DNA of 64,000 bases, taken from positions 1 to 64,000 of the forward strand of contig CT868036.1 in the NCBI GenBank assembly GCA_000165425.1, read 5' to 3'. How positions within the stretch are numbered: the first letter of the stretch is position 1; each line of letters opens with the position of its first letter. Origin of the DNA: Paramecium tetraurelia (taxonomy: Eukaryota). The notes below the pieces were generated by a model. It was not told the origin of the DNA, did no database searches, and worked only from the letters and a program-made list of their open reading frames with translations. Below are positions 1 to 64,000 of the stretch, in pieces. A program made the translations under genes and the position numbers.

Positions 1-1349
1 AATAAGCTAAAGAGAGTTTGAAAATGAGTATATGACAATCTAATAGAATCTACCCCCCTTAATAGAACTATTCCAAATTATTGTAACTTAACAAATATTC
101 GTAATTCTTTTTACTCAAAATGGGGCCTTAACATAATAATTTCAATTGAACTTTAAAATTAAATTTATAAGTTTCAGAGATAAGCAATTAATTCAGCCAA
201 ATTAAGAAAAGATTATAGATTTAATACTAGACAATTGAGACAAAAGTTCCTATCGCATAATGATAGATGCTTGAGAGCTCTTTAAAAAGTGGATCTAATA
301 ATATCTTTTATGGACTATTCCAAATATTCCCATACATTCTTGATAATGTATAATTAAATTAGGATTATTGATGTTTTGGTTAATGTCGTTTTCATGTTCT
401 TTTTTAATAATGGCATATAATTTGAATGATTTAAATTGTGGTATTTCTTATAGAATTGAATTCCATAAAAAAAAAGAGATTCAATTATTATTTGAAAATT
501 TAAACAGTAACCAAATTGTAATGCCCTGTTTCATTTCAATTTTTTAATTCTAATTTTGAGATATTCAATTTTTTATACACAGGAAAGGACCCTCTTTAAT
601 TATAGATATTAATAGATTTTACTTTAACTAAGTTTAGAGAAAAAGTTTTTAAGATAGTTACTAATTAATAGGAATTTATCTAATCAATGATAATAGGTAT
701 AAAATTATTGATCAATGAAAATAGAATGGAGAAAAATAAAAAATAATAAATTATGAAAATTCCATATTTAAGCTATTAATAAATTTAGTTATGGTGGAAA
801 AAAAATGGTTGTCATGAAATATTTTTTTTTTTTTTCCTCATCAAATATTGTGTAAATTGTATTTTTCTGAATTTTATACTTTTATAATATTTGTGACTTA
901 TATATAAAATAATTCAAGAGGAAAATTCAAAATAATTAATAATAGAGGATGTTGTTGTTCAAGTGATAGCTTTTTTTGATTTTAAGTTTATTGCAATTTA
1001 AGTAACTTTACATTGTTCAAAATAAAAATGAATAGCTTCAACTAAAAACGAAGAAATCCTTTTTATTAAATAATAATTTATGGATGCTTTTATTTAAAAA
1101 TAAGTTTATAATTAATATATAATATTTTGAAGTTAACTTTAGGCAATTGAGTTAAGAATTCAATCATCGTTTTCTTGGTACTAACGGATAGTATAGTAAT
1201 AAAATAGCTTAGGTGAAAGTAAAATATTATCGAAAATTTTTTCTTTCTAAGGTCATCATCAAAATATCTTAATTAATAGTTGATATTCAACTATAAAAAG
1301 AAAGATTAGTGAAACAGATATTAATATTATTTATATTTTAATAATTCTT

Positions 1350-4300
1350 ATGAATTATTTAGAAGTTAGAAAGGCAAATTCTAAATTAATTGATAAACCG
1401 TTTCAAGAATAGAATAATAGAAACTTGATTATAACAGAATAGATCTAATCGGTAACAAATATAACCTTATTCGAAATTTCAAATTATTAGATCGATTATC
1501 ATAATTTGGTTTCTTCTATTCAATTAAGAGGTGGTGGATGCTTGAAATCAACACCAACTCGTTCTGATTTAATTTCTAATTTGCAATAAATTGATAATAG
1601 ATTTCTAACCTAATTACCAACATTTGCAAACGTAATTTCTGAAAAATCTTTAAGTTTTTAAGATAAATTGTATCAGGATGAAGTACTTCTTGCATTTTAG
1701 TGGTTTTAAAACAATAAAGAATAATTTTATATTCTTTGTAATAATTAATCTGAAAATACAAAAAACTATTAATTGATCGAAAAAATAACAGAATAATTAA
1801 TGAGATCATTAACAATTTATATCAAGTTGTCAGGCTTTCTTTTTAAATAGTTATTATAAATTTGTAATGACTTCTGGAGAATAATATTTTCTCATTAATT
1901 ACAGAATGAAGATAGATACATGTAGGATGAAATTTAAAAGAATTTTTTAGAAATTATTGAAGAGGTTGACTCTCAAATGTAAGTAGAAGCAGTTAATATT
2001 TGGATGAACGGAGCTAAGTTTGAGCTTTAATTGATAAAAATTTGCGTATCTCATTGTAGGACTAATTCCCAAAAAGGATAGGAATTAGTTATATCTATTG
2101 TTAGTGGACTATTTTCATCGATATCTTAACTAAGACCTAGTGAAGAGCTAATAGATTCGTTAATTGAAGGAGGAAAATTTCTGCTCTTGAATTTCTACCA
2201 TAAGTGAATATAAAATCCTCTTCAGGTTTATGAAATTTATTTTTATTTCGAAAATCATAAATGGTCTATTGTAATTCAATTGAAATTGGGTTATTCTATT
2301 CAGAATATTATGAAACAGATTCAAGATGGATATTCAAAATACATTAAACAATCTAAGGATTGGAGAATTCATTATTTTTGGGTCAATTTGATATCAGATA
2401 TTATGTGTTATAGACCAATTTTTCTTAAGACTGAAATGAAATAATTATCATAATCATAAACTGTTGATGAAGAAACCTGGAATTAATTAGTAATCAAGTT
2501 GCCTTATAATAAGTTTGCTGGTAAACTCAAATTATTTTCTAACAATAATTTTACATTGAAAAAGTATGCAACTTTAAAATTGTTTTAAGAGTACTTGATT
2601 CAAAAAAATTAGAGTGATATTTAACTTTTGCCCAATTATATTAATTTTAATTTCAATGCTCAAGAAAGGAAAAAATTTTAAGATGAAGATCTTTTTATTC
2701 AATCATTAACAAATCAATCGAACTTAGAAATTTTAAAAGCTTTAATGAAATAATTAAGGTATTAAAATGACCAAGCAACCAGTAATTTTGTTATTGCAAA
2801 AGAAAAAGTGAGTCAACATGATACATATTTGAGAGGTGAAAAGCATATTGAATTCAAAATCTTTAGCTAAGAACTACAATTCTTGATGAAACAAATTAAA
2901 TAATCAAGTCTGCTATAATTATATTTAATTAACGAGATAAATTTACTTGTGAATAAGGAACTTTAAAATAATTTAATAATATAAACGATATTCTAAGAAT
3001 AGTTTAAAATATTGGGATAAGACTCAAAAAAAATAAAGGAATAAACTTTAAAAGACATACAAGAAATTGAAAATAAATATGCATCTGAATTTTTGGGTAA
3101 TTTATAGAATGTTTCTTAATTTTGGTCATAAATTGTTTAATATACAACTTTCTCACATATAGAATTAATTGAGGGGAATATTGAATTGGAAAAATCTCTT
3201 TAAATATAATTGGATTAGAATATTAAATATTTTACAAATATAAATAACTACCTAGATAAATTTCAATTATAGATCTCTAATGTTAAAACTAAATTCTTAA
3301 AGATTTTAGAATAGTAGAAACACAAGGATTTAATGAAAGAATCGATAAGTTAAAGACAATTACTTGATATTATGATAAAGTTGTTTAATCCTAAATTGAC
3401 ATTAAAATTGATAAATGAAAGCATTTAATATTATTAAAAATTGTTACAAGAGGAAATTTAAATTGAAAATGTGAAAGATGTTCGGAAAATTCTTATAGTC
3501 ATTCAATCAAACATTAATATTTATAAGGGATTATAAATGCTTTTTAAATAGCACCACAAGAAATTATTATCAATATAAACATAATTATAAGGGGCGTTTG
3601 AAAAAATAAGTGTTGCTCACATTAAAACTTAATAAAATTGTGAAATTGATATTAAATACCATAGAACAGCATTCATCCTGGAGATGATGGATTAACTGCA
3701 GCTTTTGTTTCAAAAATACTAAAATTAAGAACNNNNNNNNNNNNNNNNNNNNNNNNNNNNNNNNNNNNNNNNNNNNNNNNNNNNNNNNNNNNNNNNNNNN
3801 NNNNNNNNNNNNNNNNNNNNNNNNNNNNNNNNNNNNNNNNNNNNNNNNNNNNNNNNNNNNNNNNNNNNNNNNNNNNNNNNNNNNNNNNNNNNNNNNNNNN
3901 NNNNNNNNNNNNNNNNNNNNNNNNNNNNNNNNNNNNNNNNNNNNNNNNNNNNNNNNNNNNNNNNNNNNNNNNNNNNNNNNNNNNNNNNNNNNNNNNNNNN
4001 NNNNNNNNNNNNNNNNNNNNNNNNNNNNNNNNNNNNNNNNNNNNNNNNNNNNNNNNNNNNNNNNNNNNNNNNNNNNNNNNNNNNNNNNNNNNNNNNNNNN
4101 NNNNNNNNNNNNNNNNNNNNNNNNNNNNNNNNNNNNNNNNNNNNNNNNNNNNNNNNNNNNNNNNNNNNNNNNNNNNNNNNNNNNNNNNNNNNNNNNNNNN
4201 NNNNNNNNNNNNNNNNNNNNNNNNNNNNNNNNNNNNNNNNNNNNNNNNNNNNNNNNNNNNNNNNNNNNNNNNNNNNNNNNNNNNNNNNNNNNNNNNNNNN

Positions 4301-7300
4301 NNNNNNNNNNNNNNNNNNNNNNNNNNNNNNNNNNNNNNNNNNNNNNNNNNNNNNNNNNNNNNNNNNNNNNNNNNNNNNNNNNNNNNNNNNNNNNNNNNNN
4401 NNNNNNNNNNNNNNNNNNNNNNNNNNNNNNNNNNNNNNNNNNNNNNNNNNNNNNNNNNNNNNNNNNNNNNNNNNNNNNNNNNNNNNNNNNNNNNNNNNNN
4501 NNNNNNNNNNNNNNNNNNNNNNNNNNNNNNNNNNNNNNNNNNNNNNNNNNNNNNNNNNNNNNNNNNNNNNNNNNNNNNNNNNNNNNNNNNNNNNNNNNNN
4601 NNNNNNNNNNNNNNNNNNNNNNNNNNNNNNNNNNNNNNNNNNNNNNNNNNNNNNNNNNNNNNNNNNNNNNNNNNNNNNNNNNNNNNNNNCCTTTGAGACA
4701 ATCCGTTCTAATCAATAAAATACTAAAATTAAGAACTTACAGAAGAATAATTAACAGACTTCAACATAATATCAAATCAAATTAGTAAAGAAATTAATAA
4801 TATAAAGTTCATGGATTGGCCAGATCAAATCAAAACTCATCATATTTTACTACTATCTGAAATTAAGCTGCAATTAGAACTCCTTAGTTTGGTACAGCAA
4901 GACAGAAATATTATCTATATAGAAATTTCAAAACTATTGGATGGATATCTTAAAGAAATAAATTCAGAAGATAAACCAAATGAGCACTAGCCCTTAACTA
5001 AGGGTATAAAGCAATCGTCTACCAATGATGAAATTTTGATATTGAAATTAAAAGATTTTTTTGATTGTGAAGGGCCTTTGAATATTTTAGAGAAGTTGAT
5101 TACCAAATCAAAAAAGATTAAAAGCATATTTAGGTAAAACCATTTAAATGCAGCTTCTCAAAATTTATAAACCAACTTCGATTTATTGAATAAATTAAAG
5201 GATGCCTAAACATTAAGTCTCAAACAAGCTATTACTGATTTACTATAACAAACCTTAGTATTTTGTTAAATGATTAATACACATGAGTAAATTATTTTTG
5301 ATTAAGGGTTTATTGAAAAGAGCTAAAATTAACCTAATTTAGATTAAATTTCTGCATTATTACATATATTAAACTTTGATACTCTGAATTTTTAAAATTA
5401 AAGGATGGAACATGGAGTAGAAAAAGTTGATATAATATAGAATATGATTGCAGAATTGGAAAAAGATATGAAAATAATTTAAGAAGAAAATATTTTTGAT
5501 ACACTTTCAGATTAATCCTATAAAGTTCGAGAATTAGTTGTATTCAATTTAATTAAAATACAAACAATCATTTAAGAACAACCAATATAAGAGTTTTGTG
5601 AAAATTTATTAAAATAAATCTGGATAATTGAAAAGCATTCAAGTGTTAGAAGCCTTCTAAAAAATGAAGAAATGATAAAAATGCAGAAGAAACTATTTTC
5701 TCAAGATTTATAAAATTTCTCACTTAAAATAAAAAAAGAGATGCAAACAAAATTTAAATAGATTGAGCAACTTGAAACTTAAGTTCTTCTAAGCGGCAAC
5801 TAGGATGAAATTAAGAAATCACTATAACAGTAGTATGATGAATTTGAGATATATTTGGATAACATAACAGATATGTCATAAAGATTAGATATTAGTTTAG
5901 TATTTTTAAGGGAAATTAGTAAGGATTTGAAAAATATTAAATCATCCATAGATTCAATACTAATAAGTGTAAAAGGAGTTGAGGATGATATAAGAAGATT
6001 AAGAGGTAAAAATTTTATGGAATTGCTAACCATTCGAAAGTAGAAAGTTTTATACTAAAAGCTAGAAAATGAGTAAGATTAAATTCATATTGAAATTAAA
6101 ACTTAAGAATATGACCCAATTTCTGGAAATAAAAAAAAAAACAAGGGTGGAGAATTTGAAAGCTTTTTGATGAAATCGTAATGTGATAATTATGATGGGG
6201 AAGTTAATGAATTTTTGTGGAGTGGTTATGAAAAACTAAAAGATGTAATGCTAATAAAAGGAAAAGCAGGATCAGGAAAAAGTAGAGCTTCACGGAACAT
6301 TGAAGAATTTATTTGGATTTGCGATTCAATTTCACCAAATTGGATTCCAATTTATGCGTCACTTCCTTAATTAAAAGATCCTAATCACAATTTAATTGAA
6401 CAGGCTCTTGAGTCTGAAAATTACAACTTTGACGGTATTTAAATCAGAGAATTTAAAGATGCAGTCATAAATGGAAAATTAAAGATTGTTATTATACTTG
6501 AAAGCTATGATGAGATGAAATATGATTATATTGGAACAAATCTATATAATAGAAATCGAGTAGCATATGATCTAAACCTTTAAGCCTAAGACTTAAAAGT
6601 AAAGTTTATAATTACTACAAGAGAAGAAATACTAAACACTATAGGATATTAAACATGGTTTTATGGTTCGAGTTTATAAAATCTTAAAGAAGTAGAAATA
6701 CTACCTTTTCGCTAGGAACAGAGTTCATAGTATCTTAACATATATGCTGAAATCAGTATTAAAAGAACAATTAAAAGGTTTTATGAGTTTCTCAAACAAT
6801 TAAAGGGTTAAAACTTTTAATTAGAGGAGTTTAAGTTAATTTGGAGTCAAATAGAAAATACAATTAATTCTATTATATTATAAAGAAGAAAAACTGATAT
6901 GCTGTTTTTAAACTCAGATATTGAAAGGATAATAAAAGCAATATAAAATGTTCAGTTTTTTAGTTTTATCTAATCGAATTAAATGTTATCTCTAAAAAAA
7001 GAACTTCTTTAATTATGGGGAGAATAAAAATTTTAATCAGTAGTTAAAAATGTAAATATCACACATCTATTAAGTACACCATTTATGATGGAAATAATTG
7101 TATATGTGTTGCCTAAAATGTCTTCACTTTTCTCTAAAGCCAACAGAATTAGAGAATTACTGAAGAAAAACTATATGATTTTGAAAAAGGAAGCTAACAA
7201 TTCACAGGTACAGCTGGAAATTTATTAACAATACAGTAACAATAGTATTAACTTTGAGGCAGAAAATTATAGAAAAAGTAAAACGATGAAAGAAATTGAA

Positions 7301-10300
7301 ATAACTTAATAGTTTACTTAAATTTTAGAAGATTTAGATAATTCAAACTTTTTTGAATCATTTTCAATAGCCGATTCTTTAGAATGTGTAAACAATACTA
7401 CAATTTTTTCTAATAAAACATTCAACGTCAGATTTGATGCCAATTATGTTGTTTCAGCTTTCAAGCTCTAATAGTATACTGCATTTGATTTTTATGAAAT
7501 ATTTGTGAATTTCTATCACAATTAACAACTTTAAAAGCTGAAAGATTTGGGTATAAGTATTAAAGAAGAAAGTATGCTTTAAGATTTAAATGATTTTTCA
7601 ACATTTTTGGCAATCGATATGTCCTTGAGGTAGCTTACTTAGGTAAATTATAAATAAAAACGGAAATTATATATTTCTTCAGTTAAGGAAGAGAGGAAGG
7701 TTGAAGTTTCTTGGGATGATTCATATTTTGATGAAAATTAAGACGATTTTGAGTATAAATCACTCTTGCGAAAGTGTATGTTGATAAATTCCAAACGCAG
7801 TTTATATGCATTTAATCATAAATCTATCTAAGAATTTTTCGTAGCCAACTATATCATAAATTTAATAGAGATAATCTTTTCCCAAGGAAATGGAGAAGTG
7901 AATTAAAATTTCTTAAATCAATGCAGTTTTAACAAAAATGAATTTAATTTATCATTAGAGCATTATTCTGGGACATTAGAATTGTTAAAACCAAAGATAA
8001 TATAGATTGAAGATATAAAGAATAAATTAATTTAGATAACACAACTATCAAGGAAAAATTCTTAAAATAATCTTAAAAGATCAGCTTCAAATTCAATCTA
8101 TATCCTCGGTTCTTTAAGAGAGCATTTTGAAAAAATTGATCTAAGTGATTTATGTATAGAATATACTAAATTAGATGGAATGAGTTTTTATTAATGCAAT
8201 TTTAACAACTCTTAATTTCATAATGTATCTATAGATTCTTGTAATTTTAATTGCTCAACAATAGAAAATGCTACTTGGACAAATTTGATTTGCAAAGAAA
8301 AACCATCAATAAAAGCTCACACTAGTTCGATTAAATATGTGACTTTTAGTGATAATGGAAAGTTTTTAATTTCAGGGAGTGAAACCGGAGTTATTATAAA
8401 ATAGGAGTTGTTAGCTGATTCAGAACCTAAAAAAACGATACTACCAAATAATGATAATGATAAATTAAGAACATTATCTACTGGAAAAAATTTGCTTGCT
8501 TGCCTTTCTAATAAGTCTTTATATATATATAGTTTAAGTGATTTGAAAGAATTACAATCTTTTCCAGCAACAAGTATTTATTTTAAAGATGTTGACATCA
8601 TTAGATTTTCACCAAATGATAAATATTTAGCTGTAACATTAAGAAAAGGTATAACACTCTCTGTTTTTAGTAGAAAATCTACTTCAATAATAAGCATAGC
8701 AATTCAAATTTGTATCACAACAGAATTAAGATTACATTAATAGAATAGCAATTTCTCCAAACTAATAGCTTTTAGCCACAGGTGGTTATAAAGTTAAAAT
8801 TTGGAATTCTACTAACATTTCAGATGTTTAATAAATCTTAGAACTTCCAGGAGAAAAAATTAAAATAAATTCAATTGCATTTTCAATGGATAATTAGGTA
8901 TTAGCTGCAGCAATAGGCAAGAAGTTAGAATTTTGGAATATTTAGAATCTTAATCAAGTTTTTTTAAAATATAGGTTTGACTCACTAAATGAAATAGTTT
9001 AAATATGCTTATTCAAAAAATGGATAGCTATTTGCTTCTAAATCAGAAAAGGTATTAAAAATATATGAGGTTCAAAAGTTGCCTGATCAATAAGACTTTT
9101 TTAGAATAAATTCTGAACTTCCAGTGGATTTAATTGAAATTTCTTCAGATTGTTAAATTTTGGCTATGAGCCATATATAAATTTCCAAAAATGATAGTCC
9201 TAAGATTACAATATGGGACATTAAAAACCTGCATAATGTGAAGATGATCTCAGTTCTTAAAGAACAATCTGAAAATATTTCAGCCTTAAAAATCAGAAAT
9301 GATAATTTAGTTTTAGGTTCCGGTAGCTTAGATCATTCAATTTGTCTTTGGGATTTACTAAAACTAGAATTAATTGTGAAGTTAACATCTCATAAAGTTA
9401 AAATTTTAGATCTTGCATTTTCATCGGATATTTAGCAAATGGCATCCTGCAGTGTAGATGAAACAATTATTTTTTGGGATACCACAAATATTGGTAAACC
9501 ATAAATTAAAATGACTTAATAATAACAACTTGGAGTTAAAAAGGTTCTTTATTGTCCAAATAGGTCACTTTTAGTGTCAATATAGGGGGAAACTTATAAT
9601 GAAATCAAATTATGGAATTCTGCAGAATTTAAGCTTATTTCAACAAACACGAATTAAGCATAGCTTATAGACATAAATTTTAGTGAGGATGGAGAGAATA
9701 TGTTATCTTTGAATTAGAATACAATTCTTACAATTTGGAAAATAGATGACTAAGGTTTTGAAATTTAAAAATAAATCAAGATTGATGGAGAAAAATACGT
9801 ATCTCAAGCATATTTTTTAAATAGTTAAAGTATTATTGCTCGTTTCGGATCGTCCGTATATCATTTATATATAAAAGATTAAGAAATTTAAAAAAAACAT
9901 AAATATGGCTTTTCAAATACTCCTAATAGTATTTAAGTTTCATAAAATAAAAAAATCATTGTAATGAAAGATGATGGTGATCCTAATAAAATTGAGATAA
10001 TTGTTATTGAAAATCATAACAGATACAATAATGTAGATTTCTAGGATAAAATTAAAGATTTCGAATTTTCTAATGATGCTTCACTTTTAGCGGTTGCAAC
10101 AGATAAGGGAGCATTTATTAAAGATATTATAAAAAATTAAATATTGTAGAATTTTTAATAAAATCAGTGTTGTCAGTTGATTTGTTTTATTGGGAAAGAA
10201 TAATTAGCAATCATGTTAGAGTAATAATTAGTTTTATATGATATATAAGATATTAATTCATCAAAAACAATATCTATAATTTAATTATATGATAAACCTT

Positions 10301-12783
10301 AGAAAATGATTTTCTTAGAGCAAAGATAGGAGATTTGTATTTATAGTAAGAGCAGCTTTGTACTGATAAGCTTATTAGAATTATAATAAATTAAATTAAT
10401 ATCATTTGAAGAGGATGCATAATCAAGTGATGTAATTTTCGATTCGGAATAATTATTTATGGGTATTGGAATAAAATAACACATTTAATTTATCTCACTT
10501 TCAAATGCTATTAAAATCGAAAAAATAATCAAATTATATGATACCAATGATGATAATCCTCACACTTATACAAACTTTTCTCAAGACTGTAATATTTTCT
10601 CAATATTAACCCCTAAGTTATTGTATTTATAATTGGATATTAGTTCTAATTAGATTTTAAAAAAAGTTAGTTTTAAATCTTATCGCAATCCCTGCGCATT
10701 AAATAATTAAGAAACTTTGATAATTGTCAATGACATTGGAATATAAAAGAAGAATTTATTCCTAATTGACCTAGAAACCTAAAAAACAGTGACTTGTTTT
10801 GAAGAAGTAGATTAAAGAAAATTCAGATGTCTAACAATTGTTTTTTCTTAAGATGGATAAAATTTTGTTACCAGTTATTCAAACTTAATCATTAAATTTT
10901 GGGATACTAAATCTTGCAAATTGCTCTCTACTTTTAAAACAGATACTAATTCAATCTAAATCCTTACGATTTCAATAAAAGGAATATTAGCTTAAACAAG
11001 TGATGATATCATAAAGTTATGGGATTTAAATGCCTTAAAACAATAATAATAAGAAATGGATGGTCATACTTCTTCAGTAAATGAGATCTGTATTTCTTCA
11101 GATGGCTTATAAATGGTGACAGGATCTGAAGAAGAAATAATAAGATGGGATTTTATTGAACTAAAACAACTTGATATATTAATTAAGGGTAAAAGTCTTC
11201 CATCTAAATTTTGTTTCTCGCCCAATAGTCAATATTTTATTGCTCTAGGAGAATAATCAATTCATATCTGGAAATTTATTACAAAATATATTATTGAATT
11301 TCACAAAATATATTGGTGTGACTCTATAAAAGAACAAAAATTGGGTGTTGGTTAAAACCATGTCATCTACAAGAATGGTGAATCCAAAATATTCATAATG
11401 AACTTAGAATAAATAAGTAAATAGATTTAAATATAATTTTAATCTGATTTAAAGAATCAAACAAGATCAATTATTCTTTCAAAAAATTTGCTGATAAAAA
11501 CCAATCCATTGGAGATAATTCATATAAACAATAAATTAGAGTTAAAAAATGAATAAATGGTTGGAATATCAGCCAGTTAAATAACAAAAATTGCATATTG
11601 TGCTAATTCATCGAGATTTGCTTTTGAAAATGAAGATCAATCAATTATTATATGGTCAATTGAAAAAAAATAACAACTGGGGATATTAAATTCTAATGAA
11701 AATAAAAAAACTTAGCTTGTAACTATGATATTTTCTGGAAATAGTAAGATACTGTTCTCATATCATGATGATAAAAAAATAAGATTATGGAATATAACTG
11801 ATAAATTTGAGTTGATTGAGATATAAGATCTGAAGAACGATAAGTACTTGGTATATTCTCTAAATTTGCATTTGCATTCTAGTAAAGATGAGGAATATAT
11901 ATTAATATGGGGTGAAACTATTAATTGGTCGGATTTTGAGGTAGGTGCAATATTTTTTTAGATTGGCACTATTGTAAAATAATTAGGTTAAGCTTCTGTT
12001 GATTGCAAAAAAAAATTTTCAGCGGCATTTAATGTATCAAATAATGTAATTGCTCTTTAAACTGAATCAATACTTCAACTATATGATATATCTTAGGAAG
12101 AAATCATAGTCATCGCAACTTTCGAGGATAATCCACTTAATGATTTATTGTGTAAATCTAATCTAATATTTTCATCTGATGGGAAAATTCTTTTATCATT
12201 AGGCACTGATTTCACAGTAAGATTGTGGGATATTTCTGATTAAAGCTCAATAAAAGTCAAGGTTAATATGAAAAAACCAATATAAGCTGTGGCTATCCAG
12301 TTTATAAATTCAGAAACAATCAGGATTCTTAGTGAATCGGGTATTATAATTGATTAAAATATTTCAGAATATTTAGAAATAGGTGTTATCAAAGATAAAG
12401 ATTAGTTTGATTTTAGAGCTGCAAAATAATAATTAGGTATATCCAAATATAGTGGAAAACTTAATAATAGAACTTTGGAGATTCTTGATTCTCAAACAAG
12501 CTAATTATAATATACTTTGAATAAATTTAGCTCCAAAATAAATGCAATTTAATTTACTCCATCCTAAGAATAATTCATTCTAGGAATGGAGGATGGATCA
12601 ATATTGTTCTATAAGATCAATTAGTAGACAATATAATTTTATGGCATACCTGCTTGCTATCATATATTTGCCAAAAATCCTCTTTTATCAGCTTAAAATT
12701 GCAATATTAGACAATCCACTTTTAAGACAATTGAAAATGAAAATTTTGAAAAAGTATTATGCGAGAAAGGAGCCAAAAAATGA
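1350..12783 (+). CDS. Giant NLR-like STAND protein: LRGG-GC leader, long helical/coiled-coil region, NACHT-type NTPase, pentapeptide repeats, many WD40 repeats. Possibly a pseudogene or carrying assembly errors.
   Basis: Table-6 translation from ATG 1350 (MNYLEVRK...QLRGGGCLKST). Walker A DVMLIKGKAGSGKS ~6242-6283; Walker B KIVIILESYDEM ~6482-6517; NACHT-associated AFNHKSIQEFF ~7808-7840; pentapeptide-like FYQCNFNNSQFHNVSIDSCNFNCS ~8185-8260; WD40s such as LGSGSLDHSICLWD and MDGHTSSVNEICISSDG; TGA at 12781. Disrupted by an in-frame TGA at 2205, an N-gap at 3733-4689, a likely 22-nt intron at 8649-8670 and an unexplained frame change near 9000. Confidence 0.85.
3733..4689. other. Assembly gap (run of N)
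   Basis: 957 N characters. Both flanks contain the same 20-mer, aaaatactaaaattaagaac. Confidence 0.99.
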
Positions 12784-13470
12784 ATGAGTCATAAATTTAT
12801 AACGTATTCATTATAGTATTTGAACAATGATTGTTGTTATTAATAATAACTTCTACTTTCGATTTTCTAATCTTCTTAATAATCATTCATCTTTTCAGAC
12901 GAAAATAGTTTTAGGCTTTATAATGATATTAATTTCTATAAAAATAAAACTGTTAGTTTAAAAATCATTATGAGAAAAATCTTAGAACCTAATATTTGTT
13001 TTTCAATTATTATTTAAACTAATTTAATTATGAAAGTTCCTTTATATTAAATTCAAATGATAAATTTATTAGAACTATATATAAAATCTTAAATTAGGCA
13101 AATTATTCCAAAAATAACCTAATTACAAAATTATATTGAAAAAATTTTAAATTAAAACTAGGCATTAATTATTTTACATCAACAAGATTTAAATCAAGAA
13201 ACTATCATTAAATTTTAATTAAAATGAGCAATTTAAATAATATGAATAATAATATTTTATTAACAAATTCTTAAAACCTAATTATCTTATCAAATCATTT
13301 ACTAGAAAAATTGAAAAATGAAGGGGTTTTCAAACATTTCCAAATCTATTTTAGAACAATATTAGCATCCTTTCAATCTCTGTTATTTATTCTAAAAGGC
13401 ATATTTTAATTATAGGTTATTTTAAACTAAAAATTAAAAATAATAATTTATTGTTTTCTTTTGATTACTT

Positions 13471-15678
13471 ATGAAAATAGTTTAAGATAAATAAATTTGT
13501 TAGGAACATGGAAAAAAATTTTTGTTTGTTGAAACATCTCTGACAACTTCGAAACTAAAGAAACTTTGCGAAAAATGTATTCTTTAATAAAATCGGAGTC
13601 TAATTGCATGGGAGAATGTAGAATATAAGTATTATAATTTAACTTCGAAAATTGCAAAGGAATCTCAAACTAAAATAGCAAATAATACATTCATTTTTAA
13701 ATAGCTCAAAGACAGCTTATTAACATTTTATGCTAAATTCTCTTCATAATTAGAATAATTTAGTTCATAATTATAATAGTATGAGAATTTTATAATACGA
13801 CAGAAAGTAGATATCTCCCATGATTTTACAATAGAAGCAATTCAAAATATCAGCAAGTAGTTGTCAACCTAAAATTAAAATCTTAAGTAAATAAAATAAT
13901 CAATATTGAATTAACTAAAAAACTTTTATTTCCAAGATTTTCAGAATCAAACTCAAAACCTTTTAGATTAAATTAGCTATTGGAAGGCCGACTCAGAGTA
14001 AGTAATCGAGAAATAACTTTTCGAGGAGCTTGAAATTTGCAAAAGTCCAACTAATTATGATTGGAGATGCAAAAAGCATGATAAAGATATAATATTTGCT
14101 GATTTGAATTTAAAATAAACTGTACCAACTAGGTTAGCTTGCTTTGATTGTTTATCGGAATATTAATCTTTATTTACTGAGTTAAAATAGTTTTAATTAA
14201 GATGGGAAAACCATGCCATATAAATAAAAGAGGAAATTATTTATAAATAGAATATATTGTAGGCAGATTTAAAAAACAAATAAAATCTGCTGTGTTAATT
14301 AGAAGAAGAATTCTAAGTAAAAGTTAATTCGATTAAAAGCGAGTTGGAAAAAATTAGTACTAAAAAATAGATTGATTCACAACTCTACCTTATGAATAAA
14401 GAATGGAGTTCTTTAAGCTTAGAAGAACTATCTTAAATAGCTGATTTATTATCCTAAAATTAGCTAAGTACTTCAGAGGAAGAATAGAAATCTAAAATAC
14501 AAGATTAACAAATAAATGAAAAAATTAATAATACTTACTAATAGTTAAACGACTTAATCAAAAATTGTTTCAATACTATTTTGTAGGAAAACTTTAATCT
14601 CAAAGAGGAAAACCTTTCTAGTATCACAAATGAAGAGAGCAACAACTAAGAATTTGAGGAATATATCATTCAGCAACAAACAAATCATAATTAATTAAAC
14701 ATAAATAATTTCTAAAATGATAATTCAGCTTAAGATCAAGTTACAGCAGCTGTTTTTGATAGCAATAGTAAAGTTTTTATAGTTGGTTACTCATCTGGGA
14801 TTATTTAAGTTTTTACATCTAATGATAAGATATTGATAGTTAACGAAAAATTAAAGCAACATAAGGGTGCTATCCATAGTCTTTGTTTTTTAAAAGATTC
14901 TAAATCTTTTTTATCTGGTAGTTAAGATGAAACAATTAAAATATGGTGTCAAAAGAATTAAGGATTTTAGATCGAAAGTGATTTAATAGAAATAGGTTAT
15001 GGGAGTGTCTATTGCACTATTATGAATAAAAAATAAAATCTTTTAATAGCTGGATGTGAATTATCTTTAGTATTTTGGGATAAAATAGAAAATAGATGGA
15101 AATAAAAATAGACCTTAGAATTGTAAAATAAATCAGTTAGAAGTTTGAGTTTGAATGCTTCAACACAAATACTTGTTTGCTCATTTTAAAGTTGTTCTTA
15201 AATAGATGTATATTGGTATTAAAATCATATATGGGAGATAAAATAAAGAATTGAAATTAAAGAAATGCCTTCTAGCGTTTGTATAATAAATGATTTTATT
15301 TTTACTTGTCAAGTCATTAAGAAAAATGCTCTATATGTATTTAAAAAAGAATAAAAGACCTTTACTAAAAAGGAAGAAATTAAGATGGTTGTTGGGGAAA
15401 ATTTCAAATAGTATTAGCCTTAGTAATTTGTTGTTTCTAAATAGATTTTACTTAACATAATAGGAAATACAATTAATCTATTAAAAATAATAGGGAAGGA
15501 AACTTGTATATTAGAATAAACAATTTAATTTTAAAATAACGATATTTTTGCCACATTGTCTGAGAGTGGTGAACATCTAGTTACATGGGAAAAAAAATCA
15601 TAAAAGTTTTAATTATGGAAACTAGAGAACAAAATAAAATTCATTAGAGCAGATAATGGTACAGGATAATAGGAATGA
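13471..15678 (+). CDS. WD40-repeat protein with two N-terminal C-x2-H...C-x2-C (B-box-like) Zn-binding/coiled-coil modules
   Basis: Single table-6 frame, MKIVQDKQICQEHGKK...LCEKC, then WRCKKHDKD...LACFDC. C-terminal WD40s such as KQHKGAIHSLCFLKDSKSFLSGSQDETIKIW. TGA at 15676. Confidence 0.8.
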
Positions 15679-16697
15679 TATCTTTAATTAACATTCAATA
15701 ATATATGGCAATATATATAATCTTAAGACATTAAAATATAAATTAATATAAAAAAACATTAAAATAAGATATATATTTTTTTTAATGGAAAATAATTGAA
15801 CTTAATTATTGAAATCTTGGTTATTCTAAAGATCATAATAAATTTAGGATTTTCAGTTTTAAATTATCAAAGTCCATAATATATATAAAATAAAGGAGAT
15901 ATTACCGTTTCATAATTATTTTCAAATCTATTAATTACTTGAATTTTGTAAATAATATGTGAAATAAAATTCTTTATAGTTAATTGCTAAGGGACTGATC
16001 TGATGTATAAGCAATATCTATGATCTAAACTTATTTATTCTGAATTTCCTTAATATCTTTTGTATTTTAATTATATTCTTTCAAAAACCTGAAACAGATT
16101 GTTGTAATTGATTGCACTCCATTTATGGTTCAACTTCTATTTTTTTACGAAAAGGATTAATATTTTATGATCACATTTATTCTAAAATTAAATTAGGCTC
16201 ATTAAATTATGTTTATCTGATGAGATTAATTTCATACTTAAATAAAAGTATAGAAATCAAGTTGTAATAAGAGAATAACAGGAAATTGAATATAAAATAC
16301 CCCTGAATTTAATGGAAAAGAAATAGAGTATTTTTAAATGTAAATTTGCCCTTTTTGTGTTGCTGGTAAGGTAAAAATTATTTGGCATTAAAAATCACAT
16401 ATAATAATTATTACGATATATTTATAATATGACTTTATACACTAAAATTCAATCTCTATGTTTTCCTAATTACATATATGCAACTGGTTTATGAACATTG
16501 AAGCATTCTGAAAATCTTTCTAGCATCTATTTGCATAGTTTCATATCAACATTTGTATTGGAAATATCCATGCATTCCTAGATGTTGAGGTATTAATACT
16601 TCAATTTTGGGATATTTTTCTTTGCATTTTGCCTCTGCAGCTTCATAAGCTAACAAATGATTATTAGGCTTTAATTTAGAAGTATTGCTCATTAATA

Positions 16698-19153
16698 ATG
16701 AAAATATTAATTACTCTGATAGTGACATAATCTATATCAACTATCATAGGTTTTACGGAATTTAAGGAACCATAAGAAGTGATAGCATTGGCCTTGGAAC
16801 TTTTTGGATTGGCAATGTTGTTGCTTTTAAGCAGGATGAAATATTCTGAGTTGATTTAGAGAATACTGCTTATATGCTTGGCAACGATAATATTTGTATT
16901 AATGCCGAATTCTCAGTTTAAATTTTATAGTGGAGTTTATCATATAGTGCTTCGCCATTCACAACAAAAGCAATTAAATAGGGGTTTACTTTTAGAATGG
17001 TTGGGTAAAAACTGAATAAATAATGATTTAGTCTTACTTCTGGTCATACTAATATTTGGAACATCTCTGGAGATAGAACAAATTTGTAGAAGTGTGTTTG
17101 CAGGAATAGCAATAATGTTAATGCAATGTTTTAAGTACCAAGATTAACTTCAAAAAGAGGCAAATAAACAATAAATAATGATACAATCTAAAATAAACTA
17201 TACAATGGCCAACAATGATGGGTCGAACCCAAGGAACATTGGAGAGCGGATAGTGGATCCAAAAGTGACTTCGTTATTTTTGGATGAGAATTACAATGTT
17301 TTAGACTTTTAGAGATCGAGTGCTGTTTATAAATTGACAGATGGGGATGTGTAAAATCTACTGTAGGAATTGCACATAAATAAAATTGACTAAAAATCAA
17401 AGTAGTTATTGCCTTGGAAATGCAATTAAATTTCATTAAAATATTTCTTAGACTCAGTTAAAAATAATGCCATCCCAATGGTTATTTAAGTTATTGACTA
17501 CACTCATCCTAAGTTAGAGAATCATATAATTAAAATCATTTATTAGAATGATTTCGAAATCCAATTTTATGATGTCGAAGAAATAGATAAATATAAAAAG
17601 AGAAATTATGTTTATGCAATTTTAAAATAATTATTTAATACTATGTCACATGAATTTGGAACATCTCTGAATTATTTACTGGCTTTATCCTAAGTAGCAA
17701 TAGATAAATATAATGACGTAGAGTTATAATCTTACTTTTAACCTATTAAAGCTACTGGACTAATAATGTACCATTTCGTGTTAGACATGATTGATTTTAA
17801 TGCTCTATTGGGAAAGAAGCTAGAATTATATTTTGAAAAAATAGATGTAAGATATTTCTGATAATATTAAAGATTGTTGAAATTCTCTATGAAATTAAAA
17901 GTATTTTTTCTCATTCTTTAGAATAAAAAGGATTAACAATAAACTTTGATGTATTTCTTAATGAAAAAACAATCTTTACTGATAGAAGAAGACTAAAATA
18001 AATCTTAATAACCTTGATTTCCAATGCTCAAAAATTTACTTTCAAAGGTGGTATTCGATTGGTAGTTAAATCAGTTGAAAAGTATGTCCAATTCGAAGTT
18101 ATCGATACAGGTATTGGACTCTCAACATCTGAATTGGAAATTCTAACAGATGTACTTAAAACTGATTACAAAAACGAATAATAAATATCTAAAAATACAG
18201 CTGGATTTGGTTTGGGAAGTTATCTATGTAATAAAATTGCAATGAGTCTTTCAAATCTAAAGTACGAAGATGGAGGAGGAATTAGATATTCAAACAATTA
18301 AGGTGAAATTGGTACCATGGTAACATTCAAGATCCTTAATGAATAATTGAATTATAATTTTGTTTCTTCATAAGATAATTCGAGCGGCATAATAAAAATA
18401 GGGAAAAATGTGATCGTCGATTTAAAACAATCATAAATTGAATTAAGTTTAAGTGGACTGAAAAAACCATTGACTAAGAGATTTAGTACTGTAATGGTAC
18501 CAAAAGTAAAAAGCTTTCATGATGATTAACATAGAGAGCATTCTTATTTCAAATAACCTACAAAAGACTGTTTTTAAGGAATGTAAATGTAGTACACAAA
18601 AATAGATTCAGATAGTGTAAACGAAGAAACTAATGAAGAGGATTATCAAAAAAGATTATAAATTCAAAATCTTAAACTTCGTTATTATCCTAGTGATATA
18701 CTTCGTGAACTAAGATAACAATCAGTTGGAATAAGTGAACATTATGTTCTTGATTGCAAGTGTAAGACCATTCTAATTGTTGATGATGAAATGATTAATA
18801 TTTTGGGATTGTAATTGATGTTGAAGTCTTTGTTTTTTGAGGCTGATCATGCCTTTAATGGATTGGAAGCAATCAAAATGTTAGAATAAGGTATTTTTAA
18901 ATTCTATTCTAAAGCTCATTGCATGTATAGTATAATTTTTATGGATATCAATATGCCAATTATGGATGGTTATGTGACAACAAAAGCAATTTTAAATAAA
19001 TACAAAGCTGGTTCACCTAAAATCATTGCCTGTACTGCATTTACTGATAGTCAAACAAGATAAGGATGTTATGAAGTGGGAATGTCTCATTTCATTAACA
19101 AGCCTGTAGATAAAACTGAACTTCAAAAATTGCTGTGCTATCTAATAAATTGA
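16698..19153 (+). CDS. Membrane-anchored hybrid sensor histidine kinase (TM segments, HisKA, HATPase_c, receiver)
   Basis: H-box MSHEFGTSLN at 17643; N-box QILNNLISNAQKFT; G1 EVIDTGIG; G2 GFGLG; receiver ILIVDDE...IIFMDINMPIMDG...IIACTA...FINKPV; hydrophobic N-terminus; several tiny introns. The start codon is approximate. Confidence 0.88.
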
Positions 19154-19180
19154 TCTTTAGTATAATATATTTTATAAATT

Positions 19181-19906
19181 TCATTACTCTCTTATCCTTG
19201 ACTTTAGCTCACATGTGGCTAAAGCAACACTAAAAGCTGTCACAAAATTTATAGGTGCCCTAAAATCCACTATGAACACTCCTGTTTAAATCTTACCCAT
19301 TTTAAGGACCTATTTCTTCTCCTCATTGCAGTGCAAACCTAACAAAAAATTCCTTTTGCTAGCTTTTTCCATTCTTTCTGAATCCTGCATATGCCACAGT
19401 CTATTCTTCGAATTATATATTGGAGGAATAGTTGAAATGTAATCACAACCTTATGGATAGTAATCTGCATCAAACAGTACAGGCACTGTCTTTATTTTTT
19501 CATGAGTAATCAACAAACGCATTCGATTATATGATTCAGCATAATTATTACAATGGATTATCTTGACTACAGAAATCAATTCATTAGGTCTCTTCCAAAG
19601 ACTGAAAACATCATCTTAAATTTTCAAGGTCCATTAGAAATTCTCCTTATCAAATTATGAATCTGATGGATCTCTTGTGTAAATTTGCCAAATATTTTTG
19701 TATTTTTTCGCATACATGTAAAGTGAGTAATCTTCCTTAAAAATCATGCATTCATCATTTTTTTAATTATACTTATGAAATTGGCAATATTGAAGCTCTG
19801 AAGGAATTTCAGAGTATAAACTCATATTTTACCCGAATCCTTGTTCAATTAAATCCATTAAATCTAACTTTGGCATTTTCAGAGTCTATAGTGGTAAAGG
19901 CAGCAT
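19181..19906 (-). CDS. Tubby C-terminal-domain protein (divergent)
   Basis: Intronless 241-aa frame ending ...ERMEKASKRNFLL...VLKMGKIQTGVFIVDFRAPINFVTAFSVALATCELK, resembling the Tubby signature (ASVKNFQ...LQFGK...F.MDYRYPL...QAFAIALSSFD.K). Confidence 0.7.
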
Positions 19907-20452
19907 TATAATTTATTATAAAAATTTAATAATTGACCACATACGAATTATTCCCTTTCAAATATTTTTCTATTTTGTGGCAATATTATATATCACAAAC
20001 TCTCAATTGTGACCACGAAGTGAATCAAAAGGTTTTCTTACTTTGAATATTGATTTATGGTTTAAATTAATTTATATCAAAATATGGGAGGACTTTATTA
20101 TTTAAATTTGTGATTCTCAAAATGATGAATTCCCCCATTCACAAACGAAAAATTAAACTTTAATGACATGTATTTCACAATTAAATACTGCATTAGAGTA
20201 GACTATAACATTTTTTATTTTTCAATAATATTAATGGTATTTCTGGGGTTGTGGATTTTTTTATTATTGAGCGTAAAATCCATTCTGCAGTGCGATCTCA
20301 AGTATTTTAGAGGGTGTCTAAGGGAATTCAGGACAAGTTTATTGTCTAGCATTGTTATTAAATATTCCTTTTGAACCAATCATATTCAAGTATATCAGAT
20401 TTAAAACCCCCCTCATAATACAAATTCAAAATTAAATAAAAATATAAATATA

Positions 20453-20875
<423 letters not shown>

Positions 20876-21399
20876 TTAATGAATCCTTATAAATTCAATT
20901 AAATTAGTAATTATAACAAAACAAAATTGTGTATTTTTCAACCAATTGCATCTCTTAATTCAATAAGAGGAGAGATATAAGCAAATATTACATTATTCTA
21001 TTTCATTTTTAAATATAGATTATGTATATTAAATATAATTCCTATATTGATGTATTAATAGAACCGTAATAATGAGAATCTATTATTGATTAACAACCAT
21101 TAATTTCTTCTGTTTTAATCAACATGTTGAAATTTAATTCTTTTTTGAATTTAATTTCAATATATTTATAAATAGAATTCATAATTAATGATCTGATTGT
21201 ATTAATGATTAAAATTGTAATGTAGACTGAATCAATAAATCATTTCTGAAAGTACTTATAAAAATTATTTAATCAAAATTTAAGTTTTAAAATAACTAAT
21301 GTTAACATTAATGAAACTTGTTATTTGTGATCAATTTATTTTAGATGGTATTAAGTGGCAATTAAATTAAAATAGTGAAAGTAATATTTGTAATTTATA

Positions 21400-23311
21400 A
21401 TAATAAATTGAAATTTGGACAAGTTGAAAGAGATGTATAAATGTATTCAATGTCAATATCTTTATTTCTTTTTCAATTTCAAACCGGCTGTAATAGAAAC
21501 CTTATTATTTTTATGCCAGGAGTTTGTCATTTTTACTAATTGTGTATATATTTGATCAAATGTAGACATGGTATTGTCTACCCACTAATGCATTATTATC
21601 AATATGAATACTTCAATTTATTTTTCAAATAAATCCTTCATTTCTTCTCGTTTATATGTTGGATAAATTAAAGGCTCAAGTGTAGTTTTCAAAAAGGTTT
21701 TTTCCTGTGTAGTCTTTGGGTCAGGTATTATCTTAAAATTATTCAATTAATATATACTTTAAGAGGACCTTGAGGTCGAGGATTAATTTTCAAATCATTA
21801 CTCAAGTGATTCTAGTTATTCTCCAATATCTTTATTTCTCTAAACTCTCCAACTACTAATTCTTATAGCACAGAGACAATGATTAAAGAATTAGATTCTA
21901 AAATTGAACTTTTGCTGATATTGCTCACTCCCAAAGTCCATGGTGCATATAATATTGTGAATCCCAACAATCTAATCATAATGAAAAATGCCAGGACCAT
22001 TTTTTATTATGGATTCTTGATATTCTTAATGGCTCCGAAAGAATTGAATTCTAATCTTTAAACTTCAAAGTTAAAAAAATATTAATCTGGAGGGAATTAA
22101 AAGTTTTAAGTAAGTTAGGCAAGGAATGATAAAAACTCTGGTTTAAAACTGGATTCTTTCATATTATCAGATAAAATAATGGAAATCTTTTAAATAAACA
22201 ATTTGACTTTAGTAATCCTGTTCGTCTTTTCCTTATCAGATAGTTAATCGTTTTCCAACCAATTTAATGACTCTTTTTTGCTCCAAAATTAGTTTAAATC
22301 ATTTTCAGCAAAATTAAGTATCCAATCAGCCCCTTCCTCCATAGCTTAATTAACTATTTCTAAACCGTTCTCTTTGTTAGCCTAGAGCTTTTTCCTTTTC
22401 AAAATTTATCTCTTCATCTCTAAGAAATACATGAGAATAAATGTCAAAGCCTTCAACAAGATTTTCAAGTTCCTCTTTCCTCTTTTCCTTGATTTTGATT
22501 GTTGCATCTCAGGTTTTTTATTCACTTTGGTTTATTGCTATTCTGGTTTCTTAGTAGAGACGGTTTGTTGGAATTCAGGTTTTTTATTAAAAATGGTTAT
22601 TGGTTATTCTACTTCTTCTTAGATTGAGGGGAGATTTTAAGTTTGCCTTTGTTTTTCTCCATCTAAAGACTTTAAGGAATGAGAACTTTACTTTTAGGAA
22701 TGCTTTTTTTCAATAAGTTGTTTTCCTTCTTCCTAATACTGGTATTAATGTTATTAATTTTATTAATGTTTTCTTTTATGATGTTTCTCTTTATCACTGT
22801 AACTAGGTCTTTTATGTTGTGTTTCTTAAACATATTCGTATTCACTTGATTGTTGTGATTCTTTTTATCTCTATTCTTCTTCAAAATTCCATTAATTTAT
22901 TATTTCATTCCTTATCTTGATATTTTCTTCCAATTGTTGTTTTGATTGCAAATTCAAACCATTGTGATCCTCAATAATCTCATCTGGTTAATTATAATTA
23001 TAAAACCTGTTCTTTTGGACTGGTTAGAATAGACTCTAACTTAAATACTGAGGACCCTAAAAAACAGGCGAATTCTTATATATTGGACCTGCAATAAATA
23101 TAGGCTGCACATGAGGAGTAAACACTTATGATGAGAACATTTTGTTGTATTGATAATTATCATAGTATTATTATTGCATCAAAACTGGGTAATCTGGTTT
23201 TGGATATCCAATGTTTCCATAGAAGTCTATGCTTTACATCCCAGCAGTCTTAAATGGATTCTATTGAGGTTGGTTAGGATGATAATTGGGACTGGAGAAT
23301 TCTCGAAACAT
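21400..23311 (-). CDS. Hypothetical protein (low-complexity Q/P-rich N-terminus, globular C-terminal half)
   Basis: Long open table-6 frame from ATG 23311 (MFREFSSPNYHPNQPQQNPF...) with tiny introns near 21735-21760 and possibly ~21585-21610. The 3' end is uncertain. Confidence 0.65.
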
Positions 23312-23360
23312 AACAATATTATTTTTATACAAAGTATTAATTAATAAAAATTAAAAATGA

Positions 23361-26300
23361 TCATGAATTGCCTTAGTCTGGATTATTTTTCTTAAGGAAC
23401 TCCTTGGGGATTCTATCACTCGTCGTCTAAAAATAATTCAGATATTCAAATACCAATGTTTAAAATTAGTCCAACACCCTTTCAATAGGACTAAAGACCA
23501 CGTTTGCCACTTTTAATCCAATACCCTCAGTCATTGTGGTACACACTTCAATGGGCTTCTTGGCCAAATACACGATTTCATCTCCGAGTGCCTTAGCTAA
23601 TGGAATGGATCCTGAACACACTCCTGTAACTATTCCTTGTCTTATTATTGTCATAAACATAGTTTAGATTCTAATATACAATTTAATTGCTACCCCAGCA
23701 CTATATTGGTTACATTTTGGAAGGCTTTAAAGGAAAGAATCAATTTAGAAATTAATTGTGAATCATTCCTTATGAGATGTTGGTATTATTCAAACATAAA
23801 CTTGATGAGATCTCTTTCATTCTCAAACACCAAATTATGAATTTGAGCCCTCTTCAAGAATATAAATAAACTGTCATACGAAGTCAAACGAACTAACCCT
23901 TTCAATTTCCCATCCAATTTAACACCACTCCCATCGAATGTTATGTAGCAATAGACTCGTTCAATATTCAAAAAGTTGACTTTTATTGATTTTTCTACAT
24001 AATTTTATATTAGTACTTAACTCACTGATTCTGGAGAATGTCACTTAATAGCCTTCCTGCACACAGAATTCAATGATGGACTCTTTGTCATTTCCTACAT
24101 TTAATTTACTCAGCAAATCAATCTTCGGACTCAATTGTTCATTGCTGTTCATGGTTTCCTATAAAAACTCTAATGCCGCTCCAGAGACACAAACTCTTAT
24201 TGGAACAAATTTAGCCTCTAAATCAATAGTATTATTTTTTTTGTCAATCTAATAGAAGACATAGGCAAAATTCTATTCATCATGATTAGGTTCTTTACCA
24301 ATCAATTTAGAAAATTTTGAATTCTAGATCCTGTCTGCAATTTACAAATGCAATAAGGTCAAATAAAATTGATTGATTTCTTTTTATGAGGGTCCACAAC
24401 ATACTAGTTTCAATTCTTTCATACTAAATAGAATGGAACTGCATTGTTGATCATTTACTTGTGGAAACTCCTCTAATTGTAATAAATTTGAGTGTTCAAG
24501 GTAGTATTGTTCTTGATTATGCAACTAGCATTCCGTATTGAAAGGATTATTGTCACTAAACACTTCAGGGGGAAAATGTTAACCAACAGTCAATTTGATT
24601 TCAAAACTCTTGAGTGTTATTTCAAATTATTTTTCATTCGGAACGTTTTCTTTATTTGGTAGTTCAATTTCATCATCCTCAAAAATATTCATATTCTCAG
24701 AAGGATTGTATTAGTGTCCATCCTGCAGAAACCTAATTTATTTATCATTTTCTTATTCAGGAATAATCTTCTTTATCCTGTCTATAGTCATCGATGTAAT
24801 ATCCCATAAACTAATGATCGAATCCTTCTTGAGATTCCCACTTATTTGACCGATGTTGATGGTTTTCCCTGAGACTGTGACTCCTTTGATCTTGAATAAC
24901 TTCTAAAAACAAAGAAGTCTCAACAACCCTTACTCATCCTTGTCTATTTGGAACCCATCAGAGAACTTTCTATTTTCATCGAAGAGTCCAATTTGAGGAG
25001 GCACCAATAATATGGGATTTAAGAAGCTCAAATTAGCATGCTTGATTTCTTTGGATGTACTCTTCACGTATATTTATGCAGAACTCAAATGGGCTTGTAA
25101 ATCACTTGATACAGTGGCACTCTTGATTCTGAGTAGAACTCGGATCCAAGAGTAATATAACTACTCGGATTATATAGCAATTAATGATTTGATTGGTTCT
25201 TTCTTCTATAAGTACTATTTCAACAACGTTGACTTTCTGTATGTTGGTAAGTAATTCAGCCATATGTTTTGAACACTCAGTGTAAAATTGGGGATAGGTT
25301 TGGTTTGAGTTGCATTGCTCTTATTTAGGATTAAAGTTTATTCCCATTTCTTAGCTAAATCTATGATGGTTGTGATAGTGTCAATCCATTATTCATCTAC
25401 TTGGATGATCCCATGTTGGTATTGGATTTCGATTTTCTTATCTTTGTTGATTTTGATTGAAAGCAAATTAGTCTTGCCATACAAAGCATCCAAGCAATCT
25501 GGGTTTATGTACTTATTAGCTTTCAATTTGACAGTCGTATATTGAAAAGCCATATTTGGTTCTGATTTAATGGTTTCATTTTGCACTAGACTTTTGAACC
25601 CTTCTCTGTTGAAACGCTCTTATTTATAGAACAAGACTTAGTTGGCTTAATACTTTTATCTTCTAAAATGCAATATTTAAAAAGGCTATTCTGTTTTTGC
25701 ATCGTTGGGACTGCCATATATTGGGATATCTTGTTTTGGTCTCTTGGAATTCCAATTAGTATCAATGATCAGGCAATTGTATAATGTTAACATGATCTCA
25801 TCTTTGCCGATGATTTCTGCAGCCAACTTAGATGCATGTATAATAAATCTAGCTTGATGGGAATTGGCTTGTTATTCCAAATTAATCTTGACAATTATTT
25901 CATCGAAGAGTAATTTGATGATTTATTTATTCTCTTTTGATTCGTTACTCAGGGCCAGCAATCTCTTCTGAAAATCTTTAATGACTGTAAATAGTGTCTT
26001 TACATATTCCATGTAAGACATATTCACGAAAATCTCAACCTTAGGTATTGCCACTCTTACTTCCTTTGTCTCCATGAGTTTAATTATAGGTCTGATTAAA
26101 ATTTAGGCATGGTCTTGTGCTCCTATTTCAGCTATGGTTTCCTCTTGAAATTATGATTTGATTCTATCGTACTCCTTCTTCAAACAGGTGATTGAATTAA
26201 ACGTAATGAACCCAGAATTGGACTATTGTATTTGGAGATCAATAATATTGAAAGTGAAGAAAGAAATCTTCTATTATTAATGTATCACACTGCTGCTGTT

Positions 26301-28430
26301 GGGATCGTTCTTTATGATTTGTTATAAATAATAGAAATCCACATAATCTACTTCTTGAATTTGGACATCAAATTGAATTTGATGGATTGTAATTAGATTT
26401 AAATTGGGGATACTCTTGATTTGCTTCTTTTCATAATTGATTTTTAATATCTACACAAATTCCAAGATTTCGTCGATATTAACATTAATGTCAATCTGTT
26501 TGATAGAGATGGCTTAAGAATTATTCTAATGATGCATTTAAATTTACAGACCATTTCCATAAGAGATGATCTTGGAATTTGAATATATGAATTGGTTATC
26601 TATTTTTGTGATTAATTGTTTTTCCTCCTTTGCCCCACTATAAATGCTAACCAAACACTTCTTTTTATAGTAATAATTGCCTTATTCCTTTTGCAATTCA
26701 TTCTTCTTCGACGTTATCTTCTCTAACACATCATTCTAACTCAAATTGTAACAAGAATGGAACATTTGACTTTCTTGAGTTTACGAGTTACTGGAATATT
26801 CGTCCTTAATACTCTAAAATATTTCCTGACTTTCATCCTCCTTCTACTGCTCATTAACTGAATTATCAGGGAATAATCTGCAATACTCATAATGAAAGAG
26901 TTAAATAGTTGGAATCTCAATTCTCGTTTACTTGACAGATGTAACCTACTATTGATTGATTTCTTTGGTCATCAACCAATTCAGCTAATCTAATTCTAAC
27001 TCATAGTAATTGGTCTTCTTTAGCTTATCCAGATTCCATTTGTCTACTATGTCATCCCTTGATAATCTCACTCTTATTTTCTACACTTTCAATTTAAAAA
27101 TTAATTAGCCTTCATCCAATTCTTCTAATCCCTACTTATCATCTTCATCATTAATCAATTCCTTAAAAACAGACATCGAGAAAATGGATTATTTTAATGT
27201 GCTCTGATTTAAATCACCAAAATTCGATTAATTTAGAACTGATTAATTCAACCCTTCTATCTGGGACTCCTCAAATTGTTCTTCCCCTTCTTCTTCTATT
27301 GAATTAACTGACTTCTCTAAAGCGTTATTCTAAATCCTCATTGAACTCCACCATGTCCTCCTCACTCAATGACTTGCTCTCTACATCATCCTGTTTAGGT
27401 TCTCCCATCTGATCACAATAATTTAAGTGTATCTATGATTCACACCACGTAAATTAAAATTGTGGTGTCTCCTATCTTATAGATTCGATGATTATTTTAT
27501 CTTGAGATTAGATGAGTTTGTTATGATCCAAAATACTCAGAACCATTCTTATTGCTATTTGGAATTACTTATAATTGAAGTTCATTTGCATCAATCTTAT
27601 ACATAGTGTACTATTGAATTTTAGCCTCTCCTTCAATTCCGTCTTTAAATGGATGACCACATGCTAATCATACTTGTTGATGTATTGCTACTATAAACTA
27701 AAAATGCAAGATTCCTTCTAAAAGTTGTTTACGTCAAACAATTAGTTCTTTTCGTTGATGTGCAGTGAACACCCCCCAATTATCATTGTACTGACCATTT
27801 AATCCTTTTCCTCCTGCAGTTTTCTCACTCTCATACTGATCTAATTTATTGCCAAAGAGAGCTTGTCCTTGTGGATTGGTTCAACTATATGCAAAACCAG
27901 TTTATTAACTGTGAATGTTATTTTTTATAAAAACTATCTAATTATGTTCCAGGCATTCTGATTCACATTATTCGAGGTCTCACTCTTGACCTTGTAGGCT
28001 TTAATGATTTCATCCTTGATCTTCTACAGTTTATCAGCTGTCATCTTTTGCTTCGTGTAGGTTTGCACAAACAACCGATATTATTCTATTGTCTTGAAAT
28101 TCAAGGTCAATTCCACCTCCTCTATTACACATGTTAGTTTGTGTAGATCCAATTTTAAAAGAGAAATCGATCCAGATTCCAACACAAAGGGAATGCTTGG
28201 TGCCATTTGTTAGTTTAGAGAACCAACCTTAAGAGTCAACTTTTTCAACCCCATGGAGGTGAATTATTCCTTCTTTATCTCCTCATTAAAGAAATTTCCC
28301 ATATATTTTTTAAAAATAGCATTCAACCAAGGAATTAGTAAATTAAACGGATTAGTATAGTCTCTAACTTTGTTATACTAAAATTTTATTGTTTCATTAT
28401 TACCACACTTTACTATATATTTTTTAGCAT
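23361..28430 (-). CDS. ATG2: ATG2-like (VPS13/ATG2 family) bridge-type lipid transfer protein
   Basis: Chorein-N-like N-terminus (WLNAIFKKYMGNFFNEEIKKEQF...LTLKVGSLNQQMAPSIPFVLESGSISLLKL). ATG_C-like C-terminus (FQNVTNIVLG...IRQGIVTGVCSGSIPLAKALG...KPIEVCTTMTEGIG). About 5 kb long, which fits ATG2 better than VPS13. Tiny introns near both ends. Confidence 0.7.
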
Positions 28431-29919
28431 CGCGATATTCTATAGAAAATTGTCTCTTTATAATATTTAATAATATAATTTGCATTCCCTTATAAAAGTG
28501 CTTTAAATAAATCAGAAGCAAATTCCTTCATTAAAATCTAAAATATTAGAAGAAACTGATTCCATAAATGAAGTTTCAGCATACTAGACTGAATGTATTG
28601 AATTTATTCACCTGCATTTGAGTTTCTAATGAATAATATTTATGATTTATAATACAGATATAAAGTATCAATAATTAGATAATAATGCTGTTTGGTGTAG
28701 GTCTAAAAGTTCTGATTTAGAGATATTTGGATTAATAAAATAATTGCAATCTATTTAATATTAGAAATTAAAAAAACTAAGAAAAGAAATTTTCAAAGAA
28801 GTACTGAAATGAGCATATCAAAAATAAAAATAATTGAATCATCTTTACTCTCAAAAGATAAAGAGTAAAAATTACAGAAATTTAACTGAGTTTCAGGAAC
28901 CAATACTGGATTTTTTTGAGCTTAATAAGAGATGAAGAAAAGTTTATAATTATTTTTGTGAATCGACTTGACTATAAATTAATCAAACTCATATCAACAG
29001 TGAATTAGTTATTTCTAGAGATACGATATCAAATTTTTAATCAATTAATATAAGGGGGAGGTTATCAGTACAACCTAGATAATTTTATAGCAATAAAGTA
29101 TCTTAAAACTCAAACTAGACAAGATAATAGCCAACCTATAATTCTATTATCTTTGTATTTAAATTATAAATATATTTAAAGAGAATCGACATTTAATTTA
29201 AATTCGCAAAAATTAATATAATCAGCAAAATTGCAAATAAATATCCTATAAGAAACTGTAACAAACAATGTTTTTTCTCATGTTGATATTTAATCAAAGA
29301 ATCTCGCTCCTGACTTTTTAGAAAATCAGTAATCCAAAATTGATGACTTAATATAGTCCAACATTCCTAAATGAATTTTTGACAATTGGACATGATTTCA
29401 ATAAACAAAAAACTTCAAATTTTACAGCTAGAACTAAACTAAAAACTTTTGAAAATTCTGAAGTTCACATGTAGTTATATATTATTATATTATTACACAA
29501 TAATTTCGTTTCAACGTTGCCTTAAGTTGATAAAAAGGAGAATTATTGCAATTTTAAAGACGGAAATTAATACTTTTTTTCCTGATCCTGTGTTCCAAGT
29601 AGCAATATTGTCTTACACTTTTTATCTATTTTTGTATTAATTTGTTCTAATATCTTTTCTAAGCTAGCAATGACTTCAAGTAAAGTTGTAATTTATTTCT
29701 CTTCTCTTTCTTATCTATAGGTGTTCATTTATGAAAAATATTGTAAAGTAATAATTAATTAAATCAAAACACATATAAAATTTCAATATATTTCTACTAT
29801 TAATTACCTAATAGAAAAAAAAAACAAAAAAACATAAAATTCTATTTTTTGAACTTTAATAGAATATCTAGACATCTTTTAATAATTCTTGCTTCTCACA
29901 TAACTAATACTTTTATTCA

Positions 29920-31605
29920 ATGGAGCAATTTGATTTAGAAAAATTTTATTAAGTAATTAAGGACTAGGATACTGTTTTTAAAAAATTTAACGAAAACGTT
30001 AATGATAAACTAAATACTATACTTTTAATTGGAGACACAGGTTCTGGAAAAAGTTTTGTGTTTAATTGGGTTTGTGGAGCAAAATTTAAATTTGAGGACA
30101 ATGTATTAAAATTGACTGAGAGTTAAGATAACAAATTTTCTGCTTAAAGCAATGCAATGTAATCAGTGACTTATATTCCAAATTTTAATAAGATTGATGA
30201 TCATCTAATAATTGATTTTCCAGGTTTTAAGGATACAAAAGGAAAATATTCTTAATTATCAATTAAATTAATGTTTGACGAAATTGTAACAAAAACAAAT
30301 GTTAAAATTGCCGTTGTTATACCATAATCTACAACCAAATTAGAGGAAAGAGGTACTCATATTTAAGAACTTATTAAATCTGCTTTCACCTCGAAAAACA
30401 CAAAATTTGATTCAATTGGATTAATAATAAATTCATTTTAAGATGATCCTGAAAATTAAACATATGATGAAAAAATAGTCATTAAAAAGTTTCAAGAATA
30501 ACTATCTTTAAAAGCAGAGTAAGATAAGGAAAATGCTCATATCTATCAAGCACTTTCAAAACAAATAATCATAATTGAAGATATTTATGAGCTGAATTTA
30601 TCAACAGCTCTTTCGGATGATACAAAAAACTCTGTGATTTCTAAACTTAAAGCAATATCTGCAGTTTCTTATAAACCAGATTATTAAGATGAGAATTAAG
30701 TAGTTGGCTCATATATTACTTAAGAATTAAGAAAGTCAATTACTTCTTATTAAAGGTTACTATAAAAAAAGAAGGAAGATGCAAAATTAAATGGATTGCA
30801 ACAGTGTTTAGACAATTTAAAAAGTGAAATAAAAAAAATGAAAGATATTTCAAAAGATGATTGTAACGGCCAATCAGAATGGATTAAAAACTTATTATCA
30901 AAATTAGAATAAAGCAAAGATAAGAAAGAATCTTCAGAAAAGTTTCTTTCTATATTTCAATACTTTTTCAAATATAAAGAATCTATATCTGGTTATTTAA
31001 ACTTTGAATTATCTAAAAAGTAACTAAAAAAGAGCATAAAGTAATATATTATTGAATTAGAAGAAGAATAAAAAAGACAAAAGGAAAAAAAAGAAGAGGA
31101 AGAGAAAAAATAAGCTGAGATTAATGCTAAACATGACAGAGAATAATAAAACCTCTAACTTAAAATTGAAGAATAAAATAATAAATTTGAGCATAATTTG
31201 GAATTAAAAAAGTTGAAATAATCAGAATAAGCGGAACAAATAAAAATATTAAATAAATCACTTGATGAAAAAACAAATGCCGATGAGAAAATCTAATAAT
31301 CTAAAAATTAAGAGCTTCAAAGTATTAAAGATGAGAAGGAGAAAGTAGAGAAAGCCTGGTCAGAGATGAATAAAGAACAGAAAGAAAAGGAAATGAAGAA
31401 AAAAGACATTAGATCTAAATTACATGAAGCAGAACTAGAGCAAAAAATGCTTATAAAAAAAAAGGAGGAGTATTTAGAAACGTGCAAGAAAAGTTGGTTC
31501 AACCCCTCAGATTATGGTACATAAGTAAAAGATTTCAAAGATAAAATTTAAGCATAGGAAGACATTATAGAAAAATCAAAAAGTGAATTAATTTATGATA
31601 ATTGA
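29920..31605 (+). CDS. TRAFAC-class P-loop GTPase (AIG1/GIMAP-like) with C-terminal coiled coil
   Basis: G1 LLIGDTGSGKS (30022-30054), G2 SVT, G3 IIDFPGFKDT (~30208-30237), E/K/Q-rich coiled-coil tail, TGA at 31603. Start and stop are in the same frame. Confidence 0.8.
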
Positions 31606-31930
31606 TTTTTTGACAATATTTCATATAATTTGAACATTGAACATCAATAAAACCTAAAGGATCTTATTTTTTTATTATTAATTAAGAATTAAAATGTATA
31701 AAATAACTTGGGAAAGTAACTAAATAATGAGTTCTTGGCCTTCTAATTATATAGAAAGAAGTTTGAAAGCAAACTTCAATATAACTATCTTAGACTTCCA
31801 ATAAAAATTTCAACTAATATCATCCAAGTTCAAATTAGCTCTTCACTAATCTCATATACTATTATAAGCAATAATATTCAAAAAGCAATTAATTATATGT
31901 AAATCAATTTGATATAGAAATTCATTTGCA

Positions 31931-34900
31931 TCATTGTTTAATTAATGGCAATTGAAGTTTTTGTGTTTCTAAGGATGTATTGATGATGGATTATTCTAGT
32001 CCTGCTAATTGGGTTTCCTCTTGAGACTGATTGAATGGATATTTTAGAATCTAAGGTAGAATAGATGAAGATTCATCATTTCTTAAAAATTGCTATACTT
32101 AATCCTAATTATAAAGATATTATTACTCTGAGTTCTTGATCAGTTAAATTGTAAGTCTTAATTTCTTTGATCAATTGTTATAAATCCAATTGTCCTTTAT
32201 CTCTTTTTAGAACGGTGTCAGATTTTCTGATTTTTGATATTTCCTTCTCCTAATGATATTACTAAAATGGAGTCAATTTTGGTGCTGAAATTTGTTTTTA
32301 TATTTTGTTTTTCTCTATATAAAGTGGAACATCCTCGTCTGATTGTTAAAACTCAATAGATTCGCCATTGTTCAAAGAAGCAATTTCCTTTTGTAATATA
32401 TCTAAGGCCTTTTGCATATTAGACAAGTGGGAGATGAGATTGGCTCTTTATTCTCTCAATTCATTACAAGATTTCACTAGATTAGTGTTCTCCTTTTAAA
32501 CTCTAATAATGAGACTGGTCTTATCCTCATCAGCTGCTTTGCTAGTTCTAGTGATTGTGTTGATCTTTTTACTTAAGAAATCCCTCTGTCTCAGCATTTC
32601 CTCACGTATGGCAACCTCTGTATTCTTTTCAATTTCAGCATAGAATGGAATCTTCATTAACATCTCCCTTTGTTAATCTTGCCATTAATGAAATGCTGTT
32701 TATGAACATTTTGCAGCATCTCTTTAAAGTTGGTGATTTCAGGGTCAGCTAATACTTTGAATATGTTATTCTCTATCTCTTGAACCTCTCCTCTCTTAGA
32801 GAACAAGGAATCCCTCTTAATTAGATACTAATTTTTCAACTCCTTTATTTTATTGGAAGTATCTTCTATAAGGTTTTCTAAATTCTTTTCTGCTTCTGCC
32901 TCGTCTGTCAACTCTTAGTACATAATTTTGACATTCTAATCTAAATCTTATAGATGTTCTTGAAGAGGGGCTTTTTACTCCTATAAAGATTACAAACGAT
33001 ATGAATTGACATTCTTAAAATTTTAGAGATGACCATTTTTGTTTCTATAATTTTTAATTTCCTTTTCTTTCTAAAAGATTTATCTCTCTCTGTCTTTTAA
33101 TTGATTCTTCTTTTCTTGATTTATCAATTTGAAATTATCTTTTTCTTTGTTAATTAAATCTTTTTAAGTTCTTGTTTCTCTGATCATATTTTCTAATTCC
33201 TATTTTCTCAATTGATATCTATCACACTCTTTTTTAAATTTAGTATTACTGGATCTAATCTTTTCACTTTTGTCCAACAATTCCTTCAACTTAATGAGTT
33301 TCTTCTCCTTCTACTCATTTATCAATTATTCAAACTCTTTTTCAGTTTCTTTGAACACTTCCAAATACTTCTTTTCATCCAATTCAAAAGACTCTTTCGA
33401 TGATTGAAATCTTGAAAATAAATCATTAAATTTAGTATCCTGATCATTCTTGATATTGGTTCTAATAGATTCTAAATGAGCTTTCTTTTACTCATATTCT
33501 CTTAGATTCTCCTCATTGGTGAATTACAATCTCTATTTGACTTCATCATTCTTCTAATACAATTGCAGGAGATCCTTTTCAGTTTTTTCTTAAATTTGAT
33601 GTGATTCTACCTAATACTTTTTCCTCAAATCAATTAAATCGATATCTAAGTTCTTATTCCTTGTATCCTTGGCTTCCATTATTTATGATAACTCTTCTTT
33701 GTACCTGGCAATCTAATACTAATATTGTTATTCTAATTCCTTTTCCTGCTTTTGGTACTTCTGAGTGATATCCTATTTTTAATCTTCTTGATCACTCTTT
33801 TGATTAGAAATCCTGAAATCCAACTCTTTGATGAGGTCCTTCTTCATCTCAATGCTATTCTTACTCACAAAGGCTAAGATACTAAAACTATATAGGTTGG
33901 ACACGACCAGCCCTTTAGAGTTAACTCTTTGTCCTTTTTACATCTCTTAGGGTGTCATGTCCTTGCCATCATACCATTCCTTGACCTTACAAATCTGTAC
34001 TGAACCATCCTCAGCTCCAGTGATGAGGAATTGCTGATCGGATGACATTCTAATTTAGGTTATTGGTCCCTGATGCAACTGGAATTCGAACATTTCCTAA
34101 TCATTTTTGAATTAAGTGAAAGGCCACAGATACAATCTCACCTTTCCACAATTGGTTCCAAATGCAATCATATCCAGAAATCTGAGGATTTGTACACTCA
34201 CATATTGACTTGGATAGATATCCATTTCATAGTATAGGTTCTATCCCTTCTCGTTAAAGATTCTGACCTTGTTATCCGAATAGCTTCCAACAAGGAAATC
34301 ATACTCGGTGTCGTAAGTCTAACAGAAGCCTTTATGCAGTTTGAATGAATGATCGACCAGCCTAGTCTGATTGAACACCATTACTAGTCCCTAACTACAA
34401 GTGGAGATGAGAGTGTTGTCACACCATTCCAAGGAGGCAATCACACCCATGTGGCCTGATATTGTTTGTAGCAATCGATAGGTGTAGGGATCATAGATGA
34501 GAATTTGATTCTGAGATCCAACAGCCAGTTGATTCCCTCCAGGAGTGTACTTAACAACACTGCATTGCTTTAAGGATTCATAATACACTTATTTGAGTTC
34601 GTCATGGAGAACAAAATAAAACTTGAGACCTTCTCGATACCCAATTGCACATTGGAATGCCATGGGATGCAAGGCCATGCATTAAGGGACTTCATGTAGA
34701 GTTGAGGAATAGAGACACTTGAATTTACCTTCTTCATAAGTGAATTCCCAGACTTTGAACACTCTCTCTTCAGACAAAACGCAGATGATGGGTTTGGATG
34801 GAGAGGATTCGATATTTAGAATTTTACTCTTGTGAACTCCTTAAGGGAAGAGTTATTCAAAGGGATCTCTGAAGGCGGAGTTGATAAAATCAACAAATCC

Positions 34901-36057
34901 GAGATTGAAGAGATAGATCTCACAATTGATTTCTTCATTTTCAGTTTGTCTGGTCTTGTGTTATGCAGTAATGGAAATATAGGAGTCATCTTTACCAACA
35001 TGAATATACACTATTTTTTAGAGATTAGTAATATTTAAAGTATATTGTTTTCTATATTCGATTATGCCTTTGTGTGCTTCATACATTGCTATAATAGATT
35101 TGTTTTCAAATCCAACAACAACTCCTTCCGAGTAAGCAGCAATAACAGTAGGGATCTCATTCAAGTCAGCGGGAATGTTGGCTGAGTTGATTATTTTGTT
35201 TTTGCGATAGAAGTACAAAATTCCTTTTTTATTCATGAGGAATATTTTTCTTAAATTATAAGAGATATTGATTACTTGTTGGATTGGACTACATGAGTGA
35301 TCACACCTTCGTAATCCAAGAAAACATCGTCTAATTGTTTTTCAGTTGGATTGAATTTCCACAATTTCAACACATTGGGTCCGAATGTACCAAACTATTC
35401 GAAATCCTTATAGGTTCCAAATAAGCCAGCGTAGTTTTCGCCCACATCGCTGTAGGTGATGAGTTATTCAGTGTTGGTTTTGAACACGCTGATGTAGGAG
35501 GTGTCATGAGAGTTGATATTGGAACAAAGAGTGATGGTGTATTTGGCAGTGTGAAGAAAGGCGACATCCTTGACTTAGGTTCCGAAGGGGAGATGCTGAT
35601 GGAGAAGAGTGAAGGATTTGTGATTGGTCTTATAGATTCTTACAGTTGCATAATTTTTGATGCTATTCTTAAGGCCCAGACCAACGGAGAGTATCATCTT
35701 GTCATTGACACAATGATTCATCACTACAGCCTAAGGATTAAGTGGGAGATGTTTACATCTTCTTCATCCTTGGGTCTCAGGATGAATTGCTGCTTCTTCT
35801 TATTAATATCGTAGAGCACCAGGTGATGACCATTCAGATAAACCAACGAGTCTTCTTGGTAAATGAACGATTGGATTCGTTGCTTCAAACTAAGAGGATG
35901 TTGATCATGCACAAATACCCTATGGAATAATGCAAATTGAGTGTGATGCCATTGTAGATCTTGTTGAGTTGATACATCTTGCGGGGAATCTATTGTTAGG
36001 GATTGAGCAATTTACAGTTTTTCTGCCATTCACCATAACATATTCATCTTCCATCAT
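31931..36057 (-). CDS. CFAP57: Cilia- and flagella-associated protein 57 (WDR65)-like: WD40 repeats plus long coiled coil
   Basis: LHYSIGLKQRIQSFIYQEDSLVYLNGHHLVLYD; CSVVKYTPGGNQLAVG...TISGHMGVIASLEW; QLHQGPITQIRMSSDQQFLITGAEDGSV; then a long coiled coil. This is the CFAP57 architecture. Tiny introns near the start. Confidence 0.8.
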
Positions 36058-36112
36058 TTTATTTATAATATTTATATAAATAGCAAATCCCCCCCCAGAA
36101 ATTTCGATATTT

Positions 36113-39100
36113 ATGATAGTTCAACAATCAATACTACACAATGAGGACGAGAAGGAGCAAATTAGAAGGGACTTTGATGTTTTCAGTATTGAAGAAGTAC
36201 GTTCAAGTGTGTATACTAGTTAAACAATGAATTGAGAGTTCAAAACAATCAGGAATTGTTGAGAAAAGTTCACGATTTGTTTTTCGATGTCAAGGCAGAG
36301 GACCAAGACTTCTACTATGAAGAATTGCAATCGCAAATGCAAGACGAATACGAAGAGATGTTCTCAAATTACAAGACCATTTCCAATTCCTATTTGAAAC
36401 TCATTCCTCAAAGCGACCTCCAATTGGCCCTGAATTACACAGACCAGTATCTATCCAACCTTAATTAGATACCCATTCTTAGGAATCAGAAAACAACTGT
36501 TACTTTGTTAAAAGAAAATATCCCTAATCGCAAATAAGATTGTTACCAACACGATATTTGAAATCATAACAATCTTCATCATCATATTCAATTCGGTTAT
36601 GCTCGCCATGGATGATCCCACAACTGAAGAACAAACAGACTTTGCCAATTTGATGGATCAAATATTTTTAATCTATTATACAATTGAAGCAATCTTAAAA
36701 ATCATCGCACAAGTAACTTAACTCATTAAACTAGGGCTTAATATGGCCAAAGAAAGCCTATCTGAGAGAAACCTGGAACATCCTGGATTTCTCAGTCATC
36801 ATCACTGCCTACTTGCCCTACTTTGTCTCATCTAACTCATTAAATCTCAATTCTTTACGATCCTTTCGAGTGTTAAGGCCACTCAGAACCATATCCTCAA
36901 TTAAATCTCTGAGGATGATTCTGCTGGCTTTGTTCGCGTCCCTGGCACAACTGAGAGATGCCGCGATAGTATTAATTTTCTTTTATACTATCTTTGCCAT
37001 TGCTGGAGTGCAACTGTTCTCAGGCTATCTGAAGCGTCGTTGTTTCAGTGACATAGGAATCACACTGATGACTTCCATTGAAATAGATGCCTTTTGTTCA
37101 GCTGACTCAGATTGTCCAACTGATTATCTTTGTGGAAAATAAACCAGCAATCCTCAGAACGACCTTATCAATTTCGACACCTTTGGTTGGGCATTTCTGT
37201 AAGTCTTTGTTATCACCACACTTGAAGGATGGGCTTAAATCTAAGAAGCAGTAATTCTCACATTCTCTCAATTTGTTATCTTCTACTTCTTACTAGTGGT
37301 AATAGTGGGAGCCTTCTTCCTTGTGAATCTAACCTTGGCTGTTATCAAGTTAAACTTCAAACCTGAAAAGATTGAAGAAGAACTCAAATTAATCCAAGAA
37401 GACATCGAATTCTACGACTACTGGGAATTGAGAAGACTTGGCCTCTATAAAGCGAAAAGGTATAAGGTTGACACAACCAACTATGGAGTCACTCCATCAA
37501 AATTTACCAATGCCTATTAAATTCGTAGAAGGTCCAAAAAAATGAACACTGTCAACTTCAATAACCTTGAACACAACCACAGAGTTGCAAGTCGCAAGAA
37601 TATTACGTTTAAAGCCATCCAATAAGCCAAATATTACAGCAAACCAATCAATTTGAAAGACAAAGTTAAACTCCAAGGAATTTATGGGATGGGCAATATT
37701 GATAAAGATCAATTGGCTACCAATTCCAAATTTGATCCACTATTAAAATAAACTGACAATTACTCTATCTCCTCCAAAACCAATGAAGAAAAAAATAAAT
37801 CATCTGAAAATCTACCTCCGAGTGAAACCAATTAAGAAAAATAGGAAAAACTATTAAGCAAATCCAAAAATTAAACCAATAGCATTCAAAGCAAAAATGG
37901 AGATTATAGCAAAAACGGAGATTATAGCAAAAACGGAGATTAGGATGAAAATCAAAAACTTGAGGTTCCCAATCAAAGAAAACGAAAGTCTACTTCTCAA
38001 TAATTTTAAAACTTTGTCAGATCTCCTTCCAAATACTCGAAGACTGTCAGAATTGTCAATAAACAAGAGAGTGTGGATCTACTCAGCAATACAGAATTCA
38101 GCAGCATTAATCTAAGTGAACTCTCTGAAGATTAATTAGATACTCGACTTCAAGAGATTGCCGTTGATTTAGATTAGATTAGACTGGAAGGGACTTCGCA
38201 GAATTTGAAGGAAAATGAATTCAAGGAAATGAAAACATTGAGAAAAACAGATGCTAAGAAAATGAAGGATTTCCTTTAAAGTGAACAATACGACAATTAA
38301 TTTGATGAGAAGAATCTCAAACTCAAATCAAAATTGCATAACATATAATTCTATCCTATCATTAAGTTGGAGCACGAATAATATACTAGCACTGAAGAAG
38401 TCCTTGAGACTAAATACATTAGAGAATTATAATTACAAAAATAAGATTAGGAACATAAATTCAAGACTATGAGTGTCAAAATATAATATTGTTTCAAAAA
38501 TTCTAAATAAATCCTATTTAGTTAATAATCTCAAAAATCTATTGCTAAGAAGTTACAAACTACTCAAAATTTGAAGCAATCGAAGTCAAAGAAATTCAAA
38601 ATATTTCATGGCCTTAGAAGAGTCAAACCCATATTAGATGATGTACATCCGATTGAAGAGTTTCTAATGATGTCCGATTTAGTCGATTCTGAAACTCGTA
38701 GAGAGGATGATTAAGAAATTATTGATGTACAAACTTCACAAAATCCTCTAATGGACACTTTTGATCATTCGAAAAGGAAAAAGAAGAACCAACTCAATCA
38801 AAAGCAAGAACTTACTTATTAAGAATTACAATCCCATTTTAATGATAGTAATGATTGCATTGTAGATCTAAATAAAAATAATACAGTAATTAAAGAAATA
38901 GAGCAAAGCAACAAGAACATCTTTTTATCATATCATGAAAGAGAGGCATAAAGAGCAGTGTTTTATCATGATTATTACGAAATAAGGAAGAAGGATACTT
39001 TATCAAATGGAATTATTTAAGCAATATCCTCAATTGAAGATGTCTTGCTGGTGTCAGATTACACATTTTTTGATTAGAAGTTTGCAACCTAAATGAATTC

Positions 39101-42100
39101 GGTAATGAAGGCCATGAATTATGATGACAATGCATATTTTAAATGGATCAAAGGGTTTACTGGTTTATTATTAGTATGTTAAAGGAATTTATACCATTTA
39201 GTGTAATCAAGCTATTTTGAGGGGATGATGAATTTAGCAGTGGCATTAAACACTCTGATTTTGGGTTTGGATGGATTGATCTCAGAAGAAAGCAATGCAC
39301 TTCTGATCTAATTCAATTTTACATTCACCATTCTATTCACTATTGAATTGGGTTTGAAGTTGATGGCACTGGGGGCAATAAATTATATGAAAGATACCAT
39401 GAATATCTTTGATGCATTGATAGTGTGTTTGAGTTTGGTGGAGCTTTTCATTTTGGGAGGATCTAATGGAAAGTCTTCACTATCGGCATTCAGAGCTGTT
39501 AGAATATTTCGAGCATTTAGAGTTTTAAGGGTTACAAAACTGATGAAGAGCTTGCAATTCATGGGTTTCTTAATAAAAGTACTCTCAAACTCTTTTCAAT
39601 CTTTAATGTATATACTGTTATTGATGATTATATTCATCTTTATATTTACTCTATTGGGAATGTCCTTTTTTGGAGGATAATTAACTTACACTCCCAGTAG
39701 AGAGAATTTTGATAACTTGCAGAGTTCATTTCTTGTGGTGTTCTAAGTATTGACACTAGAAAATTGGAATTCTCTGTTGTATGAACTACTGTTATAGCCA
39801 TTAAGTCCTGTGATTACAATGATATATCTGGTGTTGTGGATTATGATTGGCAATTACGTCTTCTTGAATCTGTTTCTAGCTATTCTGCTGGAAAATTTCG
39901 AGGAAGAGTATAAGGTAGACAAGACAGGATTGGAATCCGATCTTCAAATGAGCAAAAATCATTCGACTACTTAAGCATTGCCAATTTCTACATTACAACA
40001 TTCAGGAGTCAATATTAACAACACCTAAAACTAGCTAATCAATCAGCCAATTTTGAGGAGAAGATCATAAGTGAAGATAACCTTTCACCATGATGATGCA
40101 ATATAGAAGAAGAAAGAGCCTGCCTTTATCTATTTTAGTGAATAAGGGATCTGCCAAAGTTCGTTATTTATTTTTAGTTAATAAAATTAATTCAGAAAGA
40201 TTGCATATCGAATAGTCAAGGACACCAAGTTTGAAGGGTTCATTCTTACCTTGATTTTTCTGACCAGCATGAAATTAGTTTTGGATACTTATATTCCTTC
40301 CTCAGGAGATTTGAAATTTTATTCATTGTAATTTGATATAGGATTCGCTATTTTATTTGGTTTGGAATGCATTCTGAAGATAGTGGCATTTGGATTTGCC
40401 TAAGAAGAAGCTTCTTATTTGAGAGAGTCTTGGAATGTTTTAGACTTCTTCATTGTCATTGCCTCTTTTGTAGATGTCAGTGTGTCTAGTATCAATTTAA
40501 GCTTTGTAAAGATCCTGAGATTGTTAAGAACTTTAAGACCACTTCGATTCATCACTCATAATAAGTCAATGAAAATTTTAGTAAGTGCTTTGTTATAGTC
40601 AATCAATGGGATCTTCAATGTGGGTATAGTCATAATCTTATCTTGGTTGATGTTTGCCATTTTGGGAGTGAGTTTGATGAAGAACAAACTTCATTATTGC
40701 AATTTAAATGACAACCAGACATACTATTATGGCAAGGATGATTGCATCAATAAATACCAAGGAGTATGGGATAACAGAGATATCAACTTTGATAATGTGC
40801 TTTAAGGCATGTTAACATTGTTCGTATTGTCGACTTTGGAAGGGTGGCCAGATTACATGTACTATTTTATTGATGCTGATGAATCTGGGCCAATTTTTGA
40901 TGCCCAATTGCAATTCTCTTGGTATTTTGTGATTTTTATTCTATTTGGAGCTATGCTTTTGATTAATTTATTTATTGGTGTCATTTTGGTCAATTACCAT
41001 TTAGCAGAAGAGGCATCAAGAGATTAGAATCTAACTTAGACTCAAAGTGATTGGCTTGATCTGTAGAAGTTAATCATACATTCAAATCCCAATATGGCTA
41101 TGTTTTTCCCTCCTGACAATAGTTTCAGAGCTCTCTTTTTCAAGCTGATCAAAAATAAGTATTTTGACCCCTTCATTATGACCATCATAGTTTTCAATAT
41201 CATCACTATGGGCTTGGCTAAGGAGGAGGCTTCAAAGCAATACGACTAAATTTTGAGTTATTTGAATATGTCATTCACATTCGTATTTATCCTGGAGGCA
41301 ATATTGAAATTAATAGCTTTGGGAATTATCGGGTATATGAGGAATAGTTGGAATTAGTTTGATTTTTTTGTGGTTTGCGCATCTATTTTGGATTTGGTCC
41401 TAGATTTTTCAGGGAATTCATTTGTGACATTCTTGAAAGTGGGCCCTCAAATTGCAAGAGTGTTTAGAGTGCTAAGAGTGACGAGATTGTTTAGATTGGT
41501 TAAATAATTTTAGGGATTACAAAAATTAATTGAAACAGCCCTGTACTCACTTCCTGCTATGCTTAATGTTACAGCTTTGTTGTTTCTGGTGTTTTTTATA
41601 TTTTCGATTTTGGGTGTCTTTTTATTTCAAGACATTAGAGAGGGTTAGGTGATTAGTGAAAGTAATAATTTCTAAGATTTTCATCATTCCTTTGAGATTT
41701 TATTTTAATGTTCAAGTGGAGAAGATTGGCATAAAATAATGTTTGATACTATGAAAGGAGGATAAGAGTATAATTGCGTATTCTTCGTCTTATTCATTAT
41801 TATCTAATAATATATTATGTTGAACCTATTTATCTTGATTATTTTAGATCAATATGAAGTAAATTACTTTAATTCAGATAATCCTCTGAATAAGTTTTAA
41901 GAGTTTGAAAATATCTTTGTTGAGAGTTGGTCAAAATTTGCGTATCAGGACAAAGGAATGAAAATGCATGGAACATCCTTGGTTAATTTGATGTTTGAAA
42001 TGGAATAGCCATTAGGTTATGAACTCAATAAAAGATTACAGGAAGACATCTAAGAATGGAAGAATATCAATCCTGATAACAAGGATGCCACTTAATTAGA

Positions 42101-42788
42101 TAAATTCAAATAGCAACTCCTTGTTGTTGCCAAAAAGAATGTTGCCACCTAAATAATGATGATGAACATCTATTCTGACTCTGAAGGCTATGTCAGATAT
42201 CATCAAGTCCTATTTGCAGTTCTTAAGAATTACCTATAAAAGAAATTGAATATCAACCTAACAGAAATAGGAGCGAAGAAAATACAATAAAAGGAGGATG
42301 AGACAAGACAAAAAATTACTAAGTTTGATGCTTCCAAATAAGAAAATCTAGTTAATCCTATTGTGCAATATCTATTTGTACTCATGGCTTTCAAGGCTAT
42401 GAAGAGATACAAATGTAAAAAGAAATTACAACAATAGAAATTGGCATAGTTATCCATCGTAGGTCAAGAGTATTTCAGCGATGAGAATAGTTCCAATACT
42501 TCCTATGATGGCAATGTGGAGATTCTGTCACGCAAAACTAGAGGGAGCATCATAAGAGTTGAACCAGAATATGGGCAGATTAAATACCTATCTGTTCCTA
42601 ATACTATGATCTATCAGAATAATTTAGCTTTAAATCAACAAGTAGTGAGTGAAAGTGACAATGATTAGAGTAGCGACAATTAATCATCAGATTAAGACGC
42701 CAACAAATTAAAAAGATTATAAACAATTTCACAAACCATAGAAGGCTTGAAAAGGAGAAAGAGTTAAAAGAAAACTTATAAAAAGTGA
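36113..42788 (+). CDS. Four-domain voltage-gated Ca2+ channel alpha-1 subunit (EEEE filter)
   Basis: Four 6TM repeats with S4 segments LRSFRVLRPLRT, AFRAVRIFRAFRVLRVTK, LRLLRTLRPLRF and ARVFRVLRVTRLFRL. Pore loops TTLEGW (E at 37224), LTLENW (39759), STLEGW (40839), SSGEDW (41721). TGA at 42786. Confidence 0.95.
37890..37943 (+). repeat. 18-nt coding tandem repeat x3 (SKNGDY-SKNGDY-SKNGDQ) in the channel I-II linker
   Basis: agcaaaaatggagattat agcaaaaacggagattat agcaaaaacggagattag. Confidence 0.9.
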
Positions 42789-42857
42789 ATATATAATTTA
42801 ACTAAAATATTACTTAATCTCTTTAAATGATTGCAATTGAACTCCCATTTAATAATA

Positions 42858-44943
42858 ATGTCTGTATTTTTATTGACCCTACTTAGACTTACTTCCCAAG
42901 AACCTTTGACAACTTCATAAATCAAAGTTTGCGATTCAAACAAAAATGCTGATTGTTCTGAAAACATGCTTATCTCATTGACAATTGAAAATTCATTCTC
43001 AACTTCAACAGAATAAATCTAAATCAATTCAACAATACTCAACAATCAAACTGTTTAATTGTCAACTCCATTTACACTTACAATTACAAAAACACCTGTC
43101 TATGCTTATTATCCATTAAAATATTTCCAAAATTACAATAGTCAACCTTATGAACTTTAAATCCCATCAGCAGTTAACCCTTGTGATGATAATTGGACTT
43201 CTAATTCGCCAACATGTGGATTCTAATATTCAAGCACTAATAAGGTTTAAGACAGCTAAGGCTTCTGTTGTTCTTGTGGATCCTCGGAATACAGTGGTTA
43301 AAATGATTAATCAGTCAGGATTAATATTTGCAAAAATGCTTCGGTTGCTACTATGGCTTTTTGTCTTAGATATTCTCCCCTTTGGTATAGGTAAACTTTT
43401 GTAATTTATTATTCTAAGCTCTTACAATATATCCAAATTTGTAATCCATTATAACATTACTATTTCTATTAAGTACTCCAATGATGAAGTTGAATAATAC
43501 ACACTAGGGAGTGAAGTAAAAGAAGTTAAAGGTGAGTCTTCTATCGCTAAAATTATTTCAGATTATATTCCATCAAACTAGCCACCATCCTTAGAGTCCT
43601 TTATGCTAATGAAACCTAGTTCACCTACCAGTCATAATAGGGTATAAGCTGGATCAGCAGCCTATATGTTTGTACCTAAAGAATTTTTAGGGTAAGGAGA
43701 ATGTAACAAAATTGGAGTTTCATATACTTCATTTAAAAATGAAAGAAATAGTTGCAAAAAGTTAATAAGGTCTTGCTTATAAAATTAATTAGAGGATCTA
43801 TATCAGAATGATATTGCTTAACTTAATAACAATTCTTAACCTACCTATTTGATATAAAAATATGGGGAATTTAAGTAAATCAACATCAATAATGATTAAT
43901 ACCTTTAATTTAGCATTGATCAATAAATGTTCACGACTATAACATTGGAAATCAATACAACTGGTCGCATTTCTTATATTGGGAATAAATAAGAAAGTGT
44001 GAAAGGATAAATAGATTTAGTTGAAATTCATAATTTTTCGATTGCATCAGGATCTGGTTTATTGTATGCTTAAATTACCAATACTGGAGGTAGTTTAAGT
44101 GAATTTAAGAGCTTTTTTAATTGTTCTACGAATACTATCACAATAAATTCTACAGAACTTGAGCCATTGTAGAGTATAATAATTTAATAAGACATAAATG
44201 TTTCAATTGATATCAAAAAATCAACTAGCTGTAATTTTAGTTTATTAAGTAATGAAGGAGCTCTTTTGGATTGGAAAATTGTCTATCTTAACTAATTTGA
44301 TAATAATACAAATCAATCGAATAATTACAATTAAACAATTACTAGTGAAGGAAAAGTGTGTGAAATAAAGTGTTCTCAATTCATTGACATTTCTTGTTAT
44401 TTGTAGAATAATTGTGAAAAGGATGCAATCACTTTTTTTACTGTTTTAGGTGGAATATTATTAACTTTTTCTTTTTGTTGCCTTTATGTAGGATAAAAAA
44501 GAAATTCATGTTGTTTTTGGTCTAAAAATAAAAGAATGTCAATTATTCCACCTTTAGAAAGTGTATTGTATCAATAAAATAGCTAAATGAAGAGAAGAAT
44601 TGGAGGATCAGAGTCATCTTATGAATAGATTTCTTAGTTATAAATTTCAATATTAAGTGCCAATCTAAATAAGATAATGTACTTAAACTTGGCGTTGGGC
44701 ACAGATCCTATTTCTAATCACCTTCAATCAGATGCATCATTTGAAGTGTTGGCAACTTATTAGAATAAGGATTTAGTAGAGTTGTCAATAAAAAGGAGAA
44801 GCCCTTTTGTAAGAATATTTAAAGAGATATACGGTTTGTAAGATGCAGATAGGAATGTAAAGAAGTACTTGGAAGGGAAGAGGGAGTCGATTTATTTATT
44901 CAGCAATTTACTAACAGAATTTCCACTCTTTAGCATTTATTGA
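42858..44943 (+). CDS. HAP2: HAP2/GCS1 class II gamete membrane fusogen
   Basis: Signal peptide MSVFLLTLLRLTS; TITKTPVYAYYPLKY; PTCG...DSQGFCCSC; AFCLRYSPLWY; HAP2-GCS1 motif GECNKIGVSYTSFQNE...C...SCLQNQLEDLY; single TM (FFTVLGGILLTFSFCCLY); intron ~43391-43418; TGA at 44941. Confidence 0.95.
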
Positions 44944-44974
44944 GGATGAACATAAGACCTGTTTGTACTATTAT

Positions 44975-46749
44975 TCATTTATAGATAGTCTCATTTATGG
45001 CCATTTCAATTTATTTTTGTAAATCTTCATACAAGAGGGATTTAAACTTGTCCTTTTCGGTGGCACTAGTTTATAGCTAATTAATTTTGTTTCTAATGGC
45101 TTTGATTTCTTCTTAGAGTGTTTCAGTGTACTCTTTCATTTGCTATTCACTTTTTTTCTATTCCAAGCCTTCAAACAAATATTAAAGTAATCTTCTCACA
45201 TTTGAGTAGACTTTTCTGACTTCTGCATAAAATTCTTTTTCTCTCTCTTCCTGTCTCTTGATGGTGCTTACTGAAATTTTAAAGCTTAATTTGTAGTCTT
45301 CTTTAATTGCTTAATAGATGTCAACCTCTTTGTAAAATTATTATGATTAAAATTACTAGTAAATTTTTTGTCATAATCGAAGGAGTTAATGGATTGGAGA
45401 ATGTAATTTCGATCTCTTTCCCACTCGGAATTGGTTTAGTATTATTTTTTAACAAGTGGAGCTGTCTTTTGAAGTGCCTTGACCTTTGATTTGGGTTGTT
45501 CATCGAGTTGGACTCCATCATTCTCCAATTCGAGTTGGCCTAGGAACGAGGGATCTAGTATGGTTCCCTGTGCTCTTTGATCTTAATTATGATATTTATA
45601 TTTACAAATCACTTCTTCATTCATGGGATCTTGCTACATTGTTTTCAACCCGCTAATCGCTATTTTTATATTAATTTAAATAATTTACCTATGGCTTCCT
45701 CATCGTAATTGTAATCGTTCACCAAATTGAAATTAGTCTGCTCTAATTAATTTAACTAAGAATTACATGCGAGTTCATCGATAATTTTCAGCCCAAAGGT
45801 CTTGATGTACTATTTTCCCAATTCTGTATTAATTAATTATTATTCATGAATATTCTTGAATGACTAGACGTAGGACTGATGTTGAGCCCCCTTTTCATCT
45901 CCGTACTTATTCGCTTAGGTCTACTCCTTTCCCTTTGTCTTCTTGGGAGGACGGTTTCTCATGTAGGGATTGTCATCTTGTTCTGTGTTGAGTTTGATGT
46001 CATTGATCAATTGGAGCTAATCCACGTACTTGAGCTTATCATTTGGACTCAATTTGTAAATGCTGCAATAAGACATGAGCTCCTACAGTACAGCATCCAA
46101 ATTATTGGTGTAAGCATTCTGACATTCACTGATTAGATTCCTCTTCATCTCCTGAATCGGTTTTTAGTGATTCCAAAATTGCTCTTAGCTCACTATTTTA
46201 ATTTTCTTTCTTATTATGTCCCCCTTGTAATTGTCACTGACTTCTTGGTTGTTTTGCAAGAGATTCTTCTACAGCGTTAATTGGAATGGGATTTTGTGTA
46301 ATTCGGGCAATTTCAAGAGGAAGGCCTAAAACCTCTTGATGTCATCCTTGCCCATTTCTATTATGATATGAGACCAAAATTCCATAAATTTGAGACACGT
46401 TTAATCTTGAAGCTAAGTTTTATTATTAACTTTCAATTTTGTGAATTGCTATCTCTAATTCAATGGCAATCGCTATTAATCAAAGAATTTTTAGGGAATG
46501 TCGCTGAATAAAATGGGAGGATCAACCTCAAAAAACTGAAAATTTTTCTTATCCAAAAACAACAGTCTAAAATTTGAAGGGATTATATAAGGATCTAAAA
46601 TCCATCAAATTTTTATTACCGCTTACATATTTCTCTTTAACATACAATCTGCAAAGGAAAAGATATTTGAAATCTATTTTCTCCTCCGGTAACAAATAAT
46701 CTAATATGGACTTATATATTTTGAATCTGAGCTGAGGGGCCAATTCCAT
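44975..46749 (-). CDS. Hypothetical protein with C-terminal coiled coil
   Basis: MELAPQLRFKIYKSILDYLLPEEKIDF... The frame stays open in table 6 after removing three tiny GTA..AG introns and ends ...AINETIYK-TGA. Confidence 0.7.
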
Positions 46750-46801
46750 TATTAATATAATTATTGATATACTTTTTTATATATAATTTCAACAACAAAT
46801 A

Positions 46802-48449
46802 TCACAAGTTCCTACTCAACTCTAAAATGCTCTTCTCAAGATTTGTATTCATCTAAGCTAATTAATTAATGAAATCTCTCTAGTAGGGTTTAATAGATAA
46901 CTTACTTAATTGACTTGAACTTCCTTGACGTGGATGATATCACTCTTAATCTCAATCTCCAACAACCTCGATTTCTACCAAAACTTACTAAGAACACTTG
47001 ATTCAAAGGCATTTTCATTCAAGGCTGCGTTATTTCTCTCAATGTACAATGAGACATACTTCTCAGGAAGCAACTAAATGGATGTATCTTTGATTTACTT
47101 TGTTAAAATGCTGGTAGGTTATTTGATTATAAAGACGTAACACTTATTCAACATCATTGATTTTCTTGGCTTCCAAGACTTCTTTCAACAACTTATCCTT
47201 CATGTCTATGACTATCTCATTTGGATTAAGTTCCTATTCAGTTTGGAATTCCTTCAAATTCTTGATTGTGTTGGTTATCTTAGGACAGGATTATAAGAGG
47301 ACTTCTCCAATGGTTTGTTGGTCATACTTCAACATTTTCTCGTATTTCTCAAATAGTTTGTTTCTGCTCTCCTTTAAGAGAGTGATGATATTGTCTTCAA
47401 TTTCAGGGGTAAAATAAAGATGTTATAGCCAACAATGCCAATATTTTCTCATGTTGCTTGATTAAACTATCATATTGATAGGATTTTGTATATAACTATT
47501 TATATTTATTGAAGTAATTCACAATCAGAGTTAAGGTAAGATTAGCTTTCTTATATTCCTTATTCAATAAGAAACAGAATCCAGTGTAACTGAATAATGA
47601 TTAATAGGCTCCACCTGATTTGCTGTAAATAATCAATTCTGAATGTTGAATCTATGACAACATAGTATAAGCAGCATTAAAATTGCCAGACATCACATGT
47701 AATTTGGCAGTGGCTAAATAGGAATAATAGGCTAAATATTGCAAAGTGTTTTAGACTGAACTGTTTCGTTGAGCATAGAATCCCTCCAAGGTTTTGAGCA
47801 TCTCCTCCAGATTCCAGTAGTCTTGTATGTTTTTCAATTGAGTAATTTCGTCGTTCTTCAATAACTTCCTCCATCTGGATGACACATAAAATTGGTAGAC
47901 ATACTCATCCAAGATGTCCCAAATCCAACTTGGAGGGAGGGGAAGATCAATGTTTTGCCTAATTCAGCATGTTGTATACTTTTATTGGAGTGCTGCAAAG
48001 AGCAATTAGTAATTTTGCCATGACTCTATTGAAGTTTACAAATTGAATTGTTGTTGCACACTTTAGAATGCATGTCTATAGCAACTCTCATTGAAGAGCA
48101 ATTTGGTAATCGAGTCGAATTCATCATTGAAAGCCTCCTCCAAACTTTCAGCCAATGGGAATAGGGTGTCCTGTTTGATGTGATATGAATTTGATACCTT
48201 ATAAAGTGTATTGCAATAAATTTTATTGAAAACTGTGTCGTACAATTCAAGAGACACAGCCAATGTTTGCACTCTTTGTTGAGGACTGCTGATCTTGGTT
48301 CTGAGATTCTTTTCCAAAGATTGCATGAATTGATAGGCAGCTTTTTTCTTTTGATCATCATCTACAACGACTTTCTCAGACTCAGCTGATTGCTTAAGAT
48401 TATAATTAGGAAAGTCATCTAAACTGGATGGAAGTTCTTGTTCGTACAT
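46802..48449 (-). CDS. eIF3L: Eukaryotic translation initiation factor 3 subunit L (divergent)
   Basis: LYDTVFNKI...FPLAESL...KLLFNESCYRHAF resembles LILYKELYYRHIY. LPPSWIWDILDEYVYQF resembles LPNQWLWDIIDEFIYQF. Also LLQSCPKI, and IKSDIIHVKE...RDFINQL resembling IDKDMIHIAD...DFFIRQI. Confidence 0.82.
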
Positions 48450-48500
48450 TAAAAATTAATTATAATTTATAATTATTTGTTAAATATATATGTTGTTCAT

Positions 48501-50314
48501 TCACTTTTGAACAAATTAAGTAGCAAAAGCAATGCTACTAATACTTTATCTAGCCACTCTAAATTTTTGTTAAACCTATTCATTTTTAGTTTCAGGAATA
48601 TAAGCTTTAATTCCCCACTGATTTTTCCTAGGTTCTGCAGGCTGTTATTACTTCATCAGATAAACAGCCTACTTATAGAATCCATCATAGCCTTATTCAC
48701 TTAATCGAGGCATGTATCTGTTCATTGTTACAGATCTTCCTCGATTATTGTCTTATTCGATCGAATTTATGCTCTCATTATTCTCTACAGTATCATCATC
48801 TTCATCCTCATTACTTTATACTTCTGAGTTTATATCTTAATGCACCAGCAATTGAGATCGAAATAAATATTTATCATTCTCATCTAGGTCGTTATTCTAA
48901 CAAATATGGAACTGCCTTCCAAGTAGTACCTGAGGACCTTGCTCTTTTTATTTCTTCTTTTTTGGACTAGATGCTGTACTGCTGCATCTACTACTGGAGT
49001 CATCGTATCGATCCCAATAATCGTTGATCACTCTGCAAGGCTCCTTCTAGCAATAAACAAAAAAGGAGAATGATCTTTTCAGAGTCCTATTCAGGTGTAT
49101 GACCTTGTTGCAGACAGTCCATTAGGGATTACATGTCACTTTATCTAAACTAGGAGACTCATTTCCAAGACTCTACTCATGTTCCTTCTCGAGGATCTTT
49201 CTGAACATATCTCTTGCTTCAAATAAAGGCTTTTTCTTTATTTAGATTTGATTGACGATAAATCGGAATTCATGTATGTTGTTATATTCTTTGAGACTCT
49301 TCTTAAAGAATTCCAATAGATCTCCAAAATCTGAAAATTTCAACAAATCCTTTTCAAAAATGAACAATATTGCTATTGCTGAAGCTATTAATGCTCTATT
49401 CCCTTGAACCATGACTCTCATCCATATCTCTTTAACTATGTCTATATGCAAATTTGGAGTAAATAGGCACACAAACCATTGTATGGCATAAAAGTTAGCT
49501 TCCAAGTAAATCTCCTTGAAATGCTGTAGTAATTGAGGTACATAGATCTTACTGAAATACTCGAGAATTTTGGTGTCGACCATAACACTTATCATATTTG
49601 TGTAATAATCTAATGGCATTATTTCCTCGATTAATGAACTCAATGCCCAAAAGGTCTATTAATTTTACTATCAAACTTACATCCTCTTCGGAAAATTTTA
49701 ACTTATTAACCAAAAAGTGCGTAATAAAATTTAAACCTTGACAATAGGAGACAAAAGGATTTCTGATAGAATATGCAACCAGAATCCTTTCTATTTTGGC
49801 TTCGTATTCGTGATTTCTCTCGTAAGTTCTGTCATTGTTCTTGATTCTCAGGGAGGGTGAAACAGTTCTTACGACATCCTCTAATTTTATTTTGACAACC
49901 ATACCAATTAAATTGTTTGAAAATAGGACTGGGGATAGTCCGTTCTGAGTTTGGTGACTTCATCGTACACATCAGGATTTTGAACTCTTTTTGTTCTTGC
50001 CCCTGACAACTCCAATAATACCCTAAGGATTGGAACAAAGAGGTTACCAGTTGTAATTCATTTCATGCAATTCACCCTATAGTATTATCTTCTTGAGTGT
50101 CTTTCGTAATTCTGTCGAGTAACAAAGTGTTTTAAAATGTTGCTTAAGATACTTGTTTTTAGATTATCATTTATGATACTTGATTGATTTACTCCTTGAT
50201 CAAAGTGATGTCCTTCTCAGGAGTTCTCGCATGATGATTATATCTATTCAACTCAAGAGTGGTGAGACATTAACACAACTTCTCGTACACTTGCACTCTT
50301 CCATTATTATTCAT
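48501..50314 (-). CDS. TBC-domain Rab GTPase-activating protein
   Basis: R-finger IQL-DVVRT, Q-finger YCQGLNF, RILVAYSIRNPFVSY, YAIQWFVCLF, EIW. Several tiny introns; TGA at 48501. Confidence 0.9.
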
Positions 50315-50420
50315 ATTTGATTTTAATCAATATTTATTGGGAAAATTGATTTATTACAAAAATATAAACATCGAAAATCATCAAAATTTATAATAAAAAT
50401 GAGAAAAATAAATATTTTTA

Positions 50421-50834
50421 ATGCTTAAATTACACAAAAGAGAAGAACTCAAAGAGATCCTCTATAGGAAATCCCCACAAAATAATGATCTCTCAAAGCT
50501 TCAGAGGAGTGCGTTAATGCAATTGGATAATCACACCACTGAAGAACTATAATCCAACCAAAAAGCTCCTGGAGGAAGTCCTGCCCATATCAGAATCAAC
50601 CTTCAGCAATTCGCCCTCCCTAAAATTCAACATACAACCAACATTAAAACCAACAAATATATTGGAGAGTACAACAATATGTTAGGTATCATAACAAGCA
50701 AACACTAAATCCCCTATCGTAATTGCACTTACAGAAGTGCGTCCTATTATCACAATACTGATCAATTTATAGAAAAACAGAATTATGTGATCAATTAATT
50801 CATTCGTCCTAGGAAATTGGGAACCTTCAAATGA
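50421..50834 (+). CDS. Small hypothetical protein
   Basis: 137-aa table-6 ORF MLKLHKREELKEILYRKSP...RPRKLGTFK-TGA, more GC-rich than its flanks. Confidence 0.6.
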
Positions 50835-51049
50835 GATACAATATTTATTTATTCTAGTTAAGATCTTTCGTAAGATAACATTATCTCAATTTCATTTAAT
50901 CATTATTTAATTTACATCACCATAGATTAATCATTGTAAGAATTGTTCGCAATCCTGAAGTTAATTATTGTCTTATAGGTGTCCTTCTAAGAGTCTGTAA
51001 TTGGAAAATATTATTATAATAATAATAAAATAATTCTCACAAAACACTC

Positions 51050-51404
51050 ATGATTTCACAAACTCAGACAATTAGTCAAACAAGTTAAACGATATTACAT
51101 CTCAATAGCAGTGAATCACATGAGGTAGAGTAGCAAACGTAAAAGAAAGAAAAAAAGAAAAGATCTGTTCAATGGACAGAGGATACTGTTGATAATGAAA
51201 ATCTAGGAAAGCTCAAATCTAATAGTAAACTTATCAATTAACTTGAAATTAGTTTGTTGCATTTATCATAAACCACACACGGAAGAATCAGAAAGTTCAG
51301 ATACTTGTACAAGTGATGATGAGATCAATGCCATAGAAAGAGATAAATAATCAAAACTAAGACATAAAATGAAATGCTCCAAAAAAAATAAGAAGTGTTG
51401 CTGA
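51050..51404 (+). CDS. YPI1: Protein phosphatase 1 inhibitor-3 (Ypi1/PPP1R11 family)
   Basis: [31 protein letters not shown] (RVxW-type PP1 docking motif plus CCIYHK). 28-nt intron at 51225-51252. Confidence 0.92.
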
Positions 51405-51448
51405 TAATTGTTTTTAAAAATTTATTCGATATATATATATTTTTAATT

Positions 51449-52138
51449 ATGCTTAAGTCCATTACAGAATTGTACGATCAAGAAATGTCAAAATTTATGC
51501 AATCTAATCAAAATTTAGACAGCAAATCAAATATTTCTTATAATGTAGTTCTGTTGATGACCAATAAAAGGGTTTTGTTAGAAGCGATATCAAGCAGCGT
51601 TGCCAACATTCATAAAAACATCTGAAAATTACCCGAAGTCATAACATCAGCCCTAGCCTAGGCTAATATGATGTCTCTTACAAAGGACTTGATACTCATC
51701 GATATGAAGTCAATTTTGGGAGCCCAAGGGGTGTTCAAAAACCAACAGACGAGATGCCAAGGACTGTCAGGATTAGTCCTTTTAACAATCAATTAAAATA
51801 GCATTCTATTAAGGGTGGAACTGACTTTGAAAAATAAGTTAGCCGAGAATAGATGTATTTGATTAGAGGTTGGCTTAAATTTGATAAGAGCATGCGTGCT
51901 CCCAAAAGATCTTTGGAGGAAAAATTGCGTTAACTTGAAGTTGGTCAAGAAGCCTTGCTCAAATTCCCATCTATAGATGTAAAGGAAAATCCCTTATTAT
52001 AAATGAAAGTTTCTCATCTACCTCATGATTATGAGAAGATGAGATAAATTAGCAGATAATACCTGTATATATTTCAATTCTTATTCAAGGTAAAAATACC
52101 ATATTAAAGAATCAGCTTTAAGATTCTATAGCCCATGA
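51449..52138 (+). CDS. Hypothetical protein
   Basis: Open table-6 frame ~51571-52064 (GFVRSDIKQRCQH...SPSLGQYDVSYKGLD...). It joins ATG 51449 through an inferred 23-nt intron, with a second intron near 52064-52089. Confidence 0.55.
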
Positions 52139-52303
52139 ATACTTATTGTTTATTGTAAGAATTGTGAGATCAAAGTACTTCTGTATTTAAATTATCAAAA
52201 CTTAATATATTTCTATAATGATATTTTCTATTATTATTAAGATAACTGTTCTTAATAAAAATACGACATTTTAAAAATTAATAATTCTATTAATAATTCA
52301 CAC

Positions 52304-53185
52304 ATGTCTTCCGAAATGGATTTTCTTAGTATTTAAAAAGTGATTGGTGAAAAAAAAAGTGATATTCTTGATTTGGTTCGAAATAGAAAGGAACGCCAAG
52401 AATCATAAAGGGATTATAAACAAGTTGATAAACATTCAAAAAGATAACAAATTCATTATTTAAAAACTAATTAAAAGTTAAGACAAATTTTGAAAAAATA
52501 ACAAATGGATGAAGGAGATCCCTAGGATTAATGGAAAATAAAGATTCCTGGAAAAATAGAACATAATTAAATAAGTCAAGAGGAGTTAAAAAAGATGATA
52601 GAAGATGATGAGTAGTTAAAGACCTTACCATTACTTGATATTCAAATTAAAGAGTAATATTTCTTAAGAAAAATTGAAAATCACAACAACTAACTATAAT
52701 TAAAACAACAATACTAAGAATTAAAATTAAAAAACGATTTATTAGAATAAAAAAGTGAGGAATAATTAAAATTAGAGCTCTTAAGAATAAAATACAAACA
52801 CAAAGAAATTCTAGATCAATTAGAACAAAAACAAGAAAAAAAGTGGAAGTCATTCTCTGAATTCCAAAAAAATATGAAATAGTTATAAGAGGAACATAAT
52901 TAGTTTATAAAGTAATAATAATATTAATAACAAAAATAAAAAGACGAATAGAAGGAAGAATAATTCAAAAATGAATAGGAAAAAGAAAAAAATTATATTG
53001 ATATCCTCTTTAAAAAAACTAAAGTCTTATCTGAAGACAACTTAGAGTGCTCAATTTGCTCACAAGAATTCCGAAATGGTGAAAAATTAGCTTTATTGAA
53101 TTGTATTCATAGATTCCATGAAATTTGCTTTAAGTAATGGAGTTAAAAGTCAAATTAATGTCCCTACTGCCAATACCGTATTTGA
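52304..53185 (+). CDS. RING-H2 finger protein (putative E3 ubiquitin ligase) with coiled-coil N-terminus
   Basis: C-terminal CSICSQEFRNGEKLALLNCIHRFHEICFKQWSQKSNQCPYC. Start and stop are in frame (293 aa if intronless). Confidence 0.9.
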
Positions 53186-54698
53186 AACTACATTTATTTA
53201 AAACATATTTATCTATTATTTATTATAAAATTTATCTTATTCATTCTATTCTCATAGAGACTATTGGTTTTCATAATCTTAATTCGATACTAATATTTTA
53301 GACATTTTTGAAATAGAGTTTTGTTTAAATAAGAAAATATGTTAATTCAAGGAATTTTCTTTATTATATAACAATAAACTTATCTTTGTTTTAGAAAATT
53401 CGATGAACTTTTGAAGATGTGCTTCTTTAGACCTTCCAGCTAATAATACACCCTTATGATCTGGATGCTGCTAATCTCTTTAGATTTCCAAAATTTCATC
53501 AACAATTATATTTATGCAAATTAATGACAATGAATTTGATTCCAATTATAATCTTTTCAAAGAAAATTTCATATCTGAGAATATTTGATATTGTCGCATA
53601 GCTATAAATATCATGAGGATGTTAAGTAAACTTAGATTATATAATATTCTAACTTTATCATTTTTATAACTAGCTTGCTCTAAGACTAATTTAATATTTT
53701 TCAAAATTTATGATGTTTATTGGATTTAGAAGTTTAACAAAATTTTTATTTTCTTCAAATTTGTTGAGTATATATTAGAATACAGAAATCAAATAGGTCT
53801 CACCCAAAATCCGATGTAAGATCTCAAAAGTTAAATAAAGTAAAACTTCCATCAATACTTTAGAATAAATTTTCAATTATTGATTTAATTGATCAGGTTA
53901 TAAATCCTTGATTTTTGTTGACAATAGTATAAGTAAATAAAATTAGTTTAAAATCACGTATTTTTAACGAATATACTTGAAATTTAATTAAGGAAGTCAG
54001 TAGCACTTGTAGATAATTTATTTTAGGAAGCTTCCTTGATCATAAACAGTTTTTGTAAACATGTGATAAAATATAAGTTTTGTAAACTCTAAAAATACTT
54101 TAGTATTTATTTAGTTTTGAAAATTACAATTTAACAAAAGTACAGTAGTCATATAAAATATGAAGTAGGTTTTGTAGATTAGTTTAATGTAATTTAGACT
54201 TCATAATATTTTGTTGTTAATAAGGGTATTCTAATAGAGTATTTTGATATAAACACTTAAAATATTTAATGCCTCTATTTTTTTATAATAAATTATAAAA
54301 ATGATAAAAATTTCATAATTTCATTATTGTATAAATTTAACAAATTATTAAAAAAATTATAGTATTATAAATAATATACTGTTTTTCAACGCTTTCTTCT
54401 TAAATCCATAATTAATCCTAAACTTGCGATTTTGATTTCTTATAATTTATTGTTAACCTATAAATATTAAGTTCTAATTATTTGAGGAGCAATGAAGATT
54501 CAAAGGCATTACTTCAAATTTTAATCACGTAGAATGTGATTATGCTTTTAACATGGTCTCGAGCATAAATATCAATATAGAAAAATGCGAATTATAAGAT
54601 ATTATTTTAACAATCCAATACATATTTTTACCAAACGATTAGAGTATTAATAGGCCTTTCAAATATTTCAGAAAAAATAATTAAATATTAAAAAGAAC

Positions 54699-55226
54699 AT
54701 GAGCATCACACAATCTTTTGAAGAAAGTCTTACTCTTACCAACAAAAATAACGAGAGCTGTGATACTCCTATATCAAGTTAAAGAAGAATTAATTGGAAG
54801 GTGGAGATGAGGAAGATGGTTTTGACAAAACTGCCCATCAAAAAGCCCAGTCCTAGACTGTGTGAATCATCAAAGTCCAAAAATATACCTAAAAATATTT
54901 CTAAAGTGATCACTTAACAAATACTGCGAGGATACTATAATCATCTCATCAGATGTAATCCCAAAACTTTCTTCTCTTTCATAAAGAAAAACAAAAATAT
55001 ATAAAACCTAACTACCCTTCTTAAACTTATCAAGCCACATAAAAATTAGGATGTCAACTCTTTGCACGAGTGTTTTCGAAATATATGGTATTTATTACTT
55101 TTAATTTCAAGTTGGTATTTTTTGAAGAAACAGTACGTTGGCTACGTTTTTAACTCTAAAATTAAAGACCCTTAATGGCATTTATAATACAGAAACGCCC
55201 TTCTAAAAATATGCAGAGATTTTTGA
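54699..55226 (+). CDS. Small basic hypothetical protein
   Basis: MSITQSFEES...SKNIPKNISKVI...CWYFLKKQYVGYVFNSKIKDPQWHLQYRNALL. One 24-nt GTA..AAG intron near 55088. Confidence 0.7.
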
Positions 55227-56382
55227 ACTGTTTCATTTTAAATTTGTTAAATTATTGCATTCAATCTTATAATATTCTCTTCAGCTATCTTAAGAACCTG
55301 ATAGAGCGTTCTTGAAATAGAAAGAGCCATATTTAAATTCTTGGAGGAAATAAAATGTTTATTTATGATTAATATACATATATATAAATAATTGATGTTC
55401 CTCCAGAGACTTTCACTGTTGTTTTACATTTAGATTAAAATATGAGAATTAAATCTTGGAAACATTATCAAATGCTTGCCTCTTCCGAGTCCATAATAAA
55501 ATGATATTTTGATAACTTTTTTTAAAATCATCAAAATCTATTTTTGAGGAGTTATTTCAAAAATATTCTAAGTTTCTCATATTTCTAAATTGCTAGCAGC
55601 AATCTAGAGGGATTTTCGTTTTACATAATCTTATTCTACAAAATTAAAATAATTATAACAAAGGTTGTTTGATGTATCAAAATGGTTCAATTATATGCTA
55701 AAGTAGTTCATTTATGAGTAAGGTGCTTAGTTAACAAGAAAAATGATGGAGTATAGCTAAAATGTGGAAGAAGAATTTTTTCAGTCAAAATTGCTAAAAA
55801 TATTGGAATCAACGTAGTAATTAAGAAATGAGATGGTTAGGTTTATTCACTTAGCAATTAGAATGACACGATAAAATAATGAGTTATTAAATATTTAATA
55901 TATTTTTATTTATTTAAAGATAAGATGATACCAATTAAATTAGGAGAAGTATGAAATAATTGAAGAAACCTAACAAAAGAACAATCTATGAAATAATAGA
56001 TAATTTTGCAAAATAAATTTTGATTAAGTTGTTAAGGTCTCATTGGAGGACTCAAGATCGAATTATAAAAAAGCAATAAATTGTTAATATAAAATATTGA
56101 ATTATTTTATATTAACAATTAAATAAAAGGATAATTATAATGAAAATTCACCTTAAAATGCTTCGAATACTAGCGATGAGCCATTAATTAATATTTTACT
56201 AGAAATTCAAACAATTTTGTTATTGAACAATTTAACTTTCTTTTTTTTTGAAATTGATTTAATTTATACTGGTGTAAGTCCTAGGCATTTTCAATTTTAT
56301 AAAAAGTTCGAAAGAATGATTTATAGACATTACAAATAAGGCATGAGAATTTAATTTGAGTAATTAGTTTTATAAATAATTA

Positions 56383-59300
56383 ATGAGTTCTGATTTTTTC
56401 CTTAATTAGGAACATAATTACTAGGGAGAAGAACATCATGGTAAAAATATAATTAGCAATTTAGATGAATCAAATAATTGGTAATTTAGAGGACCAATTC
56501 GATTTACATTCAAAATTGATCCTTTGGAAGATGGGGATTGCACAGTGAAACCACCAACAGTTGGAAGTTAATATATGGATAATTCAATTTCATAATAATC
56601 ACAATAACTGGAATAGATAAACAGTCCAAAAGTAGTTTAGTTTTCGCCTCCAGACTCAATAATAGAGGATATCCCTTTATTTTCCACACAGAAGCAAGAG
56701 CTATAAAAGGGTACTAAAGATTTCAAAGATCGACCACGAACAAATACAACGCAAAATGAATTTATGAAGAACTTTTTAAAAGCTGTTATAGCAAAAAGTT
56801 ATTCCAATCGTTTTATTGAAAACATGCTACAAAAGTCATATGTAAAGTAACCTTTTCATTTTTCTCAATTTTAAAATTCTTTGATGGATGATCTCAGATA
56901 TATTTATTAGCACAACAAATCTTCACAACATTGGTTGAGTGCGATTTGTAAGCACTTAAGATTTTTTCCAATTTTGGATTAAAGCAGCTATTTAGTGATT
57001 GGATGGTAAATAATCTACATTTTAACAATAATTACAGTATTTTTTTGGACTCCATTTAACATAGCCTTTGGTATCACATATCAATAAATTGTGTTTGGTG
57101 GACTATCAGTTAAAAATGTGGAAAGTTATTTTCTAATCACAATATTATTTGACGTATTGGTTGTTATAAATACATCCTATATAGAGAAGGGAATAATAAT
57201 AAAATCAAGGAGATAAATATTTACAAATTATTTGGCAGGACAAGCAGTTTATGATTTAGTATTAGACGTGATTTATATAGTTTTCATTTTGTGCCCTTTT
57301 GATTGCAATAGAATTTGAAATTGAAACTTCAAGTGAAAAATTAGGGTGGTAATTGTGTCCATATTGTTTATACTATTGTTGTCGATTGTTTAAATTACAA
57401 GAACGAGTACATAAATTGGAAGAGTAAATTGTATATGAGTGATATAGGTTTTTCAATCTCAATGCATCCTATTAAGATTTTATCGAATTAATTAAACTAC
57501 TTTTTATGGTCTTGTACGTAGGACATCTATTTGCTTGTTTATGGCATGGCGTTGCTTTTTATTAAAAGGGTTATCGATAAACTTGGATAGATGTATATGT
57601 GAATGAGTCTGATATGTTTTCAGTGTACAATTATGCATTCTATTGGGCAGTACAAACTATGATCACTGTAGGATATGGCGATATAACTCCATAAAACAAT
57701 GCAGAAAGAATGTGTGCAAATATTAGTATGTTTTTAGCATGTGGAGTCTTTGCTTTCTCATTCAATTCCATAGGTTTAATGCTAAGCAATCTCAATTCTA
57801 GGTAGGTCTTATATAAAAAAAGCATCAACTTGTTAAATTAATATTTGGTTAAGAATCAAATTAAAATTGATTTGCAATCACGAATTAGAAACTACTATGA
57901 TTATATATTTCAAGAGGAACAAGAAATCAACGATGAAGAAGTTTCTCAAATTACAGCAAAGTTATCAAGTAGCCTTTAAGAGGAACTTAATTTTGAGATT
58001 CGTTACAACGTGATGAAAACTAACAAAGTCCTAACCAAGTTCTCCTAAAAGGTCTTGAAGCAGTTGTCACTTCAAATTGAAGAAGTAAGGTTTTCACCAG
58101 AGGATCAAATATTATAATAAGGTATTTGTGATGATGCTGCCTTGTATATAATTACCAAAGGAAATGTGTGTATTTAATTTCAAGATGAAAACAAAGGAAG
58201 CAACACAAGAGCCCTATCAAATCTAACCAAGGGATAATCCTTTGGCGAGTATTCATTTTTCACAGGAATGAATAGAACTGCAACTGCTAAAAGCTTAGGA
58301 TTTTCAAGAGCCTACAAAATAACCAGACAATAATTACTGATTGTATTAGCTTAATCTCCCCTTGACTTGGTATATAGTATCATTTTATCAAAGGAAAGAT
58401 ATTCCGAAGTCAGAGATAGCATTCTACTCTCCAGTAATTATCAACCCTCTAAATTAAGTTGTTATTCTTGTAAAAAGTTCACACATCTCATCAAAGATTG
58501 TCCAGTCTTACATTATGTAGCAGATCAAGAACGAGTCTTAAAAAAAGAGTATTTCCCAATATACCAAGACAGAAGTCAGAAATTTAAAAGGAAATACGAA
58601 CGCAAAAGGTTTGAAACTTTGAAAGAATGCAAAAAAACTATGGTATTAGTCAGGGATTTCTAAACCAAATAAGTTTTAGATAATGTGACAGTCATGGATG
58701 ATGAATTAGATGTATCATATGATGATAATGAATTAGATATATCTCCCCCAGAATATTGTACTATAATTTAACATTTTTAGCATCTCTTACTAAAAGCTTG
58801 TCAAAAATCTCTAGATAACAATCTTAAAATAGAAGTTATTCATAAGATAATCATTTGTAACCTATTTAAGAAAGTGATAGTTCTATGGAGAGCGCCAGTC
58901 CTAATAAGCAAAGAGTCAAGTAAGTTAAATAGACCTTACAAACGGCTGGATTTGGTGTTAGCGAATCACTTCATAATAGACTTGTTTCTATTTAAGAAGA
59001 ATAGCTAACAGAATCAATTCATGACAAGCCATTATAAAATGCTGCCTAATCTAATCTTTAAAAATTAGAAGATTATAAATTTTCCATGAAAAATGATTCC
59101 CTTGGACTCCCCACTCTGGCTGAAAATGCAAGGTCATCTGGCAGGAAGATCACATTGGTTCGTAAATAAAAAAAAGAAGACTCATAAAAACTATTTTCAT
59201 CTTAAACCTAAGTTGATTCAAGGGAGAGAGGTTAATCAGCTCAAAATTCAAATAGGAAACCTAAATTAAAGGATATCAGAGAAATGTCATAAGAAATTGC

Positions 59301-59910
59301 AATAAACCCATCAGTATAATCGATTGATAAACGAGATCAATTAAGGAGAAAGACTACAAAAACTAATAGGAGCAAAACTGCAAAATCCCTCAAAACCAAA
59401 ATTTTAGATAATCACACACACACATTAAATTAAGAATTGTCAAGTCCTAACTACGATGAGTAACATGTTTCTATGGAATTAGAGGGATTTGAAGCATTAA
59501 AGAATTTCTAATGTTATTTTAGTTGGAATAACCCAAAAGTGATTGTTGCAAGAGCTATGAGAACTTTAAAAATGAACATGGATAAAAGGAAAAACTTTGG
59601 GAACATCTTTTCATTATACACATTCAATAACTTGGCTATGAATAAGGCTTTAAGAATTAAGAGGAAATTAAAGTTGATGTAAGTTCTATTGTCTATTTAT
59701 CTTAGTGATGATCCTCCTATTTAAACAACTGATATCAAAAAGGGACATCCATCAAAATCCCCCAAATAAACTAGAATAAGCATTAAGAGAAATACTTCAA
59801 CATAGGATGTTCTTGGTTTTCAACCTAAAAAACAAATTTTGGAGTCATAAATTTAAGTTTAAGGACATACATTCAATAAAATTCAACGAAATGAATTTGA
59901 ACTTAAATGA
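56383..59910 (+). CDS. CNBD-family (EAG/HCN-like) K+ channel with C-terminal CCHC knuckle
   Basis: S5 HLFACLW; pore YWAVQTMITVGYGDITP (~57641-57692); C-linker RIRNYYDY; CNBD FGEYSFFTGMNRTATAKS; CYSCKKFTHLIKDC; TGA at 59908; several tiny introns. Confidence 0.92.
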
Positions 59911-61341
59911 AGATAACTATTATATTATTTAAAGCAACTTAAAAATAAAAACAATTCTCAAAATGTTATTTAATTTAAGTAACAAATTAAATCTAATTAT
60001 AAATTTTTCATATAGTCAATTAGGATGAGTTTAAGTTACTTAAATATAAATATATTAATAATTAATATTAAGTTTTAGTGATTCTCTATGATAATTGGTA
60101 AATTCTAAAGGAATATATTTTCTAGATGATTTTATTATTATTATATTCTAAACAGATTCATAATTTATTATTATTTTTCTGTTTACTTATAATTATTAAT
60201 AATTTAATTTCTCTTAAATGAGATATGAATTTATTTAAGCACAATCACAATAAATTTACTAAAAAATAACACCTTTACTTAAGCCTACTGCTGATGTTTA
60301 AAGTTATGTCAGAGCATTAATATTTTTAGGAACAAATTAACTGGAAGATGATTGGCTTTCTGCCAAATAGCATTTTGAATTTGCGATCAATAGAATTCTT
60401 CAAGGGAGTGTAGATAGAAATAATTATCTATTTTGTGAGAAAATGCTTTTAAAACCCTTCAATAAATAAAGTTAATTAGGAAGAGATTTGTATTCCTTGC
60501 TTACAAATTGTTTGAACTTTTGTAAAGAAGAAAATAAATTCAAAAGAAGCAAGAGTGGGTAAACAGGAGTGAAAGCATGTGATCATATTCAATTGAATAA
60601 CTCCACAAAAATAGGAGCACTTGTAAAGTCATTTAAGGAAGAATATTAAAAGATGATAGATACAAGGCCATCACTCAAATCTAGAATGGTAGAAGAAAGA
60701 GTTAACAAACATATAGAACAAATAAAAGAAAAAATAAAAAGAACCAATAAAACAAGCTATTTTATTTCTCCAAGAAGAGAACAGTAAGAAAAAGCTAAAA
60801 GTTTGAATAAATGAATAATTTTTTTGATCTTCATATCATTTTTAAAGTACTCAAATTATTAACTTTGGTTTCATGTTACACATAGAGTATTTTCTGAAAA
60901 TTCAAATTGATTTTGGAACTAATATGGAATATTTGTCGAGTGTTAATGTTAAAATGAAAAGTAAGACATAGAATTTGGAATGTGCAATTCATTACATTTT
61001 GATAATAATACTTCTATAAATTTATTGCTAATTATTTCAAAAAAAAAGGATAGAATTTCAAAAATAATTATTCTCTATCCAACTTAATTAAAAAATAATT
61101 GGTCATACTATTGATAAGAGTTAACATTCTGATTAAAATTGAACTTAGTCTAAGACAATAATACATTTAGCCATAATATAAAAGAATAAATCAATGATCT
61201 TTTTATTAATCATACATTCTTATTACTTATTAGAACTCTAATAAAATATATTTTTAAATATTAAATCATAATCAAAACCTATATAGAATTCGAATTTTAT
61301 CAATATTACTTTATAAAATATTCATATATTTATACTCTTTT

Positions 61342-62465
61342 TCACCAGCTTCTATCAGGTTGATAATTTGGTATAGTGCTACCTTCATGCTGAATAGTTT
61401 AGGCTGCAGAATAATTTCCAGCTCTAACACATTTAATTAAATCAGCTCCATTTAATAATTCTGCTATAAACCTTTTATATATTTAATAAATTATACCCTC
61501 CACAAAAGGAATCCCCCGCACTGTTGGTATCAACTATCTTTTAAGGATCGACTGATTCTACTTAAATATTTAGAAGCTCGTTTTTCTTAGCAATTAATGT
61601 AGGTTTGTGACCTTATGTACAGACGACAACTCTATCCTTAGAACCTACTTTGCTAAACTTTGCAATTCTTAACATAGATTCCTGTAGACCAAATCCACAG
61701 CCAAAGTTTTTTCCAAATTATTCTACTTCTTCCTCATTTCCAAATAAATAATCAACATAGGGTAAGACTGCCAATATTTCATTAAATCTATCATTCACTG
61801 CATTTACACTCGACAATGAAAGACAAGTATGCACATTGTTTTCTTATGCAACTTTGAAGACATATTTTGTTAATTCCGCTCTCGGATATAGGAAATAAAC
61901 CTCACAAAATAAAACAGCTGCTGTTTTAACCTCCTCTATATGTTATTCAACAAATTCTTAACTCAAATGAGCAGATGCTCCTATTAGAGGTACCAGACAT
62001 CTAAAAATATTCATTTTACTACCTGTCCTTATTACATAAGAGAACAGCACATTTCCCAGTCGGATATGATTGTTCATCAAATAAAGCTGTAACTCCATCT
62101 TGGTATGTTGTTTCAATTAGCATTTGTGCAAATTTATCCTATTTTCCCACGCACCCGATAAATTTCACTTAATCCTTTTCAGCCTATGCCATCCATCTCG
62201 CCAATCTAATTGTATTCAAAGCAGACCCTATGATTAAGAAAATCAACATACCACCAGGAACGTGAGAATGAGTTGGAATTTTGATCAATTCTTCATATAA
62301 TTCAATATGCTTTTTCTCTGCAAAATATGTATTATTTAATTTTAATCCATATTTTTCTAGGAATTACAATGATACTTCAGCTTAAATATCTAGCAATGGA
62401 CTTCCCAACCCAATTATCTTTTTTGTTGCGAATTAATATTTAATTATACTAATTATATTTTTCAT
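61342..62465 (-). CDS. ADK: Adenosine kinase (PfkB/ribokinase family)
   Basis: IIGLGSPLLDI; VPGGSALNTIRLA; FIGCVG; PTGKCAVL; DRCLV; DYLFGNEEE; VVCTQG; IVDTNSAGDSFCGGF; three tiny introns. Confidence 0.92.
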
Positions 62466-62573
62466 AACATTTCCTTTCTATTTTTGGTTCTTTATATATG
62501 GAATATAAAGATATTAATTGAAATAAAGTAGAATGTTAAGAATATTGTAAAATTAGTTAGTATAAAACATTAA

Positions 62574-64000
62574 TCAATTTATTCTAATTTAGGAAAAGGT
62601 TCTTATTTACCTATCAATTGTATCTAGCTAAAATTATTATAATATAAGTTACAATGACTATGTCAACTAGAGCCTCAATGATTACAAATTTGGATTACTT
62701 GATTTGAGTTGTTTTCAAATATAATATCTACTATTCTTAACTCATGACTCTATTTTTTCTGAATGTATTGGACACATAATCTTAGAGTTTCTTCTCGAGA
62801 ATCAATAAAAATGATTCATATTCCTTTTGGTTGTTCTCTAATTTAGTATACTCCACTAATAAGGCATTTTTAGATTTGTTAATTTTTTCATATTCTAATT
62901 TCAAGGTTGCAATCTTCTATTCCAATTACCTTTGACTTTATGTTTTTTCATTTTATTCAATTTACTTTTGCACTTCACTTGATCTATGAGTCTTTTGTAA
63001 ATCTTGTAGTTCATTTTACAAATCGGATATAGTTTAATCTCTTATTTGTAATTTTTGGATGTACAATTATTATTCTGACTTCAGTTATGAGATCTCTTAT
63101 CTTAATTTCTATTCATTTCTATGAAGTTGGTTGGTTTTGTTGTTCAATTCATTTATAATGTTTTCACAGTTGTCTAATTTGAATGATTTTTGAATGTGTA
63201 AGAATATTTCTTATTTTTAATTTAATTACTCTTGCAATTCTAAAATGGTATTTCTATATAATTGATTTTCTTATTTCCAATTATCTTCAAATAATTCAAA
63301 GGATTTAATTGACATTTCCAGATTTTCTATCACACTCAAATTATATTAATTCTCAGTTTGCAGGGATTTCAATTCTTATTCTAAATGCTGATATTAACTT
63401 TTGAGATTAGTATATTGTTATGTCAACTGATCATATTCTCTTTTGAAATCATTATTTTATTTGATGTTGATATTTTCATCTTCTATTTTTTAGACATATT
63501 CAGACAATCTATTAATTTCCAATTGCTACTATTCAATTTAAGCATTCAATTGATTAGTTTCTGCCTAGAATGACTAATTATTTTGATAGATTTCCACATG
63601 AATTTATTCTAGTTGCAATCTTAATTAAGAATTATACTCAATTTATTTCTACAAATCTGAATCTAGTTTTTAGATATTCTAATCCTTCTCCTCATATATG
63701 CTGGATTGATTCTATTAATTTTGAAATAATTGAATCTACATTTATTCAATTTTCTCGATATATTGTTGAACTTCTTCTTTCAATCCATCATATTAATGTT
63801 ATAATGATAGTTTAGAAACCTCCATCTAGTCGAAATCCTCTTTGATCTAATCATAGAGATAATCTTTCATCTTCATTTGATCTTCAAATCCTCTTAAAGT
63901 AGAAGCTAGTATAGTCTTGTGAGCCTGTTGTTGATCACTAATGTTTTATTCCAACTCCTTTTTCTTTTTTTACAACTTATAAATAACGTCTTCCTATTGT
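62574..64000 (-). CDS. 3' part of a long coiled-coil protein (5' end outside the window)
   Basis: Q/E/K/L-rich table-6 reading on the minus strand extending to the window edge. The stop position depends on two inferred terminal tiny introns. Confidence 0.6.

Follow-up and report, generated by a model that had tools for sequence, protein, structure and literature searches.

Dual-acylation signals of the N-terminal Gly-Cys type are known from plant CC-NLRs (e.g., RPS5) and from the SH4 motifs of the Src family. The consensus of N-myristoyltransferase (NMT) substrates is G-{EDRKHPFYW}-x(2)-[STAGCN]-{P}, with Ser or Thr preferred at the fifth position. Gly-Cys is also the pair of residues that is exposed in AvrPphB, and BID is an example of a caspase-cleaved protein that is myristoylated post-translationally. 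Among the proteins that carry a ubiquitin-type tail, the NEDD8 and ISG15 precursors have a Gly directly after LRGG. Besides the rubella enzyme described below, coronavirus PLpro is a further viral papain-like protease that has LxGG sites in the polyprotein and deubiquitinase (DUB) activity. In AvrPphB, proteolysis exposes an internal Gly, and myristoylation and palmitoylation follow (PMC8150971). In caspase-cleaved proteins, an endoprotease unmasks a cryptic internal Gly, which NMT then acylates (PMC9880554). The rubella papain-like protease (RubPro), which doubles as a DUB, cuts both the linear sequence LSRGG/G, where the slash marks the cut, and the peptide RLRGG-AMC (PMC9271420).

We analyzed a locus in which these elements may meet, in a 64-kb stretch of Paramecium DNA (hereafter, the window: the whole 64,000 nucleotides). 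Near its 5′ end, a gene for a giant NLR-like protein encodes the sequence LRGG followed directly by Gly-Cys, and we propose that the residues up to LRGG are removed. This proposal resembles what is reported for the AvrPphB-family type III effectors of Pseudomonas syringae, in which removal of an N-terminal pro-peptide leads to dual acylation and, there, to the plasma membrane (PMC8150971). However, AvrPphB, a bacterial papain-like protease, is its own substrate and is cut at a site other than LRGG, whereas the Paramecium protein is a eukaryotic NLR-like giant in which the proposed site is a ubiquitin-tail motif and no protease domain was found. The unmasking of an internal Gly, which is only proposed in Paramecium, is likewise shared with the caspase-cleaved NMT substrates, huntingtin among others (PMC9880554). 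In contrast to these substrates, which are cut after Asp in apoptosis, the Paramecium site is LRGG/G and is hard-wired at the N-terminus of a whole gene family. Polyubiquitin, the ubiquitin-ribosomal protein fusions, and the NEDD8 and ISG15 precursors also contain LRGG and are cut there by DUBs or ubiquitin-like (UBL) protein proteases, as is proposed here. These precursors have a folded beta-grasp of ~76 residues, whereas the Paramecium leaders range from 2 to ~150 residues, are unrelated in sequence and predicted to be disordered, and do not belong to the ubiquitin family.

The sites of RubPro and PLpro and the Paramecium site have in common a short linear motif that ends in Gly-Gly and is cut before a Gly, although the cut is only proposed in Paramecium (PMC9271420). 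Unlike these sites, at which a viral enzyme cuts a viral polyprotein, the Paramecium substrate is a host protein, and Paramecium is not known to have been linked with an enzyme of this type. As in the NLRP1 and CARD8 tripwire sensors, the protease site, putative in our case, lies in a disordered N-terminal region of an NLR-type protein (PMC7857732). However, the NLRP1 sites are fast-evolving and species-specific, and act through N-degron degradation and FIIND autoproteolysis, whereas the Paramecium site is invariant and its predicted outcome is lipidation; FIIND (ZU5-UPA), which cuts itself to release an effector fragment, had no Pfam match among the ORFs of the window or in the proteins P0009, P0010, P0011, P0070, and P0074. 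Finally, the plant CC-NLR and SH4 anchors start with Met-Gly and are acylated co-translationally, whereas none of the 63 Paramecium family members starts with Met-Gly. Our literature searches found no description of the motif, of a Paramecium NLR family bearing it, or of an LRGG-masked myristoylation signal, and no paper that pairs Paramecium with LRGG.

The motif and the gene in the window

Positions 1350–2207 of the window were translated with the ciliate code (table 6). From the ATG at 1350, the translation reads M1...Q58-L59-R60-G61-G62-G63-C64-L65-K66-S67-T68, with Q58 to T68 encoded by 1521–1553. An earlier note on this DNA had read Q58-LRGG62 followed by GCLKST, and this reading was exact, with LRGG at 1524–1535 and GCLKST at 1536–1553; the latter fits the NMT consensus pattern. 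An in-frame stop lies upstream at ~1284, and because 1350 is the sole ATG between this stop and LRGG, a leader of 62 residues is the only ATG-started reading. The 285-aa product of the window ORF matches an annotated public protein letter for letter. Across the six-frame translation of the whole window, [LIVM]RGG occurs only once, as the LRGG described here. Downstream of the motif, the gene encodes a STAND/NLR-like giant that extends to 12783: a helical N region precedes a weakly matched NACHT domain, and a pentapeptide stretch and WD40 propellers complete the protein. The features are as follows.

1350..1523, + strand: variable leader M1-Q58 (translation; AlphaFold2 pLDDT of ~30 over residues 1–77; paralogue alignment)
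1524..1535, + strand: L59-R60-G61-G62, ubiquitin-tail-like, proposed P4–P1 of a putative cleavage site (invariant in 55 of 55 sequences)
1536..1553, + strand: G63-C64-L65-K66-S67-T68, N-myristoylation consensus with an adjacent palmitoylatable Cys (family-wide pattern)
1554..1586, + strand: poorly conserved, low-confidence linker, ~residues 69–79 (family alignment; pLDDT < 50 up to residue 77)
1587..3732, + strand: all-helical (alpha-solenoid-like) N-terminal domain, first part (AlphaFold2; tblastn)
2205..2207, + strand: in-frame TGA, codon 286, which interrupts the gene in the assembly (translation)
3733..4689, no strand: run of 957 N, an assembly gap inside the gene (sequence)
4718..6241, + strand: helical region before NACHT (tblastn frame 2; no Pfam family besides the NACHT/P-loop matches)
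6242..6742, + strand: NACHT-type P-loop NTPase domain (Pfam PF05729; Walker A GKAGSGKS)
8162..8284, + strand: pentapeptide-repeat stretch (Pfam PF13599 and PF00805, below the cut-offs in the window)
8306..12783, + strand: WD40 beta-propellers up to the stop codon (Pfam WD40, E down to 3.6e-55; tblastn frames 2, 3, and 1)

The domain that follows the motif was modelled by AlphaFold2 with helices at residues 83–282 and a pLDDT of 80–90 over residues 80–200, and tblastn placed residues 58–739 of P0010 on 1590–3731. No Pfam family matched this domain, Foldseek against the PDB gave no match at E ≤ 0.001, and there was no usable match in the ESM Atlas; a wide VIA-align search returned generic helical repeats only, with a best Z of 10.1, which is within the range of unrelated helical proteins. 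Two interruptions of the gene were found in the assembly. At the in-frame TGA, the X1 contig, which comes from another DNA run, has A at 2206 and therefore TAA, which encodes Q, and the homologue P0004 also carries Q at this position. A short intron over the TGA at 2205 was considered and rejected, because neither of the candidate GT..AG stretches, of 22 and 100 nt, has a length divisible by 3, and because X1 has TAA. At the run of N, the P0010 and P0004 HSPs on the two sides overlap by ~5 residues, which leaves little if any protein unaccounted for.

The helical region before NACHT is homologous to the helical region that precedes the OTU part of the relative P0074, and in the same hhalign comparison with the pre-NACHT region the OTU part had no counterpart in the Paramecium proteins. 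The PF05729 match in the window scored 17.3 bits against a cut-off of 26.7 (residues 478–644 of the ORF from 4811), and the scores of the relatives P0011 and P0070 were 26.6 and 45.3 bits, respectively; the NACHT domain is recognized at the level of the family, and the window's own sequence is below the threshold. The pentapeptide stretch is also present in P0009, P0011, P0070, and P0074. The WD40 propellers provide the C-terminal repeat sensor that is a feature of STAND/NLR-like NTPases, and the reading frame changes twice within them, at a 22-nt GTA..TAG intron (8649–8670) and again near 8958–8997. A Pfam scan of the window ORFs and of the Paramecium relatives detected no protease domain in cis, and the neighboring genes that were scanned gave no sign of a linked protease. 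RNA-seq was uninformative either way, as 0 reads fell on the locus in three oligo-dT runs that carry the same species label.

Motif, register, and leader across the Paramecium family

The gene belongs to a Paramecium-wide family of proteins of ~3,000–4,300 residues, with a helical N region, NACHT, a pentapeptide stretch, and WD40 propellers. In our family set there are 63 long NACHT-pentapeptide-WD40 proteins of Paramecium, and six species are represented, among them P. bursaria. The earlier note had proposed to test the motif for enrichment in NACHT/WD40 proteins, and within this family set the motif does mark them: 52 of the 63 have LRGG-G inside the first 250 residues, and in a 53rd it lies at residue 449, after a lyase-like part that comes from an upstream gene fused on in error. 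Seven of the 10 other members are N-terminally truncated gene models that start 222–1312 residues into their relatives. P0008 has IRGC where its relatives have LRGG, and in P0010 the N domain is there but the motif is missing. The motif statistics below are from 55 motif-bearing sequences; since these are paralogues and orthologues, the counts do not represent independent events. L-R-G-G-G is invariant in all 55 of these, while the leaders in front of it range from 2 to ~150 residues, i.e., the motif is conserved as the leader varies, a pattern that the same note had proposed to look for. In the 52 long motif-bearing proteins (2315–4352 aa), [LIVMF]RGG occurs once each, as the motif itself. 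Given the composition of the family, the chance expectation of LRGGG in 221,936 residues is 0.009, against 52 observed in the first 250 residues and 1 beyond.

The residues that follow LRGG fit NMT substrates, as had been suggested from the window alone, and they do so in that register only. Counted from the Gly after LRGG, 45 of 55 sequences have Ser or Thr at position +5 (background, 12.4%), whereas with the register set after Arg the count is 0 of 55. The whole NMT pattern matches 49 of 55 sequences after LRGG, compared with 17.9% of 5,326 internal Gly residues of the same proteins; the six failures have Phe at +2 (three sequences) or Gln, Val, or Leu at +5 (three sequences). Cys is the residue after the Gly in 47 of 55 (background, 1.3%), Ser in 3, and Phe, Gly, or Ile in 5, in which the Cys is shifted. 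As a sequence pattern, this corresponds to an SH4-like anchor, in which a Cys near the Gly (within +2 to +5 in 53/55) is followed by basic residues (K or R within +6 to +9 in 47/55; K at +6 in 34/55). The composite consensus is LRGG/GCGxSK, which resembles a Src-type dual-acylation signal. Since a Met-Gly start occurs in 0 of 63 members, the simpler co-translational route was never adopted, which argues that LRGG itself is under selection.

In contrast to the motif, the leader drifts. Six members have leaders of 2–10 residues, the paralogue leaders cannot be aligned except at M1 and LRGG, and the median pairwise identity is 0.17 over the last 30 leader residues vs. 0.32 over residues +25 to +125. 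Such free drift in length and identity is as expected of a discarded peptide. AlphaFold2 modelled residues 1–77 as disordered (pLDDT of ~30), without strands; in such a model the putative cut site would be accessible. The earlier note also held that the leader has no ubiquitin fold, and this agrees with the negative Pfam and PDB searches and with the disordered model. A Pfam scan of nine leaders at E up to 10 returned no ubiquitin family and one unrelated match (E 0.064), the leader profile against the PDB returned no ubiquitin and three unrelated matches (E 2.5–5.5), and phmmer with the P0003 N-terminus against the PDB returned no ubiquitin and two unrelated matches. We rejected a ubiquitin or UBL beta-grasp, a fold of ~70 or more residues, on these grounds and because leaders can be as short as 2–10 residues; of the ubiquitin and UBL characters compared, the leaders have only the C-terminal LRGG tail (55/55). 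By eye, the tail of the window leader resembles the last strands of ubiquitin, a resemblance that is moot given the leaders of 2–5 residues elsewhere. A double-glycine leader of the bacteriocin type, which has a conserved consensus before GG and a dedicated C39 ABC transporter, was also rejected, because P5–P12 are unconserved, the best position being P6 with Ile in 19 of 55.

Proposed removal of the leader and alternative readings

The reading that best accounts for these observations, and to which we give about an even chance, is that an LRGG-specific peptidase removes the leader, after which the Gly is N-myristoylated and the Cys palmitoylated. To a cysteine peptidase, LRGG, a tail of the ubiquitin/NEDD8 type, would be a short linear motif, and the enzyme would cut after G62; NMT substrates need a Gly as their free N-terminus, and only such a cut would provide it here. 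This peptidase could be DUB-like, clan-CE/Ulp-like, or PLpro-like, and would most likely be the cell's own, acting in trans. Canonical DUBs owe the larger part of their binding energy to the globular part of ubiquitin. Because the leader has no ubiquitin fold and some leaders have only 2–5 residues, a peptidase that reads linear motifs must be assumed. The freed leader would be discarded, the new N-terminal Gly63 would be N-myristoylated post-translationally by NMT, and the neighboring Cys would be S-palmitoylated, which would anchor the NLR-like protein to a membrane. Judging from the residues around the motif, this suggests that unprocessed family proteins cannot attach to a membrane until they have been cut. 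Cleavage, both acylations, the enzyme responsible, and any role in immunity are inferred, and the same is true of the choice between constitutive maturation and regulated activation.

The strongest alternative, although an unlikely one, is that LRGGGC is never cut and serves as an internal linear motif of the intact protein, e.g., as an S-palmitoylated Gly-rich hinge, or as a pseudo-substrate or docking peptide in the tail-binding cleft of a DUB or another reader of ubiquitin tails. The Cys within +2 to +5 in 53 of 55 sequences would be enough for palmitoylation without cleavage, and ordinary DUBs may not cut behind a leader that lacks the ubiquitin fold. Moreover, in a relative outside Paramecium the same protein also bears an OTU-like domain, a hint of a DUB-type link for which catalysis is not required. 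However, this alternative leaves unexplained both the invariant Gly at P1′, with S/T at +5 and K at +6 in the NMT register, and the free variation upstream of LRGG (2 to ~150 residues).

Two further readings retain the cut and make it conditional. The first, which we consider rather improbable, regards the invariant LRGG leader as a family-wide tripwire or activation latch, with lipidation driving the giant complex onto a membrane for defense or death. Each NLR-like protein would be soluble and inert until a ubiquitin-tail-specific peptidase clipped it; the clipper may be a DUB/PLpro-type enzyme of a pathogen or symbiont that is unable to mutate away from LRGG, or alternatively a host protease that is switched on by NLR assembly. 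If true, the family would have a cleavage-to-lipidation switch, a type that is not known to have been described for any NLR. The second, which seems to us more doubtful still, is confined to foreign enzymes: the intact protein would be the resting form, and a pathogen or symbiont peptidase would cut LRGG, unmask the acylation signal, and send the NLR-like protein to the membrane. Such a peptidase would have to recognize LRGG since it attacks host ubiquitin or NEDD8, as might viral PLpro-like or bacterial CE- or OTU-type effectors, but we know of no LRGG-cutting pathogen protease of this kind for Paramecium. The NLR-like architecture of the family is consistent with this second reading, and the lack of any Met-Gly start that would bypass LRGG is in keeping with a step that has to remain conditional. 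It also has precedents, in which viral papain-like proteases cut linear xRGG/G sites and double as DUBs (PMC9271420) and NLRP1 is activated by viral protease cleavage (PMC7857732). On the other hand, an invariant motif on essentially every paralogue in six species, whatever the WD40 sensor, would make the sensors redundant, and the host would have to prevent its own LRGG-specific enzymes from making the cut. Because the motif sits on every paralogue irrespective of its sensor, the data suggest that a family-wide maturation or activation step fits better than a specific pathogen tripwire.

Self-processing at the Gly/Cys junction by an N-to-S acyl shift, which would give a thioester as in Hedgehog proteins and inteins, is highly improbable. 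Gly-Cys (47/55) or Gly-Ser (3/55) after LRGG is superficially like Hedgehog and intein junctions, but the 5 of 55 sequences with Phe, Gly, or Ile after the Gly, in which the Cys is shifted, lack the Cys, Ser, or Thr nucleophile that such processing needs directly after the scissile bond. In addition, the model of the downstream region shows a disordered linker and then an all-helical domain where a Hint fold would be expected, and there was no Hint or intein Pfam match near the N-terminus, the sole weak intein match (P0070, residues 2072–2743) being below the cut-off. That the motif is an artefact of misannotated 5′ sequence or of chance, with the real proteins starting downstream, is scarcely credible: many family gene models are indeed fragmented or fused and the window copy is interrupted, but protein-level conservation of the motif extends over 55 sequences of six species, against the 0.009 occurrences expected by chance, its frame is continuous with the conserved downstream domain, and the window has no in-frame ATG between 1350 and residue 151.

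Implications for the family

Removal of the leader by an LRGG-specific peptidase, followed by dual acylation, is a sharp prediction that is cheaply testable in a tractable ciliate and covers dozens of genes per genome. Current gene models often split these giant genes into pieces, and the LRGG-G motif is also a simple landmark by which annotators can find their true 5′ ends. If the prediction is true, it implies an LRGG-specific peptidase that reads a linear motif, and it joins fields that seldom meet, namely DUB specificity, NMT substrates created by proteolysis, and the NLR-type STAND proteins of protists. If both the cut and the acylation are real, the family would represent a gene-family-wide natural use of the ubiquitin-tail motif, without ubiquitin, as a pro-peptide latch on myristoylation.

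Structure of the giant gene in the window

The window DNA is very AT-rich, and long ORFs appear only under the ciliate genetic code. Mapping of homologues by tblastn placed one giant NACHT-WD40 gene at 1350–12783, with the parts listed here.

Parts of the giant gene (position, strand, feature, basis)
from 1350, +, leader of 58 residues; translation, ciliate code
1524–1535, +, L59-R60-G61-G62; translation, ciliate code
1536–1553, +, G63-C64-L65-K66-S67-T68; translation, ciliate code
1590–3731, +, helical N region in frame 3; tblastn
4718–8635, +, frame 2 stretch holding a NACHT-type P-loop domain and a pentapeptide stretch; tblastn, Pfam
8649–8670, +, intron of 22 nt (GTA..TAG), accounting for the switch from frame 2 to frame 3 in the WD40 part
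8306–12783, +, WD40 propellers, up to the stop; Pfam, tblastn

Translation from the ATG at 1350 gave exactly what the earlier note described, a 62-residue leader ending in LRGG and then GCLKST (LRGG-GCLKST at 1524–1553), and its product is, letter for letter, an annotated 285-aa protein in public collections. This identity marks the window as macronuclear DNA from the aurelia complex of Paramecium, probably P. tetraurelia; apart from one transcript (P0074, below), the relatives are Paramecium proteins. From the upstream stop down to residue 151, the ATG at 1350 is the only one in frame, and six-frame translation of the 64-kb window gave no [LIVM]RGG besides that at 1524–1535. The P-loop domain contains GKAGSGKS, with a weak Pfam match (17.3 bits), and a further switch from frame 3 to frame 1 lies in the WD40 part near 8958–8997. 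The P. octaurelia orthologue P0026 (3,474 aa) begins MNYL and carries SSIQLRGG/GCFGST (a slash marks the proposed cut). RNA runs contributed 0 reads at the locus and hence no test of expression.

In this assembly, codon 286 (2205–2207) is an in-frame TGA that splits the gene and ends the public annotation. Because the codon reads TAA (Gln) in a contig of X1, a DNA run under the same species label, and the homologue P0004 has Gln there, the TGA reflects either a fault of the assembly or a nonsense allele specific to the strain. The gene also contains a run of 957 N at 3733–4689; since the homologue matches to its left and right share about 5 residues, the run conceals essentially no coding sequence, and its size appears artefactual. 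One X1 contig has 27 extra bases behind 2591 (window 2591–2593), within the coding region and with TA at both ends; they resemble an internal eliminated sequence of Paramecium, either germline or retained.

Four neighbouring genes are ordinary ciliate genes, and none encodes a peptidase.

Neighbouring genes in the window
17837–19153, hybrid histidine kinase with receiver domain
36654–42788, four-domain voltage-gated cation channel
42982–44943, HAP2/GCS1 gamete fusogen
57443–59089, cyclic-nucleotide-binding K+ channel

Conservation of the motif and divergence of the leader

A HMMER scan with residues 1–130 of the window protein returned seven related clusters, in which LRGG-G-[CS] forms an island of identity amid unalignable leaders. 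The family was then collected by using as query the NACHT region from a relative of full length, which left the N-terminus without influence on which relatives were picked. This search yielded 63 proteins, 1,920–6,111 residues long, from P. tetraurelia, octaurelia, primaurelia, pentaurelia, sonneborni and bursaria, plus one transcript of another eukaryote (P0074). A [LIVMF][RK]GG tetrapeptide occurred within the first 250 residues in 52 of the 63; it always read LRGG with Gly next, and no second tetrapeptide of this kind occurred anywhere in the same protein. Given the family amino-acid composition, chance would produce 0.009 LRGGG over the 221,936 residues covered. The sequences are related, so the motif counts are not independent events.

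The single LRGGG beyond residue 250 in the family is at 449 of P0073 (P. bursaria), right behind a Met at about 444 (MIIQS-LRGG/GGICS); the upstream part of this gene model (residues 183–354) is aromatic-amino-acid-lyase-like, so annotation has probably joined two genes. Ten other members lack an N-terminal motif, and seven of these are gene models whose first residue corresponds to a point 222–1312 residues inside their relatives. The other three are P0010, in which the N domain is present without the motif, and P0067 and P0074, which have unrelated N-termini. Separately, the short model P0008 reads IRGC-GCCGTK, one residue off LRGG. Walker A lies at residues 1,238–1,347 in nearly all full-length members among P0009–P0072 (total lengths 2,300–4,350), a near-fixed position that implies a length constraint on the region before NACHT. 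A weak Intein_splicing match over the WD40 region of P0070 from P. bursaria (residues 2072–2743; 33.1 bits, cut-off 35.8) is probably spurious.

Motif statistics were taken over 55 sequences, comprising the 52 long ones, the window protein and the relatives P0003 and P0006.

Residues at and after LRGG (n = 55; +1 is the Gly after LRGG)
L, R, G, G and +1 Gly: 55/55 each
+2: Cys 47, Ser 3, Phe 3, Gly 1, Ile 1
+3: Gly 26, Cys 10
+5: Ser 33, Thr 12
+6: Lys 34
Cys anywhere in +2 to +5: 53/55
Lys or Arg anywhere in +6 to +9: 47/55

Typical sequences, among them LRGG/GCGSSKSKKN and LRGG/GCGQSKQKGK, look similar to Src-type SH4 dual-acylation signals. With the Gly after LRGG as residue 1, a PROSITE-type myristoylation pattern fits 49 of 55 sequences. 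As background, 5,326 Gly at internal positions in these proteins were scored: the pattern fits 17.9% of them, 12.4% have Ser/Thr at +5 and 1.3% have Cys at +2. If the cut is placed after Arg, Ser/Thr at +5 falls to 0/55.

Upstream of LRGG, no position is conserved among the 55, the best being Ile at P6 (19/55). Leader lengths, which rest on gene models, are mostly 40–65 residues; the shortest is 2 (MI-LRGG, P0069), five members have 4–10, and three longer leaders may be over-extended models. Median pairwise identity (300 random pairs, 43 members) was 0.17 over the last 30 leader residues and 0.32 over +25 to +125. The motif is thus conserved while the leader varies, from 2 to about 150 residues, a pattern that the earlier note had proposed to look for. 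No member begins Met-Gly (0/63).

No ubiquitin match was obtained in a Pfam scan of nine leaders, a leader-profile search of PDB sequences or a phmmer search. AlphaFold2 (11-sequence alignment) gave pLDDT of about 30 over residues 1–77; from residue 80 on it modelled, with confidence, an all-helical domain whose structure matches were generic helical repeats only. The earlier impression that the leader does not resemble a ubiquitin fold therefore holds, and these results, with leaders of 2–5 residues, point to selection on the LRGG tail alone, which would act as a linear motif while the segment around it stays disordered.

Candidate processing of the leader

LRGG and the acylation signal, each strictly conserved, adjoin with their registers matching exactly, in an N-terminus modelled as disordered. 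The leader drifts like a discarded peptide, yet no member replaces it by starting directly with Met-Gly. Most of these observations would be accounted for by a cut followed by lipidation, to which we give about an even chance: obligatory endoproteolysis after LRGG would expose a Gly for post-translational N-myristoylation, and the adjoining Cys would be palmitoylated. Each half has a precedent. AvrPphB becomes myristoylated and palmitoylated once proteolysis bares an internal Gly (PMC8150971), and caspase-cleaved huntingtin is reported to be myristoylated post-translationally (PMC9880554). For the cleavage half, the rubella papain-like protease, also a DUB, cuts the linear site LSRGG/G and RLRGG-AMC (PMC9271420).

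The cut-then-lipidate model is weakest on the side of the enzyme. Because ordinary DUBs need the ubiquitin globule, a peptidase accepting bare LRGG has to be assumed. No peptidase in cis was found in the family proteins examined by Pfam scans and by alignment with the OTU part of P0074. This EukProt transcript is the one relative outside Paramecium, a distant one whose source eukaryote is GC-richer. Directly before NACHT it carries an OTU-like domain (residues 845–918, 28.3 bits), which may be inactive because Ser, by eye, seems to replace the catalytic Cys. Its sole GGG, at residue 126 and so near the N-terminus, forms HLLGG/GNLLSCPCS (residues 126–140), in which LxGG-G again precedes the acylation pattern with a Cys.

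An uncleaved motif, palmitoylated in place or used for docking, is unlikely but deserves some weight. Cleavage by a pathogen protease, as a tripwire, is an attractive idea but seems rather improbable to us, and it must explain an identical latch on every paralogue although the WD40 sensors differ. Hint-like self-processing is very improbable, and an artefactual motif is scarcely credible. Within the cut-then-lipidate model, we favour a host enzyme that would carry out maturation or an activation step common to the family.

In the literature searched, neither the motif nor the Paramecium NACHT-WD40 family was described, nor any acylation signal masked by LRGG, and nothing paired Paramecium with LRGG. 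Myristoylation exposed by proteolysis, cleavage after LRGG and NLRs with acyl anchors are already known singly; what would be new is a latch that combines them and is hard-wired across a family. The whole case for such a latch is built on comparative evidence, and the reading is both surprising and open to direct testing.
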